Shown here: piece after piece, positions 1 to 64,000 of the stretch
How positions within the stretch are numbered: the first letter of the stretch is position 1
Layout: every line of letters begins with the position of its first letter
Assembly (NCBI GenBank): GCA_946615965.1
Contig: CAMOIC010000002.1
Span: 860-64,859 of the forward strand
Direction of reading: 5' to 3'
From: an uncultured Clostridia bacterium
GTDB taxonomy: Bacteria; Bacillota; Clostridia; Christensenellales; UBA3700
Length of the DNA: 64,000 nt
The notes under the pieces: generated by a model
Databases searched by the model: none
The model's input: only the letters and a program-made list of their open reading frames with translations
Told to the model about the DNA's origin: nothing
Made by a program: the position numbers and the translations under genes

Positions 1-515
1 GTAGATACAACAGGAATATATCCATTATCTAATAAATCTTGAACTGGTTTAATATTGATCTTTGTAATAGAACCAACATAGCCTAGTTTTTCATCCTTAA
101 TCTTAGCAGCAATTAATCTACCATCAAGACCAGAGATACCCATAGCTTTACCGCCTTTAACCTCTAGCAACTTAACAAGTGATTTATTAACTTTACCAGC
201 TAAAACCATTTGAACAATATCTACAGTTTCTTTATCTGTAACACGTAGACCATTTACAAATTCTGCCTTCTTGCCAAGTTTAGCCATAAGTTCAGAAATT
301 TCTGGGCCACCACCATGAACTAGAACAACTTTAATACCAATTAAAGATAGAAGAACAATATCTTCCATAACTTGTTCTTTTAACTCTTCATTAATCATAG
401 CGTTGCCGCCATATTTAACAACTACAGTCTTACCATAATACTTTTGAATATATGGTAAAGCTTGAGTTAATACTTGCGCACGTTCTGCATTTGTGAATAA
501 GCTTACGTTTTTCAT
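1..515 (-). CDS. argB: Acetylglutamate kinase, C-terminus runs off the left window edge
   Basis: Reverse translation from ATG at 513-515 gives MKNVSLFTNAERAQVLTQALPYIQKYYGKTVVVKYGGNAMINEELKEQV...LVHGGGPEI. This is the typical amino-acid kinase / ArgB N-terminus. A GGAGAGAG RBS lies upstream, and the gene is upstream of argJ-argC. Confidence 0.85.
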   Translation of the reverse strand, partial: MKNVSLFTNAERAQVLTQALPYIQKYYGKTVVVKYGGNAMINEELKEQVMEDIVLLSLIGIKVVLVHGGGPEISELMAKLGKKAEFVNGLRVTDKETVDIVQMVLAGKVNKSLVKLLEVKGGKAMGISGLDGRLIAAKIKDEKLGYVGSITKINIKPVQDLLDNGYIPVVS

Positions 516-529
516 ACTTCTCTCTCCTA

Positions 530-1744
530 TTAAGTACGATAATCTCCGTTAATCTTTACATAGTCATATGTTAAATCGCAGCCCCAAGCTACTGAAGAAA
601 CATCACCATCATTTAGATTAACTAAGATATTAATTTCATTTTCTAATAATATTTCTTTTGCCTTTTCTTCTGAGAATGGAATACCTGCACCATTTTTGCA
701 AACATCTAAAACACCCTTATTAGATTCAAAAGAAACATCAATCTTATTGACATCAACATCAGCACCAGAGTAACCAATAGCACATAGAACACGTCCCCAG
801 TTAGCATCAGCACCAAACATTGCTGCTTTTAATAAACTTGAACAAATAACGCTCTTTGCAACTGTCTTTGCAGCTTCTAATGACTTAGCATTAGAAACTT
901 TGCATTCTAGTAATTTTGTAGCACCTTCACCATCTCCAGCAATCTTTCTACATAAAGCAACTGTAACAGTATTTAAAGCGTTCATGAAAATCTTGAAGTT
1001 TGAATCATCTTCAACAATTTCTTTATTACCAGCAAGTCCATTTGCAAGAACGCAAACCATATCATTTGTTGATGTATCACCATCTACAGAAACCATATTA
1101 AATGTATCTTTAATATCTGAAGATAATGCCTTTTGTAACATTTGAGAAGAAATAGCAACATCTGATGTAATAAATACAAGCATTGTAGCCATATTAGGAT
1201 GGATCATACCAGAACCTTTAGCAATACCACCAACATGACAAATCTTGCCATCGATCATAAATTCAACAGCTACTTCCTTCTTCTTTGTATCTGTTGTCAT
1301 AATAGCTTCAGCAGCATCTGAACCTTTATCATAAGCAAGTCCATTTACTAAATCTGGCATAGCATTCTTAATTGGAGTCATATCTAAAGGTTGACCAATA
1401 ACACCAGTAGAAGCTACAACAACGTTAGATTTAGATATATTCATTGCATTAGCAACAAGTTCACAACCATAATTTGCTACATCAATACCATCTGCATTAC
1501 AAGTATTTGCATTACCAGAATTACAAATAATTGCTTGAGCCTTTCCATCTTTAATGTTTTCTTTTGTAACAATAAGTGGAGCGCCCTTAACTAGATTAGT
1601 TGTATAAACAGCTGCTGCATTAGCAACAACATCAGAACAAATTAATGCTAAATCCTTCTTTGTGTGATTCTTACGAATACCACAGTGAAGACCATTTGCT
1701 TTAAAACCTTTCGCAGCACATACGCCACCTTCAATAAGTTTCAT
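530..1744 (-). CDS. argJ: Bifunctional ornithine acetyltransferase / N-acetylglutamate synthase
   Basis: 404 aa. Has the ArgJ hallmarks GFKANGLHCGIRK, TTNLVKGAPL and the autoproteolytic site HPNMATML. Sits between argB and argC. Confidence 0.9.
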   Translation of the reverse strand: MKLIEGGVCAAKGFKANGLHCGIRKNHTKKDLALICSDVVANAAAVYTTNLVKGAPLIVTKENIKDGKAQAIICNSGNANTCNADGIDVANYGCELVANAMNISKSNVVVASTGVIGQPLDMTPIKNAMPDLVNGLAYDKGSDAAEAIMTTDTKKKEVAVEFMIDGKICHVGGIAKGSGMIHPNMATMLVFITSDVAISSQMLQKALSSDIKDTFNMVSVDGDTSTNDMVCVLANGLAGNKEIVEDDSNFKIFMNALNTVTVALCRKIAGDGEGATKLLECKVSNAKSLEAAKTVAKSVICSSLLKAAMFGADANWGRVLCAIGYSGADVDVNKIDVSFESNKGVLDVCKNGAGIPFSEEKAKEILLENEINILVNLNDGDVSSVAWGCDLTYDYVKINGDYRT

Positions 1745-1755
1745 ATATATCTCTC

Positions 1756-2679
1756 CTAAACGTTTAATCCTTTTTCTTCTTCTACACCAAGAACGATATT
1801 CATATTTTGAATAGCTGCACCTGATGCACCTTTTCCTAAATTGTCGAATCTAGAAACTAACAATATTCTATCTTCATTACCATATACAGTTATTGACATA
1901 TCATCCCTACCTGCATATATATTTGCACTAATAAATCCATTTTCAGATATATCATTATCAAAATGAACAATCTTTGAATTGTATTGTTGTCTATATATTT
2001 CTTTAATATCTTCAACAGAGCATTTTAAATCGCTCTTAAATAATGGCACTGTTACTTCCATACCTTGTGGGAATGGAGCAATGATTGGACAAAATACAGG
2101 AGCGTTTTCAATACCAGTAACAAACTTCATTTCTGGTAAATGCTTATGCATTTGTGTTAAACCATATTGTCTTGGAGCTAAGAAATCATTTGGTATGTTA
2201 TTCTCATATTGCTCTATTGTCTTTTTTCCACCACCTGTATAACCAGTTAAAGAAATACAAGTTAAATTAATATTCTTATCAATTACACCAGCTTTAACAA
2301 GAGGATTAACTAAAGATATAAAACCACTTGCATGACATCCTGGATTTGCAATTTTCTTAGATGAAGCAATCTTTGCCCTATAATCTTCGATTTCAGCAAA
2401 ACCGTATGTCCAATTAGGATTAACACGATGTGCTGTTGATGTATCAATAATTACAGTTGAATCATTCTCAACAAGTGAAGCAGATTCAATAGCTGCTGCA
2501 TCTGGTAAACATAAGAAAGTTACATCGGATGAATTGATTGCATCCTTTCTTGCGTTTATATCTTTTCTAAGTTCTTCAGGAAGTTTAATTAGTGAAATAT
2601 CATCTCTTAAAGATAATCTATCAACTATCTTCAATCCAGTAGTTCCGGCACTGCCATCAATAAATACTTTAATCATCAT
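1756..2679 (-). CDS. argC: N-acetyl-gamma-glutamyl-phosphate reductase (short, uncommon form)
   Basis: MMIKVFIDGSAGTTGL Rossmann N-terminus and active-site NPGCHASG. I prefer the tandem ATGs at 2679/2676 behind AAAGGAGA over the ORF-track start at 2727. Confidence 0.85.
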   Translation of the reverse strand: MMIKVFIDGSAGTTGLKIVDRLSLRDDISLIKLPEELRKDINARKDAINSSDVTFLCLPDAAAIESASLVENDSTVIIDTSTAHRVNPNWTYGFAEIEDYRAKIASSKKIANPGCHASGFISLVNPLVKAGVIDKNINLTCISLTGYTGGGKKTIEQYENNIPNDFLAPRQYGLTQMHKHLPEMKFVTGIENAPVFCPIIAPFPQGMEVTVPLFKSDLKCSVEDIKEIYRQQYNSKIVHFDNDISENGFISANIYAGRDDMSITVYGNEDRILLVSRFDNLGKGASGAAIQNMNIVLGVEEEKGLNV

Positions 2680-2805
2680 TTCTCCTTTTATGCACTGTAT
2701 GCATATTTTTATGCATAAATATAGCACATAATGTCCCTTAAGAACGACTTTATTATATTAACTACTAAAATAATATTCAATAAAATGTATATAAAATGTA
2801 TAAAT

Positions 2806-2823
2806 TTGAATAAATATACATTT
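2806..2823. promoter_or_regulatory. Candidate ARG box (ArgR/AhrC operator) upstream of argC
   Basis: TTTGAATAAATATACATT matches the E. coli-type ARG box TNTGAATWWWWATTCANW with one mismatch. It lies about 125 nt upstream of the argC start. The background is AT-rich, so a chance match is possible. Confidence 0.3.
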
Positions 2824-2838
2824 TTTGCATAAAAAAAC

Positions 2839-3156
2839 AAGATGGTCTATAAGCCGAGTTCTGTATTAGATGATCATCTGTCTAGACATACTGTTACCAA
2901 TATGTTCAAGCGATTGCGAGACTAGCAGGCTACCTTAACGTCTCTTTCTTGCACCAAGTGGGGTTTACAGGGCTCCCCATGTCACCACGGGGACGGTGAG
3001 CTCTTACCTCGCCTTTCCATCCTTACCATTTCTGGCGGTTTATTTCTGTTGCACTTTCCTTCAAGTCACCTTGACTGGCCGTTAACCAGCACTCTGCCTT
3101 GTGGTGCTCGGACTTTCCTCATTCCTATTAGGACTGCGATCATCTGGCCATCTTGC
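2839..3156 (-). ncRNA. rnpB: RNase P RNA
   Basis: The minus strand reads GCAAGATGGCCAGATGATCGCAGTCC...GAGGAAAGTCCGAGCACCACAAGGCAGAGTGCTGGTTAACGGCCAG...ACAGAACTCGGCTTATAGACCATCTTG. It contains the universal GAGGAAAGTCCG and ACAGAAC.CGGCTTAT motifs and a closing P1 helix (CAAGATGGCC/GGTCTATCTTG-type pairing). The region is visibly more GC-rich than its surroundings. Confidence 0.85.
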
Positions 3157-3194
3157 ATACTTATATTACTATTATATATAAATAAAAGTCAAAA

Positions 3195-3213
3195 AGAATG
3201 CACTATGCACTCT
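3195..3213 (-). terminator. Possible intrinsic terminator at the end of the nrdR-lipoprotein transcript
   Basis: Minus strand AGAGUGCA-UAG-UGCAUUCU forms 8 bp including one G.U, followed by UUUUUG. The hairpin overlaps the stop codon of the lipoprotein gene. Confidence 0.4.
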
Positions 3214-4231
3214 TTCTAACTCTTACAATTGGCAAAAATCCTTTGTATGTTTCTGTATCCCTAAAATCTTCAGATACCAGCGCTGTTGATGAGATATTTC
3301 CTTGTGTTGTTACAAAATAAACAGAGGCAGCATGTTCATTTCCATATGGGGATCTTAACCACCATTCACCATACCTTCTCTCTACTTTGTCTTTTGTTCT
3401 AATTGCAAATAATACACCTTTAGCAATTGCATAATCTGAAACTTCAGTTAATCTTTTATTTGTTGCTATATCTCCACTATCTACAAAGCCATATGTTGAT
3501 CTTGTAGCTTCGTTAACACTTAGTGAATAAATCTTATCTTCTGTATTTTTTTGAACAGATGTAAATGCATTATTATTGTTGTATTTTGTTTTATTATCTA
3601 CAGTTGTTACAACAATATCCTTTACTTGATTTGTATCAAAGGCTTTTTTATAGAAAGTATTAGCAAATTTTCTTAATGTTGAATATTCATAAGAATTAGC
3701 ATATACCCATTTATCTCCGCCGTTATATTTAACGCCTTCATCATCTTTATAGAAATATCTTTCTGTAGAATCTCCTGCAATATTTGCAATGTTTTGGAAA
3801 TTAGTAATATCTAAAATCTTATTTGACATACAAACAAATGCATTGTCTTCTTTTGAATAGATGATATTCCATATAATATCTTCAACAACAAATGCGTATT
3901 CTTGACCTGCAATAACAGAACTACCATTTGAGAATGTAGCATCCTCCACACTAGGTGTTGCTGTAATTATTGCATATGTTTTTCCATTATATTTGTAATA
4001 ACCTGTTGATTCATCATATTCTCCAGTTTTGATATCACTAAGTTCTACATTCTTAGCGATTGTTTGTGGATATGAACCAAAAGATATTTGTTTTGAAGTA
4101 ACAAAAGTATAAGATAAAGAATCTTTCTCTTCTTGTTTTGTATTATCATCTTTCTTACATGCAAACAAACATGTTGAACAAATAATAGATAAAATTATTA
4201 CAACTGAAAATATTTTTATAAACTTTTTCAT
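3203..4231 (-). CDS. Putative lipoprotein, DUF6273-like
   Basis: Signal peptide plus lipobox: MKKFIKIFSVVIILSIICSTCLFA-CKKDD. Shows FGSYPQT and C-terminal YGEWWLRSP motifs that I recall from a family of gut-Firmicute extracellular proteins. The start overlaps the nrdR stop. Confidence 0.55.
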   Translation of the reverse strand: MKKFIKIFSVVIILSIICSTCLFACKKDDNTKQEEKDSLSYTFVTSKQISFGSYPQTIAKNVELSDIKTGEYDESTGYYKYNGKTYAIITATPSVEDATFSNGSSVIAGQEYAFVVEDIIWNIIYSKEDNAFVCMSNKILDITNFQNIANIAGDSTERYFYKDDEGVKYNGGDKWVYANSYEYSTLRKFANTFYKKAFDTNQVKDIVVTTVDNKTKYNNNNAFTSVQKNTEDKIYSLSVNEATRSTYGFVDSGDIATNKRLTEVSDYAIAKGVLFAIRTKDKVERRYGEWWLRSPYGNEHAASVYFVTTQGNISSTALVSEDFRDTETYKGFLPIVRVRKSA

Positions 4232-4689
4232 TATTTCTTCTCTTTTACTAAATCTTTGATTTCAGATAGCCAGCTGTTAATATCTTTAAATTCTCTATAT
4301 ACAGCAGCAAATCTAATATAAGCTACATCATCTAATTTCTTTAAGCCTTCCATAGCATATTCACCAATTTGAGATGATGTTACTTCTTGTTCTAAAGAAT
4401 TAGCAATTTTCTTTTCTATATCATCAACAAGTTTATCTATCTTTTCCATTGGAACAGGACGCTTAGCGCAAGCAGATAAAATACCTTGCTTTAATTTGTT
4501 TCTTGAGAATGGTTGTCTATCTCCATTCTTTTTAATTACAAGGATTGGAGCAATTTCAATAGTTTCATAAGTTGTAAAACGTCTGCCGCATTGCATGCAT
4601 TCACGTCTTCTTCTTATTGATGTTCCATCTTCATTTAATCTACTGTCTATAACTTTACTTTCTAGACATCCACAAAAGCTACATTTCAT
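4231..4689 (-). CDS. nrdR: Transcriptional repressor NrdR
   Basis: MKCSFCGCLESKVIDSRLNEDGTSIRRRRECMQCGRRFTTYE zinc ribbon followed by an ATP-cone. 152 aa. Confidence 0.92.
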   Translation of the reverse strand: MKCSFCGCLESKVIDSRLNEDGTSIRRRRECMQCGRRFTTYETIEIAPILVIKKNGDRQPFSRNKLKQGILSACAKRPVPMEKIDKLVDDIEKKIANSLEQEVTSSQIGEYAMEGLKKLDDVAYIRFAAVYREFKDINSWLSEIKDLVKEKK

Positions 4690-4692
4690 ATA

Positions 4693-6882
4693 TTAACTCC
4701 ATAACCAGAATTTCTTCTTTTTCTTATCGACTTGTTTACTAGTTGTTGTTTGCTTTGGTTTATTAACAGGGTTTGGTGCTTCTACTTTAGCTGCCTTTGT
4801 AGGTGTTGCAGTAGTACTTACGCTTCCTCCCTCATATTGAACCAATCTATCATAATACTCATCAAATAAATTTAAGTTTGGAATAGATATTCTATATTTC
4901 TTTGGAATAGCTTTATATCTATTCTCTAGTTTTGTATATAGTTCCCTACTTGGAACTTTTTCCCTAGGCAATTTAGAGAAATAATTGTTCAAAACATTAG
5001 CATCATTCTTATACTTTTTGTCATAACCATTAGTAAGAGTTTCAGTAAAACCTTTAACATATTTCTTATATTGGTCATCCAAATTCGTATACATCTTTTC
5101 AGCACGAATTAATTGTTCTCTTGTAGGAACTTCTGCTTCTTCAATCTCAGTTAGAACATTCTGAACTCTTGTTATTTCAGTCATCTTCATTTTCTTAGCA
5201 GCATCACCTACAACCTTTCCAATATCGCCTGTTAATTCTTGTTCATCATCAGAAAGGTTCTTATAATCTTCTTGAATTTGAATAATATCATCATAATTTG
5301 GATATTCTTTATTATTCACATAATTCAATCTTGTATTAAAGTCAGAAATCTTATTTTCTCTAATCTTCTTTTTAGCATTTAATATAATTTCTTTTAAGTC
5401 TTCAACATATTTTCTAGAAGCAGGTCCTAGTTTCTCATATAATTGGTGAATTTCTTCAATATCCTCTTCTGTTGGTCTTGGATTAATTCTAAGGTTTTGT
5501 AATGCGGTATTAACTTTTTCTGCACTTAATCTTAAATAATCATCCCTTTCTTTAACTAATCCATCAACGAAGTCCATTTTGCCACTTTGTTTAGCAAATT
5601 TAGATAACACTTTAAAGTTAATCGATTCTTTGAAATTATCATGCATAATAAGCTCTTTTGCACTTTGAGCTTGGAAATCTACAAGCAATTTATAGTACCA
5701 AATTAAGTAGTTCTCAGCATCAATAAGTTCGGCTTTTTTAATTAACTTTCCAGCTTCTTCAAAGTCACCTAAATCTTCAATAGTAACTTTGATGAGTTTT
5801 AATACAGAAACAAGTGCTGGATCCATATGTTCAACTTGCATTCTTCTTGTATCATCTAATGCTTTAGATACTTCTATTCTTTGTTGACCATAAATAGCTT
5901 CCATTAATTTTCTAATGTTATTTCTATTCTCATCAATTTCTTCTTGTTGTTTAGCATCCATATTAATAGGATGAATGATATTATTTAAAGATTCTTCAAT
6001 ATCCTTCATTAATGAGATACCATATTTCAAACCTTGCATATGAGATAACTCAATTGGTAAATCATCTGGAGTAAATCCATCAGTAAAAATAGGAATAATA
6101 CAAGCCTTATTACTACCTGGCTTTGAATCATTTAATTGTAAGAATCTCTTCCATTCGTTTTGTAACCAATGGCTTTCTAGATATTCTTTATGAGAACAAA
6201 TTAATAGCATTACTTTAGCTGTATATAAACCATAATAAATATTTGGTTCATATTCTCTAACTCTAATACCTTTTAGAGACTTTTCACTAAAGAATACTCT
6301 ATATTTTGAAGCAAGCTCAGAGTAGATTTCACTAGCTAAGTCATAATCTGTTGAGAATATGTCTGAATTTAATTCTGTCTTCTTAAAGCAGATAAATACA
6401 TCATATGGTTTTGTCGATTCAATAATCTTAGCTGCTTTTTCACGAGCATCTTCAATAATATTTAATCTATCTTGATAATCTAACAATTTCTCTGGAGATG
6501 TTTTCTTCAGATAATTCATAAATGTTAGATATTGATCAGTCTGTGTTATAGGATTTTCTTTTACTTTAAAGAATGATGGGAATAAATTGCCATTATTATC
6601 TACTTCAAGCATTACTTGTTGATCGCAAAGTAATAATCCCCAATAAGCAGCTGTTAAATCTTCTTCAGGATATTTAGCAATAATTGATTCGTACATAGAT
6701 TTAGCCTTAGAAAAGTCTGCAAATTGTCTTTGAGAATTTGCAATTCTTAAATCAATAAACATCTGGCTATCTGCTTGTCTTTTAGTATATGTGTTACCGC
6801 AAGATTCACAGATGTATAAATCACCCTCTCTTCTACAGTGGGTGCTTAAACATACCGGACATTGAAAGGCTTCTAATTTCAT
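4693..6882 (-). CDS. Zn-ribbon / helical / TIR-domain protein with four 58-aa repeats and a polybasic-aromatic C-terminal tail
   Basis: N-terminal CPVC...CESC ribbon. TIR-like core at about aa 159-290 (YDVFICFKKTE...VMLLICSHKEYLESHWLQNEWKRF). Repeats at about aa 457-680. Ends KKKKKFWLWS. RBS AAGGAG upstream. Confidence 0.75.
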   Translation of the reverse strand: MKLEAFQCPVCLSTHCRREGDLYICESCGNTYTKRQADSQMFIDLRIANSQRQFADFSKAKSMYESIIAKYPEEDLTAAYWGLLLCDQQVMLEVDNNGNLFPSFFKVKENPITQTDQYLTFMNYLKKTSPEKLLDYQDRLNIIEDAREKAAKIIESTKPYDVFICFKKTELNSDIFSTDYDLASEIYSELASKYRVFFSEKSLKGIRVREYEPNIYYGLYTAKVMLLICSHKEYLESHWLQNEWKRFLQLNDSKPGSNKACIIPIFTDGFTPDDLPIELSHMQGLKYGISLMKDIEESLNNIIHPINMDAKQQEEIDENRNNIRKLMEAIYGQQRIEVSKALDDTRRMQVEHMDPALVSVLKLIKVTIEDLGDFEEAGKLIKKAELIDAENYLIWYYKLLVDFQAQSAKELIMHDNFKESINFKVLSKFAKQSGKMDFVDGLVKERDDYLRLSAEKVNTALQNLRINPRPTEEDIEEIHQLYEKLGPASRKYVEDLKEIILNAKKKIRENKISDFNTRLNYVNNKEYPNYDDIIQIQEDYKNLSDDEQELTGDIGKVVGDAAKKMKMTEITRVQNVLTEIEEAEVPTREQLIRAEKMYTNLDDQYKKYVKGFTETLTNGYDKKYKNDANVLNNYFSKLPREKVPSRELYTKLENRYKAIPKKYRISIPNLNLFDEYYDRLVQYEGGSVSTTATPTKAAKVEAPNPVNKPKQTTTSKQVDKKKKKFWLWS

Positions 6883-6891
6883 ATAGAATCT

Positions 6892-8328
6892 CTACTCCTT
6901 ACATTTAAACTCTTGCATTGGTTTTTTCTTGAATTCTATATCCATTAAACCAAGTTGAGTTTTAATTATTTTTCTCATTTCTACTGCAGGCTGTAAGCAA
7001 TATTTCTTAAATAATTCCTTATCTACCTTATCTACATTATCCCAGCATGGGAATAATAATTTAACGAATGCAGTTGTTATTCTCTTTACCGCTTTTGTAT
7101 CTCTTGTATCTGCATCATTTGGCACAACTACAAGTTCATCAACAATTGCTTTTTCTATTACATCTTCTCTAAGAGCATGCATTATTTCTGAGAAATATTC
7201 AGTATTCAATGCCCATCCATTTACTTTCATATTCTCATTCATTCTAGGTACATCCCATCCTTTAATAAATCCGTGGAATCTATCTATTAATGCAGAATCT
7301 TCAAATAACGATGGCAACTCTTCTAGCATGTTAACATTTGTGTCCATCTTTTCTTGTCTTATATTTCCAAGAACGATTACTCCGGCTTTTCCTGCACCTG
7401 ATTTTAGTCCGACATTAAACGTTCCTGATTCAAGATATCCCTTCATTGCACCACGCATTTCATCAATGTCTGGAAACTTAATTGTAGATATCTCATCAAG
7501 TGCTACGTAGTCATAATATGAAACAAGTCCTTCTTGATGCTTATTCATATCATAGAACATTTTTGCTCTTGTCATTACACCGCCAGATACAAGCCATCCT
7601 TTCTTACTAATTTGAGAAAAGATATAACTCTTTCCAGTTCCTTTAGGTGCTAGTTCCATAAGGTTCAATCTTTCTTCAACAAATGGAAGCAATCTTGTAA
7701 GCATTGTTAACTTTTCAAGTTCTGTTTTAAATCCAGCTGCATTGTAATCAATAGCACCTAAGATTACATCTATCCATTCATCAATAGTAAATTGCTCTCT
7801 TGCCTTCTTAAAGAATTCTAGATCTATCTTATATGGTCTAAAATCTTTAAACCCAACAAGAACAATCTTTCCTTCTTGTTTCTTACCTTTAGTTATATTT
7901 TGATATTCTAAATCTAGAATTCCCCAAAACTCGCCATCAGATACAAGGAGTTCTTTTTTATATTTTGTCCAAACACTTTGTGGTATATGTGTTTGTTGGT
8001 ATGTTATCCCAAAATCTGGAAGAGCGAATGTTACTTCAGATGTCTTAATATCTATATTTACTGAAAGCTTAGCTAAAAACCTTACTTTTTCGCCAGATAT
8101 TAATTTATCTAATATGGCATTCCACTCATCTTTACGAGGCATTACGTCTTTAATTTTTTCTAAAACAAAATTAACGTTAACATTTCCATCGGCATCTGCA
8201 TACTTTTTAATAAACCAGTCTCTTATAAAAGCTGGTAAATTAAGAGATGAAAATACACCCTGTAGTGATGACTTTTTAACTATCATCCCATCAAAGCTTT
8301 GTTTTAGCTTTAATTCCACATCGCTCAT
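6892..8328 (-). CDS. BrxL-like AAA+ protein (BREX Lon-like family N-terminal and ATPase regions, no Lon protease domain)
   Basis: 478 aa. Walker A LAPKGTGKSY, Walker B-like YVALDEIS. The blocks FTIDEWIDVILGAI, SALIDRFHGFIKGWDVP and the N-terminal FDGMIVKKSSL...LPAFIRDWF are collinear with BrxL as I remember it. The protein ends where the BrxL protease domain would begin. Confidence 0.65.
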   Translation of the reverse strand: MSDVELKLKQSFDGMIVKKSSLQGVFSSLNLPAFIRDWFIKKYADADGNVNVNFVLEKIKDVMPRKDEWNAILDKLISGEKVRFLAKLSVNIDIKTSEVTFALPDFGITYQQTHIPQSVWTKYKKELLVSDGEFWGILDLEYQNITKGKKQEGKIVLVGFKDFRPYKIDLEFFKKAREQFTIDEWIDVILGAIDYNAAGFKTELEKLTMLTRLLPFVEERLNLMELAPKGTGKSYIFSQISKKGWLVSGGVMTRAKMFYDMNKHQEGLVSYYDYVALDEISTIKFPDIDEMRGAMKGYLESGTFNVGLKSGAGKAGVIVLGNIRQEKMDTNVNMLEELPSLFEDSALIDRFHGFIKGWDVPRMNENMKVNGWALNTEYFSEIMHALREDVIEKAIVDELVVVPNDADTRDTKAVKRITTAFVKLLFPCWDNVDKVDKELFKKYCLQPAVEMRKIIKTQLGLMDIEFKKKPMQEFKCKE

Positions 8329-8340
8329 GTAGATTCTCCT

Positions 8341-9786
8341 TTATAGGCCTAAGTCGTCTTCTTCTAAGCCTTTATTAAATTTAATCTTTTTTCTAGCGAT
8401 TTCATTTTGTGATGAAATAATAACTTCGTACTCTCCTGGTTTTTCAATATTCAATGGTTCAGATACCCATGAATTGAATTTCTTAGAACATAGATAATTT
8501 GCCCCATTTACTTGCAAATATACTTTTTCTAGTTCCTTAGATACAGAAAACTCAACACTTGGCTTCTCCCCTGCCTTCATATTAATAACATCTTCAGCAA
8601 ATGTTACTTCTACAGTTTCATCTTCTTTTTCTTTCTTTACAGTTCCGCCAGTTCTTCCAGCATATTCTTCAAAAGCTTTTAAATCTTTTTGTTTTACTGT
8701 AGGTGGAACTTTAGATAATGCTTTAACAAAATCTTTCATAGTAATATCTGTTAAAACATCAGTCTTAATATAATTGTTTAGAGGATCTTCTTTTGCTCTA
8801 TCACAAACTTCTGCAATATCTGCACCAGAATAACCTTCTGTTACTTTAACAAGCTTCTTAATATCTACATCTTTTCCAAGAGGAACATTATTTAATTGTT
8901 TATTAAACATATATTCTCTTGCTGGAGCATCAGGCAAAGATACATAAATCTTTTCACTAAATCTTCCAGAACGAACAGCTGCACTATCTACATCCCAAGG
9001 TCTATTAGTAGCACCAAGTAATAATAGGTTATCTGTCTTTGATGCAAATCCATCGATTTGTTGTAAGAATTCATTTACACGCTTATCATTGTGCATATCT
9101 TGGCCACGTTGTCCAAATAAAGAATCCATTTCATCAATAAAAATGATAGCAAGCTTATCTTTTTTAGCAGCTTCAAATAATGAAGAAATATTCTTTTCAC
9201 TCTCACCTACATATTTAGATAAGATATCTGATCCTTTAATTGCATAGAATGTAGCACCAACTTCGCCAGCAATGGCTTTTGCTATTAAAGTCTTACCTGT
9301 TCCTGGAGGTCCATATAACAAGACACCACCACCCATTTTCTTACCATACTTGGCATATTTTTCTGGGTACTTAATAGGATTAATCATTCTAGTTAAGATT
9401 GTTTTCTTAACTTCTTCTAGTCCAGCAACATCAGAGAATTTGATATCTGGGATAGCAGAACCTTGCCAAATCTTGCCATTATCTTCATCTTGTTCTTGTT
9501 GTTGACCACCTTGAGAATTATCTCCAGTTCCTGGAACACGTCTAACAGCTGGACGTTTTCTATCTCCACATGCTTCTGCGTTTTCTTGATACATTTTAGC
9601 TTTTTTAATAAGCGATGCCTTTAATTGTTGTGAAGAATATTTACTTGTTTCTAATGCCTTTTGTGCAGCAAGCATATAATACTTCTTAGCAGCAGTATAG
9701 TTGCCAGCAGCCTGACATCTAATTGCATTATTGTAGTAAGTATCCATCATTTCTCTGTAGAAAGACACATCCTTAACTTCAGCCAT
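8341..9786 (-). CDS. Vps4-like AAA+ ATPase (MIT-like N-domain, linker, AAA core, extra C-terminal beta-rich domain)
   Basis: MIT-like three-helix N-terminus YYNNAIRCQAAGNYTAAKKYYMLAAQKALETSKY...KKAKMYQENAEAC. Walker A GPPGTGKT, pore loop KYVGESEK, Walker B IIFIDEMD, ATNRPWDVDSAAVRSGRF. About 100 aa of unrelated C-terminal sequence. Confidence 0.8.
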   Translation of the reverse strand: MAEVKDVSFYREMMDTYYNNAIRCQAAGNYTAAKKYYMLAAQKALETSKYSSQQLKASLIKKAKMYQENAEACGDRKRPAVRRVPGTGDNSQGGQQQEQDEDNGKIWQGSAIPDIKFSDVAGLEEVKKTILTRMINPIKYPEKYAKYGKKMGGGVLLYGPPGTGKTLIAKAIAGEVGATFYAIKGSDILSKYVGESEKNISSLFEAAKKDKLAIIFIDEMDSLFGQRGQDMHNDKRVNEFLQQIDGFASKTDNLLLLGATNRPWDVDSAAVRSGRFSEKIYVSLPDAPAREYMFNKQLNNVPLGKDVDIKKLVKVTEGYSGADIAEVCDRAKEDPLNNYIKTDVLTDITMKDFVKALSKVPPTVKQKDLKAFEEYAGRTGGTVKKEKEDETVEVTFAEDVINMKAGEKPSVEFSVSKELEKVYLQVNGANYLCSKKFNSWVSEPLNIEKPGEYEVIISSQNEIARKKIKFNKGLEEDDLGL

Positions 9787-9796
9787 TTATTACCCC

Positions 9797-10390
9797 TTAG
9801 TTGTTATTTGTTTCTTTAATCTTTTTGCTAATTTCATCTAATTGCTTATCAATATCATCATCACTAACTTCATCCATAGCTAGTTCTTGATCGATAAGAC
9901 TATTAATTTCGTCATCAGAAATGGCATTTGTATCACCTGTATGAGCATTGAACTCTCCTTCTGACATATCTAGATAAATATCCATTTGTTCAGTTTGAGT
10001 TTGAACACCTTCCATAGCGGCTTCAAATTGTTGTTGAACTTTAGCAAAGTCCTTAGAATTTGTTAACTTTGTCATTTCCTTAGATAAAAGACTTAAACCA
10101 CCTAAGAATTCATGAGTCATAACTGTCATATCTTTCATTTGAGAAGTGATTTCAAAGTTCAATAACATCTCTTGAGCTCTTTTTTGTTGAGCCATAGTCA
10201 TTTTTAAACCAGTAACAGCTAAATTATATTGGTTCATTAAACCAAGCTTTTTAGCACGCTTTGCTGCTGAGATATATACTTTCTTTTGATCTTCTAGTTT
10301 AGAAATTTGTTTATTCATTTGGTTAATAGTCTTTTTAACCAACATTTTCTTTTCTATTTCTTTCTCTTGTTTAGTTTTAAATAATCCCAT
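9797..10390 (-). CDS. ESCRT-III superfamily protein, Vps2/Vps24/CHMP3-like
   Basis: 197 aa. MGLFKTKQEKEIEKK N-terminus, then a basic helical hairpin (AAKRAKKLGLMNQYNLAVTGLKMTMAQQKRAQEM), then KDFAKVQQQFEAAMEGVQTQTEQMDIYLD, and an acidic C-terminus ending in an amphipathic DDDIDKQLDEISKKIKE helix. Confidence 0.65.
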   Translation of the reverse strand: MGLFKTKQEKEIEKKMLVKKTINQMNKQISKLEDQKKVYISAAKRAKKLGLMNQYNLAVTGLKMTMAQQKRAQEMLLNFEITSQMKDMTVMTHEFLGGLSLLSKEMTKLTNSKDFAKVQQQFEAAMEGVQTQTEQMDIYLDMSEGEFNAHTGDTNAISDDEINSLIDQELAMDEVSDDDIDKQLDEISKKIKETNNN

Positions 10391-11007
10391 TATTCGTCAG
10401 TCTCCTCAAATTCTTTTTCTATTAATCCTGCTTCACCGCTTTCTTCAACGGCAGCAATTGTTTCTTCTTGTTCTGCAGTATCTTGCTCTTCAAACATAGC
10501 AAGTAATTGATCATCATTCTTACCTGCACCGTAAATTGTTTCATTTAAATCATATTGCATTGCAACTTCATTAAATGTATCGTCAGATGTTGTTAATATA
10601 TCTTCTTCCTTAACTCTTAAATTCAATGCCTTATTTAAGTACTTAGCAAGTGCCTTTTGGTCACCTAATAACTTATTAATTGGAATTTTACCTGTATTTG
10701 CATAGAATTCCTTATCTTCCATAGCATCCTTTAACTTATTCATTAAGTTGATGTTATAGACAAGATACATACCTCTTTGTGCATCACGTTGTTTTTGAGC
10801 TTTTAGGTAATTAATCTTCTTTGCATATAAAAGTCTTATCTCTTGAGATTTCTCAGCTTTACCCTTCTTTAAAAGTTCTTCAATTTCAGCTGTCTTTTCT
10901 ACAATGCCATCTTCGATAGCTTCTTGTTCTTTCTCAAGTTTGATAATAGAATTTACAACTTCTTCTCTTTTTAATTTCTTAAATCTAAAATATGATAAGA
11001 ATCCCAC
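10390..11007 (-). CDS. ESCRT-III superfamily protein, Snf7/CHMP4-like
   Basis: 205 aa. MGFLSYFRFKK N-terminus, coiled-coil hairpin LLKKGKAEKSQEIRLLYAKKINYLKAQKQRDAQ, and a strongly acidic tail (EEQDTAEQEETIAAVEESGE...EFEETDE). The stop overlaps the start of the next gene. Confidence 0.55.
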   Translation of the reverse strand: MGFLSYFRFKKLKREEVVNSIIKLEKEQEAIEDGIVEKTAEIEELLKKGKAEKSQEIRLLYAKKINYLKAQKQRDAQRGMYLVYNINLMNKLKDAMEDKEFYANTGKIPINKLLGDQKALAKYLNKALNLRVKEEDILTTSDDTFNEVAMQYDLNETIYGAGKNDDQLLAMFEEQDTAEQEETIAAVEESGEAGLIEKEFEETDE

Positions 11008-11018
11008 AAATAGCCTCC

Positions 11019-11372
11019 TTATTCGTTCGCGCGTCTTTCAACAACTAATTGATTTAAATCTCTTAAATTGTGATTAAGCGCTAAATCACTTCTTAATTTT
11101 CCTCTAGACAAGATTAGCTTTAGAGAATCCAATTTATCTGATATCTCTTTATCTATTCTCTCTACTTCTTCTGAAACAACAGGATTTGAATATTTAATTT
11201 CGATATATAAATCCTTTAATTGTTGTTCAATAGAATGATTACTCTTTGCTAAAACAATTAGCATATTAATCTTTTCTGCATTTTTATCTAAAGTTTTCTT
11301 AACTTGCATAACTTTAGCAACATGTGCAGGAGAGATATCTATAATTTCTTTATCTTTAACAAATAATCCCAT
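11019..11372 (-). CDS. Small all-helical protein sharing the MGLF N-terminus (function unknown)
   Basis: 117 aa, MGLFVKDKEII..., heptad-like helical sequence. Start overlaps the stop of the SPFH gene (TAATG). No family recognised. Confidence 0.45.
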   Translation of the reverse strand: MGLFVKDKEIIDISPAHVAKVMQVKKTLDKNAEKINMLIVLAKSNHSIEQQLKDLYIEIKYSNPVVSEEVERIDKEISDKLDSLKLILSRGKLRSDLALNHNLRDLNQLVVERRANE

Positions 11373-12136
11373 TATTCTACCCTCGCTCCACAGTTATTAC
11401 AGAATTTACTTCCTGCGACAATTATATGGCCACATCTTGGACAAACATCTTGTTTTGTTCTTGCAGCTTTTGACTTATCCATATATCTATCTGAGATATT
11501 GACATTAGAAATTAAAAATGAAGAAATCTCTAATCCATATTCTCTATACAAAGCTTTATCTAAAGATTGTCTAATCTCATAAGACATAGCCATTTTATCT
11601 TCTGCGATTCTATCTAATGGCACTTCATTAACTGCCACATATTCAAGAATGCATGGTTCAATATATGATAAGATTTTACCCTTTAGTCTTTCTTTTAAAT
11701 CTTCTAAAGAAAATCTCTTATTAACACCAACAAGTTCTAAATAGAATTGTCTTGGATTCTTAACACGAAGTTCAATTTCTCCATTAGCACCCATTTTTGC
11801 AGGATTATCTGTGATTGGATCATGAATATCAAACAATGCAGGTGTTCCCCAAAGCACTTTAACTTTGGCTGTTTTTGATATATAGAAAAACTCAATTCTT
11901 GATGGGTCTTGCTTCTCTATTGAGAATGGAGAATTCTTATCTTGTAATTTATAAACGCCAGGTTTTATAGTTTCTAAAGCAATGCCATCTTTAAGAACAA
12001 TAGCAACATGAGTTTCGTCTATAATCACTTTTGAGTCCGAATTAATAGAAGAGATACTCTTTCTTATGAATAAATCATCATTAGAGATCTCACTTTTGTT
12101 TAAAAACACAACTTTTGAGTCTGTAGTTGTAGCCAA
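11372..12136 (-). CDS. SPFH/Band-7-like protein with C-terminal Zn-ribbon (YdjI / COG4260-like)
   Basis: 254 aa with a TTG start 7 nt after AGGAGG. Blocks THVAIVLKDGIA...PGVYKL, KVLWGTPALFDIHDP and GLEISSFLISNVNISD parallel B. subtilis YdjI as I recall it. C-terminal CPRCGH...CNNCG ribbon. Confidence 0.7.
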   Translation of the reverse strand: MATTTDSKVVFLNKSEISNDDLFIRKSISSINSDSKVIIDETHVAIVLKDGIALETIKPGVYKLQDKNSPFSIEKQDPSRIEFFYISKTAKVKVLWGTPALFDIHDPITDNPAKMGANGEIELRVKNPRQFYLELVGVNKRFSLEDLKERLKGKILSYIEPCILEYVAVNEVPLDRIAEDKMAMSYEIRQSLDKALYREYGLEISSFLISNVNISDRYMDKSKAARTKQDVCPRCGHIIVAGSKFCNNCGARVE

Positions 12137-12193
12137 TTTTCCTCCTACATCTTGTGGTTTAAAAACAAATCTACCACAATATGTAACAATAAT

Positions 12194-12222
12194 ATTTTAT
12201 ATTAAATATTTAAGTCAGTCAA
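12194..12222 (-). promoter_or_regulatory. Sigma-A-type promoter of the seven-gene operon
   Basis: Minus strand TTGACT (12222-12217), 17 nt, TAAAAT (12199-12194), about 50 nt upstream of the TTG start. The -35 lies inside the perfect palindrome GTCAATATTGAC (12218-12229). Confidence 0.5.
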
Positions 12223-12285
12223 TATTGACCTATTCTAAGGGATTTATATCAAATTTAACTAAACAATTTCTTAAAAAATTTCATT

Positions 12286-12321
12286 AAAAAAGGGCGAGAA
12301 ACTACTAAGAGTCGCTCACCC
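12286..12321 (-). terminator. Intrinsic terminator downstream of ftsZ
   Basis: Minus strand GGGUGAG-(16 nt)-CUCGCCC followed by UUUUUU, about 40 nt after the ftsZ stop. Confidence 0.6.
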
Positions 12322-12360
12322 TCTTTTGGGTATATATGTTGTTGTAAACTTTTTAGTCTA

Positions 12361-13686
12361 TTAGATGTTTCTGTTCATCATTCTTGAAAGCCAAGGAGCA
12401 GTCTTCTTACCTTGTGGGTTTGTTGTTGGCTGTGGTTGGCTTGGTTGAACAGTTTGTTGTACAGGTTGAACTGGTTGTTGTGGTTGTTGTTGGTTTTGTC
12501 CAAAAACTGAATCATAACTTACAGGTCTTGCTGTAAATCCAGGATATGCTTGATAACCACCTGGGATTGGTTGTCTATATTGAGGTTGTTGAGGTTGTTG
12601 CTCATAATCTTTATCTGCAGCTACCTCTGCACCTTCTGTACCAATAATGTGTTGAGATACATGGTAAGTACTTGCAAATGTAGAATTATCCATAATTGCA
12701 TGATCACCATATTGGTTCTTGTAGTTCTTGAATGGGCTTCTTTGTTGATTCTCTTCAAATCCAGTAGCAACAATAAGAACTTTAACCTTATCTCCGAAGC
12801 TTTCTTCAAATCCTGTACCAAAGATAATGTTTGCATCAGCAGATACACATCTTCTTACAAGTTGCGAAGCATCATTAGCTTCTTTTAATCCTAATGTGTT
12901 ACCACCAACGATATATAGTAATACGCCAGTAGCACCAGAAATATTTGTATCTAGTAAGTTGCTCATAATAGCAGTTTCAACAGCCTTTCTTGTTTTATCT
13001 TTACCTTCAGCTTCTCCAATTGCTAAGTGAGCCATTCCTTTTCCTTTCATAATTGTCTTTACATCAGCAAAGTCAAGATTCAACTTTGTAGATGTTGCAA
13101 TAAGGTCTGTTAAACCTCTAATTGCATCTCTAAGTACAGTATCAGCATGCTTAAATGCGCCCATAAAGCTTACATTGTCACCTAAAACCTTTAATAAGTT
13201 GTTATTAGGAATAACAATCATAGAATCTACGTTTTCTTTTAATTGAGCGATACCTGATTCTGCGTTCTTCATTCTTACAGCACCTTCAAATTCAAAAGGT
13301 TTTGTAACAACGGCAACTGTTAAAATGTTCTTTTCCTTAGCCATTTGAGCAATAACCGGAGCTGCACCAGTTCCAGTACCACCACCCATTCCGGCTGTGA
13401 TAAATAACATATCAACATCGTTTAAATAGTCTCTAATTTCATCTCTTGACTCTTCTGCTGCGCCTTTACCAACGTCTGGTCTAGCACCTGCACCAAGTCC
13501 CTTTGTTGTTGTTTTACCAATAGCAATCTTATGAGGTGCTTTAGAAACCTCTAATGCTTGGCCATCAGTATTAACTGCAACGAATTCTGCGCTGTCAACT
13601 CCAGCTTCGATCATTGAATCAACGGCGTTACAACCGCCACCGCCGACACCCATTACTAGGATTTTTGCTCTTTTGTTCTCTGACAT
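12361..13686 (-). CDS. ftsZ: Cell division protein FtsZ
   Basis: ILVMGVGGGGCNAV, GGGTGTGAAPV and a Q/P-rich linker, with C-terminal peptide APWLSRMMNRN. I prefer the ATG at 13686 behind AGGAGGG over the track start at 13737, which would overlap ftsA. Confidence 0.95.
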   Translation of the reverse strand: MSENKRAKILVMGVGGGGCNAVDSMIEAGVDSAEFVAVNTDGQALEVSKAPHKIAIGKTTTKGLGAGARPDVGKGAAEESRDEIRDYLNDVDMLFITAGMGGGTGTGAAPVIAQMAKEKNILTVAVVTKPFEFEGAVRMKNAESGIAQLKENVDSMIVIPNNNLLKVLGDNVSFMGAFKHADTVLRDAIRGLTDLIATSTKLNLDFADVKTIMKGKGMAHLAIGEAEGKDKTRKAVETAIMSNLLDTNISGATGVLLYIVGGNTLGLKEANDASQLVRRCVSADANIIFGTGFEESFGDKVKVLIVATGFEENQQRSPFKNYKNQYGDHAIMDNSTFASTYHVSQHIIGTEGAEVAADKDYEQQPQQPQYRQPIPGGYQAYPGFTARPVSYDSVFGQNQQQPQQPVQPVQQTVQPSQPQPTTNPQGKKTAPWLSRMMNRNI

Positions 13687-13702
13687 ATTATACCCTCCTA
13701 TG

Positions 13703-14839
13703 TTAGAACAACTTGTTCCATATGCTTTGATTTTCATTTATTTCATACGCTACATCAAGCAAAGCAATAAACGATGTATAGTATGGTTTATCAAATCCAT
13801 TAATTCCAGGAACTCTACCTTTAACTCTTCTCTTTAATTTCTTTTCAAGATACAATAAAGCTCCCTTTATACCAGAAATTCCACCGCCAGTTAAATATAT
13901 TGGTGTGGATTCAGAGACAACTCCGCTTTCTTGGTTAATTGATGTATTCACAAAGTCAACAATCTCATCTAATCTTTGCATAATTGAATTATTAATATCT
14001 GTTGCTTTGTATGTTTTTATTCTATTTTGCGAATTAACAGTGTATAAAGCTCCTTCTGCAAATACAAAATCAAGATTAATTGAGTTTTGTATAGCTAATG
14101 CTTCTTCAAATTCAACTCCAAGTTGCATAGATAAAGTATTAAAAATACTTCCAGTTCCAAGAGGAGCAGAATATTGAGCAATAATACCTTCGCCCTTTAC
14201 TAAAGCTAAAGATGTTGAACCAAATCCAATATCTAGGCTTAGTACACCATAATTTCTTGATTCTTCATCTATAAACTTTGTACTTACAACCCAAGAAGAA
14301 CATAAATACTTTGTATGCTCAATTCCTAGTTCACTAAGTATAAAGTCAAAATATTGCATAAATTGTTTTGAAACATACATGTAAGATATTGTGGCTCTAA
14401 TAGTTGTAGCTCTCTCACCGTATGGATCAATTGTTTCTTTTACTTCATCAAGAACATATCTAACAGCTGCAGAAGAAATTAATTCCCATTCTGGATCGTT
14501 ATTAACATCTCCTCTTTTATGAATTTCATCAATCATAGAAGAAGTTACAAGTTTTTCTCTTCCATAATTAACGAAATAACTCTTAGTCTCAATTTTTGAG
14601 AATTCTACAGGAACTGAAATATAAACGCACTTAGGCATCTTTTGAATGCCACTAGCTTTAATGCAATTATGTACGTCATCTTCAAGTCCATCTAAATTAC
14701 AAAATTCAGACTCATAATATCCTTGATAAGGTACACATGAGAAATTAGAAACTGAGATAACTCCAAGAGAATTTTTGGAGCCCGTAGCAAAAACTAGTTT
14801 GCCTGATCCGATATCTAAAACAGCAACTTCTTTACCCAT
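13703..14839 (-). CDS. ftsA: Cell division protein FtsA (divergent)
   Basis: Actin-fold motifs VLDIGSGK and LDIGFGSTS..., TGGG near the C-terminus, amphipathic end SIWNKLF. Located immediately upstream of ftsZ. Confidence 0.8.
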   Translation of the reverse strand: MGKEVAVLDIGSGKLVFATGSKNSLGVISVSNFSCVPYQGYYESEFCNLDGLEDDVHNCIKASGIQKMPKCVYISVPVEFSKIETKSYFVNYGREKLVTSSMIDEIHKRGDVNNDPEWELISSAAVRYVLDEVKETIDPYGERATTIRATISYMYVSKQFMQYFDFILSELGIEHTKYLCSSWVVSTKFIDEESRNYGVLSLDIGFGSTSLALVKGEGIIAQYSAPLGTGSIFNTLSMQLGVEFEEALAIQNSINLDFVFAEGALYTVNSQNRIKTYKATDINNSIMQRLDEIVDFVNTSINQESGVVSESTPIYLTGGGISGIKGALLYLEKKLKRRVKGRVPGINGFDKPYYTSFIALLDVAYEINENQSIWNKLF

Positions 14840-14912
14840 AGTTAAATTATAATTTAAACTATGGGTAAAATCAAGTCTTTTTTATAAAATTTTACTAAAT
14901 TATATGGAAAAA

Positions 14913-15680
14913 TTATAAATTTTCTGAATAAATTACATTAATTTCTTGTTCATCTGGAATATTTTGAACAATTATGTATCCAGAAGACTTTTCAAGATCA
15001 TTTAGTTTCATATATTTCGTATAAGCGTAATTGAAATAATCACCTAAAGCTAATGTGTTATTTTCTAGCACAAAAGTTACACCTGTATTTATTTGTAGGT
15101 ATATTTTGCCTAAATTTCCTTCACTTGCTTCTTCAAAAGTAATACTTGGAATCAAAGTAGCAAATCTTGCATTAACAAAAGAAAGACCTTCTGCCTCAGT
15201 AACAATATTTGAAAGCCAACCAATTTTACAGAAAGCGCCAAGTTGAACTGTATCAATCAATGTACCAGAAATGATTGTTACATAAGGATATTTAACTTCA
15301 GTAACAAGCTCTAAAACCTTTAGTTCTCTATCTAATAATGCATAAGAACCATCAGTTAAAGGCATAGCAAACTCTGGAGTTCTTTTTGAAACATTAATAC
15401 TTACTTTTGATGGAAATTTTCTCTCAATAGAAATTACTTTAACATAAGGATGTAATGATTCTATATTTGACATTGCCACATCTTCAGCCAAACTAAACAT
15501 ATTAGAATGCAAAACAATCTTACTATCTTCGATAATTTGAGCTTCTTCTGAAGCAGTTAAATGTAAATCAGATGTAGCCTCAACGGTAATAGAATTAACC
15601 ATAAATAACAAACTGGTAATAACAATCAATGCTATTACAGTAAAGATTACTATTAAAGAAACTAGAGCCTTTTTATTCAT
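14913..15680 (-). CDS. ftsQ: FtsQ/DivIB-like division protein
   Basis: N-terminal TM segment followed by POTRA-like VKVISIERKFPSKVSINVSKRTPEFAM. Located upstream of ftsA. Confidence 0.65.
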   Translation of the reverse strand: MNKKALVSLIVIFTVIALIVITSLLFMVNSITVEATSDLHLTASEEAQIIEDSKIVLHSNMFSLAEDVAMSNIESLHPYVKVISIERKFPSKVSINVSKRTPEFAMPLTDGSYALLDRELKVLELVTEVKYPYVTIISGTLIDTVQLGAFCKIGWLSNIVTEAEGLSFVNARFATLIPSITFEEASEGNLGKIYLQINTGVTFVLENNTLALGDYFNYAYTKYMKLNDLEKSSGYIIVQNIPDEQEINVIYSENL

Positions 15681-15801
15681 TTATACCCAATTTTCCTTAT
15701 TTATAAGAAATAAAGCTATTAGTTCTACCAACCAATAGCCTTACTCTAATCTACTTTTTAGTATCAAATCTCGGACATTTAATACTATTCTTCTTAATTA
15801 A

Positions 15802-16596
15802 TTAACCAAAGATTTCCCCTACTTTATCGCATAAACCATCAAACCAGTTTGTTGTTGTATCATATTCATAATCAACAACCTTAGCTGTTTTTTCTAATAC
15901 TTCAGAATTACCATTTTGATCTACAGTATAGTAAACTGTATCAGCTGAATATGCAGCAGTAGCAGCAGTAGCAGCGGATACTTCTGTAGCACCTGTAGCA
16001 GCAACAACATTTACGATAATTAAAGTTGCGCATACAGCAATAATAAAGAAGTAAACTGCGATAAGTAACTTTGTCATCTTATTCTTTGATCTACTCTTTT
16101 GTGGAGCAATCTTTTCATACTCTGGAGCATAAACAGCTTGATCCATTGAAGAATATTGATATGAAGCTACGTTATTTTGTGCTTGAGCGTAATAGTTTTG
16201 AGCTTGATATCCTGTTGTATATGTTGGTTGATAAGTATTTGCATAATTATATGTAGGTGCTTGATATCCAGCATTAAATGTTGGTTCTGCATATGTAGCA
16301 TTGTTAGCATATGTTTGATAATTTTGAGCTTGTTGATATGAAGGTGCTTGTTGATATGAATTAACTTGTTGATTCATATATTGAGCTTCATAGTTGTTAA
16401 CAGGAGCTACATTATCGCTAACTGGTGCTTGCATATAAATATCATTTGGCACTTGATATGTAGATCTAATATTAGGAGTATAGTTTGGAACTTCTGAGTA
16501 ATTAGATACTCTACCAGAATATGCTGAATATGAATTGTATTGAGGAACTGATGTTTCTCTTCTTTGAACTCTATCAATTGTTGTTGATTCGTACAT
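15802..16596 (-). CDS. Q/N/Y-rich single-pass membrane protein in the FtsL/PBP slot of the dcw cluster
   Basis: 264 aa. About 165 aa of low complexity (NYEAQYMNQQVNSYQQAPSYQQAQNYQTY...), one TM (LLIAVYFFIIAVCATLIIVNVV) and a roughly 65-aa C-terminal ectodomain. Confidence 0.5.
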   Translation of the reverse strand: MYESTTIDRVQRRETSVPQYNSYSAYSGRVSNYSEVPNYTPNIRSTYQVPNDIYMQAPVSDNVAPVNNYEAQYMNQQVNSYQQAPSYQQAQNYQTYANNATYAEPTFNAGYQAPTYNYANTYQPTYTTGYQAQNYYAQAQNNVASYQYSSMDQAVYAPEYEKIAPQKSRSKNKMTKLLIAVYFFIIAVCATLIIVNVVAATGATEVSAATAATAAYSADTVYYTVDQNGNSEVLEKTAKVVDYEYDTTTNWFDGLCDKVGEIFG

Positions 16597-16610
16597 ATTC
16601 TAACCCTCCT

Positions 16611-17543
16611 TTATACTCTTTCTACGATTCTTAGCTTTGCGCTTTGAGATCTACTGTTATTTTCTAATTCTTCTTCTGAAGGAAGAATTGGATGTCTTGT
16701 TATAATTTCTACTTCCTTTCTCTTGTTACATGTACAGATAGGTTGATTTGGTGGACAGATACAATCTTTTTCTAAATATTGGAAAGTTTGTTTAGCGATT
16801 CTATCTTCTAGCGAGTGGAATGTTATAACACATAACCTACCGCCAACATTTAATCTTAAAGCAAACTCTTCTAACGCTTCAGATAAACCTCTAAGTTCAC
16901 CATTTACTTCAATTCTTATTGCTTGGAAAGTTCTCTTACAAGGATTTCCACCTTTCCATCTCAATTTTGCAGGATATGAATTTAATACTATATCTGCAAG
17001 TTGAAGTGTTGTTTTAATTGGAGCTTTTTCTCTTTCTTTAACAATGTTAAAGGCGATTCTTCTAGATAATTTGTCTTCACCATATTTATAGATAACATCT
17101 GCTAGTTCTTTTTCTGAATAAGTATTTACTACATCGTAAGCAGATAATGTTTGAGATTGATCCATTCTCATATCAAGAGGCGCATCTGCATTATAAGAAA
17201 AACCTCTTTCACTGTTATCTAATTGATAAGAAGAAACTCCTAAATCTAAAAGCACTCCATCAATCTTATCTATATTGTATTTTTCAAGGTGCGATAGCGA
17301 ATTTTTAAAATCATCATGTATATAGATTATCTTATCGCTATATTCTTCAAGTCTTTTGCTAGCAGCAGCTAATGCTTGTTCATCTTTATCAACTGCTATC
17401 AATTTACCTGTTGTTAATCTTTTTACTATTTCACTTGAATGGCCACCGCCTCCAAGAGTTCCATCGAGATATATTCCATTAGGCTTAATATTTAATCCCT
17501 CGATACATTCATTAAGCATTACAGGGACATGTTTGAATTCCAT
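16611..17543 (-). CDS. rsmH: 16S rRNA (cytosine1402-N4)-methyltransferase
   Basis: [10 protein letters not shown]...[10 protein letters not shown]...FHSLEDR. 310 aa. Confidence 0.95.
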
Positions 17544-17544
17544 A

Positions 17545-18033
17545 TTATAAACCTATAACGATGTCATCAAGACCTGTTCTTTCAGCATCTGCCTCATCCT
17601 TTAACCATTGTTCTTCAAGTTCTAGGCAATCTGCTTCATAATCAGCTTTGTTCCAAACTTGGATTTGAGAACCAGCACCGATCATCAATATCTCTTTACC
17701 AATATGTAAATCTCCCATTTGTTTAGAAGAGATGATAAATCTACCTTGTGTATCTACCTTGCTAGCTTCAATTCTAGATAAATAATATCTTGCAATCTTA
17801 GACTCGCGAGTCTCTGTTAATACCATCTTGCTTTGTAATTGATCGATTAACTTATCTGCTACACTCTTTGGAAGAATTGTTAAGAATTTGGAATTTAGTG
17901 TCTTTAAAATATAAACTTCTGAAACTTCATCAGTTGTAGATGCATAACATTCTCTGTACTTCGCTGGAAATCTAAAACGATTCTTATCGTCAGCTGTTAA
18001 CTCTACAGAACCTGAGAATCTAAACTCGCTCAT
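17545..18033 (-). CDS. mraZ: Transcriptional regulator MraZ
   Basis: Two SpoVT/AbrB-like halves ([13 protein letters not shown] and [12 protein letters not shown]). First gene of the dcw cluster. Confidence 0.9.
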
Positions 18034-18063
18034 ATCAACCCCTCCTTATTTATCGTCACATTC

Positions 18064-18092
18064 ATTATAATAAAGATTTTCGCAACTGTCAA
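18064..18092 (-). promoter_or_regulatory. Consensus sigma-A promoter of mraZ
   Basis: Minus strand TTGACA (18092-18087), exactly 17 nt, TATAAT (18069-18064), about 30 nt upstream of the GGAGGGG RBS. Confidence 0.65.
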
Positions 18093-18195
18093 TATTATTT
18101 TCCATTTTTTTCCACCATTTTTTCAAAAATTTTAAAATTGCCATTTTTTCGCCTTATGTGTCGATAATATAGTGGTTTAACCCCTGTTTACTGAG

Positions 18196-18224
18196 TTATC
18201 CACATAGTTATCCACATTTCCACA
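18196..18224 (+). promoter_or_regulatory. DnaA-box cluster (two perfect boxes, one degenerate)
   Basis: TTATCCACA at 18196-18204 and 18208-18216, then ATTTCCACA at 18216-24. About 105 nt upstream of the mraZ -35. Confidence 0.5.
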
Positions 18225-18298
18225 TTAGAATTATTTTTTCTAGAATTACCAATTGGTGGAGCAAAGTGGAAAATATGCTTTTATTCTATAGAATAACG

Positions 18299-18328
18299 AA
18301 AAAAAAATCAACCCTTTTCAGAGTTGAT
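18299..18328 (-). terminator. Intrinsic terminator after the metallophosphoesterase gene
   Basis: Minus strand AUCAAC-(10 nt)-GUUGAU followed by a U8 run. Confidence 0.5.
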
Positions 18329-18350
18329 TGAAAAATAATTTTCCATAAGT

Positions 18351-19049
18351 TTATTCTTCGTAAATTGTAACCAAGTGGTGATCCACTTGATCGCAAGCTG
18401 TTAAATAGTAATCTATTCCATTGATGTTTTTGTATGGGAATGTTTTACAAACATCACCGTGCAAATGACCATAAACAACCTTATCGATTTTATGCTCTTC
18501 AAAAAGTTTTGTGAATTCGTTTTCTTGGTAAGATAAATCGAATGGTGGAAAATGAAGCATACAGATTACTCTATCTCCTTCCTTTCTTTCCTTCTCCATT
18601 GCTTCTAAAGACAAATTCAATCTTGGTATTTCATGCTTTTGCAAAATTCTCTTATCTTCTTCAGTGGCATTTGGGTAAACGTTCCAAAGTCTTGTTCCGC
18701 ACACAAGCACGTCATTAAAACGCAAGCAATTATTATAAAGTGGGATAATATTTTTTGGAAGCCAAGCTTTCATCTTAGCCATTGATGACCACCAATAATC
18801 ATGATTACCTTTGCCAATAACAATCGTTCCTGGCAATGCAGCCAATGCATCAATGTCTGCTTTAGATTCTTCAAAGTTATTTCCCCATGAAATATCCCCA
18901 GCAACAAGAACTATATCGTCCTTAGTTACTTTCTTTTTCCAATCCTCACAGATAATATCCCAATAATTATTCCAGTGTTCACCAAAAATTGTCATTGGTT
19001 TATTTACAGTGAAAGATAAATGCGGATCACTAATTGCAAAAACCTTCAT
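18351..19049 (-). CDS. Metallophosphoesterase (calcineurin-like)
   Basis: Motifs ISDPHL, GDISW, GNHDYWW, HFPP and GHLHG. Confidence 0.8.
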   Translation of the reverse strand: MKVFAISDPHLSFTVNKPMTIFGEHWNNYWDIICEDWKKKVTKDDIVLVAGDISWGNNFEESKADIDALAALPGTIVIGKGNHDYWWSSMAKMKAWLPKNIIPLYNNCLRFNDVLVCGTRLWNVYPNATEEDKRILQKHEIPRLNLSLEAMEKERKEGDRVICMLHFPPFDLSYQENEFTKLFEEHKIDKVVYGHLHGDVCKTFPYKNINGIDYYLTACDQVDHHLVTIYEE

Positions 19050-19347
19050 GCCTCTATTTTATGTTAAGCGCGATTACAAACGCAATTATAATTTTTATCT
19101 TGATCTAACTTTGCGCAATATATTTTAAATATTATCTGAACGAACAACGCGCTAAGTATTATCGAAACAAATTCACGCGGAAGATTTTAATAATATCTTG
19201 ATCAAGAATCAGGCGCGCAAATATTAAAATCAAGAATATGTAATGATAAATTACGCATATAGAAATTAATGACATGTATTTTAAATATCTATTAGTTAGT
19301 CTTTTATTGCGTACATATAGGCATACGCAAAATCAACATGTACATGC

Positions 19348-19377
19348 AAAAAAATACGCGCATCAAGAATGCGCGTA
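19348..19377 (-). terminator. Intrinsic terminator after engB
   Basis: Minus strand UACGCGCA-UUCUUGA-UGCGCGUA followed by U7. Confidence 0.7.
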
Positions 19378-19409
19378 ATTCAACACATCCGCAAATTATT
19401 ACACATGTA

Positions 19410-20015
19410 TTATATTTCGCGATTTTTATTAAAATTATTAATTAGAGTTTCGATTTTTTCAAGAACTAGTTCCTTCCCTGTTTTATTCAAAGATGAGGTT
19501 GGAACAATCTCTGATTTATCTTTATTGAAAGCTTTAGATATTATATCTAATTGCTTGTTCATTTGAGCTCTAGATAACTTATCTGATTTTGTAGCAATAA
19601 TAAAGTATGGCTTTCCGTAATGCTCTAAATAAGCTGCCATATGTAAATCCAAAGGAGATGGATCATGTCTAATATCTACTAAAAGAGCTACTCCAGCAAG
19701 TTCCAAAGATGTTGTTAAGTAAGAACCAATCAACTTATCCCATGAATCTTTATCCTCTCCGCCAACTTTAGCAAATCCATATCCTGGAAGATCAACAAGC
19801 ATAAATGATTTATTTAATTCAAAGTAATTAATTAATCTTGTTCTACCTGGTATTGAAGACGTTTTTGCAAGCGATTTATTATTCGCGATAAAATTAATAA
19901 ATGATGACTTTCCAACATTAGATTTTCCAGCAATTGCAATCTCTGGTTTTCCAAAGTCTTTCATCTGAGAAATTTGTCCTATACTTGTTACAAAAACTGC
20001 TTGTTTAATTTCCAT
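19410..20015 (-). CDS. engB: Ribosome biogenesis GTPase YihA/EngB
   Basis: MEIKQAVFVTS...EIAIAGKSNVGKSSFIN...DLPGYGFA...TKSDK. I prefer the start at 20015 over the track start at 20072. Confidence 0.9.
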   Translation of the reverse strand: MEIKQAVFVTSIGQISQMKDFGKPEIAIAGKSNVGKSSFINFIANNKSLAKTSSIPGRTRLINYFELNKSFMLVDLPGYGFAKVGGEDKDSWDKLIGSYLTTSLELAGVALLVDIRHDPSPLDLHMAAYLEHYGKPYFIIATKSDKLSRAQMNKQLDIISKAFNKDKSEIVPTSSLNKTGKELVLEKIETLINNFNKNREI

Positions 20016-20123
20016 TTTTACCTCAACAAAAGTAGTATAACATAAAGTATTAAAAATACCAAACTGTGACAAAACAAATTAGATTTATCTAATTTAATTA
20101 ATTATTAAGCAAAGTGTGACAAC

Positions 20124-20158
20124 AAAAAAAATAGTCCTGGAACTTGTAATTCCAGGAC
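20124..20158 (-). terminator. Intrinsic terminator after clpX
   Basis: Minus strand GUCCUGGAA-UUACAAG-UUCCAGGAC followed by U8. Confidence 0.75.
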
Positions 20159-20176
20159 CAAATTATCACAATTTTT

Positions 20177-21415
20177 CTAGGCTGATTTTTTAGTAATTTC
20201 AGGCTTATTTTTCTTTAAAATTACATCCTTTGTGATGTGTATTTTTTCAATAGAATCATCAGATGGAATATCATACATTAGGTTAAGCATAATGCCTTCC
20301 AAAATTGATCTTAATCCTCTTGCGCCAGTGTTTAATTTAATAGCTTGTTTTGCAACCTCTCTTAAGGCATCGTCATCAAATTCAACATCTACGCCATCCA
20401 TCTTAAATAACTTCTTATATTGCTTGATTGTAGCGTTCTTTGGTTGTGTTAAAATGCTTATTAAAGCTTCTTCAGACAACGCATCAACACCTACTACAAT
20501 TGGAAGTCTTCCAACGAACTCTGGAATTAAGCCGAAATTGATTAAATCCTCTGGAGTAATCTCTGAGATTAACTTAGAGTAATTAGCAGGCTCATTTGAG
20601 GCTAAAGTAGCTCCAAATCCCATTGAGTGACCATGAGCTCTATTATCTATAATCTTGTCAATGCCTACAAATGCACCAGCACAGATGAATAAGATATTAG
20701 TTGTATTGATTTGAATACATTCTTGTTGTGGATGCTTTCTTCCGCCTTGTGGTGGAACTGAAGCTGTAGTAGATTCAATAATCTTTAATAAAGCTTGTTG
20801 AACACCTTCGCCACCTACATCACGTGTAATAGATGTATTCTCACCTTTCTTAGCAATCTTGTCGATTTCATCGACATATACAATTCCAAGTTCAGCTCTC
20901 TTTACATCACCATCAGCAGCTTGTATTAATTTTAGAAGAATATTTTCTACATCATCACCTACATAACCTGCTTCTGTAATTGTAGTAGCATCAGCAATAG
21001 CAAATGGAACGTTTAATATCCTTGCTAATGTCTTAGCAAGTAATGTCTTACCACAGCCTGTAGGTCCTAAAACAAGGATATTAGATTTATCTAAATCTAC
21101 ACCATCGTCTGACTTACTATTGATTCTCTTATAGTGATTATATACAGCTACAGATAAAACTTTCTTAGCTTCGTCTTGACCAACGATATATTCGTCTAAT
21201 TTTTCTTTAATTTCCTTTGGCTTTAATAATTGTAAACCATCTTTCTTTTTATCTTCTTCCATGTCTAATTCGTCAGCCTTAATCATGTCAGCACAGAATT
21301 TAACACAAGAATCACAAATGCAAAGATCGTTTGCACTATTTTGGAACATTCTATTTACTTCACTTTCTGACTTACCACAGAATGAACATCTTTTTTCTTT
21401 TAATAAATCTGACAA
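20177..21415 (-). CDS. clpX: ATP-dependent Clp protease ATP-binding subunit ClpX
   Basis: N-terminal C4 zinc finger CSFCGK...[20 protein letters not shown]. Confidence 0.95.
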
Positions 21416-21417
21416 AT

Positions 21418-22014
21418 TTAACCTCTCTTTGTATAAACCTTATCAATTAAACCATAAGCTAAAGCTTCATCTGCAGATAAGAAATTATCTCTATCTGTAT
21501 CAGCTAATACCTTATCGTATGGTTGATTACAATTTTCTGATAAGATTCTTGTCATCTTTTCTTTTGTTTTTTGAATATGATTTGCTGTAATAACAATATC
21601 TGAAGCTTGACCTTGAGCACCACCTAATGGTTGATGAATCATAACTTCACTGTTTGGTAAAGCAAATCTCTTTCCCTTTGTACCGCTAGATAATAGGAAT
21701 GCAGCCATAGAAGCAGCAAGACCAATGCAAACTGTAGATACATCACATTTAATGAAATTCATTGTATCGTAGATTGCCATACCTGCAGATACAGATCCAC
21801 CAGGAGAATTGATATATAATACGATATCCTTGTCTGAATCTTTACTTTCTAGATATAAAAGTTGAGCTACGATCGTATTTGCCATAGCATCATCAATTTC
21901 TCCAGATAAGAAGATAATTCTATCTTCTAATAATCTTGAATACAAATCATATGATCTTTCACCAGCACTTGTTTTTTCAACAACATATGGTATTAATGTA
22001 CTATTCTTTTCCAT
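21418..22014 (-). CDS. clpP: ATP-dependent Clp protease proteolytic subunit
   Basis: [29 protein letters not shown]..., GLAASMAA (Ser), MIHQP (His). I prefer the start at 22014 behind GGAGGA. Confidence 0.95.
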
Positions 22015-22099
22015 TTCCTTATCCTCCAATAATATACATAAAGGCGCCATTAGAGATTTCTCTAAAATGACGCCAAAATATCTATTTAAAACTTAAAAT

Positions 22100-23386
22100 T
22101 TATTTAATTGTATTGTTGTTCTTTAAGTATTCAAATAACTTTGTTGTTGCGATATCATTACGGATGTAATTTCTGTATTCTTCATTTACATTCTTCTTGA
22201 AATCTTCAACTTCCATCTTAGCGTTTTTAGCCATATCTGCGATTGTGTTTTCTACATCTTCATCAGATACTGGAACTTCTACCTTCTTCATAATTGCTTC
22301 AACAACTAATCTATATAGAACGTTCTTCTTTGCTGTATCTTTGTATTGTTCAGCTAGCTTTTCCTTTGATGTGTTCATGAACTTGTAATAATCTTCAGCC
22401 TTCATACCTCTGTACATTAAGCTGTATTCAAATTCCTTAACCATTTCTTCAGCTTGTCTCTTAATCATAGCTTCTGGAATATCTACTGTACATCCTTCAG
22501 CAATCTTAGCGATCATATCGTTTTCAAGCTTTTCTTCAGCTGCCTTTTCCTTTTCTTTCTTTAGGTTTTCCTTGATATCTGCTTCGTATTCAGCAACTGT
22601 ATTGAATTCTGAAACGTCCTTAACGAATTCATCATCATACTTTGGTAAAACCTTATGAGAGATTTCATGTAGAACGATTGTAAATACAGCCTTCTTACCA
22701 GCAAGTTCCTTAGCACCATAATCTTCTGGGAAAGTAACCTCGATATCCTTTGTATCGTTGATGTTCATACCAACAACACCATCTTCGAATCCTGGGATGA
22801 ATTGGCCAGCACCTAATTCAAGAGGTTGCTTTTCAGCTGTACCACCTTGGAACTTAACGCCATCGATAGCACCTGAATAATCGATAATAACCTTATCTCC
22901 ATTAGCACAAGCTCTATCTGTAACGTTTTCCCAAGCACCAGCTTGTTCAATAGCCTTATCTACTTCAGCCTTAACTTCTTCAGCCTTAACTGTTGTCTTA
23001 TCTTTCTTAAATTCAAGTCCTGTGTAAGCACCTAATGTAACTGTTGGTTTGCATTGTACTGTGCATGTGAACTTTAATGTTGCATCTGAAATAGCATCAA
23101 TTGAAACTTCTGGAGAATCAACTGGGAATACTTCCTTTTCAGCATCCATAGCTTTTTCATATTCTTTTTGCATAATATCGTCTAAAGCTTCATCATATAT
23201 AACTCCAACACCATAAACCTTTTCAACCATCTTTCTTGGTGCATGTCCTGGACGGAATCCTTCAATCTTACATTTTCCTTTAATCTTGTTGTAAGCTCTA
23301 TCTTGAGCATCAGCCCAATCCTTAGAATCTACATCAAATACAAACTTTACTTTATCTTTTTCAAGTAATTCTTTTGTGTAACTCAT
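22100..23386 (-). CDS. tig: Trigger factor
   Basis: 428 aa. GFRPGHAPRKMVEKVYG ribosome-binding signature and a central FKBP-type PPIase (FIPGFEDGVVGM). Confidence 0.9.
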   Translation of the reverse strand: MSYTKELLEKDKVKFVFDVDSKDWADAQDRAYNKIKGKCKIEGFRPGHAPRKMVEKVYGVGVIYDEALDDIMQKEYEKAMDAEKEVFPVDSPEVSIDAISDATLKFTCTVQCKPTVTLGAYTGLEFKKDKTTVKAEEVKAEVDKAIEQAGAWENVTDRACANGDKVIIDYSGAIDGVKFQGGTAEKQPLELGAGQFIPGFEDGVVGMNINDTKDIEVTFPEDYGAKELAGKKAVFTIVLHEISHKVLPKYDDEFVKDVSEFNTVAEYEADIKENLKKEKEKAAEEKLENDMIAKIAEGCTVDIPEAMIKRQAEEMVKEFEYSLMYRGMKAEDYYKFMNTSKEKLAEQYKDTAKKNVLYRLVVEAIMKKVEVPVSDEDVENTIADMAKNAKMEVEDFKKNVNEEYRNYIRNDIATTKLFEYLKNNNTIK

Positions 23387-23525
23387 CGTTATTCTCCTTT
23401 ACACTTTATATAATATATAAATTATTTTGCAAGAAGTATTATAACAAAGTAAATACACTTAGGCAAGAAAAAAGTATTATTGCTACACGCAAATATAAAT
23501 AATATATTTTAACAACTATGGAAAC

Positions 23526-23822
23526 CTATTCGTCAGGCTGAGTAGACAAAAATTCAAACCATTCTTTTAACGTAAACTTCTCAACGCCTTCTATATGTAC
23601 AGCAATATTTAAATTTCTTTGTAACCATGCAACATCTTTTGGATTATCACTATCATAAACATCAACATCTACATCTTTCTTTAGCATTAATAATGCAAAG
23701 AACCACATACTCCTTTCTTTTTTAGAATATGCTTTTTCATACTCATCCTTATTCGTATAATCATACTTAGAAAGAACATTTGTTACATATTTTTTATCTA
23801 TATTAATTTTCATATTTACCAC
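23526..23822 (-). CDS. Hypothetical protein (98 aa)
   Basis: Supported only by the open frame. No motif recognised. Confidence 0.3.
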   Translation of the reverse strand: MVNMKINIDKKYVTNVLSKYDYTNKDEYEKAYSKKERSMWFFALLMLKKDVDVDVYDSDNPKDVAWLQRNLNIAVHIEGVEKFTLKEWFEFLSTQPDE

Positions 23823-24113
23823 TTAAAATTTTATAATTTTAAACTACAAACATAGTTCATACTTCTAATATAATACAACCTCTTATAAATGGGAAGTAGG
23901 CATCTAAGGGAAAATAGATGCCTACGAAAAGAGAGTGTAGTATAAGCAATTTTAGTGCGTTAATTATTTTGGAGCCTATACCAACCTATTTTTGGGTCGT
24001 TTTGTATCCGGAATTACATTAATTTTTACTTACATTTCAATTATAATTTCTCAAGCATAAAGTAAACATAATCCTAGCATAAAATAAACATAAATTTTTA
24101 AAGTATGTGTTTA

Positions 24114-24144
24114 TAAAAATAGGATAAGCACTATCGCTTACCCT
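24114..24144 (-). terminator. Intrinsic terminator after the alpha/beta-hydrolase gene
   Basis: Minus strand AGGGUAAGC-GAUAGU-GCUUAUCCU (one G.U) followed by AUUUUUAU. Confidence 0.6.
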
Positions 24145-24167
24145 ACAAAATTTTATATCAAAAATCA

Positions 24168-25370
24168 CTATTTATTATCGTCTTTATCTGGCTTTTTATC
24201 CCTGCTACTTTTTAGTTCAACAAACACCGTTTTATCTACTTTGTTTAGCACATTTGAAACAGTATCTTTTATAATGTTCCACCATTCTGAACCTTTATCT
24301 AAAATATAATTCATTGATGTGTATTTTAAGAATGTTGTTATAAAGTTTAATAATTTTGCTCTTTCATCTTTTGGTAATTTTCTAAACTCGTCATAGAAAG
24401 CTTTTGCGTCTTCTTTTCTTAGGTACAAGTCATCCATATACGCAACATTTGCATTATTAATTGTTTTGAATAGTAAATCAATAAGTTCTCTTCTTTCTGT
24501 TGCTGTATATGTAACTAATAAATCATCAGATGTTGTATTCATATTCTCAGAGAATTCTTGTAAATCACTAACAAAATCAAAAGTTCCATCTTGTTTAATT
24601 ACCCAAGAATGAGCCCAGTGTTGCATTAAGAATGATCTATCCGAATTAACAATTCTATATTTTGTATCTTTATCGTTATGTAGAAGTCTACCAACACATG
24701 ATTGTGGTGGAATAAATTTGAAAATTCTATCTTTTATTTCTTTATAGGTTGGATAAGTATAGAAATAATCAAAAAATCCTGGGCCATCATAGTTATAAAC
24801 GACCTCGATTTTATCTTGTATATCCTTTTCCATTTTTGCAGAAGCATATGCTGCTAAATTACCACCTTTAGAGTGTCCTACAACAATTACCTTTTTAACA
24901 GATCTTTGCTTTAAAAATGCTCTTAAAAACTTCTCAGCTCTATCTTGTGCTGGAACTGGGAACATGTATGTCATTTCTAAGTCTTCTTTCCAACCAATAG
25001 CAGTACCATCTGTTCCTCTAAATGCTACAACGTAGTATCCTTTAGATAGCTCAAAAGCAGTAACAGAAAATTGCATAACAATATCTATATCAAAATCAGA
25101 ATATTGCTCTACGATTTTTATATTTTGGAATCTCTTTGAATAAGCTATTGCCTTTAAAAGTAATGGGTCTTGCTCATATAGATTTCTCGTTCTTGTAGCT
25201 AGTTCAATTTCTTGATCGTTTAAATTTATTAATTTAAATGGCTTCTTTAATTCTGAGAAATTATAATAAGCCATTTGCGCAAAAACCATGCCATCTACTT
25301 CAGATAGTGGCATGTCCTTAAATGTCTTATTCCTATATTGAACTACATAATCAGTTACATTCATAATCAC
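24168..25370 (-). CDS. Alpha/beta hydrolase, DUF2974 (Mbeg1-like) type
   Basis: Nucleophile elbow VVGHSKGGNLAAYAS. The N-terminal FAQMAYYNF and AFRGTDGT blocks are typical of lipase-class-3-like DUF2974 proteins. The exact start is ambiguous (GTG 25370 or ATG 25364). Confidence 0.6.
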   Translation of the reverse strand: MIMNVTDYVVQYRNKTFKDMPLSEVDGMVFAQMAYYNFSELKKPFKLINLNDQEIELATRTRNLYEQDPLLLKAIAYSKRFQNIKIVEQYSDFDIDIVMQFSVTAFELSKGYYVVAFRGTDGTAIGWKEDLEMTYMFPVPAQDRAEKFLRAFLKQRSVKKVIVVGHSKGGNLAAYASAKMEKDIQDKIEVVYNYDGPGFFDYFYTYPTYKEIKDRIFKFIPPQSCVGRLLHNDKDTKYRIVNSDRSFLMQHWAHSWVIKQDGTFDFVSDLQEFSENMNTTSDDLLVTYTATERRELIDLLFKTINNANVAYMDDLYLRKEDAKAFYDEFRKLPKDERAKLLNFITTFLKYTSMNYILDKGSEWWNIIKDTVSNVLNKVDKTVFVELKSSRDKKPDKDDNK

Positions 25371-25406
25371 CTACAGCAATAATATTTTATCATATTTAAT
25401 TTATTT

Positions 25407-25415
25407 TGCTATAAT
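25407..25415 (+). promoter_or_regulatory. Extended -10 promoter (TGcTATAAT) directly abutting the rqcH start codon
   Basis: TGCTATAAT at 25407-25415. The ATG at 25422 is only 6 nt after the -10, with no Shine-Dalgarno sequence. Confidence 0.45.
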
Positions 25416-25421
25416 ATCAAT

Positions 25422-27149
25422 ATGCCTAGTGATTATATAACAATTAACGCATTAACAAAAGAGTTAAATTCAATTCTATCTTTAGGAAAGATAGATAAAG
25501 TTGTTATGCCTGAAAAAGATGAAGTTGTTCTAGCAATTAGAGCAAACAATCAAACATATGCACTAGCCATTTCATGTAATGCTTCTAATCCAAGAATGCA
25601 CATAACTCACCAAAAGAAATTAAATCCACTTGTTGCTCCAGCATTTTGTATGCATTTAAGAAAACACCTTGTAAATGGAAATATAACAAGTATTCATACT
25701 ATCAACGAAGATAGAATTATTTCCATAGATGTACTAACAAAGAATGAAATGCGCGATGAAGTAACATATAAGTTAATTATTGAAATGATGGGTAGATATT
25801 CAAACATTATTGTTGTTAACCAAAATGACACAATAACTGATGCACTAAAGCAAGTTCCATTTGATGTAATGACAAAAAGAACATTAGTTCCTGGTGCAAA
25901 ATATCTAGTTCCAGAACAAACAAAGATTACTTTATCTAATACTGAAGCAATTGAAACACTTTTTAGAAACTATATCGGAACAAGCATTTCACAAATGCTA
26001 TCTAATAATATTTCAGGTATTGCAAAATCTACAGCTATAGAAATTGTTGAGTTTGCAGGAATTGAAGATGCTAAACAAAATTTAAGTGATGAAGATATTA
26101 AGAGTTTAATTAAAGCATTAAATATTTTTGAGAATATTTATAACACAAAGTATTACGCACCATGTACTTCAATCACTAATGATATATCTCAAGATTATTA
26201 TGTTTGCAAATATAAAGATATAACTGAGTATAAATCATTCAAAACATTAAACGAAGCAATCGAGGATTGCCTTGCTAAAAAAGATGAAGTATTTAGACAA
26301 CAAGAAAGAACTAAATATCTAACTAAAGCATATAATTCATATTTATCTAAATGCAAAAAGAAACTTGAGAAAGTTACACAAAGATTCTCTGAAGCTCAAA
26401 CAAAAGAAACATATAGAATCTATGGTGAATTGATTATTTCAAATATCTATAAAATCAATAAGGGAGATACTAAAGCTACTGTTACAAATTACTATGATGA
26501 GAATCAAGCAGATGTAACTATTAAGCTTGATGAAACTCTATCCCCTCAACAAAATGCTCAAGCATATTTTAAAAAGTATAATAAACTAAAACATTCTGAA
26601 GAAGTTTCTATTGAGCAAATGGAAGAACTTGAGAATGATATTGAATATTTAAAATCTATTGAGCCATATATATTAATGGCAAAAACTCCACAAGAAATTT
26701 TAGATGTCCAAAAAGAATTAGAAAGTATTGGCGCTTTAAAATCTACTACTCAAAAGAAAGGCGCAAAGAAAGAAAAAGAAACACCACCACTTACATATTT
26801 ATGTGATGATTTTGTAATACTTGTTGGTAAAAATAACTTACAGAACGATAAAATCACATTCAAGATTGCTAATGGTGGGGATATGTGGTTGCACACAAAA
26901 ACATTCCATGGTTCACATACTGTAATTATTACAGAAGGAAGAGAAATACCTAATAACGTATTACAAACTGCATGTGAGATTTGTGCTGCATATTCTAATT
27001 GTGGAGATGAAACAAAAGTAGAAGTTGATTATACATTTAGAAAGAATGTTAAAAGGCACCCTAACAAGAAACCTGGTATGGTTTTATATGAAGTTTATCA
27101 AACTGCTGTTGTATCGCCAAATAAACACGAAAACTTATTACAAAAATAA
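25422..27149 (+). CDS. rqcH: Ribosome quality control factor RqcH (FbpA/NFACT family)
   Basis: 575 aa. NFACT-N N-terminus, central coiled coil, and NFACT-R motif GGDMWLHTKTFHGSHTVI. Confidence 0.85.
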   Translation: MPSDYITINALTKELNSILSLGKIDKVVMPEKDEVVLAIRANNQTYALAISCNASNPRMHITHQKKLNPLVAPAFCMHLRKHLVNGNITSIHTINEDRIISIDVLTKNEMRDEVTYKLIIEMMGRYSNIIVVNQNDTITDALKQVPFDVMTKRTLVPGAKYLVPEQTKITLSNTEAIETLFRNYIGTSISQMLSNNISGIAKSTAIEIVEFAGIEDAKQNLSDEDIKSLIKALNIFENIYNTKYYAPCTSITNDISQDYYVCKYKDITEYKSFKTLNEAIEDCLAKKDEVFRQQERTKYLTKAYNSYLSKCKKKLEKVTQRFSEAQTKETYRIYGELIISNIYKINKGDTKATVTNYYDENQADVTIKLDETLSPQQNAQAYFKKYNKLKHSEEVSIEQMEELENDIEYLKSIEPYILMAKTPQEILDVQKELESIGALKSTTQKKGAKKEKETPPLTYLCDDFVILVGKNNLQNDKITFKIANGGDMWLHTKTFHGSHTVIITEGREIPNNVLQTACEICAAYSNCGDETKVEVDYTFRKNVKRHPNKKPGMVLYEVYQTAVVSPNKHENLLQK

Positions 27150-27150
27150 T

Positions 27151-28068
27151 TTAATTATTTCCACCACGTAATTTATCTAAAACTTGTTGAAAATATTCTG
27201 GAATAGGAGCAGTAAATGACATATGCTCTTTTGTTCTTGGATGTGTGAATTCAAGCTTAAATGCATGAAGTAATTGCCCATTCAAATTAAACTTATTTGA
27301 ACCACCATATACAGGATCTCCAACAATAGGATGGCCAATGTGTTTAGAGTGTACTCTAATTTGGTGAGTTCTTCCCGTTTTTAATTCATATTCCATTAAT
27401 GTATAATGTGGAAACCTTTCAATAACTTTATAGTTAGTGATAGCAATTCTACCTTTAGATTGAGATACTGCCATCATTTTTCTATCTTTTGTAGATCTAT
27501 CTATTAATGTTGTTATATTTCCACTATCTTTTGTAACTACACCATCAACAAGAGCCGTATAGAATCTCTTAGCTGATTTTGATGCAATTTGTTCTTGTAA
27601 ATCAATATGAGCTTCGTTGTTTTTAGCAACTACTAATAAGCCAGATGTGTCTTTATCTAATCTATGAACTATACCTGGTCTTATAACCCCATTGATATCA
27701 CTTAGATTCTTTAAATGGAAAAGTAATGCATTTACTAAAGTATGAGAATATGAACCAGGAGCAGGATGAACAACCATACCTTGTGGTTTATTAATAACGG
27801 CTAAGTCGTCATCTTCATAGACTATGTCTATAGGAATGTCCTCTGGTTCTACATTTAAAACCTCAGCTTCAGGAATAGATGCCTCAATTACATCATTTTC
27901 TTTAACTATATATCCAGCTTTTTTAATTGAATTTGAATTAACTAAAATATGTTGATCTTCAATTAGATTCTTAACATAAGATCTTGAAATATCTAATTCT
28001 TCATTTAAATAAATATCTATTCTCTTTCCAGCATCTTCTGCAGGAACAACTATAGTTCTATTCTCCAT
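27151..28068 (-). CDS. rluD: 23S rRNA pseudouridine synthase, RluD subfamily
   Basis: S4 domain followed by HRLDKDTSGLLVVAK and the RTHQIRVH motifs. Confidence 0.85.
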   Translation of the reverse strand: MENRTIVVPAEDAGKRIDIYLNEELDISRSYVKNLIEDQHILVNSNSIKKAGYIVKENDVIEASIPEAEVLNVEPEDIPIDIVYEDDDLAVINKPQGMVVHPAPGSYSHTLVNALLFHLKNLSDINGVIRPGIVHRLDKDTSGLLVVAKNNEAHIDLQEQIASKSAKRFYTALVDGVVTKDSGNITTLIDRSTKDRKMMAVSQSKGRIAITNYKVIERFPHYTLMEYELKTGRTHQIRVHSKHIGHPIVGDPVYGGSNKFNLNGQLLHAFKLEFTHPRTKEHMSFTAPIPEYFQQVLDKLRGGNN

Positions 28069-28648
28069 CTGTAGAATCTACCTTTTCTACATTTTCTGAA
28101 GATACTTCGGCTTTTGCTTTTTCAGCTCTTAATTTCTCTATTTTAGCCTTAGAATAGAAATCTGCTTCACTAAATTCGAAGATAATATATAGGATTAGCA
28201 TTATTACGCCGCCAAGCAAGAATAAGTCTGCAATATTACCTATAGCAAAATCTATACCAAACCAAGTTTCTAAGAATACATAATCAATAAAGTCTCTAAC
28301 ATATCCTAAAACAATTCTATCTACTACATTGCCTAAAGCACCTGCAGCAATCATGATACAACCGATTCTTAAGTTCTTTGGAGTATTAGGTCTTAAAACT
28401 AATAATAAAGTAATTCCGATAATAGCAATTATTGGCATCATTGTTAGAAACAATGTTTTTCCAGATAACATACTAAATGAAGCGCCAATATTTCTTGCTA
28501 AACGAACAGTAAATATACCTTCCCATACTGTATATGAATTACCACTGCTTAATAAATCAAAAACTATAGATTTTGAAATCAAATCTATAGCAACCATAGC
28601 AGCAAAAAATGCAACTTCTATAATGTATTTAATATATTTCTTATTCAT
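28058..28648 (-). CDS. lspA: Lipoprotein signal peptidase II
   Basis: Four TM segments, NIGASFSM and GNVVDR...VRDFI catalytic Asp motifs. Has a roughly 40-aa charged C-terminal extension. Confidence 0.85.
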   Translation of the reverse strand: MNKKYIKYIIEVAFFAAMVAIDLISKSIVFDLLSSGNSYTVWEGIFTVRLARNIGASFSMLSGKTLFLTMMPIIAIIGITLLLVLRPNTPKNLRIGCIMIAAGALGNVVDRIVLGYVRDFIDYVFLETWFGIDFAIGNIADLFLLGGVIMLILYIIFEFSEADFYSKAKIEKLRAEKAKAEVSSENVEKVDSTDGE

Positions 28649-29337
28649 TAGTCGTTATTACCAACAATACCCATACCGCCTGGTGTTAAAGCAAACTTCT
28701 TTTCACCTATAGCTTGTTGAGTTCCACCAAGTGCAAATACAGCACCTGCTAAATAATCTATAACTCTTTGTGATTCTTTTTCATTAATTCTTGAGCAATC
28801 AACAATAACTGGGTCTCCACCTTGTAAGACATTGATAATACCCTTAACATCTTCAATTGATCTTGGTGTAGCCATACGTAAATATTGCTTACCAGCCATT
28901 GGATTTACAGGTACTTCTTGAGTCTTTCTCATAAATGAGAAGAAACCGCCCTTCTTTTTTTGTTGAGGTCTTTGTTGTTGTATTGGTTGTTGACGAGCAT
29001 AATCAAATTGATCCTCAAAATCTTGATTAGATAATTGTCCTCTTTGTTGCTCAAATTGAATTGGAGCACCAGGATTTGGTTGAATATTTTGAGGTTGAAT
29101 TGGTTGTGTTGTATAAACTGGTCTATATGGTTGTTGAGGATAGCTAGGAGCACCATTTTGTGGGAATATTGGTTGGACTGGAGCTTGTGGTTGCATAGGT
29201 TGTTGAGGTTGATAAGTTCTATCCATTCTGCCCATGTTTGGATCAGATGGCGCTTGATATCTACTTTGATATGGATTTCCACCCATATTATTTTGATTAT
29301 TATTGAACATGTCACCTCTTCTATTGAAGTCGTCCAT
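28648..29337 (-). CDS. sepF: Cell division protein SepF with a long Q/P-rich N-terminal extension
   Basis: C-terminal DUF552 core: RMATPRSIEDVKGIINVLQGGDPVIVDCSRINEKESQRVIDYLAGAVFALGGTQQAI. Strong RBS AGGAGGAAGGGG before the ATG at 29337. Downstream of ylmE, as in other Firmicutes. Confidence 0.8.
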   Translation of the reverse strand: MDDFNRRGDMFNNNQNNMGGNPYQSRYQAPSDPNMGRMDRTYQPQQPMQPQAPVQPIFPQNGAPSYPQQPYRPVYTTQPIQPQNIQPNPGAPIQFEQQRGQLSNQDFEDQFDYARQQPIQQQRPQQKKKGGFFSFMRKTQEVPVNPMAGKQYLRMATPRSIEDVKGIINVLQGGDPVIVDCSRINEKESQRVIDYLAGAVFALGGTQQAIGEKKFALTPGGMGIVGNND

Positions 29338-29348
29338 TCCCCTTCCTC

Positions 29349-30056
29349 CTACTTATTATAATTTCTCTCACCAAATAAAACTCTACCTAATCTTACCATA
29401 GTAGAGCCACCATATTCAATCGCTAACTCATAATCATTTGTCATTCCGCATGATAAAATGTCAATTTTATGATTAGATTTTGCAATTTCTTGTAAATGTC
29501 TATATAAATGATTGAAATCAATATACATATTCTTAAGAGCTTCTTTATCTTCCATATTAGGTAAAACACTCATAAGTCCTCTAATTCTAATATTAGGATA
29601 CTTATCTAGCATTTCCATAAAAGAATCTAATTCTTCTTTAGCAATACCACCCTTAGTAATTTCAGAACCCATATTAACTTCAATCAAGCAATCCATAACT
29701 TTGTTATGCTTTATTGCTTGCTTATTTATCTCTTGTGCTAATGATTCTCTATCTAGTGAATGAATTAAAACAACTTTATCTATAATGTACTTAACTTTGT
29801 TAGATTGAAGTTGACCAATCATATGCCAATTAAGATTTAGACCAGATTCATATTTTTCTTGGATCTCTTGAACATGATTCTCCCCAACATCTGTTAAAAG
29901 ATTGTTAGATTGAATCATTTCAATAAGTTCTTTTGGATTCAATTTAGTAGCACCAATTAGTGTTACTTTATCTGTTCTATTTGCACGCTTTAGTGCGGCG
30001 TCTATTTTCTTTTGGCATTCAGCTATACTCTTTTTTAAATCTTCAAGTTCTACCAT
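29349..30056 (-). CDS. ylmE: PLP homeostasis protein YggS/YlmE
   Basis: 235 aa. The LIGATKLNP(K), GENHVQE, WHMIGQLQSNK and RLGRVLFGER blocks are typical of the family. Confidence 0.85.
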   Translation of the reverse strand: MVELEDLKKSIAECQKKIDAALKRANRTDKVTLIGATKLNPKELIEMIQSNNLLTDVGENHVQEIQEKYESGLNLNWHMIGQLQSNKVKYIIDKVVLIHSLDRESLAQEINKQAIKHNKVMDCLIEVNMGSEITKGGIAKEELDSFMEMLDKYPNIRIRGLMSVLPNMEDKEALKNMYIDFNHLYRHLQEIAKSNHKIDILSCGMTNDYELAIEYGGSTMVRLGRVLFGERNYNK

Positions 30057-30095
30057 TGCGATAATTCCTCTTATTTCAAAGATATTATAGCATAA

Positions 30096-31970
30096 TTATC
30101 TTTTCAAGTGTTCTTGATATCGATCTAAATCTGAACACAGCAATTTAATGATATAATTTTTAGTTTTTGATTCTGTTTTAATACCCTCTAATTTCTTTTT
30201 TAAATCTATTAAATACATCTGCTCGGAACCAAAAAAATCATAAGAATTACCTATACCGTATATCCTTAACAATAAACTCCTAAACATATTTAATTCATCA
30301 TTGTCTGCATCTTTTATATAATTACAAACTTTATCTATCTCATATTTTGAAATAAACTCCTTTCTTTCAAAAGCAGTTGAAATAATCTTTTCAATTTCAG
30401 ATTCTTGCATATTTTTCAAAGAAATAAGCATTTTCCCTTCTGATAAATCATATAGTTTTTCATTATGTGCAGTGATATTATTTTTAATTCTATCAATACT
30501 TTCTAGGAAAGGTTTTTCATTTTGAACTACACTATAATCTGGCCATAATAATTCGATTTCTTTATTGCTTGCCTTTATGTTTTTTATAAGAATATCTTCA
30601 AATTCTCGAATTCCAATAATTTCTTCAAATTTATATGCTTTCACATAGGTATAATAGTAGTTAATTGCTAATAGAGAATACTCTAATTCCATCTTATTCT
30701 TAGAGACTGCATCAATCATGCATTTTATATTAGTAGATATTTCTTCATCACTTAATTCAACCCAGGAACCTCTTAAAACCAATAAATACATAGGAATCTC
30801 TTCTTGAGGCATAAAATAAAATGACTCATCAAGTTCCTCAATTTCTTTTTGTATTTTATCACTTATTTTTTGATAATTAACAAACTCCTTAATACTTGGT
30901 AATGTAGTCACATTAAAATCAATATTATTTACAACAGTTTTAGGATTTCGATATTTTATAGTATCTAATAAAACATTTATAATTAACGACTCCTTAATTT
31001 TAACGTCATTATTAATCTTTGAGAAATCTACATATTCATACAGTTTATTCAAGTTATCAAGAAAGGTTATAAGGGTTCTAAGATTATTACATGAGCAATT
31101 ATAAATACATTTTATAATATTCTCTTTATTATTTATTACATCCTCATATATATTTTCATATCTAGACATTTTTGCTAACTTGTCAAAAAAAACATTCACA
31201 TCAAATCTAAATACTACGGTGTTGTTAATAGTTTTTTCCTTAATAATGTCATAATCTCTAATGTCTCTTATTGACTCCATCATACTATTTAACGAATCTT
31301 TTGAATCAGGGTTTTTACTTTGAGTTGTTTTCAGCATAATAGACGACACCAGCATTATATCCTTATTATTATCATGGTCTATCGAATCTATTAATTCTTT
31401 TTCATCACCAATAACAACAACCCTATAACGAGGTTCTTCTGTAAACTCATTCAAATAACCAAACAATTCTTTGTAATCAATGCGACATCTCTCTATGTCA
31501 TCAAAAAACATAACAACTTTTTTAGTAGAATTAATAATTAAATCCGCAACCCAAGTAAACTCTATATTATCAATTCCGCTTATATCTTTCCCTTTAAATG
31601 CTGCAACAATTTTTCCAACAGATTTACCAAAATTAGCAATTTTAGAATCTGAAAACCAAGTAACAAACGAACAAACCTTTTTTGAAATACTATTCTTTAT
31701 ATCATCTATTTTTGAGATTCCATTTAAAGAAACATATATATATAATATATCCTTCTCGTTCTGAGCATTCTTATTCTTAATGTAGTTATTTATATAGTAT
31801 GATTTACCAGATCCCCAGGGACCATTTATAAACAGTGCTCCATATGGATTATCATTTTCTAAATAATAGTCTAGCGCTTTCGTTAAAGTATTATGATTCT
31901 TTAGTATCTCCGAATCCACCCTTCCAGAAAGCACATCATTATCAATATTGCTGTTTTTTTTATAAGCCAT
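30096..31970 (-). CDS. KAP-family P-loop NTPase (soluble form)
   Basis: Walker A INGPWGSGKSYY and Walker B/KAP signature VVMFFDDIERC. Long helical C-terminal region. I prefer the start at 31970 (GGAGG RBS) over 31988. Confidence 0.7.
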   Translation of the reverse strand: MAYKKNSNIDNDVLSGRVDSEILKNHNTLTKALDYYLENDNPYGALFINGPWGSGKSYYINNYIKNKNAQNEKDILYIYVSLNGISKIDDIKNSISKKVCSFVTWFSDSKIANFGKSVGKIVAAFKGKDISGIDNIEFTWVADLIINSTKKVVMFFDDIERCRIDYKELFGYLNEFTEEPRYRVVVIGDEKELIDSIDHDNNKDIMLVSSIMLKTTQSKNPDSKDSLNSMMESIRDIRDYDIIKEKTINNTVVFRFDVNVFFDKLAKMSRYENIYEDVINNKENIIKCIYNCSCNNLRTLITFLDNLNKLYEYVDFSKINNDVKIKESLIINVLLDTIKYRNPKTVVNNIDFNVTTLPSIKEFVNYQKISDKIQKEIEELDESFYFMPQEEIPMYLLVLRGSWVELSDEEISTNIKCMIDAVSKNKMELEYSLLAINYYYTYVKAYKFEEIIGIREFEDILIKNIKASNKEIELLWPDYSVVQNEKPFLESIDRIKNNITAHNEKLYDLSEGKMLISLKNMQESEIEKIISTAFERKEFISKYEIDKVCNYIKDADNDELNMFRSLLLRIYGIGNSYDFFGSEQMYLIDLKKKLEGIKTESKTKNYIIKLLCSDLDRYQEHLKR

Positions 31971-31987
31971 AATATATAACCTCCACA

Positions 31988-32024
31988 TAAAAAATGCTGT
32001 CTTATACTTAGATAAAACAGCATT
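31988..32024 (-). terminator. Intrinsic terminator after tRNA-Gln, directly upstream of the KAP gene
   Basis: Minus strand AAUGCUGU-(16 nt)-ACAGCAUU followed by UUUUUAU. It ends about 18 nt before the KAP start codon. Confidence 0.55.
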
Positions 32025-32123
32025 AAAATATCAGACAATATTACTTACTTCTAGCCGCATTATCTAGCCTTTATAATTTTAACATATTTAATCATAAATA
32101 TATGTAAAAACAAATTAAAAATA

Positions 32124-32199
32124 TGGCAGCGGTAGTTGGATTCGAACCAACGAAATGTGGGTGTCAGAGGCCCATGCCTTACCGCTTGGCGATACCGCT
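32124..32199 (-). tRNA. tRNA-Gln (anticodon CUG)
   Basis: Minus strand AGCGGTATCGCCAAGCGGTAAGGCATGGGCCTCTGACACCCACATTTCGTTGGTTCGAATCCAACTACCGCTGCCA. Acceptor AGCGGTA/TACCGCT, anticodon loop CU-CUG-AC, T-arm GGTTCGAATCC, encoded CCA. Confidence 0.85.
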
Positions 32200-32257
32200 A
32201 CAAATACCTACTCTATTAAACAATATTTCAGTGTTATTTTCAAGGTTAAAACTCAAA

Positions 32258-32286
32258 TTGACAAATAAAATGTCTATCTATATAAT
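32258..32286 (+). promoter_or_regulatory. Consensus sigma-A promoter of the SRP RNA
   Basis: TTGACA (32258-63), 17 nt, TATAAT (32281-86). Confidence 0.7.
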
Positions 32287-32289
32287 TAA

Positions 32290-32564
32290 GATATCGTGCT
32301 AGGCGGGCAGATAGTGGTGGCCTGTTACCTACAATCCACTTTAGTAGGGCCGAAATGCCAATAGCGGTTTTACCTATGTAAGGCTGCCTTAAGCAAGTGA
32401 TGTTGATATCAAGGTCTTGTGCAATTGAACGCTGTGAACCATGTCAGGACCTGACCGTAGCAGCATTAAGCAGATTGTTTGATGTGCCACGAGGTAGCTT
32501 TGAGGGAGTTAACTACTTTTGTACCGCTTGGGTAGATATTATCAATATTGGAGGCACGATCTTG
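32290..32564 (+). ncRNA. ffs: Signal recognition particle RNA, large (Bacillus-type, with Alu domain)
   Basis: TCGTGCTAGGCGGGCAG...GGCCGAAATGCC (Alu-domain motifs) and the helix-8 core GTGAACCATGTCAGGACCTGACCGTAGCAGCATTAAGC. The 5'/3' ends pair (ATCGTGC/GCACGAT). About 275 nt. Confidence 0.85.
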
Positions 32565-32576
32565 AAAAGAAAAAAA

Positions 32577-32600
32577 AAGAGCCGAAGCTCTTTATTTTTT
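32577..32600. terminator. Bidirectional intrinsic terminator (SRP RNA / membrane-protein gene)
   Basis: AAGAGC-CGAA-GCTCTT flanked by an A9 run upstream and T-runs downstream. Confidence 0.7.
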
Positions 32601-33371
32601 TTACTCTACTGAATCAACAGTTTCTTTATTGTTTTCCCCTTTTTCCCTACCTAATACCTTATACATCTTAGGAAAAACAGGTCTATAGTCAAATAATTTA
32701 TCTAGCAGTTTTCCCCATATAGCAATAATAGGAGCATTAATAATTGTTGTAACAATTGTACCTAATCCCATGCTATGGAAATTGCTATACCAAATAGTTG
32801 TCCAATCAAACTTATCTACATCTCTAAATATAACTAAAGCAAGAGTAATTGAAGTAACTAGATATATCATATCTACAACCCACTTTACTTTATTAATTTT
32901 CCATCTATATCTATCTGAGATTTCACTAACTACAAGTTCAGGAGCTTCAAGTGGCATATATGTTCTAAAGAAGCATGCGACACCAAAAGCTGTACAAGTA
33001 TCACCTATTATTAGCATAACCCATCTTAGAGCAACACCTTCAAATGGATCAGAACCTAGTATTAGTACCCATAAATCTAATAGATATCCATATAAAACCG
33101 CTACAGCAAAAGCAAGTAGATATCTCCAGTTAAATCTTTGAACTATAATGCATAAAAGAATTAATGTTATTCCTTGGAATAAATATTCTGTAACACCTAG
33201 TGAAAAGAATGAAGATAAATTCTCTATTGCTTCATGAATAACAAATGTAGGTGCTGCAATCATAGAAACACCTAAGTTTGCTTTTGAGCAAATAGCAACG
33301 CCTAGTGCTACAAACACTAGACCAAAAAGCCACATTAATTCACCGGCTTTTTCAAACTTGTTAGTCTTCAT
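32601..33371 (-). CDS. Integral membrane protein, YczE/DUF6198-like
   Basis: 256 aa with multiple TM segments. The N-terminal LFGLVFVALGVAICSKANLGVS block resembles the YczE/YitT-related family. Confidence 0.45.
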   Translation of the reverse strand: MKTNKFEKAGELMWLFGLVFVALGVAICSKANLGVSMIAAPTFVIHEAIENLSSFFSLGVTEYLFQGITLILLCIIVQRFNWRYLLAFAVAVLYGYLLDLWVLILGSDPFEGVALRWVMLIIGDTCTAFGVACFFRTYMPLEAPELVVSEISDRYRWKINKVKWVVDMIYLVTSITLALVIFRDVDKFDWTTIWYSNFHSMGLGTIVTTIINAPIIAIWGKLLDKLFDYRPVFPKMYKVLGREKGENNKETVDSVE

Positions 33372-33816
33372 TATTGAATTTCTCTATTGAAACTCCAGCC
33401 TCATCAAACAACTTTAATGAGAATTCATCTGGGTAACCTTGTTCATAAACAACTCTCTTAATACCAGAGTTGATAATTAATCTAGCGCAAATAGTACATG
33501 GTTGATGTGTACAATAAATTGTTGCACCCTCAACTGATATACCTAACTTAGCAGCTTGACAGATAGCATTTTGTTCTGCATGAACAGCATAACATACTTC
33601 TTGTCTTGTTCCTGATGGGATTCCTAATTTAATTCTTATGCACTCGCCACGTTCTGTGCATGATTTGATTCCTGAAGGGGCTCCATTGTAGCCTGTTGTG
33701 ATAATTCTCTTATCTCTAACAATGATTGCTCCAACATGTCTATCTTGCTTATAGCAACTTGACCAAGTTGAAACAAAATTAGCCATTTCCATAAATCTTT
33801 TATCCCATTTATTCAT
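33361..33816 (-). CDS. comEB: Deoxycytidylate (dCMP) deaminase, ComEB-like
   Basis: HAEQNAI and PCTICARLI zinc-binding motifs. 151 aa. Confidence 0.85.
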   Translation of the reverse strand: MNKWDKRFMEMANFVSTWSSCYKQDRHVGAIIVRDKRIITTGYNGAPSGIKSCTERGECIRIKLGIPSGTRQEVCYAVHAEQNAICQAAKLGISVEGATIYCTHQPCTICARLIINSGIKRVVYEQGYPDEFSLKLFDEAGVSIEKFNNED

Positions 33817-33939
33817 AGTAAAAACACCCCACTAAGTTTATAAGCATAGTGATTATAACATAACGTTATAACTAATACAAAATATATCTTTGAAAAGTAT
33901 TTACTTTAAATGGTTATTATTGTATAATACACTATGAAT

Positions 33940-33966
33940 TTAGCAATCGAAGGTTTAGAGTGCTAA
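33940..33966 (+). promoter_or_regulatory. CIRCE operator (HrcA site) of groESL
   Basis: TTAGCAATC-N9-GAGTGCTAA compared with the consensus TTAGCACTC-N9-GAGTGCTAA (one mismatch). It follows a TATAAT at 33923-28. Confidence 0.8.
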
Positions 33967-33999
33967 ACTAAATTTAAATAGTTTTAGGAGGTATTTTGT

Positions 34000-34287
34000 A
34001 TGACAATTAAACCATTGTTTGACAAAATTGTTGTAAAAGCACTAGAGGCAGAAGAAAAGACAGCTAGCGGTCTTTATTTACCTACATCTGCTCAAGAAAA
34101 GCCACAAGTTGCAGAAGTTGTAGCTGTTGGTCCTGGTGGACTTATTGATGGTAAAGAAGTAAAAATGGAAGTTAAAGTTGGAGATCACATTCTATATAGC
34201 AAGTATAGTGGCAGCGAATTTAAGTTAGAAGACTTAGATGTTACTATCATAAAGCAATCTGATGTTCTTGCTATTATTAGTGACTAA
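34000..34287 (+). CDS. groES: Co-chaperonin GroES
   Basis: MTIKPLFDKIVVK...TASGLYLP. 95 aa. Confidence 0.95.
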   Translation: MTIKPLFDKIVVKALEAEEKTASGLYLPTSAQEKPQVAEVVAVGPGGLIDGKEVKMEVKVGDHILYSKYSGSEFKLEDLDVTIIKQSDVLAIISD

Positions 34288-34290
34288 TAG

Positions 34291-35928
<1,638 letters not shown>

Positions 35929-35953
35929 TAAATAATCTATAATATGGATTGCA

Positions 35954-35985
35954 CTCCGGTAACCTTCGGGCCCGGAGTTTTTTTT
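35954..35985 (+). terminator. Intrinsic terminator after groEL
   Basis: CTCCGGG...CCCGGAG stem followed by T8. Confidence 0.75.
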
Positions 35986-35986
35986 G

Positions 35987-36025
35987 TAAAAAAATAGACT
36001 CAGTTTGTTGTAATACTGAGTCTAT
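35987..36025 (-). terminator. Intrinsic terminator after pncB
   Basis: Minus strand AUAGACUCAG-(12 nt)-CUGAGUCUAU followed by U7. Confidence 0.7.
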
Positions 36026-36046
36026 TCCAATAAACAATACTAATAA

Positions 36047-37477
36047 TTATTTCTTACTATTCTTTGCAAGTAATTCTTGCTTTATATCATATAACTTTTG
36101 AGATAAGTCAACCTTATAAATATGTGGGTTTAATAATCTCTTATATTCGTTCCAGAATTCACCATAAGATTCCTTATGATACTTAGAAATCTCTTGAACT
36201 GTTGGTAGCTTATAAACCAACTTACCATTATCAATAATCTTTGTTGTTAATTCCTTTACATAGAAGTTAGTAATTGTCTTTCTCTTGTATGTGAAGTTTG
36301 GATCAAAGATTTCAAGTTCTTGTAAACCGTCAAACTTTTCTTCTTGTAAACAAATTAAATCTGCAAGTGCTTTATTAGAATTTTCATCATAGATTCTTAC
36401 AATCTTCTTAAATCCTGGATTTGTAATCTTACCTGGAGTATCACTCATCTTTAATCTTGGTTGTAATACACCCTTATCATCTTCAATAGCACTCATCTTG
36501 TATACACCACCAAGTGATGGGCAATCCATAGATGTGATTAGCTTAGTACCAATACCATAAGTATCAATCTTAGCTCCTTGAGATGCTAAAGACATTAATA
36601 CTGTTTCATCAATATCACCAGATGCACAAATCTTTGCATTTGGGAATCCTGCTTCGTCTAACATCTTTCTAGCTTCTTGAGATAGATATGCTAAGTCACC
36701 TGAGTCTAATCTAATACCAATTGGTTCATGACCTGCTGCTCTTAATTCTTTGAACACCTTAATTGCGTTAGGAACACCTGAACGTAATGTATCATATGTA
36801 TCGCAAAGAAGTAGACATGTATCTGGATACATATCAGCATAAGCTTTAAATGCATCATATTCTGATGGGAAGCTCATAACCCAAGCATGAGCATGAGTTC
36901 CACTAATTGGAATATTGAACATCTTACCAGCAAGAACGTTTGATGTAGAAGCACATCCTGCAATAACTGCAGCACGAGCACCATAGATACCAGCATCTGG
37001 ACCTTGAGCTCTTCTTAAACCGAATTCAGCAACAGGAGCACCATTAGCAGCATAGATAACTTTTGCTGTCTTTGTAGCAATTAATGTTTGGTGATTTAAA
37101 ATACAAAGAATTGCTGTTTCAATTAATTGTGCTTCAAATAATCTTGCTTTAACAGTCAAGATTGGTTCTTGTGGGAATACAACTGTACCTTCTGGCACAG
37201 AATAAATATCGCCTGTAAATTTAAAATCTTCTAATAGCTTTAGAAAATCTTCGTCAAACAATTTCTTAGAGCGTAAATACTCTATATCGTCTTTTTCGAA
37301 CTTTAAATTTGTTACATAATCAACAACTTGTTCAAGACCACAAGCTATTGCATAGTTATTACCAATTCCTCTGTAGAACACGTCAAACACAGCAGTTTTG
37401 TTCATTTGACCGTTTTTGCTGTATCCGTACATCATAGTTAATTGATAAAGATCTGTAAGTAATGTTAGATTTCTCAT
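36047..37477 (-). CDS. pncB: Nicotinate phosphoribosyltransferase
   Basis: LLTDLYQLTMMYGY N-terminus, GTHAHAW, 476 aa. Confidence 0.9.
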   Translation of the reverse strand: MRNLTLLTDLYQLTMMYGYSKNGQMNKTAVFDVFYRGIGNNYAIACGLEQVVDYVTNLKFEKDDIEYLRSKKLFDEDFLKLLEDFKFTGDIYSVPEGTVVFPQEPILTVKARLFEAQLIETAILCILNHQTLIATKTAKVIYAANGAPVAEFGLRRAQGPDAGIYGARAAVIAGCASTSNVLAGKMFNIPISGTHAHAWVMSFPSEYDAFKAYADMYPDTCLLLCDTYDTLRSGVPNAIKVFKELRAAGHEPIGIRLDSGDLAYLSQEARKMLDEAGFPNAKICASGDIDETVLMSLASQGAKIDTYGIGTKLITSMDCPSLGGVYKMSAIEDDKGVLQPRLKMSDTPGKITNPGFKKIVRIYDENSNKALADLICLQEEKFDGLQELEIFDPNFTYKRKTITNFYVKELTTKIIDNGKLVYKLPTVQEISKYHKESYGEFWNEYKRLLNPHIYKVDLSQKLYDIKQELLAKNSKK

Positions 37478-38505
37478 TATTCCTTATTGCTAGTTTTACT
37501 AGCATCCTCGATTTTGTCATTCGCAACAGAATTTTCTGTCACTTCGCTATTTTGCGCGTTGGTTGTATCTACCGTAGTATCAGCAACTTTATCTACTATT
37601 TCTCTTCTTTTGTTTGCATCTATTTCCATCTTTGCTTTGATTTCATCCCATCTTTTATCTATAACAGTTTGGAATGACTTTGACTCAAAGTAGATTTTAT
37701 TCGTATATAAAAGAACCAATAATACTATACATATTGCAGCCATAACATAGCAAATAATTTGTATAGTTCCAATACCTGTATTACCTAATGTAACGTGGTC
37801 AATCTTTAAGAATTCTAGAGAACCTCTAACTAGACCATACCAAATTAGATAACCAAGAGTAATTGTTCCTGGCTTAATTTTATTCTTGTATTTATGGTAA
37901 ACATACATTAATACAGCAAGACCTATAAAGTTTAAAACTCCTTCATAGAAGAATAATGCACAATACCATCCTGGTTCATATCCAGAATAATGAGAAGCTG
38001 GATTCTCAATATATACAGCAAATGGGAAATGTTGGAATGATTCATTTGTTATTTGTAAACCAAACAACTCTTGGTTCATATAATTACCCCATCTACCAAT
38101 AATTTGTCCAACCATAACTGGCATAACGGCTGTGTCTGTTAATTTAACAAAGTGATACTTTCTAGAAACAAGTGTTATAAGCGTAATAGCAAGAACACCA
38201 CCGAAGATACCACCAACGATAGTCATTCCGCCTTCACGTATATTTATAGCTTCTTTAAATGTTGTATATGTTGTTCCTATTCTTGGTACAACATAGAAAA
38301 TTCTACAGAATGCTACAGCAAATATTACAGTAACTAAGAACATTGATAAAGAAAAATCTTCATCAATATTTTGTTGCTTACACATATATAGAAATGTGAA
38401 TAGTCCAAGTACAATACCTGATGTGACTATAATTCCATACCATGCTATATCTAATCCACCTATAGAGAAAGCAATCTTGTTTATAGATAAAGCTAAATCA
38501 AACAT
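37477..38505 (-). CDS. lgt: Prolipoprotein diacylglyceryl transferase with a roughly 70-aa hydrophilic C-terminal extension
   Basis: IAWYGIIVTSG, GRWGNYMNQELFG. 342 aa compared with about 270-280 typical. Confidence 0.85.
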   Translation of the reverse strand: MFDLALSINKIAFSIGGLDIAWYGIIVTSGIVLGLFTFLYMCKQQNIDEDFSLSMFLVTVIFAVAFCRIFYVVPRIGTTYTTFKEAINIREGGMTIVGGIFGGVLAITLITLVSRKYHFVKLTDTAVMPVMVGQIIGRWGNYMNQELFGLQITNESFQHFPFAVYIENPASHYSGYEPGWYCALFFYEGVLNFIGLAVLMYVYHKYKNKIKPGTITLGYLIWYGLVRGSLEFLKIDHVTLGNTGIGTIQIICYVMAAICIVLLVLLYTNKIYFESKSFQTVIDKRWDEIKAKMEIDANKRREIVDKVADTTVDTTNAQNSEVTENSVANDKIEDASKTSNKE

Positions 38506-39749
38506 TATAAATCTACCTTACATGTACCAACATTTCTAACTGAAATATTATATACATTCTCCTTGCCAAACACTTTATACATTTGCTCGTCGAAATCTTT
38601 TAAAGCATCCTTCTTAATAAATGAAAGTGTGCAGCCTGCAAAACCTCCACCCATTAAACGAGAAGCGAGAACACCATCAACTCTCTTAGCTAAAGTAACG
38701 CCAAGAACGATTGGTTGTGATGTAGATCCATTAGCATATGCATTTTGTAATAATAATTGAGAAGATTGTCCAGATTCATTAACCATTGCAAAATACTTCT
38801 TTGCATTGTTTTTCTTTAAAGCCTTAGCAGCAACATCTACTCTCTTATTTTCGTTGTAGTAATGAATTGCTCTTTCAATTGCTCTATCTGATACCTTTTC
38901 TCTTAATTCCTTAATAGAATCATAGAACTTTTCTTCTTTTACTTTTCTTAATTTCTTAGCACCTAAGCACTTAGCAACCGCTTCCATTTCTTCACGAATA
39001 GCAGCATATTGATCTGTTAGATTTGCATGGTCGCCACCAGTATTTGTAATTGCGATAGCAACATCATCAAGGCCCCATTTAATTTGCTCTACTTTTGGAT
39101 TTGTTGTTGATTTAAAATCAATATATGAAACTCCACCAATAGCAATAGCAGATTGGTCTAAAAGACCACAAGGCTTACCATAATATTCACTTTCTGCAAG
39201 GTGCGCAGCTTTTGCCTTTGTAATTGCATCTAATTTTCCATCATTGAATAATTGATTTAAAATTTCAGCTACAAGTACTTCAAAAGCAGCTGATGAAGAA
39301 ACACCTGCACCCTTAAATACATCAGATGTAGTTGTAGCAGCAAAACCACCAATCTTGTAACCGTTTTGTTTAAAGTAAGCTACTGTTCCTCTAACCATTC
39401 CTTCTGATTTACCAAAATCTTCTTTATGAATCTCTAAATCATTTAAATCAATTTCAACCGGTGGATATCCAATTGAATCAATAATAATCTTTCCATCATA
39501 TGGAGTAACACAAGCAAGTGTATCTACAGAAATAGATGCACATAATACTTTACCATTATTGTGGTCTGTGTGATTTCCTAATAATTCAATACGACCTGGA
39601 GAAGAAAAGAACTTTCCACCATTGCCATATTTCTTTGTATGTAAATCATAAAGATTCTCATAACGCTTAGCTTGATATTGAATATCTTGAGTGTTATATA
39701 GTAGTTTACAAGCTTCAATAAACTTTTGATTGTTTTGTAATGAAAGCAT
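38505..39749 (-). CDS. galK: Galactokinase
   Basis: SPGRIELLGNHTDHNNG and GHMP motif GAGVSSSAA. Confidence 0.9.
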   Translation of the reverse strand: MLSLQNNQKFIEACKLLYNTQDIQYQAKRYENLYDLHTKKYGNGGKFFSSPGRIELLGNHTDHNNGKVLCASISVDTLACVTPYDGKIIIDSIGYPPVEIDLNDLEIHKEDFGKSEGMVRGTVAYFKQNGYKIGGFAATTTSDVFKGAGVSSSAAFEVLVAEILNQLFNDGKLDAITKAKAAHLAESEYYGKPCGLLDQSAIAIGGVSYIDFKSTTNPKVEQIKWGLDDVAIAITNTGGDHANLTDQYAAIREEMEAVAKCLGAKKLRKVKEEKFYDSIKELREKVSDRAIERAIHYYNENKRVDVAAKALKKNNAKKYFAMVNESGQSSQLLLQNAYANGSTSQPIVLGVTLAKRVDGVLASRLMGGGFAGCTLSFIKKDALKDFDEQMYKVFGKENVYNISVRNVGTCKVDL

Positions 39750-39944
39750 ACTACACCTCTTTATTTAAATTTTGCTCATTTATTGTATCACACTACATTT
39801 ACTATGTAAATATTTATATATTTTACGCATACACGAAAAAGTCCTTAAATTCTAAGATATTAAACACCTATAGGCACAATTCTCAATTGCTAGTTTTGAA
39901 TAAAAATAATATAATTATGTTATTAAAATAGCGTTGAGGTTTAT

Positions 39945-41483
39945 ATGATATCTACAGAAGAATTAAAAGTTAAATTAAGTGAGCTTGTTTTATTTGCTCA
40001 AAAGAATCTATCTTTAAAAGATGCTGATTTTTATTTCGTAACAAATTCCTTACTAGATTTATTTAAACTAGATACACCTGCACCAAAAGCAACATCATAC
40101 CCAGAAAACTTCCAAGAAGAAGTTATGGATAAGATTATTCAATATGCACTAGAAAATAACATGATTGAAGAAAACGAAAAGATTCGTTTTGAAACGAGAG
40201 TATTTGGTTTATGTTCACTAACACCATCTGCAACTATTGAAGAGTTCACAAAGATCGCTCATAAAGATGGCGTTAAAGCAGCAACAGATTGGTTCTTTAA
40301 TATTTGTAAGAATTCAAACTATATTAGAGTTCCAGATATTAACAAGAATATTAAATGGACTCATAATGGTTCAATTGGTGAAATTGGTATAACAATTAAC
40401 CTTTCTAAACCAGAAAAAGATCCAAAGCAAATTGCTCTAGAAAAATCTAAGCCAAAGACAGGATATCCTGCATGTATGTTATGTATTGAAAACGTAGGTT
40501 TTGCAGGCAATGTTTCTTGGCCAGCAAGACAAACATTAAGAACGATTCCAATTACACTAAACAAAGAAGATTGGTCAATGCAATATAGCCCATATCAATA
40601 TTTTAATGAGCACCTAATTGCATTATGTAACGAACATAGACCTATGAATGTTACAAAAGAAACTTTTGTAAGACTTGTAGATTTCACAGATATCTTCCCT
40701 TACTATTTCTTAGGTTCAAATGCTTCACTACCTATCGTTGGTGGTTCTATTCTTGCACATGATCATTACCAAGGCGGAGATAAAGTTCTTCCAATGTTTA
40801 AAGCAAAGAATAGACAAGAATATAAGGCAGCAAATTACAGTGACGTGAGAGTATATATTTTGGATTGGTACAACTCTGTTGTACATATCGAGAGCGAGAA
40901 TAAAGAAAACCTATTAAAATTTGCTGGAGAAGCTTTTGATATTTGGCAAAACTATTCAGATGAATCTGTAGGCGTTTTAGCAAAAACTACAGATATTCAT
41001 AATGCTGTAACACCAATAGCAAGAAAAGAAGGAACTACTTATGTTCTTGATTTAATTCTAAGAAACAATAGAACAGATGATAAGTTCCCAGATGGTATTT
41101 TCCATGCTGCACCACACTTACACCACATTAAGAAAGAAGGTATTGGACTTATTGAAGCAATGGGCTTATTCATCTTACCTGCAAGATTAAAGAAAGAATT
41201 CGAAGGAATTAAAGAATATCTAGAAGGCAAGAAGGAGTTAGATATAAATGATTTATCTAATCCAGATAATATGCTTGCTAAACATAAAGACATGATTGTT
41301 GAATTAACAAATGAATATGGATTCAACAATACTGATGAGAAGGCAGAATTAGCCGTTAAATCATATGTTAATAAAGCTTGCGAAGAAATTCTTGAATGCA
41401 CTGCTGTATTTAAAAATACAAGCGTTGGCCAAGCCGCTTTTGATAAATTCATGCAACAAGGCTTAGGATTAAAAAAGATTTAG
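39945..41483 (+). CDS. galT: Galactose-1-phosphate uridylyltransferase, type 2 (long Gram-positive form)
   Basis: 512 aa. GGSILAHDHYQGG active-site block. Divergent from galK. Confidence 0.85.
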   Translation: MISTEELKVKLSELVLFAQKNLSLKDADFYFVTNSLLDLFKLDTPAPKATSYPENFQEEVMDKIIQYALENNMIEENEKIRFETRVFGLCSLTPSATIEEFTKIAHKDGVKAATDWFFNICKNSNYIRVPDINKNIKWTHNGSIGEIGITINLSKPEKDPKQIALEKSKPKTGYPACMLCIENVGFAGNVSWPARQTLRTIPITLNKEDWSMQYSPYQYFNEHLIALCNEHRPMNVTKETFVRLVDFTDIFPYYFLGSNASLPIVGGSILAHDHYQGGDKVLPMFKAKNRQEYKAANYSDVRVYILDWYNSVVHIESENKENLLKFAGEAFDIWQNYSDESVGVLAKTTDIHNAVTPIARKEGTTYVLDLILRNNRTDDKFPDGIFHAAPHLHHIKKEGIGLIEAMGLFILPARLKKEFEGIKEYLEGKKELDINDLSNPDNMLAKHKDMIVELTNEYGFNNTDEKAELAVKSYVNKACEEILECTAVFKNTSVGQAAFDKFMQQGLGLKKI

Positions 41484-41507
41484 AGATTATAACAAGAGAA
41501 ATATGAG

Positions 41508-41540
41508 AAAAGCGAATCAAATCGATTCGCTTTCCGTTTT
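41508..41540 (+). terminator. Intrinsic terminator after galT (convergent with the next gene)
   Basis: AAGCGAATC-AAATC-GATTCGCTT followed by TCCGTTTTAT. Confidence 0.65.
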
Positions 41541-41554
41541 ATAATAGACACATA

Positions 41555-42679
41555 TTAGATTAATTGAAGATAGCCAAAGAAATATATAACAATAGTACAA
41601 AAACCAAAACTTAAAATATTTGCTAATAAACCAACTCCATATATTCCTTTTCTTCCAAGTTTTCTACTATTACACGTGAATTGGTAAATTACAGGTTTTA
41701 AAACAAATATTGCAACTATTGTCACTAGCAACAAAATTTCCAACAATGAGCTTGAATAGTATATTTTGACTAATGCATATAGTATCGCAGTCAAAATCGC
41801 ACAGCCAACAGCATCAGCCAAAGCTACAATTTTTAAAGAGCGTTTATCAAAACCAAAAATATACGCTACTGCTAACTCAATAATAAATAAACTTAACACA
41901 AGAGTTATATTTAATACTATATAGGTTGTTCTATTAGCATCAAAAGAAAAATCATCTTCGTAATCTTCACACTCTTCTGAATTAGGTGAACAATTGCCAA
42001 ATTCAATAGGCTCCTCTTCTATGCCATTTGAAAAATTTCTTCTATCTACCGAATAATCCATTGTATATTTTGTATCTGAATTCTCATATTTATAGTCAAA
42101 TCCATTAAATGAATAAAAAGTATCATGAGTAATATCATACAAATATGGTTCGATATGATTATGATTTTTAGAACCATTATAATATTCTGAATAGGCATCC
42201 CATTGAATTTCTGTTGTATTATGATAATATCCCATATTATAAGGACAGAAACCTACACTATCATCATCACTAGAATCAGGTAAATATTCTATAGCAAATT
42301 CAGCATAATCAAATCCCGGTACTTGTATTCTAAACATTTCATAGATTTCCAAAGTATAAAGAAAACACTTAGATGCATCATCAAGTAAGTCTTCATCGTT
42401 CCCTAACGCAAAATATGATTCTTCATCCAATCCTGAAAAATAACGAAGATACATCTTATGGTCAGCAACACTGACATTATTAGGACTATCTAAATATGGG
42501 ATAAATAAATAATCTGCTTCAGGCAAGTTTATCAACTCAAGACGAAAATCTGGAGACTTTGCAACACGTCTTGCAGAAACTTCATTAGTAAATACCAAAG
42601 AAACAAAAAACAATAATACTAAAAGTACTATCACAATGCTGATTCCGATTCTAGATAGTTTGTTCATATAAGCCCCCAT
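41555..42679 (-). CDS. Hypothetical membrane protein
   Basis: N-terminal signal-anchor TM, roughly 215-aa Tyr/Asp/Glu-rich ectodomain, and about four C-terminal TM segments. No family recognised. The start may be M5 (42667). Confidence 0.4.
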   Translation of the reverse strand: MGAYMNKLSRIGISIVIVLLVLLFFVSLVFTNEVSARRVAKSPDFRLELINLPEADYLFIPYLDSPNNVSVADHKMYLRYFSGLDEESYFALGNDEDLLDDASKCFLYTLEIYEMFRIQVPGFDYAEFAIEYLPDSSDDDSVGFCPYNMGYYHNTTEIQWDAYSEYYNGSKNHNHIEPYLYDITHDTFYSFNGFDYKYENSDTKYTMDYSVDRRNFSNGIEEEPIEFGNCSPNSEECEDYEDDFSFDANRTTYIVLNITLVLSLFIIELAVAYIFGFDKRSLKIVALADAVGCAILTAILYALVKIYYSSSLLEILLLVTIVAIFVLKPVIYQFTCNSRKLGRKGIYGVGLLANILSFGFCTIVIYFFGYLQLI

Positions 42680-42730
42680 AAGCTAACCCTATATCAAATA
42701 TAACAATATCTTCTTAAACTTAACTAAAGT

Positions 42731-42766
42731 AAAAAAATCCCAGGAGTTGTTTGAAATCTCCTGGGA
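42731..42766 (-). terminator. Intrinsic terminator after carB
   Basis: Minus strand UCCCAGGAG-(11 nt)-CUCCUGGGA followed by U7. Confidence 0.75.
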
Positions 42767-42787
42767 AATAATCGTTTGATTTATAAA

Positions 42788-45700
42788 CTAATCGTCTATA
42801 GTTGCAATACCCATTGTTGTCTCTTCAAGAACATCAAGAAGTACTCTTACTGTATCTAAACATGTAAATACAGCTATGTTATTATCTATTGCTGCACGTC
42901 TAATAATCTTAGCATCCATATTCTCACCTTCAGATTGAGTATTAACTACATAAGTAACGTAACCTTTCTTAATATGTTCAATAATCTCCTCTGAACCATC
43001 TGAAAGTTTTTGAACTTCTCTTGTCTTAATTCCATGCTCTTTCAAGAACTTAGCTGTTCCTGTTGTAGCTTCAATATTAAATCCTAAGTTGTAGAATCTT
43101 CTAATTAATGGCAATGTATCTTCCTTGTCTTTATCTGCAATTGTAGCTAAGATTGTTCCATAACTTGATACTCTTGTTCCTGATGCCTTTAATGACTTAT
43201 ATAAAGCTCTATTTAATGATGCGTCATAACCGATTGCTTCACCAGTTGATTTCATTTCTGGAGATAGAACTACATCTAGTCCTGTAAGCTTTGTAAATGA
43301 GAACGCTGGAGTCTTAACATACCATCTCTTTCTCTTTGGTTGAACACCTACATATCCTAAATCTTTTAGTTTTTCACCTAGCATTACCTTTGTAGCAATA
43401 TTTGCAATAGGTACATTTGTAGACTTGGCTAAGAATGGAACTGTTCTTGAAGATCTTGGGTTAACTTCGATAATAGAAACCTTATTATCTTTATCTACGA
43501 TAAATTGGATATTGTATAAACCAATCATCTTCAACTTACGTCCAATTTTAACTGTGTAATCAATAATAGTTTTTTGTGCTTCCTCGTTTAATGAATATGG
43601 AGGATATACAGACATACTATCTCCTGAGTGTACACCAGTTCTTTCAATGTGTTCCATAATACCTGGAATAAATACATCTTCACCATCGCAGATAGCATCA
43701 ACTTCACTCTCTTGACCTAATACATATTTATCTACAAGAATTGGGTGCTCTGAATCGAATGCTACAGCTTCAGCTACCTTTGCTCTTAAAACATCTTCAT
43801 CGTAAACGATGTGCATCATTCTACCACCAAGAACAAATGATGGACGAACTAATACTGGATAGCCAATTTCGTTTGCTGCTTTAACAGCTTCATCAACACT
43901 AAATACACCGTAACCCTTTGGCATTGGTATATCTATTTCATTCATAGCTTCTTCAAACAAATCTCTATCTTCAGCAAGATCAATTGAGTGAGCTGAAGAA
44001 CCAAAGATCTTAACACCTGCAGCATCAAGTTTATTTGCAAGGTTGATTGGAGTTTGTCCACCAAGTGCAACTATAACGCCTTCTGGTTTTTCCATATCAA
44101 TAATGTTCATAACATCTTCATATGTTAGAGGTTCGAAATAAAGCTTATCTGAAATTGTATAGTCTGTAGATACTGTTTCTGGGTTACAGTTAATAATGAT
44201 AGCTTCATAACCCATTTGCTTAATACCCCAAATAGCATGAACAGTTGTATAGTCGAATTCTACACCTTGTCCAATTCTAATTGGGCCAGAACCTAATACA
44301 ACTATCTTCTTTCTATCTGATTTAATTGATTCATTTTCTGATTCATATGTTGAGTAGAAATAAGGTACATATGCTTTAAATTCTGAAGCACAAGTATCAA
44401 TCATCTTATATACTGGATAGATATTATATTTTTTTCTAATGTTATAAATATCTATAGCACTCTTTCCATAAATCTTTCCAATATAAGAATCTGAGAAGCC
44501 CCACTCTTTTGCATAACGTAATGTTTCTTCATCAAGTTCTACACTCTTTAGTTGATTCTCTATCTCTACAATATGGTTAATCTTATCTAAGAAGAATCTA
44601 TCTATCTTTGTAATCTTATAAATCTTTTCAATAGACATATTACGTCTAAAAGCTTCTGCTACAGCATAAATTCTTTCATCTGTATTTTCTGCAATAAATC
44701 CTAGAAGTTCGTCATCTGTCATATCTTTGCATTTCTTTAATTCGATATGATCAACTTTATTTTCCAAAGATCTAATAGCTTTTAATAATGATTCCTCAAT
44801 TGTTCTACCGATACTCATAACTTCACCAGTAGCCTTCATTTGTGTAGATAATGCTCTATTTGCATCTTGGAATTTATCAAATGGGAATCTTGGGAACTTA
44901 CATACTACATAATCTAGTGTTGGTTCAAATGAAGCAATTGTAGAAGAAATTGCAATTTCATCAAGTGTTAAACCAGCAGCAATTTTTGCAGATACTCTCG
45001 CAATTGGGAAACCTGATGCTTTAGAAGCTAAAGCTGATGATCTTGAAACTCTTGGGTTAACTTCGATTACATAATATTTAAATGAATATGGATCAAGCGC
45101 ATATTGAACGTTACATCCACCTTCAATACCAAGTGCACGAATAATTCTAAGTGCTGAATTTCTTAGCATTTGATAATCTTTATTTGTTAGAGTTTGTACT
45201 GGAGCAACAACGATACTATCACCTGTATGTACACCAACTGGGTCAATGTTTTCCATTGAACATACAATAATAGCTGTATCATTCTTATCTCTCATTACTT
45301 CAAGCTCAATTTCTTTAAAGCCTTTAATAGACTTTTCTACAAGAACTTGAGTTACTGGAGATAACTTAAGAGCGTTCTTAACAAGTGGTCTTAATTCTTC
45401 TTCATTATCTGCAAAACCGCCACCTGTACCGCCTAATGTGAATGCAGGTCTAATAATGATTGGGTAACCAATATCATTTGCAGCCTTTACCGCTTCTTCA
45501 ACTGTACAAGCGATTTCTGATTGACAAATTGGTTCACCAAGTTCAAGACATAAATCTCTAAATTTTTCTCTATCCTCTGCCTTTTCAATGGCGTCAGCAT
45601 TTGTTCCTAAAAGTTCAACACCGCACTCGTCAAGAATACCTTTTCTTGCAAGCTTCATTCCAAGGTTTAATCCTGTTTGTCCACCAATTGAACATAACAA

Positions 45701-45955
45701 GCCATCTGGTCTTTCATGTCTTATAATCTTAGCAACATGCTCCAAGTCTAGTGGTTCCATATAAACCTTATCTGCAATATCTGTATCTGTCATGATTGTT
45801 GCAGGATTTGAGTTTACTAGAACTACTTCATATCCTTCTTCTTTTAATGCTATACAAGCTTGTGTACCTGCATAGTCAAACTCAGCAGCTTGGCCGATAA
45901 CAATTGGGCCTGAACCGATAACCATGATTTTCTTTAAATCTTTACGCTTAGGCAT
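42788..45955 (-). CDS. carB: Carbamoyl-phosphate synthase large subunit
   Basis: [33 protein letters not shown] and duplicated ATP-grasp halves. I prefer the start at 45955 (8-nt overlap with carA). Confidence 0.95.
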
Positions 45956-47051
45956 TTTTGTTACCTCCATAGTTTTGCATTAAATCAATAAATTGTTTAA
46001 ACAAGTATTCTGAATCTTCAGGACCTGCAGCTGACTCTGGGTGATATTGTATAGCGATAACATGATTCTTTGTATCTCTAATACCTTCTAATTCTCCATC
46101 AATTACATTAACGTGTGTTAATTCAAGTCCTGTTCCTTCTAATGAATTTTTATCTATAGCGAATGAGTGGTTTTGAGATGTAATCTCAATATGACCATTT
46201 AATAAGTTCTTAACTGGGTGATTTGCACCTCTATGTCCGAACTTCATCTTGTATGTTTTAGCACCATAAGCAAGGCCAATAATTTGGTGTCCTAAACAAA
46301 TACCGAAGATTGGTAAAACACCTTTTGCTTTTCTTACAAGTTCAATAACTGGAGCTGCATCTTCTGGATCACCAGGACCATTTGATATAAATAATCCGTC
46401 TGGACTGAATGACATAACTTGTTCAAATGTTGTTGTATATGGAACTACAACTACATTACAGCCAAATTGGTTGAATTTTCTTACGATATTCATCTTCATT
46501 CCGCAATCTACAGCAACAACTGTATATTTTGGGTTAGCAGTTCTTGAGTACCAAACTTTCTTTGTTGAAACTCTTGATACTTGGTCATGTTCAAAACCGC
46601 GAGCATTGATTTCTTTTACTGCTTCTTCTGTTGGCTTATTGATATCGCATATCATACAAAGTTGTGAACCATTATCTCTAATAATTCTTGTTAATTTTCT
46701 TGTATCAATATTAGATATACCAGCAGCATCAGCTTCATCCATTACATCACCTAATGATGATGTAGCTCTGAAGTTTGATGGTCTATCGTTATATTCTCTA
46801 ACTACAAATCCACTCATCTTAATAGACTTTGATTCATAGTCATCATCTGTAATACCATAGTTACCAATTAGAGGATAAGTTAAACATACTATTTGACCAC
46901 AATATGATGGGTCTGAAAGTATTTCTTGATATCCGACCATTGAAGTATTAAAAACGATTTCAGCAATCTTATCTTTTTTGGATCCGAAACCTACTCCCTC
47001 GAATACCTCTCCATTTGCTAAAACAAGTTTACGATCTTTTACAACCTTCAT
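45948..47051 (-). CDS. carA: Carbamoyl-phosphate synthase small (glutaminase) subunit
   Basis: [19 protein letters not shown]..., GICLGHQ (Cys), HPE. I prefer the start at 47051 behind AGGAGA. Confidence 0.93.
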
Positions 47052-47094
47052 TTTATTTCTCCTTGTCGCTTTAAATAAAAATAGTTTTCCAGCC

Positions 47095-47170
47095 AAAAAG
47101 ACTAGAAAACTAGTATAAACAATTTATATGAATATATTAATTTCTTATTAGCCTCTCTGGACTATCTTAA
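47095..47170 (-). promoter_or_regulatory. PyrR-type attenuator leader of carAB
   Basis: The minus strand contains AGUCCAGAGAGGCU (47163-47150), an exact match to the PyrR binding-loop consensus ARUCCAGAGAGGYU. A weak hairpin ACUAG-UUUU-CUAGU plus U5 lies downstream (47114-47095). Confidence 0.6.
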
Positions 47171-47253
47171 AGATTTAACATATAAACTATATCACTTAGT
47201 TTTTTTCTTACGCAATAAAATTGAATAAGATTTTAAAATCTGTCGTAGATTTT

Positions 47254-47841
47254 TTATATTTCTTTTCTATCTTGAAGTGCACGTGTTAGTGTTACTTCAT
47301 CTGTGTACTCAATATCCGAGCCCATTGATACACCAGAAGCAAGTCTTGTAACCTTTACTCCAAGTGGTTTTATTAGTTTTGCAATATAAGCTGCTGTAAC
47401 TTCTCCATCAACATCTGGATTAGTTGCAACGATAACTTCTTTAACACCATCAAGTCTTTTAATTAACTCTTTAATATGAATATCATCTGGTCCAATTCCT
47501 GCAAGAGGATTTAAAGTACCATGTAAAACATGGTAAACACCTTTATACTCTCTTGTCTTTTCAAATGCAGAAATATCCTTTGGGTCTTTTACAACACAGA
47601 TAATAGATTTATCTCTTGTTGCGCAAATCTCGCATTCATCTTTATCTGTATAATTACCACAAGTTTTGCAATAATGAATCTTCTTTTTAGCATCAATCAA
47701 AGATTGAGCAAAAAGATTAACATCTTCCTCACTCATGTTAATAATTGAATATGCGTAGCGTTGTGCTGTTTTGGAACCAACAGATGGCAATTTTGTAAAT
47801 TGAGCTACTAAATTATCTAAAGACTCGATTTGTGTTTGCAT
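47254..47841 (-). CDS. recR: Recombination protein RecR
   Basis: LPSVGSKTAQRYAY helix-hairpin-helix, C4 zinc finger CKTCGN...CEIC, Toprim. Confidence 0.93.
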   Translation of the reverse strand: MQTQIESLDNLVAQFTKLPSVGSKTAQRYAYSIINMSEEDVNLFAQSLIDAKKKIHYCKTCGNYTDKDECEICATRDKSIICVVKDPKDISAFEKTREYKGVYHVLHGTLNPLAGIGPDDIHIKELIKRLDGVKEVIVATNPDVDGEVTAAYIAKLIKPLGVKVTRLASGVSMGSDIEYTDEVTLTRALQDRKEI

Positions 47842-47842
47842 A

Positions 47843-48184
47843 TTAGAATCCTAAACCACCTAGGTTACCGAATTTACCCATTCTTTCGTTCTTTTCTATT
47901 TCAACTTGATCTTGAGCGTCATTGAATGCAGCCACAAGTAAATCTTCAAGCATTTCTACATCATCTGGATCAACAGCTTCCTTCTTAATAGAAATACCTG
48001 TTAACTTACCATCGCAAGTCATCTTAACTTCTACCATTCCAGATGCACTTCCTGTAACTTCTAATTCAGCAAGTTCTGCTTGAGCTTCTTGCATTTCTTG
48101 TTGCATCTTTTGTGCTTGTTTCATTAATTGTTGCATGCCGCCCATGCCACCACCGGCACCGCCTCTATATGGTCCAAATCCCAT
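47843..48184 (-). CDS. ybaB: Nucleoid-associated protein YbaB/EbfC
   Basis: MQQLMKQAQKMQQEMQEAQAEL...VEVKMTCDGK. Lies between dnaX and recR. Confidence 0.9.
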   Translation of the reverse strand: MGFGPYRGGAGGGMGGMQQLMKQAQKMQQEMQEAQAELAELEVTGSASGMVEVKMTCDGKLTGISIKKEAVDPDDVEMLEDLLVAAFNDAQDQVEIEKNERMGKFGNLGGLGF

Positions 48185-48199
48185 TTTTGTATCTCCTTT

Positions 48200-49678
48200 T
48201 TAGAATAGATTTTTTACTTTATCTAAATTTTCTTTTTTAATATCTACAATATGATTAATCTCAACTGACTTAATTTCCATGAAGTCCTTCTTAACAAATC
48301 TATTGAAGAAATCTTTATATTTAACAATTTCATTATATAGAGCATCATTATTAATATTTAATGTGAATACTCTATCTTTTAGTTCAATCTCATCCTTTTT
48401 AACTTTACTTGCTATTGTATATTCAACAACAAATTTTGGATCTTGAGATAAAGATAACAATACAGCGCCCCATAATGTTTGAGCTGTAAGTTCTGTACCT
48501 TCTTCTAAGTTACTACCTTGAACTGAACGTTTAAATGCTTCAAGCTCTAATACTCTCTTAATTACAGAATTAGTATCTATAGAAGATGACATATCACAAG
48601 CTTTAGCAATAGCTGTTTCAAGTACAACTTTAGATAAAGTTGAATATCTTAAAGTATTTTGTACTTCAGCCATAATTTCTGTTGCTCTTGTAATTCTATA
48701 GTTTGTTGCAGGAGCAGCAGCATCTTTAATCTTTTGGAATAATTCAAGTGGTAGTCCAAGCAAGTTCTTTGCATCTTGGCAATTCTTTGCAAATAGAAAG
48801 TTGTTTAACATCTTAGCTACATCATCAGCAAGAACATTTACGCTCTTACCCATATTAACTTGTCTATTTGCTAGCATAATTGCATTTTGAACATCACCTG
48901 AAATAATATAATCACAAAGTTCTACAATAATATCTGGAGATGAAGCTCCTAATACTTCTAGAACATCGTTATACTCAATCTTTTTATCGCCACAGTATGA
49001 AACAACCATATCTGCTACAGACAATGCATCACGAACAGAACCATTACCAGCTTCTGCTATAGCGCTTGCAGCTTCTTGTTCATACTTAACTTTAATCTCA
49101 TCAAAGATTGCACAAATATGCTTTGTTAACTCTTCTTTTGAAATTAATCTAAAATCAAATCTTAAGCAACGAGATAAAATTGTTGCAGGAATCTTTTGCA
49201 CTTCAGTTGTTGCTAAAATGAACACTACGTGTTCAGGTGGCTCCTCAAGTGTCTTTAAGAACGCATTGAAAGCAGCCTTTGTAAGCATATGAACTTCATC
49301 GACAATATATACTTTATATTTGCCAACAGTTGGTGCAAATTTTGTTTTTTCTGTTAAATCTCTTATATCTTCTACAGAGTTATTTGAAGCAGCATCTAGT
49401 TCAATAATATCTAAATTATTACTCTCAGATAATGCTTTACAATTCTTACATTCACAACATGGTGAACCATCCGCTTTTGGGTGAAGACAGTTTATTGCTT
49501 TTGCAAAAATCTTTGCAGTTGATGTCTTACCAGTACCACGAGTACCTGTAAATAAGTAAGCATGAGCAATTTGCCCAGACACTATAGCATTCTTTAGTGT
49601 TTGGCGAATATGTTGTTGCCCTATCATGGCATCAAATGTTTGTGGACGGAATCTTCTGTATAAAGATGTATAAGCCAT
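48200..49678 (-). CDS. dnaX: DNA polymerase III subunit gamma/tau
   Basis: YRRFRPQTFDAMIGQQHI, GTRGTGKTS, zinc module CCECKNC, YIVDEVHM. Confidence 0.93.
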   Translation of the reverse strand: MAYTSLYRRFRPQTFDAMIGQQHIRQTLKNAIVSGQIAHAYLFTGTRGTGKTSTAKIFAKAINCLHPKADGSPCCECKNCKALSESNNLDIIELDAASNNSVEDIRDLTEKTKFAPTVGKYKVYIVDEVHMLTKAAFNAFLKTLEEPPEHVVFILATTEVQKIPATILSRCLRFDFRLISKEELTKHICAIFDEIKVKYEQEAASAIAEAGNGSVRDALSVADMVVSYCGDKKIEYNDVLEVLGASSPDIIVELCDYIISGDVQNAIMLANRQVNMGKSVNVLADDVAKMLNNFLFAKNCQDAKNLLGLPLELFQKIKDAAAPATNYRITRATEIMAEVQNTLRYSTLSKVVLETAIAKACDMSSSIDTNSVIKRVLELEAFKRSVQGSNLEEGTELTAQTLWGAVLLSLSQDPKFVVEYTIASKVKKDEIELKDRVFTLNINNDALYNEIVKYKDFFNRFVKKDFMEIKSVEINHIVDIKKENLDKVKNLF

Positions 49679-49691
49679 ATTTTACACTCAA

Positions 49692-49721
49692 TTTGCCGCT
49701 TAAGAAATCTTAAGCGGCAAA
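49692..49721. terminator. Strong hairpin between the GPH transporter gene and dnaX
   Basis: TTTGCCGCTTAAG-AAAT-CTTAAGCGGCAAA (13 bp). The T-run is on the plus-strand side only, so strand assignment is uncertain. Confidence 0.45.
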
Positions 49722-49751
49722 TATCCTTTTTTTGTTTTATTTTTTAAGGAA

Positions 49752-51308
49752 TTAATCTTCCTTCTTTTCTTCTACTGCAGTTTCTACTGGAGCAGCATCT
49801 ACTGGAGCATCTACAACAACATCATCTAAAACATTAGCAGCTTTTCTTGCAGCAACTCTAGCTACAGCTGCAGCTTGCTTCTTTTCATCGAAGTCATAGA
49901 ATGCAAGAGGAATAGCACAAGCAGCCATTGAGATACCACAAGCAAGAGTTGTTACCATCCAAATGTTATCTTTAACTGTTTGTAATGTTTCAGCAAGTTC
50001 TTTTGATTCAGCTGTTAAAGCTTCACCTGCTTGAGCTGCAGCATAACCTGAAGCACCAAGTACTAATAATGTAACGAATGCTGTTAAAGCCATACCAATC
50101 TTTGAGATTAATGTTTGCATTGAATAGCAAATACCTTCAGCTCTCTTACCTGTCTTATCTTCTAAGTAGTCGATACTATCACCAATCATTGAGTAAGTTA
50201 AGATGTTACTAAATCCTGATGGAATACCAGCTAAGATAATAATTACATAGAATAAGATTTGAGAAAGATTATCTGTACCTGCACTCTTTAAACCAACAAA
50301 GTATAAAAGAACAAGTAATGCACCACCAATTACGTGTGACCATAAGAATAAGTTTCTCTTACCCATCTTTCTAGATAGATATGGTGTTAATAAAGTAGCA
50401 GCAAGACCGCCTGGAACAACTAGCATAAAGATTAATGCTGCAAGTTGTGCATTGTTTAAGTTGACGTTTGCATAGTAGATAGCTGTTGTCATATAAATAG
50501 TTCTTAATGAACCAACAACACCTACAGCAATCATAAGTAAAATAGGTTTATTCTTGAATAATAACTTAACGTTTTCACCAAGAGATGACTTTTCTTTATT
50601 TGGATCATAGAATCTTTCATTTGTATTCTTATAACCAATCCAGAATGTTGGTACAGCTAAAGCTACGGAAACTATAGCAATAATAATGTATGCAATTTGC
50701 ATAGTATGCGTATAGTTTTCAGCACCTTTATCAAATGCACCTGTTACAACTGGAATTACTACTGAAACTAAACCAGAACCAACTGTGCAGAATAAACGAG
50801 CAACTGTAAGCATTGTATTTCTCTTATCTGTATCAGATGTCATTGAAGAAGCAAGTCCCCAATATGGAACGTCTACAGATGTATAAGCAATACCCCATAA
50901 TAGATATACTACAGTAGCGTAAGCTAATTTTGCAGCTTCAGAACCTGGAATAGTTGTGAATAGTAAAATTGTGAATAAAGCGATTGGTATAGGTGACCAT
51001 TTTAAGTATGGTCTCATCTTACCACTCTTTGACTTTGTTGAATCTACGATTGTTCCCATGATTGGATCATTAAACGCATCGAACAATCTTGCGAATAAGA
51101 ACATATATGCAAGATATGTAATACCACTATCTCCAATACCTGCAACGTCTGTCATGAATACCATGAAGAAAGTTGTAACAAGTTGGCAAATAATGTTTTG
51201 TCCAAGACCAGCAATGGAATAAGAAATAACTTCTTTAGATTGCATTTCGCCTGGTCTATTTGGATCAGTACCAAGCATCTTATTTAATGCTTCTCCGATT
51301 TTTGACAT
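49752..51308 (-). CDS. Glycoside-pentoside-hexuronide (GPH):cation symporter family transporter
   Basis: About 12 TM segments. N-terminal ISYSIAGLGQNIICQLVTTFFMVFMTDVAGI and DPIMGTIVDST are typical of MelB/YicJ-type symporters. Has a roughly 50-aa Ala/Val/Asp-rich C-terminal extension. Confidence 0.75.
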   Translation of the reverse strand: MSKIGEALNKMLGTDPNRPGEMQSKEVISYSIAGLGQNIICQLVTTFFMVFMTDVAGIGDSGITYLAYMFLFARLFDAFNDPIMGTIVDSTKSKSGKMRPYLKWSPIPIALFTILLFTTIPGSEAAKLAYATVVYLLWGIAYTSVDVPYWGLASSMTSDTDKRNTMLTVARLFCTVGSGLVSVVIPVVTGAFDKGAENYTHTMQIAYIIIAIVSVALAVPTFWIGYKNTNERFYDPNKEKSSLGENVKLLFKNKPILLMIAVGVVGSLRTIYMTTAIYYANVNLNNAQLAALIFMLVVPGGLAATLLTPYLSRKMGKRNLFLWSHVIGGALLVLLYFVGLKSAGTDNLSQILFYVIIILAGIPSGFSNILTYSMIGDSIDYLEDKTGKRAEGICYSMQTLISKIGMALTAFVTLLVLGASGYAAAQAGEALTAESKELAETLQTVKDNIWMVTTLACGISMAACAIPLAFYDFDEKKQAAAVARVAARKAANVLDDVVVDAPVDAAPVETAVEEKKED

Positions 51309-51387
51309 AATTAACCTTCCTTATTTATTATTATATAAATATAATATCATACGATTTTTTTATATTCAACATATTATTTTTTACTTA

Positions 51388-52845
51388 CTAGCCCAGTAAA
51401 TGCTTGATTTCTTTAGCAACATCAGATGCAAGAACCCCATATTCTGTGTATTCTTCTTCAGCGCGTTTTGCTCCCTTAGCACATAAATACGCACCCATAT
51501 AGCAAGATTTTATTAAATCCATGCCTTGAGAGGTAAAGCCAAGTATAACTCCAGACAATGTATCACCAGAGCCTCCCTTTGCTAAAGAAGGGCCTCCAAA
51601 TGGCATAAAATATTTTTTTTCTTTATCGCAAATTATTGTTGTTGCGCCCTTTAAAAGAACTACTGCGTTTAATTCCTTTGCCAATTCTTGAGCACATGAA
51701 ACAGGGTTTTCTAATACACTATTTACATCTATATTTGTAAGTCTTGAAAACTCTTTTGGATGAGGTGTTATGATAACCTTAGCCTTAGCATTTTTAATGA
51801 TATCAACATCTCCATTTAAAGAATTTAATCCATCTGCGTCTAATAAAACTGGACCATCAAAATTATTCAAAATATAAGATATTATCTTCTTATTTTCACT
51901 TGTATTTCCCATACCCATTCCAATAGCAAACGAAGATGCCATTTTTATAAGTTCATCTAATTCTTCTTTATTAAAAACAAGTTCTGCATCACTATCTTGC
52001 ATTGGATAAATAGTACTTTCAACAATAGATGCTCCTATAATATTTGCCATAGATTTTGGACAAGCAATTACATTTAATCCAGCCCCCATTCTTAATGCAC
52101 AAAGTCCCATATTTGCAATCTTTATAGCACCATAATAATTCTTGAAACCGCCGATTATTACAGCTCTACCAAATGAACCTTTATTAACATTATTTAATCT
52201 ATGAGGAAGTGTTATATCTTTATCTTCTAAAATGATTACATCATCTACTGTTTTATCTATTCCGATATCTTTTATAACAAGCTCACCACAATAGTCTTTA
52301 CCATCATTTAAGTAATGACCATATTTAGCAAATTGAATAGCAACTGTCTTATTTGCTTTTATAGAACATCTTGCTATTCCATTATCTCCATTTAATCCAC
52401 TTGGAATATCTACAGATACAATATATGCATTTGATTTATTTATATTCTCAATTACTTGCTTTACGTTATCTTTTACATCACCTTTAAAGCCAGTACCTAA
52501 TATACAATCTACAATAATATCTGCATTATAATCGCAATCTTTAATGTTAAAAACATTAAAATTATATTTTACTTGCTCATAAAAATAATTTGAGTCCTCA
52601 GATAATCTATTAGATATTAGATATAGTTTTGGAGCATATCCTAAATCTATCATTTCTTTAAATAAGGCAATTCCATCACCGCCATTATTTCCAGAACCAG
52701 ATATAATATAAACCTTTTTAGATAAATCTAATTCTTCAAGAACGCTATGTGCTGCTCTTTTCATAAGCTCAATAGAAGGCGTTTTGTTTTCTATTGTATT
52801 TCTATCTGCATTTCTCATATTTTCAACAGAATAAACATCAATCAT
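51388..52845 (-). CDS. nnr: Bifunctional NAD(P)H-hydrate repair enzyme (epimerase/dehydratase)
   Basis: YjeF-N (SGNNGGDG) fused to a carbohydrate-kinase-like YjeF-C (GGSGDTLSG). 485 aa. Confidence 0.88.
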   Translation of the reverse strand: MIDVYSVENMRNADRNTIENKTPSIELMKRAAHSVLEELDLSKKVYIISGSGNNGGDGIALFKEMIDLGYAPKLYLISNRLSEDSNYFYEQVKYNFNVFNIKDCDYNADIIVDCILGTGFKGDVKDNVKQVIENINKSNAYIVSVDIPSGLNGDNGIARCSIKANKTVAIQFAKYGHYLNDGKDYCGELVIKDIGIDKTVDDVIILEDKDITLPHRLNNVNKGSFGRAVIIGGFKNYYGAIKIANMGLCALRMGAGLNVIACPKSMANIIGASIVESTIYPMQDSDAELVFNKEELDELIKMASSFAIGMGMGNTSENKKIISYILNNFDGPVLLDADGLNSLNGDVDIIKNAKAKVIITPHPKEFSRLTNIDVNSVLENPVSCAQELAKELNAVVLLKGATTIICDKEKKYFMPFGGPSLAKGGSGDTLSGVILGFTSQGMDLIKSCYMGAYLCAKGAKRAEEEYTEYGVLASDVAKEIKHLLG

Positions 52846-53467
52846 TTTCTTTAGCCTCCATCTTAATTTTATCTAGAGCTGCTTTAATATCGTCATATTC
52901 ATATCCGCGATATTGCAAAAATCTTGCTATTGAAGCACAAACTTTAGGATCATCCAAATCTTTATTTAATGCTCTTTTTCTTGCAAGAATTAAGCAACCA
53001 TCTTCGTTATTCTCATCATAATCTGCAAGAGCTAAATCTATATACTCTTGTTTAATACCCTTTAGTTTTAATTCTTGAGCAAGTCTAATTTTTCCTTTTA
53101 CTTTTCTATTTTGGAACACATAAGCTTGCGCATATTTTTTATCATCAATATAACCATATTCTTCACACTTTTGAATACAATAATCTACCACAGCTTTTGT
53201 GTATTTTTTCTCATATAATTTCTTTATTAATTGCTTTTTTGTAGGCACATAAGAGCATACATATTCAACAGACCAAGAAAAAGCTGCATCTTTGTCTGAT
53301 TCAAAAGCAAGTTCTAATAATTCTTGCTCTGTAATCTCTTTTCCAACAAAAATATAGTTTTTTAGAACAACAAATTTAGATAACGAACAACAATATTCGC
53401 CATCTAAATATAGATTGCATCTATCTTGATTTTTTACTTGGGCTTGAATCTTTGTAATTTCTGACAT
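52838..53467 (-). CDS. recX: Regulatory protein RecX
   Basis: 209 aa. N-terminal ITKIQAQVKNQDRCNLYLDGEY and repeated three-helix modules. No recA in the window. Confidence 0.75.
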   Translation of the reverse strand: MSEITKIQAQVKNQDRCNLYLDGEYCCSLSKFVVLKNYIFVGKEITEQELLELAFESDKDAAFSWSVEYVCSYVPTKKQLIKKLYEKKYTKAVVDYCIQKCEEYGYIDDKKYAQAYVFQNRKVKGKIRLAQELKLKGIKQEYIDLALADYDENNEDGCLILARKRALNKDLDDPKVCASIARFLQYRGYEYDDIKAALDKIKMEAKEND

Positions 53468-53468
53468 T

Positions 53469-56400
53469 CTACTTGAAGTAATCTACACCTGCTTTAAAGA
53501 TGTCCATGTCGAATGAACCTCTAATGTTCTTATATAAATCCTTACCTACTCTTTCACTATGACCCATCTTACCTAAGATATGTCCATCTGGAGAAATTAA
53601 TCCTTCAATGGCAAAAGTTGATCCTGTTGGATTATATGGACTTACCATTGTTGCATCACCTAAATTATCTACATATTGTGTAGCAACTAAACCTTCATTT
53701 AGAATCTTTTCTAATTCTTCTTTTGAAGCAACGAATTTACCCATACCGCAAGATATAGGAACGTTACTAATTGTATCAATATTAATACCATCAAACCATG
53801 GCGTCTTATTTGTTGCTATTCTTGTTCTTACAATAGAAGAAACATGATGACCAATATCATTCTTGATAAAGTTGCAAGACTTCTCTGTTTGAGGTGTTAA
53901 TTTACCATATGGAATAAATCCAAGTTTAACAAATGCTTGGAATCCATTACCAATACCTAAAGCCAAACCTTCTCTATCATAAATCATATTCATGAATGCA
54001 TCATTAATCTCGCTCTTTTCAAACATAGATACGATATACTTTGATGTATCCATAATATCGCTATCACTAAATCCGCCTGGAAGTGCTAAGATTTGAGACT
54101 CAATTATTGCTTTTCTAAATGCAGTAATAGATTCTTCAATATCTGATCTTGTTCTATTTCTAATAACTAGGATATTTGTTTCAGCGCCTGCCTTTTCAAA
54201 AGCTCTTGCCATATCATATTCACAAGTAGTTCCTGGGAATACTGGAATTAATACTTTTGGTGGAACTGTCATTGAAACATTATCTCTAATTTCTCTTACG
54301 CAATAAATAAGTTTTGATACATTCTCTACTTCATCATTTTGATATACAGTTGGATATACATCATCTAATGTCTTTGTATATGCATCAAAAGCGTCGCCAA
54401 ATTTAAACTCTTCACCGCATAAATCTGCAGTTCTTGTTCCATTAATCTTTGCAATTAATTTAACATCTAATCCAGCAAGAGAAGATACGTCGCTTGCTTG
54501 AACAACAAAGTCACCAAATAAAGGTGCAAATAAATCTTCAGAAATTTCTTCCCATGTTGTTCCTATTCTATTACCCATACAAGATTTGAATACAGCAGAT
54601 ATTGCGCCACCTTCTTCAACTACGTTTGCTGATACGATATCCCCATTTTCAATTGCTGTTCCAATTGCGAGATATACCTTTTGGGCATCATCAAAATCTG
54701 GAACGCCATATTCGTCTCTTCTTATATGAATTCTATAAATATTCTTTGCATCAGACTTTTCATTAAAATCATTTGAAATTAACTTACTTGCTTTAGATAT
54801 ACCACAAGCAAATGAAATAATTGTTGGTGGTACATCAAGATTTCCAAATGTACCATTCATACTATCCTTACCACCAATAGAACAAATACCTAAATTCAAT
54901 TGAGCATATAATGCTCCAAGCAATGCAGATGTAGGTTCTCCCCATCTTTCTTTATCATTACCAAGGTTCTTGAAATATTGTTGTAAATTCAATTTGATAT
55001 TGCCAAGTTTAACACCTGCAGCAATTTGTTTTGAAATTGAAATAATAATCGAATAAATTGATCCAACAAATGGAGATTCACTCATAAGATAAGGTGAGCA
55101 TCCAAATGAAGCTACTGTTGCTGTATCTGTTTCTCCATTTACAGGAATCTTTGCCGCCATAACAATTGATTCTGTTTCTTGATATTTACCACCATAAGGC
55201 ATAAATATAGTATTTGAATTAATTGTCGAATCGCACATTTGCGCTCTTCCTTTTTGAGAGCAAACATTTAATCTTGATAAATCAGCAAGTAAAGCACCTC
55301 TAAAATCACCATCTTCAAAGAACTTGTTAGCAGCTTGGCTTGGCTTATTCATATATTTTGTAACCTTTTCATTGATTACAACATCTTGTTTAACTTTAAC
55401 GCCCTTTAAATCTACAAAATCCCTGTTTAAATTAACAACAGTATCTCCGTTATAGAACATTCTAACAAGACCGGAATCTGTAACTGTTGCTATCTTTGTA
55501 GCAGCTAAATTCTCTTGATTAGCAATCTTAATAAACTCATCTTGTTTTACATCATCTAAAACAACAACTATTCTATCTTGAGTTTCAGATATTGCAATTT
55601 CTGTTCCAGATAATGATTCATCTACTCTTGGAACTAAATTTAGGTTTACATCAAAGCTTCTAGCACTCTCTAGAAGAGCTACAGCAAGACCGCCGGTAGA
55701 CACGTCTGTACATCTTTTAACAATACTTGTTGCTTCTTTTCTTCTAACAAGTCTTTGTAATGCTCTAGATATTAGTGGGTCGCCTTTTTCAAATGAAGAT
55801 GATTTAATATCTGTATCTTTTCTTGAAGCAGCTGATGCTGCACCGCAACCAACTCTTGACGTCTTTTCGCCAACTATCATGATAATGTCGCCGCATTCTG
55901 CTTCGGCCGCCATCATGTTTTCTTTCTTACCAGCACCAATAACGAAGTTAGCTTCTAAGTGCTTAGCCTTGTAATTCTCATGATACATCTCATAAGAAAG
56001 ACCTGTTGGAACACCAATTTGTGTACCGATCTCAGCATGTCCCATTGCGGATTTTGTTGAAATTGTTTTTTGAGATAATTTCTTATTTTGTAAATCTATC
56101 TTTGAATCTCTTGGATCTGCAGAACCAGATACTCTCATTGCTTGATATGTAAATGATCTACCAGTTAATGGATCTAAAACAGCCGCTGATAGACCAGTTG
56201 CTGCGCCACCATATGGTTCTATCTCTGTTGGAGAGTTTGCTGTTTCTGTTTTAAACATTACAACCCATTTTTCATTCTTGCCATTAACATCTACATCGAC
56301 ATCAATAGCACTAACATTTCTCTCAAGAGTTGTAACTAAATTCTTTAATCTACCTTGCTTTTGTAATTTCTTAATAGCAATAGTAGCAATATCTCTTAAT

Positions 56401-57191
56401 GATACATATGAATTTGCATTCTCTTCACTAAACTCTTTAGCTATTCTCTTATATTGAGAATATGCTCTTTCAATATGTGGATTGTCTGAATTGATATTTA
56501 TTGAAGTAATTTCAGTATCAATAACTGAATGCTTTACGTGATCTGACCAAAGTGTATCTAATACTTTAATTTCAGTTTCTGTTGGATTTCTCTTAATGTC
56601 TTTGAAATAATCTTGAATTAGTTTTAAGTCTTCAAATGAAATTGCAAAATTTTGTGAATCATAAAATGGTTGTAATTCATTATTCTTTAGAGAGATGAAA
56701 CTATCATATAAAACATTTTGAGGTTTCTTATACTCAACTTTTAGAGTATCTGGTAAATCAAGCATAGCTTCTTTATTAACAAGTGGATTAATAATGTATG
56801 CTTTTATCTTTTCAAAATCAGTATCAGCCACACCTGAGAAAGCATAAACTGTTGCTGTCTTTACTTTTGGTTCATCGCCAGCGGAAATGATTCTTATACA
56901 AGTTTCAGCATTTTCAGCTTTTGTATCAGCAGTTTCAGTTAGTGGTTCTATAGCAAAACTTCTATAGCCTCTTGTTGGGTTCTTTGTATAGACATACTCA
57001 AGGGATGGTTCATAGAAAATGAAACTTTGGAATCTATCAAAAACGTAGTCAGATAATCCTTCAATGTCATATCTGTCAAATATTCTTAAATCCTCAATAT
57101 TAATTGAGAAAAGGTTCTCTAGTTCCTCTTTTAGATCTAACGCCTTTGAATTATATTCTGTTTTTTGTTCAACAAACAAACGTCTAATCAT
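53469..57191 (-). CDS. purL: Phosphoribosylformylglycinamidine synthase, single-chain large form
   Basis: 1240 aa with AIR-synthase-like repeats and a C-terminal glutamine amidotransferase domain. Confidence 0.9.
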   Translation of the reverse strand: MIRRLFVEQKTEYNSKALDLKEELENLFSINIEDLRIFDRYDIEGLSDYVFDRFQSFIFYEPSLEYVYTKNPTRGYRSFAIEPLTETADTKAENAETCIRIISAGDEPKVKTATVYAFSGVADTDFEKIKAYIINPLVNKEAMLDLPDTLKVEYKKPQNVLYDSFISLKNNELQPFYDSQNFAISFEDLKLIQDYFKDIKRNPTETEIKVLDTLWSDHVKHSVIDTEITSININSDNPHIERAYSQYKRIAKEFSEENANSYVSLRDIATIAIKKLQKQGRLKNLVTTLERNVSAIDVDVDVNGKNEKWVVMFKTETANSPTEIEPYGGAATGLSAAVLDPLTGRSFTYQAMRVSGSADPRDSKIDLQNKKLSQKTISTKSAMGHAEIGTQIGVPTGLSYEMYHENYKAKHLEANFVIGAGKKENMMAAEAECGDIIMIVGEKTSRVGCGAASAASRKDTDIKSSSFEKGDPLISRALQRLVRRKEATSIVKRCTDVSTGGLAVALLESARSFDVNLNLVPRVDESLSGTEIAISETQDRIVVVLDDVKQDEFIKIANQENLAATKIATVTDSGLVRMFYNGDTVVNLNRDFVDLKGVKVKQDVVINEKVTKYMNKPSQAANKFFEDGDFRGALLADLSRLNVCSQKGRAQMCDSTINSNTIFMPYGGKYQETESIVMAAKIPVNGETDTATVASFGCSPYLMSESPFVGSIYSIIISISKQIAAGVKLGNIKLNLQQYFKNLGNDKERWGEPTSALLGALYAQLNLGICSIGGKDSMNGTFGNLDVPPTIISFACGISKASKLISNDFNEKSDAKNIYRIHIRRDEYGVPDFDDAQKVYLAIGTAIENGDIVSANVVEEGGAISAVFKSCMGNRIGTTWEEISEDLFAPLFGDFVVQASDVSSLAGLDVKLIAKINGTRTADLCGEEFKFGDAFDAYTKTLDDVYPTVYQNDEVENVSKLIYCVREIRDNVSMTVPPKVLIPVFPGTTCEYDMARAFEKAGAETNILVIRNRTRSDIEESITAFRKAIIESQILALPGGFSDSDIMDTSKYIVSMFEKSEINDAFMNMIYDREGLALGIGNGFQAFVKLGFIPYGKLTPQTEKSCNFIKNDIGHHVSSIVRTRIATNKTPWFDGINIDTISNVPISCGMGKFVASKEELEKILNEGLVATQYVDNLGDATMVSPYNPTGSTFAIEGLISPDGHILGKMGHSERVGKDLYKNIRGSFDMDIFKAGVDYFK

Positions 57192-57358
57192 GTTACCTCA
57201 AAACCCTAATTAATTTTACCACTAATATTATACTCAACTCAAACAAACTTTTAGTGGCAAAAAACCTATTGTTAATTTTTAAACATCCCTATTTTTTTAA
57301 TATGTGACAAACACTCCGGAAACTTAAAAATCGCTTAAGAATAGCGTTTTTGCCTTAG

Positions 57359-57399
57359 TTATCCACAAAGTTATCCACATTGACCTATAGTTATCCACA
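57359..57399 (+). promoter_or_regulatory. DnaA-box cluster (three perfect boxes, same orientation)
   Basis: TTATCCACA at 57359-67, 57371-79 and 57391-99. It lies between the beta-mannosidase terminator and the purL promoter region. Confidence 0.5.
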
Positions 57400-57425
57400 A
57401 TAAAAAGTGAATATTGCGATATTCA
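57400..57425 (-). terminator. Possible intrinsic terminator after the GH2 gene
   Basis: Minus strand UGAAUAU-CGCA-AUAUUCA followed by CUUUUUAUU. The stem is AT-rich. Confidence 0.4.
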
Positions 57426-57494
57426 AAAAATAGTTTTTTATATTCACAATCCGGTTTTTGCGACACGGAAAAGTTATGTCTAATTATAAGAAAA

Positions 57495-59888
57495 TTATGT
57501 TCTAGAATAGTAGATAAAGTTTAATATATTCATTATCTTTAATCTGTATGTTAATCTAAACCATTTTCTCTTAAAGTTCTCTCCTTTGAACTCAATATTA
57601 TTAGCACATGTTAGTTTTATAGAATCTGCATCTTTTACCTTAATAAACTTCTTTTCACCCTTAGATAATGAGAAGTAGTTCTCTTCTAATATCTCATTAG
57701 AATCAACAAAGATATTAAATGCGAAGTTATCTACACTAATTTCTACACCGCCTTCTACTTTCTCAACATTGAAGTTAACCTTCTTTAAAGGTAATTTAAG
57801 AGGTTTATTGAAGATCTCATATAAAGTTTCATTATTGAATGAAATTTCCAAATATGAGTCTAATTTAACTTTTAAATCTGCTAATTTAGCAAAAGAATTA
57901 GCCTCCAAGTTGCAAACATAGTTATATGTGTTTAATACTTTACTATTAGCAATTGAGATTTCCTTAACAACAACTTTTAAGCCAACTTTCTTTAGTGTGT
58001 CGTTATGAGCATAGATATGAGCTATTCCATTTTCCTTTTTACATGAAACTGTAACAGGAGCAAAGAATTCTTTAGCTTTGTATTGTAATGCCTTTGGTAC
58101 TTTCTCAAAATCTACAGAAGACCAGCTTGGGCAATTCCATACATCATTGTATTGCCAATAGATTGCACCATTGCATCTTCCTTTATTTTGTCTAAAGTGA
58201 ACAGTAGCATTCTTAATACATTCAGCTTGTACAATACCTGTTAGATATGGTAAATCTTCAAAATGTTTTGGGAAATCAAACATTTCTGTTAAATAGAAAA
58301 GCATCTTTTCATTACCACCAATACACTTTTGATGCGCATTAAATGAAGCAGATGTAATGTCTAATTCATCTCCACTAGCAAATGTAGATATAGCTTTCAT
58401 TGATGGTAAAGACTCAAGACCAAATTCAGATAAGAATCTTGAATATCTTGTTTGATAATAATCTAACTTCTTTAAACCATGCCATACGTTCCACATATGC
58501 ATATCGCCATCGCCATCTGAATTAATGTTTGTAAAGCAAGCAGTACCAAGTGGTGATGATGGAATATAAGATACATCAGTAATATCTTTTATTGCATCAG
58601 GAACTACGTTATAGAAGAACATTTCATAAGCCTTCATTAACTTATTAGTTTTTGGCATCCATGAATACATAGTTTCAATTTCGTTATTGCCGCAGAATAA
58701 AGCCATTGATGGGTGCATACTTTGTCTTACAACATTGTACTTAATTTCTTCTACAACATTATCTAATAAATCCTTTTCATAGAAAGGATATAATTGACAT
58801 GCAAAACAGAAGTCTTGCCAGATTAAAATACCCTTCTTATCACATTCTGACATTAAGTATTCATCAGCATAAGAAGCGCCACCCCAAATTCTTAAAATAT
58901 TAAAGTTAGACTTTAAAGCTAAATCAATATAATAATCTACATCTTCCTTAGTAGCATCTTCATAAATAGCAGCAAATGGAATAACGTTAGCACCTTTTGC
59001 AAATATCTTTTCGCCATTTAATGTAATACAGAAGTTTGTACCATATTCATCTTTTTCTTGATTTAAATAACAAGATCTTAAACCAATATACTTAACAACT
59101 TCTTCTTCGTCATTCTTAATTACAACATTATATAAAGGTTGTCTATCCTTGCCACTTAATTCTTTTGTATACCAAAGTTCTGGGTTCTTAACTTCAAACA
59201 CACCATTAATACCCTTAATTTCCTCTCCCTTTGGAGATTCCATAGTGATTTCTTTAGCACCATCAGCCTTAATAGCAACAACTGCCATTTCCTTTTTAGT
59301 GTCTTGCTTTATATCTATATTTGTGATTTCAGTATTAATTGCCTTTAGATAAATATCATCTAAGATACCTGAATATGGAACACATGGACCCCAGTCCCAG
59401 CCAAAATGACAACCTGGCTTTCTAATATATGGAATACCATTAACCCCGTTAAAGTTATTTGGTAAAGCATTCTCTTGTTGTCTTTTAACGATGTAGTTGT
59501 ATGGTGATTTGAACTTGAATTCAACTAGGTTTTCACCTTCTACAAGTTCATTCTTTACATCCACATTAAGAGGAATGTATGAATTGTTAAGTGAAGCTAC
59601 TTGCTTATTATTTAAATAAACATCACAAAGAGTATCTACCTTTTCACATTTTAGATAAACATGCTCTTTTTCTAATACTTCTTTCTTAACATCGAATTTT
59701 CTTGAGAATGTATAATCTTTTTTAGCAATTTCAATTCCTTCTTCCTCTTTACCAGAAATCAAAGGATTCTTTACTAAATTTTGTTTAATTAAATTACCAA
59801 CATCACTACCAGGAATATCTGCGACTAAATTATAAACTCCGTCGTTAGATACTAAATTCCATTTTCCATTTAAATCTACTTTTATCAT
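57495..59888 (-). CDS. Glycoside hydrolase family 2, beta-mannosidase-like
   Basis: 797 aa. HFGWDWGP, acid/base region FCGNNEIE, nucleophile region LSEFGLESLP. Confidence 0.8.
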   Translation of the reverse strand: MIKVDLNGKWNLVSNDGVYNLVADIPGSDVGNLIKQNLVKNPLISGKEEEGIEIAKKDYTFSRKFDVKKEVLEKEHVYLKCEKVDTLCDVYLNNKQVASLNNSYIPLNVDVKNELVEGENLVEFKFKSPYNYIVKRQQENALPNNFNGVNGIPYIRKPGCHFGWDWGPCVPYSGILDDIYLKAINTEITNIDIKQDTKKEMAVVAIKADGAKEITMESPKGEEIKGINGVFEVKNPELWYTKELSGKDRQPLYNVVIKNDEEEVVKYIGLRSCYLNQEKDEYGTNFCITLNGEKIFAKGANVIPFAAIYEDATKEDVDYYIDLALKSNFNILRIWGGASYADEYLMSECDKKGILIWQDFCFACQLYPFYEKDLLDNVVEEIKYNVVRQSMHPSMALFCGNNEIETMYSWMPKTNKLMKAYEMFFYNVVPDAIKDITDVSYIPSSPLGTACFTNINSDGDGDMHMWNVWHGLKKLDYYQTRYSRFLSEFGLESLPSMKAISTFASGDELDITSASFNAHQKCIGGNEKMLFYLTEMFDFPKHFEDLPYLTGIVQAECIKNATVHFRQNKGRCNGAIYWQYNDVWNCPSWSSVDFEKVPKALQYKAKEFFAPVTVSCKKENGIAHIYAHNDTLKKVGLKVVVKEISIANSKVLNTYNYVCNLEANSFAKLADLKVKLDSYLEISFNNETLYEIFNKPLKLPLKKVNFNVEKVEGGVEISVDNFAFNIFVDSNEILEENYFSLSKGEKKFIKVKDADSIKLTCANNIEFKGENFKRKWFRLTYRLKIMNILNFIYYSRT

Positions 59889-59935
59889 ATTTACCCTTTA
59901 TATTTTTTTATTTAGCGTCAAGCCGCTATTAGTTT

Positions 59936-60496
59936 CTATTTAATTTCTCTTCCTATCTTAAATGCATCAGCAACAATATTGCCAAGCTTTATATATTTAT
60001 GATTAGAAGAATCATAAGTTATGATACCTACTTTTTCAACATCAATTTTTCCATCTTCTTTAACGTACATATCATCAACATTAATATTTACAATATCAGC
60101 AACTAAATGACATGTTTCTTCATCATATGCAACCAACTTGCATTCAATTGCTATAGGTAACTCATTTATAATTGGTGCATTTACTTTATCTGCTTTTGAA
60201 CTTGTTAACCCCGATTTTTCGAACTTGTCTTTAACTTTGTTGCCAGAAACAAGACCCAAATAATCACATGCTTTAACTGCAGATTCTGTACCAAAAGAGA
60301 CTGTAAATTCTTTAGTTCTTAAAATATTCTTTGTTGTCTTGTGATCATCAGATAAACACATACCTATTCTATTATCTGTTTCTATTCCGCCCCATGCTGC
60401 ATTCATTACATCAACTGAGCCATCTTCGTTGTATGTAGCAATCATTAAGACTGGCATTGGATACATCATTGTTTTTGCGCCTAAACTCTTTCTCAT
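59936..60496 (-). CDS. Flavin reductase-like (FMN-binding split-barrel) protein
   Basis: MYPMPVLMIATYNEDGSVDVMNAAWGG is typical of the family. 186 aa. Confidence 0.75.
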   Translation of the reverse strand: MRKSLGAKTMMYPMPVLMIATYNEDGSVDVMNAAWGGIETDNRIGMCLSDDHKTTKNILRTKEFTVSFGTESAVKACDYLGLVSGNKVKDKFEKSGLTSSKADKVNAPIINELPIAIECKLVAYDEETCHLVADIVNINVDDMYVKEDGKIDVEKVGIITYDSSNHKYIKLGNIVADAFKIGREIK

Positions 60497-60503
60497 AAAC
60501 CAC

Positions 60504-62966
60504 CTATATTAAATTGTGAGAAGCTATCATATATATAATTGCTTCGTATTTATCTTTAGATACCTTCTTCAAGATATTCTTTCCTTTTGCTGTTCTATTT
60601 TCAATATCTACATCTTCAGTATTTACAGCAACCATATCGCCATCTGCAAAATAGATAGCAAAATCATATGGGTTCTTTACAACAGATACATATGCTATAT
60701 CTTTTGGCTTCTTAACATCGCATAAAGCAACGCCCTTGCCATATCTATTCTTTGGATCAATTGTAGATAGAATTACACGCTTAGCAAAGCCTGATGCCAT
60801 TACAACAACAATTTCACCTTCTTGGTTATTTTGTGTTACATATCTTACGCTGTCTTTTTCATCAACAAGTTTAACGCCCTTAACACCAGATGCTCTTCTT
60901 CCTTGTTCTGGAACATCGGCAAATGCATTTAGAACATTACCCATTTCTGTTACGAATAAGATGTATTCACAAGATTCATCTACTATTTGAACTGAGATTA
61001 CTTCATCATCTTCATCCTTTAGAACGATTCCTGGATATGTTGTCTTTTTCTCCATTGGATATTCTGAAGATTGAGACTTCTTAATCATGCCATCTTTTGT
61101 TGCAATATAGATAGACTTACCAGCAAGTTGCTTTTCAGTCATAATCTCAACAATCGAATCATCAGAATCAACTTTACCTAGTTTGTTGATTTGAGTTCCC
61201 TTACTCTTCCATTTATCATCTAAAACTTGAGATGGAGTAAATACAACACATTGTCCTTTCTTTGTAAATGCAATAATATTTGTATCGCCATCAACAAACA
61301 AAGCTGTCTTTACAAGTTCATTTGCTGTACAGTTAACTATATTCTTTGATGCAGCTTTATAAATCTTGTCATTAACAAATCTCAAGGCTCCATTATTGCC
61401 AAGAAGTAGATATCCTGTAACCTTTACAGCTTCTACAACTTCTTCAGCCTTAATAATGTTTTCGTGAACTTCTGGATCTACAATCTTTGTTACGCGAGGT
61501 GTAGCATATTTCTTCTTAACTTCAAGAAGCTCTTTCTTAATGATTGTATATTGTCTTCTCTTAGAAGCAAGTATTCCTTCCAAATCTTCGATTTGTGCTT
61601 TTAAGGCTGCAAGTTCATCTTGCATCTTCTTAACATCAAGTCTATTTAATCTCTTTAAAGGAATATCTAAAACAGCAGTTGCTTGTTTATCTGTTAATTC
61701 AAATTCTGTTATTAATTTTTGTTTTGATTCATCATATGATGGAGATTCTAAAACAATATCTACAACACGTCTAATGTTATTAACAGCGATTAATAAGCCT
61801 TCTAAGATATGAGCTCTATTTGAAGCAGCTGTTAATTCATATTGGCTTCTTCTATAGATTACTTGTCTTTGGAATTCTACATACTCTTCAATGTATTTTA
61901 ATAAACTCAATTGTTCTGGCTTACCATTTGCAATAGCAACCATATTAACATTGAATGCACACTCTAGAGCTGTTGATTTATATAGACCGGCTAAGATTCT
62001 CTTAGCATTGCCACCCTTTCTAACTTTAATAACGCATCTGATACCATTTCTGTTAGATTCATCATTGATATCTTGGATATCTCCATATAAATCTTTCTTA
62101 CTTTCACGTAAATCATTGATACGTCTTAACAAGTCTGCCTTGTTAACTTGGAATGGGATTTCAGTAATAACGATATTTTCTTTATCTCCATCCTTTTCGA
62201 TATTAACAACGGCACGCATAATAACCTTGCCTTTACCTGTTTCATACGCTTCTTTAATTCCATCGCCCTTAATGATTAAACCACCTGTTGGGAAATCAGG
62301 AGCTGGAATATATTTCATCATTTCATCAAGAGTTATCTTTTGATTTTCAATATACGCGCATACACCATCAATTACTTCGCCTAAGTTATGTGTTGGAATA
62401 TTTGTAGACATACCAACCGCAATACCCATAGCACCATTAACAAGTAAATTTGGGAATTTACCAGGCAATAAATCTGGCTCTTCTAATGTATCGTCGAAGT
62501 TTAGTACCATAGGTACTGTTTCTTTATCTAAGTCTTTTAAAAGCTCTGTTGCAAGTGGAGCAAGCTTTGCTTCTGTATAACGCATAGCGGCAGCACTATC
62601 TCCATCTACAGAACCATAGTTACCTTGTCCTGAAATCAATGGCATTCTTACATTGAATGGTTGAGCAAGTCTAACCATTGCATCATAAACTGATGAATCA
62701 CCATGTGGATGATATTTGCCTAAGCAATCTCCAACAACTCTTGCACTCTTAACAAATGGCTTATCTGGAGTAATGCCAAGCATATACATTGTGTATAAGA
62801 TTCTACGTTGAACTGGCTTTAGACCATCCTCAATTCTTGGAATGGCTCTTTCCATGATTACGTGTTCTGAATAAGGAATCATGGAACTATGAAGTACTTG
62901 TTCAACAGTACATTCTAATAATTTAGAAGTATCTACTACTTGTTCTTCTACTTTTCTCTTTGCCAT
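60504..62966 (-). CDS. parC: Type IIA topoisomerase subunit A, most likely topoisomerase IV ParC
   Basis: [41 protein letters not shown] (catalytic Tyr). I found no GyrA-box (QxRGGxG) at the start of the C-terminal domain, which favours ParC over GyrA. Confidence 0.6.
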
Positions 62967-62968
62967 AA

Positions 62969-64000
62969 CTACCCTTTATTCCCCAAAATATTTTTGAAAT
63001 CATCTTGCTTATTGAAATTAGCATATTCGTAAATATACTCTTTTCTTGGACCAACATCATCACCCATTAGAGTTGTAATCAAGTGATCTGCTTCAGCCGC
63101 ATCTTCAATTGTTACTTTTGTTAAGCAACGCTTTGCAGGATTCATTGTTGTTTCCCAAAGTTGTTCAGGATTCATTTCACCTAAACCTTTGTATCTGTTT
63201 AATGTATATCCCTTTGCTGCTGTTGCTAACATTTCTTTTAGTTCAACATCATCATATGCATATCTAATGCCATTTCTGTCTGTAATTCTATATAGAGGTG
63301 GCATACCAATATAAACGTGACCATTAGTAATTAATTCCTTCATATGTCTAAAGAAGAATGTAAGAAGGATTGATCTAATATGACCACCATCTTGGTCGGC
63401 ATCGGCTAAGATGATAATCTTATGGAATTTTAAATTTGAGATATTGAAATCTTTATCAAATGAAGTTCCTAGTGCGTTTATCAAAGATAATAATTCGTCA
63501 TTCTTAACGATATCAGCAACTCTCTTCTTTTCTGTGTTTAGTGGCTTACCTTTTAAAGGTAAGATAGCTTGAGTCTTTGGATCTCTACCCATCTTTGCAG
63601 AACCACCGGCTGAATCACCTTCTACTATAAATAACTCATTAAGCTCTGGCTTCTTTCCTGAGCATCCAGATAATTTACCAATTAAAGATGAAGAATTATT
63701 CTTAATAGCTCTTGCTATATTCTTAGCTTCTGCTGATTTTGTTCTTGCCTTCATAGCAAGTGCAGCTTTAGCAAATATAGCATCAATAACTTCTTTCTTT
63801 GCTTTATTGTTTAGATAATCTTTTATAGCATCTGTTAATAATCCTTCAACTAATGTTCTTGCTTCTGGATTACCAAGCTTTGTTTTTGTTTGTCCTTCAA
63901 ATTGAACGTTTTGCATTTTAACAGATAAAACAGCTGTTAAACCTTCTCTAAAGTCTTCACCGATATAATTCTCTTGCTTGTCCTTAATGATATTCTTTTG
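62969..64000 (-). CDS. parE: Type IIA topoisomerase subunit B (ParE-like), N-terminus off the right window edge
   Basis: The frame stays open to the window end (...[19 protein letters not shown]). Toprim EGDSAGG and [19 protein letters not shown]. Confidence 0.6.

Follow-up and report, generated by a model that had tools for sequence, protein, structure and literature searches.

A probable archaeal-type ESCRT-III/Vps4 operon accompanied by BrxL-like and TIR genes in uncultured gut Clostridia

An operon carried by a group of uncultured Clostridia from the gut has a five-gene core (g1 to g5) that is very likely a bacterial ESCRT-III/Vps4 machine of the archaeal type, which bacteria lack according to recent reviews; in the genome studied here this core is joined to a BREX-derived ATPase (g6) and a TIR protein (g7). 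The operon lies in a stretch of 64,000 nucleotides, referred to as the window. The initial annotation had described an ESCRT-III/Vps4-like module joined to SPFH, BrxL-like, and TIR proteins, and a g4 product of the Snf7/ESCRT-III type together with a g5 product of MIT-AAA-Vps4_C layout agreed with this description. The accessories g6 and g7 are in our view probably integrated physically with the core, and a role of theirs in defence is close to an even call. Taken as a whole, the operon seems best explained as an archaeal-type ESCRT-III/Vps4 core with integrated BrxL and TIR proteins, a defence-type elaboration of membrane maintenance, a reading that we favour with some reserve. Its function would be ATP-driven membrane remodelling, in the window variant probably coupled to the sensing of DNA or infection.

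Organization and extent of the operon

Seven minus-strand open reading frames, encoding proteins of 254, 117, 205, 197, 481, 478, and 729 aa (g1 to g7), were found between positions 12136 and 4693. The recomputed gaps were -1, 11, -1, 10, 12, and 9 nt in order from g1 to g7, matching the tight packing (-1 to 12 nt) described initially. The start codon of g1 is TTG, with an AGGAGG Shine-Dalgarno sequence ahead, and that of g3 is GTG. A sigma-70-type promoter, TTGACT-17-TAAAAT (12194-12222, minus strand), previously assigned to the operon as its own, was the best-scoring match (10/12) within 4100-12500, a region in which such matches were not enriched overall (30 seen vs. 41 expected). The reported separation from ftsZ was likewise recovered: the ftsZ transcription unit ends in an intrinsic terminator (12286-12327, minus strand) with an RNA fold of -21 kcal/mol followed by a U-run (z = -5.65; 0/200 shuffles equally stable). 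No promoter or terminator signal was found in the interior of g1 to g7, gaps from g4 to g7 measured 9-12 nt, and base composition was uniform.

Position 4693, at which the operon had been considered to end, is not a transcription boundary, because nrdR (4231-4689, minus strand; NrdR Zn-ribbon and ATP-cone domains) follows g7 after 3 nt, a DUF6273 lipoprotein gene (3203-4231, minus strand; PF19789, 3.4e-16) shares 1 nt with nrdR, and reading on from the g1 promoter no terminator-like hairpin occurs before 3226-3182 (minus strand), where a 20-pair stem precedes a T-rich tail. No terminator was detected in the interval between g7 and nrdR. Probably, nrdR is co-transcribed with g1 to g7, and the transcription unit probably comprises nine genes, the DUF6273 lipoprotein gene being the last. 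This gene directly follows nrdR in all loci of the window type; a DUF6273 gene was also observed 3' of the AAA gene in an unrelated locus (L090).

The five-gene core and its conservation

The order g1 to g5 was kept in 68/68 loci having all five genes, with g1 always first and g2 always between g1 and g3; these loci, from uncultured gut Clostridia, come from a set of up to 80 species-level genomes. The arrangement is therefore not due to chance, and the adjacency seen in the window is not fortuitous. Conservation of the gene order, for which a test over all seven genes had been suggested, was thus obtained for g1 to g5 and did not extend to g6 and g7, which were missing from most loci: 33 of the 52 well-flanked loci contained the core only, in a common syntenic housekeeping position with shared flanks (bPH_2, MscL, SDR, and MetK upstream; ABC exporters downstream). 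We conclude that g1 to g5 form an autonomous core, to which g6 and g7 are accessory but integrated. In the window, ftsZ and nrdR flank the operon, and so they do in L001, L002, L010, L030, and L039; this placement is stable over five loci diverged to about 60% FtsZ identity. The neighbours of the remaining roughly 70 loci were MscL, MetK, and ABC exporters, or else glycoside hydrolases or transporters. Adjacency to ftsZ is specific to one clade, and a general link with ftsZ does not hold. No copies of the system were found in phages or IMG/VR, nor on bacterial plasmids, and both the core and the operon of the window type are inherited vertically in housekeeping surroundings.

The first gene, g1 (11372-12136, minus strand), encodes a soluble SPFH (Band_7_1) protein with a C-terminal Zn-ribbon (PF13421, 1.6e-19, 70.8 bits vs. 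a cutoff of 24; Zn_Ribbon_1, 3e-7) and with no predicted transmembrane segment. Since g2, g3, and g4 of the window gave no significant match in Pfam, NCBIfam, or PADLOC, they were assigned by profile and structure work. For the 117-aa helical product of g2 (11019-11372, minus strand), hhalign detected no relation to g3 or g4; its position is conserved and it is the fastest-evolving component (43-45% identity where FtsZ has 60-62%).

The g4 product (9797-10390, minus strand) has an MGLFK N-terminus, found in 41/81 family members, a helical core, an acidic linker, and a MIM1-like C-terminal helix with the conserved tail D-x-I-D-K-E-L-E-x-L-R-K-K-L. Its family profile aligned by hhalign with a Thermococcus ESCRT-III (97.3% probability, E = 1.9e-11), as did that of the wider family (98.8%, E = 7.9e-17). 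This protein itself matches Snf7 (E = 4e-4), and its neighbours are an ATPase of the AAA+Vps4_C type, a Ser/Thr kinase, and PP2C. A tblastn search with g4 gave 31% identity (E = 1e-8). Two members of the g4 family reached the Pfam Snf7 cutoff (28.9 and 27.3 bits vs. 27.3), whereas the g4 profile HMM search of the PDB returned no ESCRT-III. The structural check proposed initially pointed the same way for g4, the best nine Foldseek matches all being ESCRT-III, although every Foldseek E-value lay above 1e-3, the AF2 models were of moderate confidence (pLDDT about 64-65), and all-helical models draw non-specific matches. Judged by these alignments, g4 is a true ESCRT-III/Snf7-family protein.

For g3 (10390-11007, minus strand), with an aromatic/basic N-terminal motif (variants MWPFK/MWWPF/MGFLS) and an acidic C-terminal helix, DDQLLAMFE, that is conserved, AF2 predicted a hairpin (H14-51/H55-98, pLDDT 80-91). 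CdvB2 filaments made up 8/13 of its top Foldseek matches and CHMP3 gave a TMt of 0.63, with E-values of only 0.1-1.5; hhalign aligned g3 over its full length with the g4 superfamily (P = 0.0074) and with a paralog from the Thermococcus ESCRT locus (E = 7.8e-4). These several weak signals combined indicated that g3 is probably a divergent ESCRT-III-fold subunit. The finer labels given before, Snf7/CHMP4-like for g3 and Vps2/Vps24/CHMP3-like for g4, were not retained, since the subfamilies are not resolvable; superfamily membership stands for g4 and is only probable for g3. Among relatives, Snf7-like domains were also seen fused directly to RuvB+NERD or FtsK-type DNA motors, adjoining SPFH, AAA, and trypsin genes.

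The predicted architecture of g5 (8341-9786, minus strand) is of the Vps4 type, with an MIT-like N-terminus, one classical AAA cassette, and a Vps4_C helix, followed by a C-terminal DUF7862 domain. Pfam AAA (6.8e-42) and Vps4_C (33.7 bits vs. a cutoff of 21.3) were matched, residues 26-381 aligned with a Thermococcus Vps4 encoded beside ESCRT-III (32% identity, E = 9e-50), and Walker A/B, the SKYVGESEK pore loop, and the NRPWDVDSA motif were conserved. Collinearity with the CdvC model extended across 10-376, but the protein fell far under the CdvC equivalog cutoff, and Cdc48 and FtsH models scored equal to or slightly above CdvC on the ATPase core. For the three-helix domain at residues 1-78 (9553-9786, minus strand), the best PDB match of the family profile was the solved MIT domain 2mpk (E = 2.8e-4), and VPS4A and Sulfolobus Vps4 MIT domains were also matched; Pfam MIT was reached by 6/21 orthologues (best 2.7e-6) and not significantly by the window copy (E = 0.21). 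The earlier MIT plus AAA+ Vps4-like assignment is supported accordingly, with MIT at the family level.

The accessory genes g6 and g7 and their link to the core

The product of g6 (6892-8328, minus strand) is a short BrxL of the Type-4 BREX kind, with an N-terminal DNA-binding region and an MCM-like AAA+ domain and without Lon or HKD. It matched TIGR02688 (434 bits vs. a cutoff of 329), PADLOC PDLC02505 (2e-201, end to end across 482 positions), BrxL_N, and BrxL_ATPase, with conserved Walker A/B, in accordance with the initial description of a BrxL-like AAA+ protein lacking the Lon domain. Identity to BrxL of true Type-4 BREX loci was 55-59%, and within the window-type operons g6 keeps 78-79% identity against about 61% for FtsZ. 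In BREX, BrxL is MCM-like, encircles dsDNA, and is ATP-dependent (PMC10164562), and in the Type-4 loci examined PglZ is followed by short BrxL (PMC12839542).

The beta-rich DUF7862 domain of g5 (residues ~388-481; 8344-8625, minus strand; tail KGLEEDDLGL) was present in 13/13 loci with g6, spread over at least four different locus layouts, vs. 0/60 without it, and is homologous across clades. Pfam DUF7862 was matched by 8/9 of the g5 C-terminal copies (best 4.8e-6, window 9.3e-4), and hhalign related the domain to the C-terminus of Type-4 BREX PglZ (E = 7.7e-6 and 4.3e-5). By homology, the BrxL half of the add-on derives from Type-4 BREX, and we propose DUF7862 as a putative docking domain for BrxL on g5.

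The last gene, g7 (4693-6882, minus strand), encodes a Zn-ribbon/TIR protein as described initially, with a match to TIR_2 (1.5e-9, 38.8 bits vs. a cutoff of 28); it also has TPR repeats (TPR_6, 1.6e-4) and a long helical-repeat C-terminal region ending in a Lys-rich/Trp tail, KKKKKFWLWS. The N-terminal module of ~290 aa is common to 48 proteins of related loci; relatives of g7 have transmembrane tail-anchors or basic/aromatic tails at their C-termini. The TIR domain (residues ~158-290; 6013-6411, minus strand) contains SHWLQNEW, which we take to be the catalytic-Glu motif of NADase TIRs; over the 48 homologues E243 was conserved in at least 80%, and W244, R246, and the invariant-class E212 in at least 95%. 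Genes of the g7 type were located between g2 and g3 or between g4 and g5 in other species, and have an N-terminal CxxC...CxxC Zn-ribbon in common with the trypsin genes. The accessory set varies by lineage in the position of the TIR gene, the presence of trypsin or BrxL, and NERD nuclease fusions, and purifying selection on g6 and g7 is strong. PADLOC gave no matches for g1 to g4 and g7 and recognised no system, and no other BREX or Thoeris genes were found within the window. Vertical inheritance, housekeeping surroundings, purifying selection on g6 and g7, and these last two results speak against a defence role.

Alternative explanations, proposed mechanism, and known systems

It is rather unlikely, in our judgement, that the entire operon, together with its BrxL and TIR genes, is a device of housekeeping that coordinates membrane scission or repair with DNA and not an immune system, for instance in clearing or handling chromosomal DNA where a septum closes or in filling membrane vesicles with DNA. 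Such a device would fit the syntenic core-only loci in housekeeping neighbourhoods, the stable position of the operon and its conserved g6 between ftsZ and nrdR, the lack of phage or plasmid copies, and the fusion of Snf7-like domains to FtsK/SpoIIIE-type translocases, a family employed at division septa. However, outside these operons g6 has its nearest relatives in a defence system, Type-4 BREX, whose PglZ is the source of the DUF7862 tether, accessory shuffling among lineages is typical of conflict systems, and most carrier species lack g6 and g7; to our knowledge, bacterial TIR domains retaining the catalytic Glu are overwhelmingly defence-associated. Two unrelated adjacent systems, a membrane-repair module and an independent BrxL/TIR cassette inserted downstream and transcribed by read-through, are quite improbable. 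The many core-only loci, the BREX origin of g6, and the frequent insertion of defence genes at operon ends would agree with them, but g5 changes with g6, g7-type genes are interleaved in the core elsewhere and share their Zn-ribbon with the trypsin genes, and the short gaps carry no internal promoter or terminator. The initial annotation had left a choice between a single novel system and a membrane module with a defence cassette, and both are partly right: the core is autonomous and most often stands alone, and the add-on with its BREX-derived BrxL is probably wired in physically via the DUF7862 domain fused to g5.

A Cdv-like division machine acting with FtsZ is improbable; the dcw-cluster place directly after ftsA-ftsZ in the window and its five counterparts would suit it, and division in Crenarchaeota is driven by ESCRT-III/Vps4 (PMC7615534, PMC10017037), yet ftsZ adjacency concerns a single clade and the operon has its own promoter behind a strong terminator. 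Finally, it is highly improbable that g2 to g4 are generic coiled coils and g5 a generic classical AAA protein (Cdc48/FtsH/SpoVK-like) with an unrelated helical N-terminus. The missing library matches, the PDB search with g4, the Cdc48 and FtsH scores, and the non-specificity of Foldseek could be so explained, whereas the hhalign results and Snf7 matches of the g4 family, the Vps4_C, MIT-type N-terminus, and full-length archaeal alignment of g5, and the ESCRT-III-then-ATPase order contradict it; for g4 and g5 this reading is largely refuted.

In the favoured reading of an ESCRT-III/Vps4 core with integrated accessories, g1 would provide a sub-membrane platform, and g3 and g4, inserting their aromatic/basic N-termini at the cytoplasmic face of the membrane, would co-polymerise, as their families suggest. 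Their C-terminal amphipathic helices, past the acidic linker, would recruit the MIT domain of g5, whose hexamer would pull out subunits with ATP, so that filaments turn over and the membrane is constricted, sealed, or cut. The core presumably functions alone in most carrier species. In the window, the short BrxL ring ATPase is probably tethered to g5 via DUF7862, brought along with BrxL from the 3' end of a Type-4 BREX pglZ, and g7 would be a peripheral-membrane Zn-ribbon-TPR-TIR protein retaining the putative catalytic Glu. The accessories most likely allow the remodelling machine to respond, at the membrane, to infection or foreign DNA, BrxL marking or engaging DNA and the TIR domain possibly consuming NAD+ or making a signal.

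No description of an operon of this architecture was found in the literature searched, including PMC10936438, PMC7619361, PMC11237479, and PMC12839542, nor an equivalent catalogued in PADLOC. The SPFH plus Zn-ribbon architecture of g1 is that of B. subtilis YdjI, which recruits PspA (PMC8581546), and with the domain matches it sustains the YdjI-like label given before; genes for an integral-membrane anchor of the YdjG or YdjH kind are absent. Archaeal ESCRT loci of the Meth_adaptin kind also contain an SPFH+coiled-coil+Zn-ribbon protein (PMC10936438). The ESCRT-III-then-ATPase order of g4 and g5 is found in archaea as well, and the Thermococcus locus that matched them fits the 'Main-clade' archaeal ESCRT loci (PMC10936438).

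Operon layout and genomic surroundings

The seven minus-strand open reading frames of the operon (g1 to g7, from 12136 down to 4693) were present exactly where the initial annotation had placed them, with intergenic gaps of -1, 11, -1, 10, 12 and 9 nt in the order g1 to g7. The promoter proposed for them (TTGACT-17-TAAAAT, 12222-12194) was the top promoter-like match in the region and is followed downstream by an AGGAGG ribosome-binding site and a TTG start, and the terminator claimed after ftsZ was recovered as a hairpin of -21 kcal/mol (z = -5.65) preceding a U-run. The 3' boundary, which had been set at g7, had to be moved. Two further genes on the minus strand (3203-4689) probably continue the unit: nrdR starts 3 nt past g7, the gene for a DUF6273 lipoprotein overlaps nrdR by 1 nt, and the first terminator-like hairpin appears only at 3226-3182. 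The transcription unit therefore probably comprises nine genes. Base composition was even throughout the region.

The operon, carried by a MAG of an uncultured Clostridia bacterium, lies within the dcw cluster (mraZ-rsmH-...-ftsQ-ftsA-ftsZ-[operon]-nrdR), and the same locus was found, identical, in GCA_016280745.1. The position between ftsZ and nrdR occurred only in the clade of the window (loci L001, L002, L010, L030, and L039), and a general link with ftsZ or cell division was rejected because the adjacency is confined to that clade. The remaining genes of the window are housekeeping ones (RqcH/NFACT, CarB, PurL, GH2, a GyrA/ParC-like protein, and ClpX) and no BREX or Thoeris partner genes were found elsewhere in the 64 kb; with housekeeping genes on its flanks, a defence-island setting was discarded. 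About 18 kb from the operon, the minus strand encodes a 630-aa KAP-family P-loop NTPase (30096-31988; Pfam KAP_NTPase, 4.2e-8) which matches the PADLOC candidate defence family PDC-S49 (2.3e-43); the ATPase g5 matched the same model faintly (E=0.0015). In L090, an unrelated locus of the Snf7-RuvB-NERD type, the AAA gene is likewise directly followed by a gene for a 697-aa DUF6273 protein (15168-17261). DUF6273 was not retained as a general component of the system, since phmmer relatives were limited to the window clade and the single independent co-occurrence in L090 is too little to conclude from.

The ESCRT-III/Vps4-like core and its distribution

The assignment of g4 to ESCRT-III was borne out by profile comparisons. 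The g4 family aligned in hhalign with an ESCRT-III protein of Thermococcus peptonophilus at 97.3% probability (E=1.9e-11), the broader family reaching 98.8% (E=7.9e-17), and tblastn with g4 retrieved a plasmid protein of this archaeon (31% identity, E=1e-8). The Thermococcus relative itself matches Snf7, and its operon neighbours are two more MG[IL]L-type proteins of ~200 aa, a Ser/Thr kinase, an AAA+Vps4_C ATPase and a PP2C phosphatase, a layout corresponding to the 'Main-clade' archaeal ESCRT type of Makarova et al. 2024 (PMC10936438). In an exhaustive profile search (E<=1e-3) the g4 family comprised 490 clusters at 50% identity. Two of its members, P0360 (28.9 bits) and P0374 (27.3 bits), matched Pfam Snf7 (cutoff 27.3) and three more lay near an E-value of about 1e-3, while the g2, g3, and g4 proteins of the window gave nothing significant in the Pfam, NCBIfam or PADLOC scans. 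Against PDB sequences (phmmer and hmmsearch with g3, g4, and the g4 profile), g4 gave a collinear, non-significant alignment with CHMP2A (E=2.1) and the matches were otherwise spurious ones to S100 and FlgM; plain HMM-versus-sequence searching is too insensitive for these two proteins.

Helices predicted by AF2 for g4 (residues 7-48, 52-109, 113-149, 159-173, and 177-196) fit the ESCRT-III pattern of a long alpha1-alpha2/3 hairpin, then alpha4, alpha5 and a helix at the C-terminus, at a mean pLDDT of only 64.8. When this model was compared with the PDB by Foldseek, the top nine matches were all ESCRT-III proteins (CdvB, CHMP2A, Asgard ESCRT-IIIB, CdvB2, and CHMP1B), with probabilities of 0.47-1.0 but a best E-value of just 0.025, and Vipp1/PspA appeared only at rank 47. 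An N-terminus of the MGLFK type was present in 41 of 81 family members, and a hydrophobic and basic variant in 68 of 81. At the other end, an acidic variable linker is followed by a conserved helix, D-x-I-D-K-E-L-E-x-L-R-K-K-L, whose sequence pattern we take to resemble a MIT-interacting motif (MIM1-like). As judged by profile comparisons, g4 is an ESCRT-III protein.

The Snf7-type assignment of g3 held in part: an ESCRT-III protein is probable on the basis of profile and model comparisons, and the narrow g4 profiles showed no similarity to it. The AF2 model contains a confident helical hairpin (residues 14-98, pLDDT 80-91). CdvB2 filaments occupied eight of the 13 top Foldseek places and CHMP3 reached a TMt of 0.63, with generic helical bundles interleaved and none of the matches significant. 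Full-length collinear alignment of g3 with the broad g4 superfamily was obtained in hhalign (P=0.0074), as was a match to the second paralogue of the Thermococcus ESCRT locus (E=7.8e-4 over 56 columns), and the N-termini of g3 are aromatic and basic (MWPFK, MWWPF, MGFLS). A recent paralogy of g2, g3, and g4 was rejected, as narrow-profile hhalign found no similarity among them and the full-length signal between g3 and the broad g4 family was weak. The 117-aa g2 was the fastest-evolving product (43-45% identity where FtsZ shows about 61%) and gave no hhalign match.

Both domains predicted for g1, described as a YdjI-like SPFH protein with a Zn-ribbon, were found (PF13421 Band_7_1, 1.6e-19, 70.8 bits vs. 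a cutoff of 24; C-terminal Zn-ribbon, 3e-7). With a maximum hydropathy of 1.03, the protein has no transmembrane segment, and PADLOC gave no match for it. Its likeness to YdjI is one of described architecture: in Bacillus subtilis this soluble SPFH protein ends in a Zn-finger, and PspA depends on it to reach the membrane (PMC8581546; PMC11237479).

For g5, claimed to be a Vps4-like ATPase combining MIT and AAA+ domains, the AAA (6.8e-42), AAA_lid_3 (6.1e-11), and Vps4_C (33.7 bits vs. a cutoff of 21.3) models of Pfam described a single classical AAA cassette, and the MIT domain was recognized at the family level. Walker A and B motifs (GPPGTGKT, IIFIDEMD) and pore-loop and SRH motifs (SKYVGESEK, NRPWDVDSA) are conserved. 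Residues 26-381, including the N-terminal domain, aligned with the Thermococcus Vps4-like ATPase (32% identity, E=9e-50). The best PDB match of the N-terminal family profile was the solved MIT domain 2mpk (E=2.8e-4), the MIT domains of VPS4A and Sulfolobus Vps4 being also in its short match list. Pfam MIT was the family most commonly matched among g5 orthologues (6 of 21, best 2.7e-6); for the window copy by itself E was only 0.21. Residues 10-376 were collinear with the CdvC model NF041006 at 208 bits, below the equivalog cutoff of 650 bits, and for that reason we name g5 Vps4-like from its domain architecture and not a CdvC orthologue. On the ATPase core the CDC48 (234 bits) and FtsH (218 bits) models scored slightly above CdvC, and PADLOC returned a generic IetA/TRIP13-like AAA. 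Some orthologues of g5 contain tandem AAA domains (680-729 aa; L082 10743-12911, L089 10575-12668, and L037 2364-4553) and retain the MIT-like N-terminus and the Vps4_C helix, with AAA_lid_6 in the D1 domain of L082 and L089; by domain order they can be described as a Cdc48-like double-ring form of the Vps4-like ATPase.

Relatives of g4 were found in at least 115 species-representative genomes, and all 80 genomes retrieved belonged to uncultured gut Clostridia (labelled Christensenellales, Ca. Coproplasma, Ca. Caccovivens, and similar). Cluster look-up gave only MAG records when cultured carriers were sought. The order g1-g2-g3-g4-g5 was kept in all 68 loci having the five core genes, so that g5 directly follows g4 in every one of them (68/68). 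Locus composition was counted where each side had at least 3 kb of flanking sequence (52 loci): 33 contained the core alone, with a short g5 of ~380 aa, six added g7-type genes, six g7-type genes plus a trypsin-like protease, and three had the composition of the window (g6 and g7), the others showing further combinations. Core-only loci have common flanks (bPH_2 protein, MscL, SDR, and MetK upstream, two ABC exporters downstream), which indicates a stable, vertically inherited housekeeping position. Genes for MscL and bPH_2 precede the core in L034 (5103-5894 and 6653-7186), with equivalents in about 34 core-only loci, and this adjacency may reflect a membrane-stress theme or plain synteny.

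No relatives of g4 were found in IMG/VR or among GenBank phages, and the sole match among 72,556 plasmids was archaeal, on the 49-kb T. peptonophilus plasmid NZ_CP014751.1; g3 gave no plasmid match. On that plasmid (L093, 1655-9558) there is a complete archaeal ESCRT-type operon with three ESCRT-III-like paralogues, a Ser/Thr kinase, a Vps4-like ATPase and PP2C.

BrxL and TIR accessories and the wider g4 family

The sixth product, g6, announced as BrxL-like, passed the family models: TIGR02688 (short BrxL) at 434 bits vs. a cutoff of 329, Pfam BrxL ATPase PF13337 (1.3e-113) and BrxL_N PF20442 (4.3e-28), and PADLOC BrxL PDLC02505 (2e-201), matched end to end over the 482 positions of the model. 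Within the window clade it is the most conserved gene of the system (78-79% identity). Its nearest relatives outside ESCRT operons were 55-59% identical, came from taxa such as Clostridium bowmanii, and are located in BREX loci whose genes run BrxP (PAPS reductase) - BrxC - PglZ - BrxL, assigned to Type 4 after PMC12839542. Neither the PglZ catalytic domain nor BrxC or PglX/BrxP was found in the operon or in the rest of the 64-kb window; as g6 is not accompanied by PglZ, BrxC or a modification enzyme, the operon does not constitute a BREX system.

A connection with BREX was seen in g5. A C-terminal extension of ~100 residues was present in all 13 loci with g6 and in none of the 60 without it; copies from four or more locus layouts are homologous and share the ending KG[LI]EE[DN]D[LF]. 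Pfam DUF7862, the domain forming the C-terminus of the PglZ encoded directly upstream of BrxL in the Type-4 BREX loci, was matched by eight of nine extensions (best 4.8e-6, window copy 9.3e-4). Comparison of the extension with PglZ C-termini by hhalign gave E-values of 7.7e-6 and 4.3e-5, and both have an acidic ...DLG[IL] tail. Two of the Type-4 PglZ genes (L097 6727-8988 and L098 6715-8988) carry DUF7862 with a ...DLGI tail directly 5' of the short BrxL. These sequences are most simply explained if brxL travelled along with the 3' end of pglZ, with an in-frame fusion to the vps4-like gene. On this view DUF7862 would be a BrxL-docking module through which g5 and g6 form a physical complex, and its placement both in PglZ and in the g5 fusion predicts that it is a BrxL-binding module in BREX too, a contact between the PglZ C-terminal domain and BrxL that would bear on BREX mechanism. 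No solved structure was found for g1 or for Type-4 PglZ.

Zn-ribbon and TIR domains attributed to g7 were detected (TIR_2 1.5e-9, 38.8 bits vs. a cutoff of 28), together with TPR. All 48 g7-like proteins were alike only in their N-terminal ~290 residues, which hold four invariant Zn-ribbon cysteines, TPR and TIR, and their total length varied from 486 to 1520 aa with variable C-termini: TM tail-anchors or Arg/Gly/Pro-rich tails, and in the window clade tails rich in Lys with Trp/Phe, for instance KKKKKFWLWS. The place of the gene also varied with the lineage: it may precede g1, separate g2 from g3 or g4 from g5, or follow g6. In the TIR motif SHWLQNEW, E243 is conserved in at least 80% of the proteins and W244 and R246 in at least 95%; we take this motif to correspond to SxWCxxEL, which carries the catalytic Glu of NADase TIRs, and E243 to be the putative catalytic residue. 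PADLOC gave no match for g7, and ThsA, CBASS or Pycsar cyclase partners were absent from the window. On the genomic patterns, g6 and g7 are best described as integrated accessories and not passengers.

Resembling g7 in its N-terminal CxxC...CxxC Zn-ribbon, a trypsin-like serine protease is encoded in L004 (12123-12899), L008 (12205-13143), and about 24 other loci. Its gene usually lies between g5 and the BrxL-like gene and is absent from the window clade. This protease may replace the (inactive) Lon domain of long BrxL.

Direct fusions of the Snf7-like domain, either to RuvB-like AAA and NERD nuclease domains or to FtsK/HerA-type ATPases, occur in the wider g4 family. C-terminal fusions to RuvB_N/RuvB_C, with or without NERD, were seen in P0283, P0285, P0340, and P0374, and fusions to FtsK_alpha/FtsK_SpoIIIE in P0288 and P0290. 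The Snf7-like fusion genes of L090 (8001-10403) and L092 (245-2089) are followed by a trypsin-like protease gene. After one such fusion gene come genes for a trypsin-like protease, Band_7_1, an ESCRT-III-like protein (Snf7 E=0.0035), an AAA ATPase and a DUF6273 protein, and this locus repeats the theme of ESCRT-III, DNA motor and protease. Distant g4 members were also found beside AAA genes, in L095 (577-3623; genes for 202 aa, 191 aa and a 404-aa AAA, then the g4-like gene) and in L096 (7001-10038; a 429-aa g4-like fusion, a 185-aa gene and AAA, adjoining der and plsY), and thus the pairing of ESCRT-III-like proteins with AAA extends beyond Christensenellales-type loci. The recurrent pairing of Snf7-like proteins with DNA motors (BrxL, RuvB+NERD, FtsK), trypsin-like proteases and TIR suggests an undescribed link between membrane remodelling and the sensing of DNA or infection.

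Possible function and relation to known systems

The core would be expected to act like archaeal and eukaryotic ESCRT-III/Vps4. In such a scheme the SPFH protein g1 would provide a platform at the membrane, on whose cytoplasmic face g3 and g4 would co-polymerise through their N-terminal anchors; g5, recruited by its MIT domain to the C-terminal helices of g3 and g4, would extract subunits with ATP, and the membrane would be remodelled or severed. BrxL is an ATP-dependent MCM-like ring that encircles dsDNA and is needed by BREX for phage restriction (PMC10164562). Tethering of BrxL to a Vps4-like hexamer, together with a membrane-tethered TIR protein, suggests for this variant a coupling of remodelling with membrane-located DNA and with NAD+ chemistry.

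As to what the accessory layer is for, a role in conflict (anti-phage or anti-plasmid) is the reading we favour, with a likelihood that we place close to even. It is supported by the derivation of BrxL and DUF7862 from BREX, by the TIR domain, by the associations with NERD and trypsin and by the shuffling of the accessories between lineages. A cellular role, for example in handling DNA while membrane is cut or vesicles form, is argued for by the vertical inheritance, the strong purifying selection and the housekeeping neighbourhood; we consider it the less likely of the two. Under the conflict reading, an order-level clade of gut bacteria would possess a genuine archaeal-type ESCRT-III/Vps4 scission machine that several lineages have rebuilt as a new class of immune system; we put this forward tentatively and regard it as rather doubtful in its full form. 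BrxL from BREX, serving as a DNA clamp held on Vps4 by the PglZ domain DUF7862, and membrane-anchored TIR sensors would then steer ATP-driven ESCRT remodelling to sites of phage DNA entry or assembly, where the targeted membrane would be sealed, pinched off or sacrificed. If true, bacterial immunity would use ESCRT as an effector, comparable to eukaryotic ESCRT membrane repair under pore-forming attack.

Snf7-type ESCRT-III and a MIT-AAA Vps4-like ATPase in bacteria contradict two recent statements. According to Makarova et al. 2024 (PMC10936438), archaea 'but not in bacteria' is where ESCRT components other than PspA/Vipp1 can be identified, and a 2025 review (PMC7619361) describes a Vps4-like ATPase as one that 'appears absent in bacteria'. 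Archaea-to-bacteria transfer in the gut, or an older origin of the Vps4 partnership, now becomes a question for ESCRT evolution, and the system offers a simpler bacterial model for ESCRT-III/Vps4 mechanics with an SPFH partner. No prior description of a bacterial system joining Snf7 and Vps4 with SPFH, BrxL or TIR was found in the literature searched, where journal coverage was incomplete, and a 2026 BREX survey makes no mention of ESCRT, Snf7, Vps4, SPFH or trypsin.

A close likeness is to the euryarchaeal Main-clade ESCRT of Thermococcales and others (PMC10936438), with its ~200-aa ESCRT-III paralogues, MG[IL]L/F-type N-termini and MIT-AAA-Vps4_C ATPase. In contrast to it, the host is here a bacterium, the Ser/Thr kinase, PP2C and winged-helix (ESCRT-II-like) partners are missing, their place being taken by a YdjI-like SPFH-Zn-ribbon protein, g2, BrxL and TIR, and the ATPase sometimes bears DUF7862 or a second AAA domain. 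Archaeal Meth_adaptin loci, compared by their description in the same work (PMC10936438), also combine ESCRT-III and Vps4 with an SPFH protein bearing a coiled-coil and a Zn-ribbon, whereas the adaptin-appendage, GOLD, and ProX proteins of those loci were not detected here. The crenarchaeal CdvABC system likewise joins ESCRT-III (the CdvB family, top in Foldseek for g3 and g4) to a MIT-AAA ATPase (CdvC); unlike in that system, there is no CdvA, the host has FtsZ and FtsA, and a link with division is unsupported beyond one clade.

Among bacterial systems, PspA-YdjGHI (SamGHI) of B. subtilis encodes a soluble SPFH-Zn-finger protein together with a polymer protein of the ESCRT-III superfamily (PMC8581546; PMC11237479), but the polymers described here are of Snf7 and not PspA type, a Vps4-type disassembly ATPase is present, and the membrane receptors YdjG and YdjH are not. 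Ravi et al. 2024 (PMC11237479) reported that Vps4-like ATPases with MIT and AAA+ domains, read as relatives of archaeal Vps4, occur sporadically in bacteria with a TPR+6TM gene in the place of snf7, and noted some Snf7/PspA+AAA+ operons in other contexts; the present operon differs in that two genes for predicted ESCRT-III-fold proteins are kept and the system is conserved through an order-level clade. With Type-4 BREX (PMC12839542) it has in common a short BrxL and an upstream gene ending in DUF7862, which is carried by the Vps4-like ATPase instead of PglZ. The machine is homologous to archaeal ESCRT-III/Vps4, and what appears new is its stable presence in a bacterial order, its SPFH and g2 partners and, above all, its wiring to a BREX-derived BrxL and to TIR.

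What the first reader, a model, noticed from the sequence alone, without database searches (positions are those of the whole stretch)
4693..6882. Multi-domain TIR protein: Zn-ribbon, helical region, apparently catalytically competent TIR, long helical C-terminus, membrane-type tail
aa 8-29 form a CxxC...CxxC ribbon. aa 159-290 (nt 6013-6408) read as a TIR/flavodoxin-like fold: betaA YDVFICFKKTE, then VFFSEKSL, then VMLLICSHKEYLESHWLQNEWKRF. The segment S-H-W-L-Q-N-E aligns position-for-position with the plant/bacterial TIR motif SxWCLxEL, whose Glu is the NADase catalytic residue. That makes E243 a candidate catalytic Glu. The protein ends ...SKQVDKKKKKFWLWS (nt 4696-4725), a polybasic stretch followed by aromatic residues of the kind that anchors peripheral proteins to anionic membranes. 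A membrane-docked NAD-consuming or signal-producing TIR next to a membrane-remodelling module is an unusual combination. Known TIR defence effectors act by NAD+ depletion or by making cADPR-isomer or related signals.
Basis: partly seen in the sequence, partly recalled or inferred. Interest (0 to 1): 0.75.

Follow-up and report, generated by a model that had tools for sequence, protein, structure and literature searches.

The report
Membrane-linked TIR protein in ESCRT-like operon
This gene encodes a genuine TIR-domain protein with an intact, invariant catalytic-type glutamate; it belongs to a large undescribed family of gut Clostridia that is repeatedly encoded next to a membrane-scaffold (SPFH) gene, and here also next to ESCRT-III-like, Vps4-like and BrxL-like genes, a combination I found in no paper.

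Summary
ORF 4693-6882(-) encodes a 729-aa protein. It has a 4-Cys zinc ribbon, a helical/TPR-like region, a TIR domain, about 400 aa of clade-specific sequence with 3-4 tandem 57-aa repeats, and a conserved KKKKxW[LF]W tail.

- **TIR domain:** Pfam TIR_2 E=1.5e-9. The AF2 model has pLDDT 91. The top Foldseek hits are RUN1, SARM1 and TIR-STING.
- **Candidate catalytic Glu:** E243 aligns with the catalytic Glu of RUN1 and is invariant in 106/106 family members.
- **Family size:** the ZnR-helical-TIR head defines about 4,200 clusters at 50% identity. Most of the homologues examined carry transmembrane helices, and many also carry LRR or lectin-like (DUF6273) domains.
- **Recurrent neighbours:** family genes lie on the same strand next to an SPFH gene and a small 'p117' gene.
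- **Christensenellales addition:** two ESCRT-III-like genes and a Vps4/CdvC-like ATPase are added, sometimes with a short BrxL ATPase.
- **Window clade:** the nine-gene operon sits between ftsZ and argC, with nrdR embedded. It diverges at about the same rate as FtsZ.

Best reading: a membrane-peripheral TIR enzyme activated by oligomerisation, serving as effector or signal generator of an undescribed envelope-surveillance module. NADase activity, membrane binding and the biological role are untested. No PADLOC hit, no phage or plasmid relative and no matching paper were found.

The parts
4693..6882 (-). Whole TIR-protein gene (729 aa plus stop)
   Evidence: ORF list. It is 100% identical to database protein P0001 and has 15 full-length orthologues at 53-60% identity.
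6784..6867 (-). Zinc ribbon, aa 6-33 (C8, C11, C25, C28)
   Evidence: The Cys are conserved in 99-103 of 106 homologues. AF2 gives three short strands at 16-19, 22-25 and 31-33. There are weak Pfam zinc-ribbon hits, and the family profile matches the ribosomal L37Ae zinc ribbon.
6415..6783 (-). Helical, TPR-like region with a conserved beta-hairpin, aa 34-156
   Evidence: AF2 helices at 40-53, 57-70, 77-87, 116-128 and 130-156, and strands at 90-94 and 100-104, with pLDDT 81-98. TPR_6 is below its cut-off (E=1.6e-4). W81, L85, D95 and P102 are nearly invariant family-wide.
5983..6408 (-). TIR domain, aa 159-300
   Evidence: Pfam TIR_2 E=1.5e-9. Foldseek hits to RUN1, SARM1, TIR-STING, RPP1 and SPARTA TIR domains, probability 1.0. 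The TIR-only profile hits PDB TIR chains at 1.4e-5 to 2e-2.
6154..6156 (-). Codon of E243, candidate catalytic glutamate in the motif W239-x-x-N242-E243-W244-x-R246
   Evidence: Translation check. Invariant in 106/106. Aligned with the Glu of RUN1 'SRWCLDEL' and of AT1G72930 'SSWCLDEL'.
5488..5982 (-). Helical region after the TIR, aa 301-465
   Evidence: AF2 helices at 291-303 and 308-329. Alignable with the cluster-linked paralogues of L018 and L024 up to about aa 490-508. In the family profile this region matches TPR proteins.
4813..5487 (-). Three to four tandem repeats of about 57 aa, aa 466-690 (P-x-x-[ED]-[DQ]-[IL]...Y-x-x-L)
   Evidence: Pairwise local alignments against shuffles give z=7.0, 6.8 and 4.6. 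The region is conserved in orthologues, and no relatives exist outside the orthologue group.
4726..4812 (-). Variable low-complexity linker, aa 691-719
   Evidence: Length and sequence vary among orthologues.
4696..4725 (-). Polybasic-aromatic tail KKKKKFWLWS, aa 720-729; proposed peripheral membrane anchor
   Evidence: Translation. K722, K723, W726 and W728 are invariant in 14 orthologues. Cluster-linked paralogues have transmembrane helices instead. The last two codons also carry the GGAG of the nrdR ribosome-binding site.
11372..12136 (-). SPFH (Band_7_1) protein with C-terminal zinc ribbon; first gene of the operon
   Evidence: Pfam Band_7_1 E=1.6e-19 and Zn_Ribbon_1 E=3e-7. Homologues lie next to TIR-family genes in 38/67 loci, always on the same strand.
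11019..11372 (-). p117, a small helical protein with no Pfam family; co-occurs with SPFH and TIR
   Evidence: No Pfam hit. Homologues are found in 36 loci between SPFH and TIR genes. In Lacrimispora the homologue has four N-terminal hydrophobic segments.
10390..11007 (-). E3a, a 205-aa coiled-coil protein with an acidic tail (ESCRT-III-like by context)
   Evidence: Conserved at 50-71% identity in cluster loci. No Pfam or PDB sequence hit. Not modelled.
9797..10390 (-). E3b, a 197-aa ESCRT-III-like protein
   Evidence: AF2 gives five helices at 7-48, 52-109, 113-149, 159-174 and 177-196, pLDDT 75. Best Foldseek hits are CdvB (E=0.055, prob 0.98), CdvB2, CHMP2A/3 (prob 0.99) and Asgard ESCRT-IIIB; the E-values are weak. 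The family has 941 clusters.
8341..9786 (-). Vps4/CdvC-like AAA ATPase
   Evidence: Pfam AAA E=6.8e-42, AAA_lid_3, and Vps4_C at 33.7 bits against a cut-off of 21.3. The NCBIfam CdvC model aligns over residues 10-376 at E=2e-61, below its cut-off. MIT is only weak: E=0.42 here and a 'weak' hit in an orthologue.
6892..8328 (-). Short BrxL-like ATPase (no protease domain), immediately upstream of the TIR gene
   Evidence: Pfam BrxL_ATPase E=1.3e-113 and BrxL_N E=4.3e-28. TIGR02688 scores 434 bits against a cut-off of 329. PADLOC BrxL E=2e-201. It is 78-82% identical in orthologous loci.
4231..4689 (-). nrdR, embedded between the TIR and DUF6273 genes
   Evidence: Pfam Zn_ribbon_NrdR and ATP-cone. 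Its start lies 3 nt after the TIR stop. The order TIR-nrdR-DUF6273 is kept wherever the flank is covered (8 of the 10 orthologous loci L001-L010; L008 and L009 end within or just after nrdR).
3203..4231 (-). DUF6273 protein with a lipoprotein-type signal peptide (lectin-like domain, fused to TIR proteins in other lineages)
   Evidence: Pfam DUF6273 E=3.4e-16. The N-terminus ...LFAC is visible. DUF6273 is fused to TIR-family proteins in many loci. The domain is described as C-type-lectin-like (PMC10743442).
12194..12222 (-). Promoter-like site upstream of the SPFH gene
   Evidence: Consensus scan, 10 of 12 matches. This is a consensus match only.
3182..3226 (-). Terminator-like hairpin after the DUF6273 gene; the only one on this strand between 2600 and 12500
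   Evidence: Consensus scan. This is a consensus match only.

Best explanation
The gene encodes a cytoplasmic TIR enzyme that sits at the inner face of the membrane.

**Shown**
- It has a conserved 300-aa head made of a zinc ribbon, a helical region and a TIR domain. The TIR domain has the fold and active-site-type motif of NAD+-cleaving TIRs.
- The head defines a very large family. Most of the homologues examined are anchored in the membrane by transmembrane helices.
- Family genes are repeatedly co-oriented with an SPFH scaffold gene and a small 'p117' gene.
- In Christensenellales the same operon also carries two ESCRT-III-like genes, a Vps4/CdvC-like ATPase and often a short BrxL ATPase.

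**Inferred**
- In this clade the transmembrane part has been replaced by a helical-repeat arm and a polybasic-aromatic tail (KKKKxWLW) that docks on anionic lipid.
- The zinc-ribbon/helical part keeps the TIR monomeric.
- A trigger at the envelope (phage attack or membrane damage) concentrates the protein on the SPFH/ESCRT-III-like scaffold. In relatives the trigger may be sensed through lectin-like or LRR ectodomains, and here possibly through the separate DUF6273 lipoprotein.
- TIR-TIR assembly then completes the active site, as in SARM1, plant TNLs and TIR-STING.
- E243 then cleaves NAD+. This either depletes NAD+ or produces an ADPR-derived signal.
- The Vps4-like ATPase would remodel the ESCRT-III-like polymer. 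The BrxL-like ring ATPase would add a DNA-linked function.
For: - **TIR identity and motif:**. E243, W244 and R246 are invariant in 106/106, and W239 is kept in 101/106, across sequences down to 25% identity.
- **Compact head:** it is modelled as one unit, pTM 0.79. It is always N-terminal in the 150 listed hits of the 4,244 representative clusters with E<=1e-10.
- **Membrane theme:** most homologues examined carry TM helices after the head. Cluster-linked paralogues have 1-8 TM helices. The tail is conserved in 14/14 orthologues.
- **Gene linkage:** SPFH lies within a median of 734 bp, on the same strand, in 38/67 loci and in 15/23 loci with full flanks. p117 is present in 29 of these.
- **ESCRT-like and Vps4-like genes with TIR:** found in at least five different arrangements and chromosomal contexts.
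- **Conflict-system signs:** 2-5 tandem paralogues in 20/67 loci, with variable LRR, DUF6273, SH3 or MORN C-termini. There is association with BrxL, and in relatives with a trypsin-like protease.
- **Operon signals:**
Against: - No biochemical evidence is available here.
- A Glu at this position is also kept in non-enzymatic animal TLR TIRs.
- No PADLOC model matches the TIR, SPFH, p117 or E3 proteins. No relatives occur on phages or plasmids.
- In the window clade the operon has a fixed chromosomal place between ftsZ and argC. It diverges no faster than FtsZ/FtsA: TIR 53-60%, FtsZ 57-70%, BrxL 78-82%. That pattern looks like a housekeeping gene set rather than a mobile defence island.
- The ESCRT-III assignment of E3b rests on weak Foldseek E-values of 0.05-0.5, and sequence profiles found nothing.
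- The tail could instead be a protein-binding peptide. It also overlaps the nrdR ribosome-binding site.
Confidence: 0.45

Rival explanations
1. Housekeeping accessory. The operon is a lineage-specific membrane-remodelling or division-associated machine (SPFH scaffold plus ESCRT-III-like polymer plus Vps4-like disassembly). The TIR protein is its regulatory subunit. It would couple remodelling to NAD+ status or make a local NAD-derived second messenger, with no role in immunity.
For: - The position between ftsA-ftsZ and nrdR-argCJ is fixed wherever both flanks of the orthologous loci are covered. Divergence equals that of FtsZ/FtsA, and BrxL is 78-82% identical.
- nrdR is translationally coupled inside the operon.
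- The E3b family is highly conserved, at 53-77% identity among the full-length listed hits, with 941 clusters in all.
- There are no PADLOC hits and no mobile-element relatives.
Against: - In other Christensenellales the same cluster lies among sugar-metabolism or unrelated genes, not in the division locus.
- Gene content varies: BrxL and the trypsin-like protease come and go, and one or two TIR genes are present.
- Across Clostridia the TIR genes form tandem arrays with variable sensor-like domains. That is atypical for housekeeping genes.
Confidence: 0.25
2. Scaffold TIR. The TIR domain is not an enzyme. Like TLR/MyD88 TIR domains, it is a homotypic assembly module that nucleates higher-order complexes at the membrane.
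For: - The best sequence-profile hit in the PDB is a TLR15/TLR2 TIR domain, E=1.4e-5. It also has W-C-x-x-E at this site.
- Many relatives have a receptor-like layout: ectodomain, TM helix and cytosolic TIR.
Against: - The best structural hits are enzymatic TIRs: RUN1, SARM1, TIR-STING and SPARTA.
- Absolute invariance of E243, W244 and R246, plus N242 in 98/106, over 106 sequences is more than a packing interface usually shows.
- From established knowledge of the field, bacterial TIR domains tested so far are as a rule NADases.
Confidence: 0.15
3. Nucleotide-processing TIR-like hydrolase. The domain acts on nucleosides or nucleotides, as DNPH1 and nucleoside 2-deoxyribosyltransferases do, or as plant TIR 2',3'-cNMP synthetase does. 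It would be functionally tied to the adjacent NrdR regulator of dNTP synthesis.
For: - Foldseek also finds DNPH1 at E of 7e-3 to 5e-2, and viral nucleoside 2-deoxyribosyltransferases or CMP hydrolases.
- nrdR is embedded in the operon and translationally coupled.
Against: - These hits are weaker than the TIR hits.
- Pfam assigns TIR_2.
- The beta-A and alpha-C motifs match plant TIRs residue for residue.
- nrdR is linked only in the window clade, not in the other cluster loci.
Confidence: 0.07

Closest known systems
Enzymatic TIR domains of plant TNL receptors (RUN1, RPP1, L6) and SARM1
   Same: - Same fold; these are the best Foldseek hits.
- The beta-A motif YDVF-x-x-F-[KR] and the alpha-C motif W-x-x-x-E align residue for residue.
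   Different: - About 16-20% identity only.
- There are no NB-ARC/LRR or ARM/SAM partners.
- The head carries a zinc ribbon and a helical/TPR-like domain N-terminal to the TIR.
- The host is bacterial and the protein is membrane-linked.
Bacterial TIR defence proteins (Thoeris ThsB, TIR-STING, TIR-SAVED, SPARTA TIR-APAZ, SpbK, AbTir/TcpB)
   Same: - A TIR domain with the Glu.
- Structural similarity to SPARTA TIR and TIR-STING, and sequence-profile similarity to bacterial TIRs 7uxr, 7uwg and TcpB.
   Different: - No PADLOC model matches.
- No ThsA, cyclase, Argonaute or STING partner lies in the operon.
- The partners here are SPFH, p117, ESCRT-III-like, Vps4-like and BrxL-like proteins.
Toll-like receptors
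   Same: Many family members combine an LRR or lectin-like domain, a single TM helix and a TIR domain on opposite sides of the membrane.
   Different: - The domain order is inverted: the TIR is N-terminal.
- The window protein itself has neither a TM helix nor an ectodomain.
- TLR TIRs are scaffolds.
PspA / SPFH (YdjI-type) membrane-stress systems
   Same: An SPFH protein of the Band_7_1 type is encoded with ESCRT-III-superfamily-like coiled-coil proteins. The literature notes that YdjI localises PspA (PMC10936438).
   Different: - No PspA_IM30 hit.
- E3b resembles CdvB/CHMP rather than PspA/Vipp1 in Foldseek.
- The operon adds a Vps4-like ATPase, a TIR protein and BrxL.
Archaeal Cdv / ESCRT-III-Vps4 systems
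   Same: - A CdvC/Vps4-like AAA ATPase with the Vps4_C domain.
- Two adjacent proteins of about 200 aa with the ESCRT-III helix layout and acidic C-termini.
   Different: - The host is a bacterium that has FtsZ/FtsA.
- There is no CdvA.
- The MIT domain is only weakly detectable.
- SPFH, TIR and BrxL are extra.
BREX BrxL (short, type-4-like form)
   Same: A full-length match to the BrxL N-terminal and ATPase domains, without a protease domain. The short form is described for type-4 BREX (PMC12839542).
   Different: - No PglZ, BrxC or PglX lies in the operon.
- In related loci a separate trypsin-like protease gene precedes it.

Membership tests
TIR domain (Pfam TIR_2, PF13676) | Profile score above the curated gathering threshold | tested here: met
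   38.8 bits against a cut-off of 28, E=1.5e-9, aa 178-284.
TIR domain (Pfam TIR_2, PF13676) | Flavodoxin-like alpha/beta fold superposable on solved TIR domains | tested here: met
   AF2 pLDDT 91. Foldseek probability 1.0 to RUN1, SARM1, TIR-STING, RPP1 and SPARTA TIRs, with TM-score (target-normalised) 0.57-0.67 for isolated domains.
Enzymatic (NADase-type) TIR | Glutamate at the alpha-C position of the W/C-x-x-E motif | tested here: met
   E243 aligns with the Glu of RUN1 and AT1G72930. It is invariant in 106/106.
Enzymatic (NADase-type) TIR | Measured NAD+ cleavage that depends on that Glu | not testable with these tools
   This needs an enzyme assay. Non-enzymatic TLR TIRs also keep the Glu.
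Known TIR anti-phage systems (Thoeris, CBASS/Pycsar TIR effectors, SPARTA, others in PADLOC) | Match to a system-specific protein model and presence of the partner genes | tested here: not met
   No PADLOC hit for the TIR protein at E<=0.1. No ThsA, cyclase, Argonaute or STING is among the neighbours.
Toll-like-receptor architecture | Ectodomain, transmembrane helix and TIR in one polypeptide | tested here: not met
   The window protein has no hydrophobic segment and no ectodomain. Paralogues elsewhere do have them, in inverted order.
ESCRT-III / Vps4 system (context of the TIR gene) | AAA ATPase with Vps4-type C-terminal domain | tested here: met
   AAA E=6.8e-42. Vps4_C scores 33.7 bits against a cut-off of 21.3. 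The CdvC model aligns end to end at E=2e-61 but below its equivalog cut-off.
ESCRT-III / Vps4 system (context of the TIR gene) | N-terminal MIT domain on the ATPase | tested here: inconclusive
   MIT E=0.42 on aa 1-110. There is a 'weak' precomputed MIT hit on an orthologue fragment.
ESCRT-III / Vps4 system (context of the TIR gene) | Adjacent proteins with the ESCRT-III fold | tested here: inconclusive
   E3b has the five-helix layout, and the top Foldseek hits are CdvB, CdvB2, CHMP2A/3 and ESCRT-IIIB, but at E of 0.05-0.5. There is no Snf7 or PspA Pfam hit and no PDB sequence hit. E3a was not modelled.
BREX | BrxL together with PglZ, BrxC and a methyltransferase | tested here: not met
   Only the BrxL-like gene is present. 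No other BREX model hit was found among the operon proteins.
PspA/PSP envelope-stress system | PspA_IM30 family protein | tested here: not met
   No Pfam or NCBIfam PspA hit for E3a, E3b or p117.

The most novel reading that the evidence does not exclude
Gut Clostridia possess an undescribed envelope-immunity or envelope-repair system.

- Receptor-like TIR proteins carry lectin-like or LRR sensors outside the cell and a zinc-ribbon/TIR head inside. They fire at SPFH membrane platforms.
- In Christensenellales this TIR signal is wired to a bona fide bacterial ESCRT-III/Vps4 machine and a BrxL DNA-ring ATPase.
- NAD-derived signalling or NAD+ depletion would then be coupled to membrane scission or repair, for example shedding of phage-engaged or damaged membrane.
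- This would be a prokaryotic counterpart of both Toll-like receptor topology and ESCRT-mediated membrane repair in eukaryotic cell-death pathways.
- It would also be a clear case of ESCRT-III plus Vps4 operating in bacteria.
Probability: 0.15. Interest if true: 0.95.

Novelty: new variant of a known kind. Interest (0 to 1): 0.77.

Why it matters
**TIR biology.** TIR domains are central to immunity in animals, plants and bacteria. Known bacterial TIR systems are soluble sensor/effector pairs. This family has about 4,200 clusters at 50% identity, and most of the homologues examined are membrane-anchored. It is genetically tied to SPFH scaffolds. That points to a membrane-centred mode of TIR action that has not been studied.

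**ESCRT evolution.** The Christensenellales version adds ESCRT-III-like and Vps4/CdvC-like genes. A 2025 review states that a Vps4-like ATPase 'appears absent in bacteria' (PMC7619361). The locus therefore bears on the evolution of ESCRT systems. It also offers a testable link between NAD+ signalling and membrane remodelling.

**Tractability.** The carriers are abundant gut commensals. Cultured organisms encode family members: Lacrimispora sp. AGF001 (locus L046) and Oribacterium sp. FC2011 (P0075). Experiments are therefore feasible.

Tried and rejected
- **Sequence profiles of E3a and E3b against PDB sequences:** only chance-level hits such as ClpC and SusD.
- **Full N-terminal family profile (A2) against the PDB:** swamped by TPR proteins and uninformative for the TIR. 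I replaced it with a TIR-only profile.
- **PADLOC:** nothing for the TIR, SPFH, p117 or E3 proteins.
- **tblastn of the head against phage and plasmid collections:** no match. BFVD fold search gave nothing below 1e-3.
- **DGR check:** DUF6273 is a DGR target in phages, so I looked for a template/variable-repeat pair. No such repeat exists in the window.
- **Search with the C-terminal 289 aa alone:** only orthologue fragments.
- **Literature:** searches for TIR with ESCRT, Vps4, SPFH, band-7 or BrxL, and for Christensenella with ESCRT, found no description.
- **Rejected, mobile defence island in this window:** flanks and divergence indicate vertical inheritance in this clade.
- **Rejected, tail as a Vps4 MIT-interacting motif:** it is basic and aromatic, not the acidic/leucine or proline-rich type. 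This is inference only.


Full report
**1. The observation**

ORF 4693-6882 on the minus strand encodes 729 aa. An AAGGAG ribosome-binding site lies 12 nt upstream of the ATG.

- the CxxC...CxxC pair (C8, C11, C25, C28);
- YDVFICFKKTE (160-170);
- VFFSEKSL (196-203);
- WLQNEWKRF (239-247), with the E243 codon at 6154-6156;
- the tail KKKKKFWLWS at 4696-4725.

The protein is 100% identical to a database protein seen in NCBI, ENA and Logan assemblies. It has 15 full-length orthologues at 53-60% identity.

**2. Is it a TIR domain, and is the Glu meaningful?**

- Pfam TIR_2 matches aa 178-284 at E=1.5e-9, 38.8 bits against a cut-off of 28.
- An AlphaFold2 model of aa 1-330, built on 89 family sequences, is confident: mean pLDDT 91, pTM 0.79.
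- All eight Foldseek hits in the PDB with E<=1e-3 are TIR domains: RUN1 at 8e-5, SARM1 and TIR-STING. RPP1 and SPARTA TIR-APAZ follow, at probability 1.0.
- A profile of the TIR region alone finds PDB TIR chains by sequence: TLR15/2 at 1.4e-5, bacterial TIR 7uxr at 4e-4 and RUN1 at 1.2e-3.
- That alignment places YDVFICFK-TD on RUN1 YDVFLSFRGEDTR, and W-x-x-N-E-W on W-C-L-D-E-L. E243 therefore occupies the catalytic Glu position.
- Across 106 homologues that diverge to 25% identity, E243, W244 and R246 are invariant. W239 is kept in 101 and N242 in 98. The four zinc-ribbon Cys are kept in 99-103.

One caveat applies. The TLR chain also has a Glu at this position, and from established knowledge TLR TIRs are not NADases. 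The Glu is therefore necessary but not sufficient evidence of catalysis.

**3. The rest of the protein**

- The model shows a zinc ribbon (strands 16-33). It is followed by a helical, TPR-like region with a conserved beta-hairpin (aa 34-156) that packs with the TIR into one unit.
- After the TIR come helices that are still alignable with paralogues up to about aa 500.
- Then come three to four tandem repeats of about 57 aa, at aa 466-690 (z about 7 against shuffles).
- A variable linker and the tail follow.
- The C-terminal 289 aa have no detectable relatives outside the orthologue group.
- The tail is conserved: K722, K723, W726 and W728 are invariant in 14 orthologues, which end in KKKKxWLW or KKKxWFW.

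**4. The family**

- phmmer of aa 1-330 against 1.84 billion representatives finds 4,244 clusters at E<=1e-10 and 989 at E<=1e-30. In the 150 listed hits the match almost always starts at the N-terminus, and protein lengths range from about 200 to 1,800 aa.
- Among the 108 closest homologues the C-termini vary. They include BspA-type LRR, DUF6273, TPR, SH3, MORN, Sel1 and Listeria-Bacteroides repeats.
- Most have one or several hydrophobic transmembrane segments between the head and the variable part.
- DUF6273 is described as a C-type-lectin-like domain that diversity-generating retroelements mutate in gut phage receptor-binding proteins (PMC10743442 and PMC11792537).
- Many relatives therefore look like receptors: a binding domain outside, a TM helix, and a zinc-ribbon/TIR head inside.
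- The window protein has no hydrophobic segment.

**5. Surroundings in the window**

All of the following genes are on the minus strand and tightly packed:
- SPFH (Band_7_1) with a zinc ribbon, 11372-12136;
- p117, 11019-11372;
- two coiled-coil proteins of about 200 aa, E3a at 10390-11007 and E3b at 9797-10390;
- a Vps4/CdvC-like AAA ATPase, 8341-9786 (AAA, AAA_lid_3, Vps4_C above threshold; the CdvC model aligns end to end at 2e-61);
- a short BrxL-like ATPase, 6892-8328 (TIGR02688 at 434 bits);
- the TIR gene;
- nrdR, 4231-4689;
- a DUF6273 protein with a lipoprotein-type signal peptide, 3203-4231.

A promoter-like site precedes the SPFH gene. The only terminator-like hairpin on that strand follows the DUF6273 gene. 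The nrdR ATG lies 3 nt after the TIR stop, and its GGAG sits in the last two TIR codons. The nine genes therefore look like one operon. That reading rests on spacing and consensus scans only.

**6. Are E3a and E3b ESCRT-III-like?**

- Sequence methods are silent.
- An AF2 model of E3b (pLDDT 75) has five helices at 7-48, 52-109, 113-149, 159-174 and 177-196. That is the ESCRT-III layout.
- The top of the Foldseek list is enriched for CdvB, CdvB2, CHMP2A/3, Asgard ESCRT-IIIB and CHMP1B, but at weak E-values of 0.05-0.6.
- PspA and Vipp1 are not among the top 50.
I treat this as a lead only.
- Both proteins end in acidic tails, and E3b ends in an amphipathic helix.
- Together with the Vps4/CdvC-like neighbour, I consider the ESCRT-III assignment likely but not proven.
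- A 2025 review states that a Vps4-like ATPase 'appears absent in bacteria' (PMC7619361). An mSystems paper mentions only rare transfers without Snf7 (PMC11237479).

**7. Conservation of the neighbourhood**

- All ten orthologous loci keep the same gene order as far as each contig reaches: FtsA-FtsZ-(spoIIGA-sigE-sigG-PRC in some)-SPFH-p117-E3a-E3b-Vps4-BrxL-TIR-NrdR-DUF6273-ArgC-ArgJ. L008 and L009 are short contigs that cover only Vps4-BrxL-TIR-nrdR. These are Christensenellales-type MAGs; six of the ten are species representatives from the genome-contig scan.
- Identities to the window are FtsZ 57-70% (full-coverage hits), FtsA 56-67%, ArgJ 74-81%, NrdR 80-90%, BrxL 78-82%, Vps4 61-70% and TIR 53-60%.
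- That is vertical inheritance at housekeeping rates.
- More distant Christensenellales carry the same cluster in other chromosomal places and orders.
  - L018: TIR (3 TM)-SPFH-p134-E3a-E3b-Vps4.
  - L024/L025: SPFH-p111-E3a-E3b-Vps4 (701 aa)-TIR (3 TM)-DUF6273.
  - L079/L080, very abundant gut species: SPFH-p137-E3a-TIR (1 TM)-E3b-Vps4-trypsin-like protease-BrxL-TIR (8 TM).
  - L081: a 1,255-aa partner that lacks the W..NEW.R motif.
- Every cluster-linked TIR paralogue outside the window clade is an integral membrane protein. One exception, L080's second copy, looks like a split version of the 8-TM protein.

**8. A wider core**

I ran iterated HMMs over all ORFs of the fetched loci.
- 38 of 67 species-representative TIR loci have an SPFH gene nearby, and 15 of the 23 with at least 6 kb on both sides do. 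It is always on the same strand, at a median distance of 734 bp.
- 29 of these loci also have a p117 homologue between the two genes.
- 20 of the 67 loci carry 2-5 tandem TIR-family genes.
- In the cultured Lacrimispora sp. AGF001 the unit is SPFH+SHOCT, a 229-aa protein and a 552-aa ZnR-TPR-TIR-TPR protein. The 229-aa protein has four hydrophobic segments and a p117-like C-terminus.
- The ancestral unit is therefore SPFH-p117-TIR. Christensenellales added the ESCRT-III-like/Vps4-like pair, and some lineages added BrxL with or without a protease.
- DUF6273 is fused to the TIR protein in many lineages. It is a separate gene right after the TIR gene in L024/L025, and a separate lipoprotein gene (after nrdR) in the window clade.

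**9. What it most likely does**

*Shown:* the TIR fold, an invariant active-site-type motif, a fixed N-terminal head, membrane anchoring in most of the homologues examined, and recurrent co-oriented linkage to SPFH and p117, with the ESCRT-III-like/Vps4-like pair added in Christensenellales.

*Inferred:* the window protein is held at the membrane by its polybasic-aromatic tail, which substitutes for the TM helices of its paralogues. Its repeat arm docks on the SPFH/p117/E3 assembly. Local concentration on that scaffold drives the TIR-TIR assembly that enzymatic TIRs need, as known for SARM1, plant TNLs, TIR-STING and TIR-SAVED. E243 then cleaves NAD+, either depleting it or producing a signal.

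*Biological role:* variable sensor-like ectodomains, tandem paralogue arrays and the links to BrxL and a protease point to a conflict or envelope-surveillance function. The fixed position and slow divergence in the window clade point instead to a domesticated or housekeeping role.

I give the enzymatic, membrane-associated, surveillance reading 0.45. The rivals are a housekeeping regulator at 0.25, a non-catalytic scaffold at 0.15, and a nucleotide-hydrolase reading tied to NrdR at 0.07.

**10. Known or new?**

- The TIR domain itself is a new, large subfamily of a known kind.
- It is not a member of any system modelled in PADLOC.
- It has no relatives in the phage or plasmid collections.
- The combinations TIR-SPFH and TIR-ESCRT-III-like-Vps4-like-BrxL were not found in any paper searched.
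- I therefore rate the finding a new variant of a known kind, with high interest.
- The most novel reading not excluded is a TLR-like, SPFH-based TIR system wired to a bacterial ESCRT machine. It has perhaps a 15% chance of being right and would be of very high interest.

Noticed in passing
window 8341-11007 (minus strand): A Vps4/CdvC-like AAA ATPase with the Vps4_C domain lies next to two proteins of about 200 aa with the ESCRT-III helix layout, in a bacterium that also has FtsZ/FtsA. The E3b family alone has 941 clusters at 90% identity and no Pfam family. A 2025 review says Vps4-like ATPases appear absent in bacteria. This deserves its own study.
   Followed up: partly
window 4231-4689 (nrdR) and 4693-4700: nrdR is embedded between the TIR gene and the DUF6273 gene. 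Its ATG lies 3 nt after the TIR stop, and its GGAG sits in the last two TIR codons. Its stop overlaps the DUF6273 start. The order TIR-nrdR-DUF6273 is kept in every orthologous locus that covers the flank, whereas in L024/L025 DUF6273 follows the TIR gene directly. Whether the coupling to the dNTP regulator has meaning is unknown.
   Followed up: partly
window 6892-8328; L079/L080 11123-13361: A short BrxL-like ATPase (no Lon domain, like type-4 BREX BrxL) occurs outside any BREX context. It is 78-82% identical among orthologues, more conserved than FtsZ. In abundant gut Christensenellales it is preceded by a separate trypsin-like protease gene, as if replacing the missing Lon-like domain.
   Followed up: partly
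window 3203-4231: A DUF6273 (C-type-lectin-like) protein with a lipoprotein-type signal peptide (...LFAC). The same domain is fused behind a TM helix to TIR-family proteins in other Clostridia, and it is a hypermutation target of diversity-generating retroelements in gut phages. No template/variable repeat pair was found in this window.
   Followed up: partly
L037, L053, L056, L059, L060, L066, L074 (whole loci): Arrays of 2-5 tandem TIR-family genes sit beside a single SPFH-p117 pair. Many are TIR-TM-DUF6273 fusions. I did not check whether these arrays are DGR targets or show positive selection.
   Followed up: no
window 12136-12361 versus L003 1914-4454: Relatives L003, L004 and L007 carry spoIIGA-sigE-sigG and a PRC-barrel gene between ftsZ and the SPFH gene. 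The window, L001 and L005 go from ftsZ straight to the operon. This suggests loss or relocation of these sporulation genes in part of the clade.
   Followed up: no
window 11019-11372; L046 9295-9984: p117 has no Pfam family. It shares a helical C-terminal motif (K-D-L-x-x-x-I-[KR]-Y-S-[ND]-P) with a 229-aa protein of Lacrimispora that has four hydrophobic segments. It is the most faithful partner of the SPFH gene in these loci, and its function is unknown.
   Followed up: partly
window 15802-16596 (minus strand): Between ftsQ and the next gene lies a 264-aa protein that is very rich in Q, N and Y. It has one hydrophobic segment near residue 185. It was not examined.
   Followed up: no
L061 (labelled Holophagales) and L062 (labelled Sodaliphilus): SPFH-p117-TIR units also occur in contigs binned to non-Firmicutes MAGs. 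This could be horizontal transfer or a binning error, and I did not resolve it.
   Followed up: no

Follow-up and report, generated by a model that had tools for sequence, protein, structure and literature searches.

A BrxL protein of a distinct clade, found outside BREX and beside a Vps4-like ATPase in an ESCRT-III-like operon of Clostridia

The window, a stretch of 64,000 nucleotides from an uncultured Clostridia bacterium, carries a tight operon encoding, in this order, an SPFH protein with a zinc ribbon, the proteins p117, p205 and p197, a Vps4-like AAA ATPase, a BrxL-family protein and a TIR protein (Table 1). The best promoter match sits in the 224-bp gap separating ftsZ from the SPFH gene, and the intergenic gaps measure -1 to 12 bp all along from the SPFH gene through a DUF6273 gene. 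Because the sole minus-strand terminator-like hairpin of the region follows the DUF6273 gene, nrdR and the DUF6273 gene appear to be co-transcribed with the cassette.

Table 1. Coordinates of the cassette and of adjoining features in the window, with the evidence for each.
Feature	Position	Strand	Evidence or remark
Terminator-like hairpin	3182..3226	minus	3' of the DUF6273 gene; sole minus-strand hairpin in the region
DUF6273 gene	3203-4231	minus	Last gene before the hairpin
nrdR	4231-4689	minus	Between the TIR and DUF6273 genes
TIR protein, 729 aa	4693..6882	minus	Pfam TIR_2, E 1.5e-9, 38.8 bits (cutoff 28)
Short BrxL, 478 aa	6892..8328	minus	ATG-to-stop ORF filling these coordinates exactly
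Vps4 C-terminal domain (CTD), residues 385-481, divergent DUF7862-like beta-rich domain (predicted)	8344..8634	minus	Pfam DUF7862, E 1.1e-3
Vps4/CdvC-like AAA ATPase, 481 aa	8341..9786	minus	Pfam AAA, E 6.8e-42; Vps4_C, E 3.7e-8
p197, predicted ESCRT-III (Snf7/CHMP/CdvB-type) subunit	9797..10390	minus	AF2 model, Foldseek, Snf7 matches in relatives
p205, helical-hairpin protein	10390..11007	minus	AF2 model: hairpin 14-51/55-97 and two long helices
p117, small helical protein, conserved cassette member	11019..11372	minus	Orthologues in 21 loci
SPFH/Band-7 protein with C-terminal zinc ribbon, first cassette gene	11372..12136	minus	Pfam Band_7_1, E 1.6e-19; Zn_Ribbon_1, E 3e-7
Sigma-70-like promoter, best match	12194..12222	minus	TTGACT-17-TAAAAT, 10/12, consensus match only

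The original prediction of a BrxL-like AAA+ protein is confirmed, far beyond chance. The open reading frame is exact and lies on the minus strand, which the original prediction had left unstated; all five peptides that had been quoted occur in its translation, and nine independent public contigs carry the identical protein, with its neighbours unchanged. Its layout is that of a BrxL N-terminal DNA-binding region (Pfam BrxL_N, residues 11-142, E 4e-28) followed by an MCM-like AAA+ ATPase (BrxL_ATPase, residues 156-469, E 1e-113), without a Lon-like domain. In HMM searches with BrxL and TIGRFAM models, the top profile matches belong to the BrxL family. TIGR02688, the 449-residue NCBIfam model of short BrxL, is matched over positions 1-448 with 434 bits (cutoff 329), and the PADLOC short-BrxL model PDLC02505 matches over the full length with 668 bits; the long-BrxL model TIGR02653 (NCBIfam) scores 249 bits against a cutoff of 628, with just positions 3-459 of 675 covered. 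The alignment to the Acinetobacter BrxL structure 8EMC spans residues 10-456 of 679 and hence stops ahead of the Lon-like domain; the end of the window protein is equivalent to residue ~456-468 of that chain, and a Lon-like (or HKD) C-terminal domain is absent. Pfam, TIGR02653 and 8EMC thus all agree with the predicted collinearity with the BrxL N-terminal domain and ATPase and with the missing Lon-like domain. The TIGRFAM family of about 470 residues, misnamed as a protease, to which the original prediction had pointed is TIGR02688, whose members are often called “ATP-dependent Lon protease” in the sources. It was said to occur sporadically in defence contexts; the family does exist, but it is not merely sporadic, as TIGR02688 is the BrxL of Type-4 BREX.

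All motifs expected of an active ATPase are in place, namely Walker A (residues 227-234), Walker B with D278/E279 (within 275-281), the sensor-1 residue N322, and R350. Residues K229/K233/S234, D278/E279, N322 and R350 do not vary in 134 short BrxLs, and the ATPase motifs are all among the 95 invariant positions common to the BrxL clades of the cassette and of BREX-4. In Acinetobacter BrxL, the N-terminal and ATPase domains build a hexameric or heptameric ring with dsDNA in its pore and DNA-dependent ATPase activity, while the Lon-like domain serves only to dimerise rings (PMC10164562). These N-terminal and ATPase domains of the Type-1 BREX protein (8EMC/8EMH) are homologous to the window BrxL (E 2e-52), which differs by lacking the Lon-like C-terminal domain for tail-to-tail ring dimerisation. 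Judging by the kept motifs, the best reading of the window BrxL is a catalytically intact, DNA-encircling AAA+ ring, with the Acinetobacter Type-1 BrxL as the only family member for which ATP-dependent ring assembly on dsDNA is known (PMC10164562). Since the dimerisation domain is missing, one would expect a single ring whose “tail” face is free.

The genes upstream of brxL bear out the description of the operon as ESCRT-like. In the Vps4-like ATPase, a three-helix, MIT-like region at the N-terminus is followed by a classical AAA domain, by Vps4_C, the oligomerisation domain (33.7 bits, Pfam cutoff 21.3), and by an extra C-terminal domain. Residues 10-376 correspond to positions 7-365 of the 370 positions of the NCBIfam CdvC model (208 bits, under the equivalog cutoff), and the protein matches the Vps4 structure 5uie with an E-value of 4e-60. 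For the N-terminal 105 residues, the sole natural-protein matches are VPS4B MIT domains, which are weak (E 0.4-0.8). PADLOC also matched the ATPase to IetA and TRIP13, identities that we reject because the matches run through the generic AAA core, and because IetS and CD-NTase partners are missing.

By sequence and predicted fold, p197 is a Snf7/CHMP-type ESCRT-III protein with a MIM1-like tail. A hydrophobic-basic MGLFK motif at the N-terminus precedes a long alpha1-alpha2 hairpin, which an acidic linker connects to a MIM1-like helix at the C-terminus (DDDIDKQLDEISKKI); the tail D-x-I-D-K-E-L-E-E-L-K-K-K-I, which fits the MIM1 consensus by inspection, is kept in all lineages. The top 13 PDB matches of the AF2 model (pLDDT 63) in Foldseek are all ESCRT-III proteins (E 4.5e-3 to 0.1). 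Pfam Snf7 is matched by 10 of 52 representatives of the family (best E 1.4e-9) and by the orthologue at locus L068. A search of the p197 profile against PDB sequences gave spurious low-complexity matches only; PspA in Pfam was matched neither by p197 nor by its family, and Vipp1/PspA structures ranked below CHMP/CdvB in Foldseek, with low probabilities. p205 is possibly a second, divergent ESCRT-III paralogue. It is conserved within the cassette, including the motifs MG[FL]L/MWPFK at the N-terminus and DDQLLAMFE; its hhalign alignment with a broader p197-family profile is collinear (E 7.8e-4, probability 25%), and alignments derived from the loci gave no significant similarity between the two proteins. 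As the fold search for p205 gave no clear match (best Foldseek E 0.49), it stays a candidate ESCRT-III protein. For p117, there was no Pfam match and no hhalign profile similarity to p197 or p205, and none of the window proteins p117, p205 and p197 had a significant match in Pfam, NCBIfam or PADLOC.

With a Snf7-fold subunit (p197) and a Vps4-type ATPase (a single classical AAA domain with Vps4_C) both present, the sequences support an ESCRT-III/Vps4 membrane-remodelling system, for which polymerisation at the membrane and Vps4-driven disassembly are predicted. Archaeal ESCRT-III/Vps4 systems (Cdv, Meth_adaptin) likewise pair a Snf7-type subunit, whose tail is MIM1-like, with an adjoining ATPase of MIT-like, AAA and Vps4_C domains, the MIM1-like tail and the MIT-like region being putative in the cassette. 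Archaeal Meth_adaptin ESCRT loci encode an SPFH, coiled-coil and Zn-ribbon protein (PMC10936438), a partner in common with the cassette, in which the SPFH-Zn-ribbon gene was found at 32 loci. Homologues of p205 (E 5e-5), Vps4 (E 6e-65) and p197 (E 4.5e-19) occur on a Thermococcus peptonophilus plasmid. The accessory genes differ: TIR, trypsin-like and BrxL genes in the cassette, CdvA/ESCRT-I/II or kinase/PP2C genes in the archaeal systems. PspA/Vipp1 systems with SPFH partners (B. subtilis ydjFGHI) also put an ESCRT-III-superfamily polymer and a Band-7/SPFH-Zn-ribbon protein into one operon, but p197 is nearer to CHMP/CdvB/Snf7, with Snf7 rather than PspA as its Pfam match, and the Vps4-type ATPase of the cassette is missing from PspA systems.

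The TIR protein starts with a CxxC..CxxC zinc ribbon and continues with TPR, the TIR domain and helical repeats up to a tail that is polybasic and aromatic (KKKKKFWLWS). Its catalytic-glutamate motif W239-x3-E243 is kept in most homologues, which occur in 37 loci, often as two copies and at variable positions. The TIR proteins are probably NADases, and some are probably membrane-anchored. Thoeris ThsB and other TIR effectors share the conserved catalytic-glutamate motif, but the window has no ThsA or other known TIR partner, no PADLOC model matches the TIR protein, and its architecture of Zn-ribbon, TPR, TIR and repeats with a membrane-binding tail is unlike theirs. In PADLOC-DB v2, the gene set fits no described system: BrxL alone is matched specifically, and the SPFH, p117, p205, p197 and TIR proteins have no matches.

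The original prediction had argued that the lack of other BREX genes sets the locus apart from BREX, and the searches agree. With BREX-4 queries, tblastn detected no BrxP, BrxC or PglZ, neither in the window nor at the cassette loci, and PADLOC scans of neighbours and large ORFs found no BREX partner genes; neither the universal pair of PglZ and BrxC/PglY nor a PglX methyltransferase or BrxP PAPS reductase was found. Since PglZ, BrxC and BrxP are missing from all 11 or more cassette loci, a degenerate BREX is ruled out. The closest relatives are nevertheless the BrxLs of Type-4 (phosphorothioation-based) BREX, with the same BrxL_N and MCM-like AAA+ ATPase, no C-terminal domain, and 49-59% identity to cassette BrxL. 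In NJ trees without bootstrap, the cassette BrxLs form a separate clade, with six discriminating positions and a Vps4-like upstream partner: 11 of 11 sampled members follow or adjoin a Vps4-like gene, whereas in the sister clade all eight sampled members lie in BrxP-BrxC-PglZ-BrxL loci of Type-4 BREX. A single-protein scan of species-representative genomes yielded 10 loci, and a p197 profile run on metagenomes yielded a richer set. The cassette is kept across diverged Clostridia, in differing genomic contexts. BrxL is an optional addition to a widespread ESCRT-like core, being found in only about a third of the sampled cassette lineages. The flanking genes do recur beside BrxL. Among the expected partners, the Vps4-like ATPase is invariant, with brxL always after it (at times with a trypsin-like gene between), but the TIR gene shifts in position and copy number.

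The extra domain at the C-terminus of Vps4 offers a second link to BREX. By profile comparison, it is a homologue of DUF7862, the domain that ends PglZ of Type-4 BREX. The window CTD covers model positions 1-80 of 85, and an HMM of the CTD matches the extreme C-terminus of BREX-4 PglZ (E 9e-10 and 3e-6). In a large BREX-4 subgroup, the protein encoded just upstream of brxL, PglZ, likewise ends in DUF7862. The CTDs end in a conserved tail, F-x-K-G-[LMF]-x-E-x-D-[LMF]-[GD]-[LI]. Among loci with at least 3 kb of downstream sequence, 12 have both the CTD and BrxL, 19 have neither and none is discordant, which corresponds to 11 versus 19 distinct lineages. On the Vps4 tree, a neighbour-joining (NJ) tree without bootstrap for loci that are not fully independent, the two were gained or lost together at least twice. 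A literature search on TIGR02688 and on DUF7862-7864 found nothing.

Together, our data suggest, with a probability of roughly one half, that a BrxL of a distinct clade has left BREX and is now a subunit of a bacterial ESCRT-III/Vps4 system of archaeal type, which is probably a conflict system. BrxL would join the SPFH-Zn-ribbon protein, p117, p205, p197, the ATPase with MIT-like, AAA and Vps4_C domains, and the TIR proteins. BREX-4 modification proceeds without brxZ and brxL (PMC12914056), so that this pair represents the restriction half, and it is from this PglZ-BrxL half that a “DUF7862 plus BrxL” module may have moved to Vps4. We propose, from the sequence evidence, that the CTD of Vps4 is a BrxL-coupling adaptor: DUF7862 and its conserved acidic tail would dock the BrxL ring, and in this way physically tie DNA engagement by BrxL to the remodelling of ESCRT-III polymers by Vps4 at the membrane. 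TIR proteins and trypsin-like proteases would be the effectors, and signalling could start at the DNA and reach the membrane, or start with membrane damage and reach the DNA. An anti-phage or anti-mobile-DNA conflict system working at the contact point of foreign DNA and membrane seems most likely.

It is conceivable, but in our view doubtful, that the ESCRT-III/Vps4/SPFH proteins are instead a housekeeping machine for membrane scission or repair (division, sporulation-type fission, envelope maintenance) without an immune role, with BrxL clearing or translocating chromosomal DNA at the closing membrane like SpoIIIE/FtsK. The genomic setting speaks for this model and against a conflict role: the window-lineage cassette lies directly after ftsA-ftsZ (at locus L007 also after spoIIGA-sigE-sigG) and appears to be co-transcribed with nrdR, and the flanks at other loci are mostly housekeeping genes as well (ftsZ, nrdR, ATP synthase, recA, scpAB, arg genes) rather than classical defence islands. 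Cassette proteins are also common in abundant gut species, with single p205 clusters on 254-419 contigs. Against a conflict role, homologues of the BrxL cassette and of p197 were not found in viral contigs or a phage collection. Some p197 relatives are fused to FtsK-type DNA motors, and others to RuvB-type motors with or without NERD, fusions that count for the BrxL-Vps4 model as well. However, the cassette changes its genomic position from lineage to lineage, the genes it contains vary widely (0-2 TIR genes; trypsin and BrxL present or absent), as is typical of conflict systems, and the TIR domain with catalytic glutamate, the NERD nuclease fusion and BrxL itself are hallmarks of conflict. 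Since FtsZ and FtsA are present, division does not depend on the cassette, and the archaeal relative is carried on a plasmid.

The adaptor itself has a competing interpretation, which we consider improbable. The CTD could be an independent sensor of foreign molecules (a DUF7862/Ig-like beta-sandwich) instead of a BrxL dock, in which case BrxL and Vps4 would share a pathway without contact, and the domain would have come with brxL merely through adjacency on the donor DNA. A 2026 survey of BREX reads the C-terminal beta-sandwich of PglZ in this way, as a fast-evolving module for recognition of invaders and not as a dock for BrxL (PMC12839542). The domain is divergent, with just 4 of 14 orthologous CTDs matching Pfam DUF7862 at E<=0.01 (best E 5.7e-6). 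In addition, PglZ of BREX-4 in Selenomonadales and in a Ruminococcus MAG has no detectable DUF7862 although BrxL is present, so BrxL function does not depend on the domain in every case, and at locus L034 the tail of the CTD is degenerate and the 2 kb that could be inspected contain no BrxL. These observations speak against a dock. On the other hand, mere adjacency does not sit well with a presence-absence pattern that is perfectly joint over about 30 lineages, nor with locus L013, where the CTD is fused to a p205-like protein instead and BrxL is still there, and the conserved acidic-hydrophobic peptide at the extreme C-terminus is typical of a docking motif. Finally, it is very unlikely that brxL is a passenger, that is, a remnant or stand-alone defence gene inserted beside the ESCRT-like operon and working or decaying independently: most cassette lineages lack it, and mobility and modularity are known traits of BREX components, but the dedicated clade (57-100% identity, all catalytic residues invariant), the fixed position after Vps4 (in many lineages with gaps of 2-17 bp or slight overlaps), the co-variation with the CTD and the correlation between BrxL and Vps4 distances (r = 0.78, across loci that are not fully independent) argue against it.

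The placement beside a Vps4-like ATPase and a TIR protein had been called unreported, and we too found no description in the literature of BrxL combined with ESCRT-III/Vps4 and TIR in gut Clostridia. A bolder version of the BrxL-Vps4 model, which we hold to be unlikely, is that this is the first bacterial machine of Vps4 and Snf7-type ESCRT-III, derived from archaea, that physically couples ring-shaped dsDNA motors to membrane scission, with BrxL attached via the DUF7862 adaptor, and FtsK or RuvB via fusion in sister families. If it were true, a cell could catch DNA at the membrane, then pinch it off or stop it where it enters, which would amount to a membrane-topological immunity; alternatively, ESCRT might load DNA into vesicles, a process known from Sulfolobus.

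The proposed move of BrxL, together with the C-terminal domain of PglZ, to another enzyme nominates a specific, testable interface, between the DUF7862 tail and the BrxL ring, and a contact there would show how BrxL is recruited in BREX. The cassette is widespread in Clostridia of gut and rumen and has homologues on a Thermococcus plasmid, and it would offer a bacterial model for ESCRT biology. The recurrent linkage of ESCRT-III with TIR proteins and with dsDNA motors (BrxL, FtsK, RuvB with or without NERD) points to a class of membrane-coupled systems, for DNA handling or immunity, that has yet to be described.

The brxL gene of the window is a single reading frame, from ATG to stop, for a protein of 478 aa, in whose translation all the BrxL-like peptides quoted in the original prediction are located. 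The protein clearly belongs to the short-BrxL family TIGR02688: the 449-aa NCBIfam model is covered end to end with 434 bits (curated cutoff 329), whereas TIGR02653, the model for long BrxL, is covered only in part (positions 3-459 of 675) and under its cutoff. The PADLOC model for short BrxL matches over the full length (668 bits), and Pfam places BrxL_N at residues 11-142 (E 4e-28) and BrxL_ATPase at residues 156-469 (E 1e-113). As the alignment to the 679-aa Acinetobacter BrxL (PDB 8EMC) is limited to residues 10-456, the window protein ends ahead of the Lon-like domain, which bears out the prediction of a BrxL-like AAA+ protein without it. The N-terminal and ATPase domains of BrxL form a hexamer or heptamer around dsDNA, restriction needs the ATPase activity, and the sole role of the Lon-like domain is to dimerise the rings (PMC10164562).

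On the minus strand, ftsA-ftsZ is followed by a 224-bp gap with the strongest promoter-like match, and then by nine genes spaced by -1 to 12 bp, a run that ends at the region's only minus-strand terminator-like hairpin. The last two genes appear to be co-transcribed with the cassette, and the order TIR-NrdR-DUF6273 recurs in two other loci, L007 and L015. In L007, a 79%-identical relative, spoIIGA, sigE, sigG and a PRC-barrel gene (3360-5900) separate ftsZ from the cassette where the window has just the gap, which suggests that the window organism lost sporulation genes at this junction.

Features of the window: the brxL operon, the gap preceding it and a separate AAA-type gene
Gene	Feature	Window position	Strand	Remarks
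	Gap between ftsZ and gene 1	12137-12360		224 bp
1	SPFH/Band-7 protein with zinc ribbon		minus	
2-4	p117, p205, p197 (named by length)		minus	
5	481-aa AAA ATPase with Vps4_C		minus	CdvC model aligned over whole length
6	BrxL	6892-8328	minus	
7	729-aa Zn-ribbon/TPR/TIR protein		minus	
8	NrdR (ribonucleotide-reductase repressor)	4231-4689	minus	3-bp gap after TIR gene
9	DUF6273 lipoprotein	3203-4231	minus	1-bp overlap with nrdR
	630-aa protein	30096-31988	minus	

The earlier verdict that this is not BREX stands, with no BrxP, BrxC or PglZ across the whole 64-kb window. The cassette itself differs from BREX in having no PglZ, BrxC or modification enzyme, so that the defining BREX features fail, and it matched none of the PADLOC systems. 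For the 630-aa protein, PADLOC's candidate-system models PDC-S49 give a match (E 2e-43); its size and its AAA-type match point to a probable housekeeping protease of the FtsH kind and not to a defence gene.

The operon had also been called ESCRT-like, and this is supported by the Vps4_C ATPase and by the fold and family matches of p197. A Pfam scan of the window p197 gave no significant match. Its alignment-based AF2 model, of moderate confidence (pLDDT 63), has a long alpha1-alpha2 hairpin and shorter helices, and the best 13 PDB matches in a fold search are all archaeo-eukaryotic ESCRT-III proteins (E 4.5e-3 to 0.1), including CHMP2A/3, CHMP1B, Asgard ESCRT-IIIB and Sulfolobus CdvB, with Vipp1/PspA ranked below them. 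An exhaustive p197 profile search yielded 489 representative clusters; Pfam Snf7 is matched by 10 of the 52 representatives scanned (best E 1.4e-9), and the p197 orthologue of one BrxL locus has a precomputed Snf7 match. The conserved p197 C-terminus, D-x-I-D-K-E-L-E-E-L-K-K-K-I, fits the MIM1 consensus, to which the MIT domains of Vps4 bind, and the N-terminus of the Vps4-like protein matches, among natural PDB proteins, VPS4B MIT domains only, and weakly. For p205, whose predicted hairpin topology, again of moderate confidence, resembles that of p197, hhalign (E 7.8e-4 at a probability of 25%) and Foldseek (best E 0.49) fall short of proof as ESCRT-III.

SPFH-coiled-coil-Zn-ribbon proteins are present in some archaeal ESCRT loci (PMC10936438). 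Homologues of p205, the Vps4-like ATPase and p197 on a Thermococcus peptonophilus plasmid (NZ_CP014751.1, 3017-8558) support an archaeal-type origin; there, a Ser/Thr kinase and a PP2C phosphatase take the place that TIR and BrxL have in the window cassette. Of two coiled-coil proteins that start with MG[IL]L at the plasmid locus, one matches the p205 profile.

The original prediction hinged on whether BrxL homologues co-occur with the flanking genes. They do, and the recurring partner is the Vps4-like gene: BrxLs at least 62% identical to that of the window are encoded directly after it, within an SPFH/p117/p205/p197/Vps4 cassette like that of the window, both in Christensenellales and in other members of the Clostridia and at unrelated chromosomal positions. 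Those 49-59% identical belong to canonical, PADLOC-confirmed Type-4 BREX loci (BrxP-BrxC-PglZ-BrxL). A neighbour-joining tree of 134 short BrxLs, calculated without support values, has two clades, with every context then known on the expected side. Four BrxLs of unknown context, looked up afterwards, were all as predicted (three cassette-clade BrxLs and one of the BREX clade), giving a final tally of 11/11 and 8/8, respectively. The enzyme itself is almost unchanged between the clades, with 95 invariant positions, which include all ATPase motifs, and only six clade-discriminating ones. In two Christensenellales loci (L008:1-4484 and upstream in L017), the genes ahead of the cassette encode LRR proteins, several proteins of ~90 aa and a large ATPase of the FtsK/SpoIIIE family, a layout reminiscent of type VII secretion or a toxin locus. 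In L070 (6520-10013), BrxL is followed, ~2.7 kb downstream and with a 655-aa protein between, by two large serine recombinases, which hints that at least this copy borders a mobile element.

Vps4-like proteins are either ~375 aa or ~480-520 aa long, and the longer form carries an additional domain at its C-terminus (CTD). In the loci with 3 kb or more of downstream sequence, which are partly related to each other, CTD and BrxL are both present in 12 and both absent in 19, with no discordant case; counted as distinct lineages (<90% identity), the numbers are 11 and 19. In one more lineage, L034, the CTD has a degenerate tail and the flank is too short to judge BrxL. In a neighbour-joining Vps4 tree, again without support values, the double-positive lineages spread over basal branches and are also nested within the double-negative clade, which requires a minimum of two joint changes. 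The distances among BrxLs correlate with those among the Vps4-like proteins (r = 0.78). Locus L013 retains BrxL and carries its CTD not on Vps4 but as a fusion to a p205-like protein; a Vps4-like ATPase was not detected anywhere in its 21 kb. Its gene order (2410-11434) is TIR-like protein (990 aa), SPFH, small protein, p205-like::CTD with proline-rich linker, trypsin-like protease, HTH protein, BrxL.

The CTD HMM matches the extreme C-terminus of two Type-4 BREX PglZ proteins (663-754 of 757, E 9e-10; 656-732 of 753, E 3e-6), a domain that is DUF7862 in Pfam (E 1e-25 in the BREX locus L012). The window CTD covers 80 of 85 DUF7862 model positions (E 1e-3), and 4 of 14 CTDs match individually (best E 5.7e-6). 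Thus the cassette and BREX-4 share one C-terminal domain on the product of the gene directly preceding brxL. Phosphorothioation in BREX-4 proceeds without brxZ (pglZ) or brxL, which marks these two genes as the restriction half (PMC12914056). The pairing is not universal in BREX-4, since in L018-L022 (Selenomonadales and Ruminococcus MAGs) BrxL directly follows a PglZ of 685-775 aa with no detectable C-terminal DUF7862.

When the cassette proteins were mapped onto 44 metagenomic loci found with the p197 profile, and the ORFs clustered, the SPFH, p117, p205, p197 and Vps4-like core proved near-universal. BrxL is found in a minority only, which makes it a facultative part of a larger system that comprises TIR, ESCRT-III, Vps4 and SPFH proteins. 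Of the loci, 37 have TIR homologues, in many cases two paralogues or giant ~1270-aa forms; as their position varies, the TIR protein is a member of the system and not BrxL's fixed neighbour. TIR proteins, with zinc ribbon, TPR, a W-x3-E catalytic motif and polybasic-aromatic or TM tails, and the recurrent trypsin-like proteases (13 loci) look like effectors. Downstream ABC/FtsX pairs also recur: large ABC_tran and FtsX (MacB-like) genes lie just downstream of the cassette or large TIR gene in L007 (14997-19594) and about 20 other loci; no such pair adjoins the window operon. Elsewhere in the p197 family, an N-terminal p197-type ESCRT-III domain (~190 aa) is followed by a RuvB-like ATPase, with or without a C-terminal NERD nuclease, or by FtsK-alpha and an FtsK/SpoIIIE motor (representatives P0282, P0342, P0285, P0301, P0316, P0288, P0306, P0289 and P0291). 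We found no published description of such ESCRT-III::DNA-motor fusions, which support a DNA-membrane theme.

The analysis establishes what the BrxL protein is, that the cassette is conserved, that CTD and BrxL co-vary and that the CTD is homologous to the PglZ domain. Together, our data suggest a model in which a "DUF7862 + BrxL" module moved from PglZ to Vps4. The CTD, which ends in a conserved acidic-hydrophobic peptide, would dock the BrxL ring and thereby couple DNA engagement by BrxL to Vps4-driven remodelling of Snf7-type polymers, which SPFH may help to organise at the membrane. We favour a conflict function, anti-phage or anti-mobile-DNA, because of the TIR/NERD/BrxL content, accessory genes that turn over rapidly, and carriage on an archaeal plasmid. 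Less probable, though plausible, is a housekeeping function in which the cassette clears DNA during membrane fission, as neighbourhoods are mostly housekeeping and the cassette of the window lineage is wedged between ftsZ and nrdR. It is somewhat less likely still that the CTD senses invaders rather than docking BrxL, as might be argued from the PglZ beta-sandwich, published as an invader sensor (PMC12839542), and from BREX-4 loci with BrxL but no detectable DUF7862. That BrxL is a pure passenger is improbable, given its dedicated clade, fixed position and co-evolution with Vps4.

In line with the original prediction that the placement is unreported, we found no publication that places BrxL, TIR or DUF7862 alongside ESCRT, within an incomplete coverage of the literature, so that an earlier description may exist. 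The whole system has a substantial chance of being novel, and is best regarded as a bacterial ESCRT-III/Vps4 cassette of archaeal type that has captured the BrxL module.
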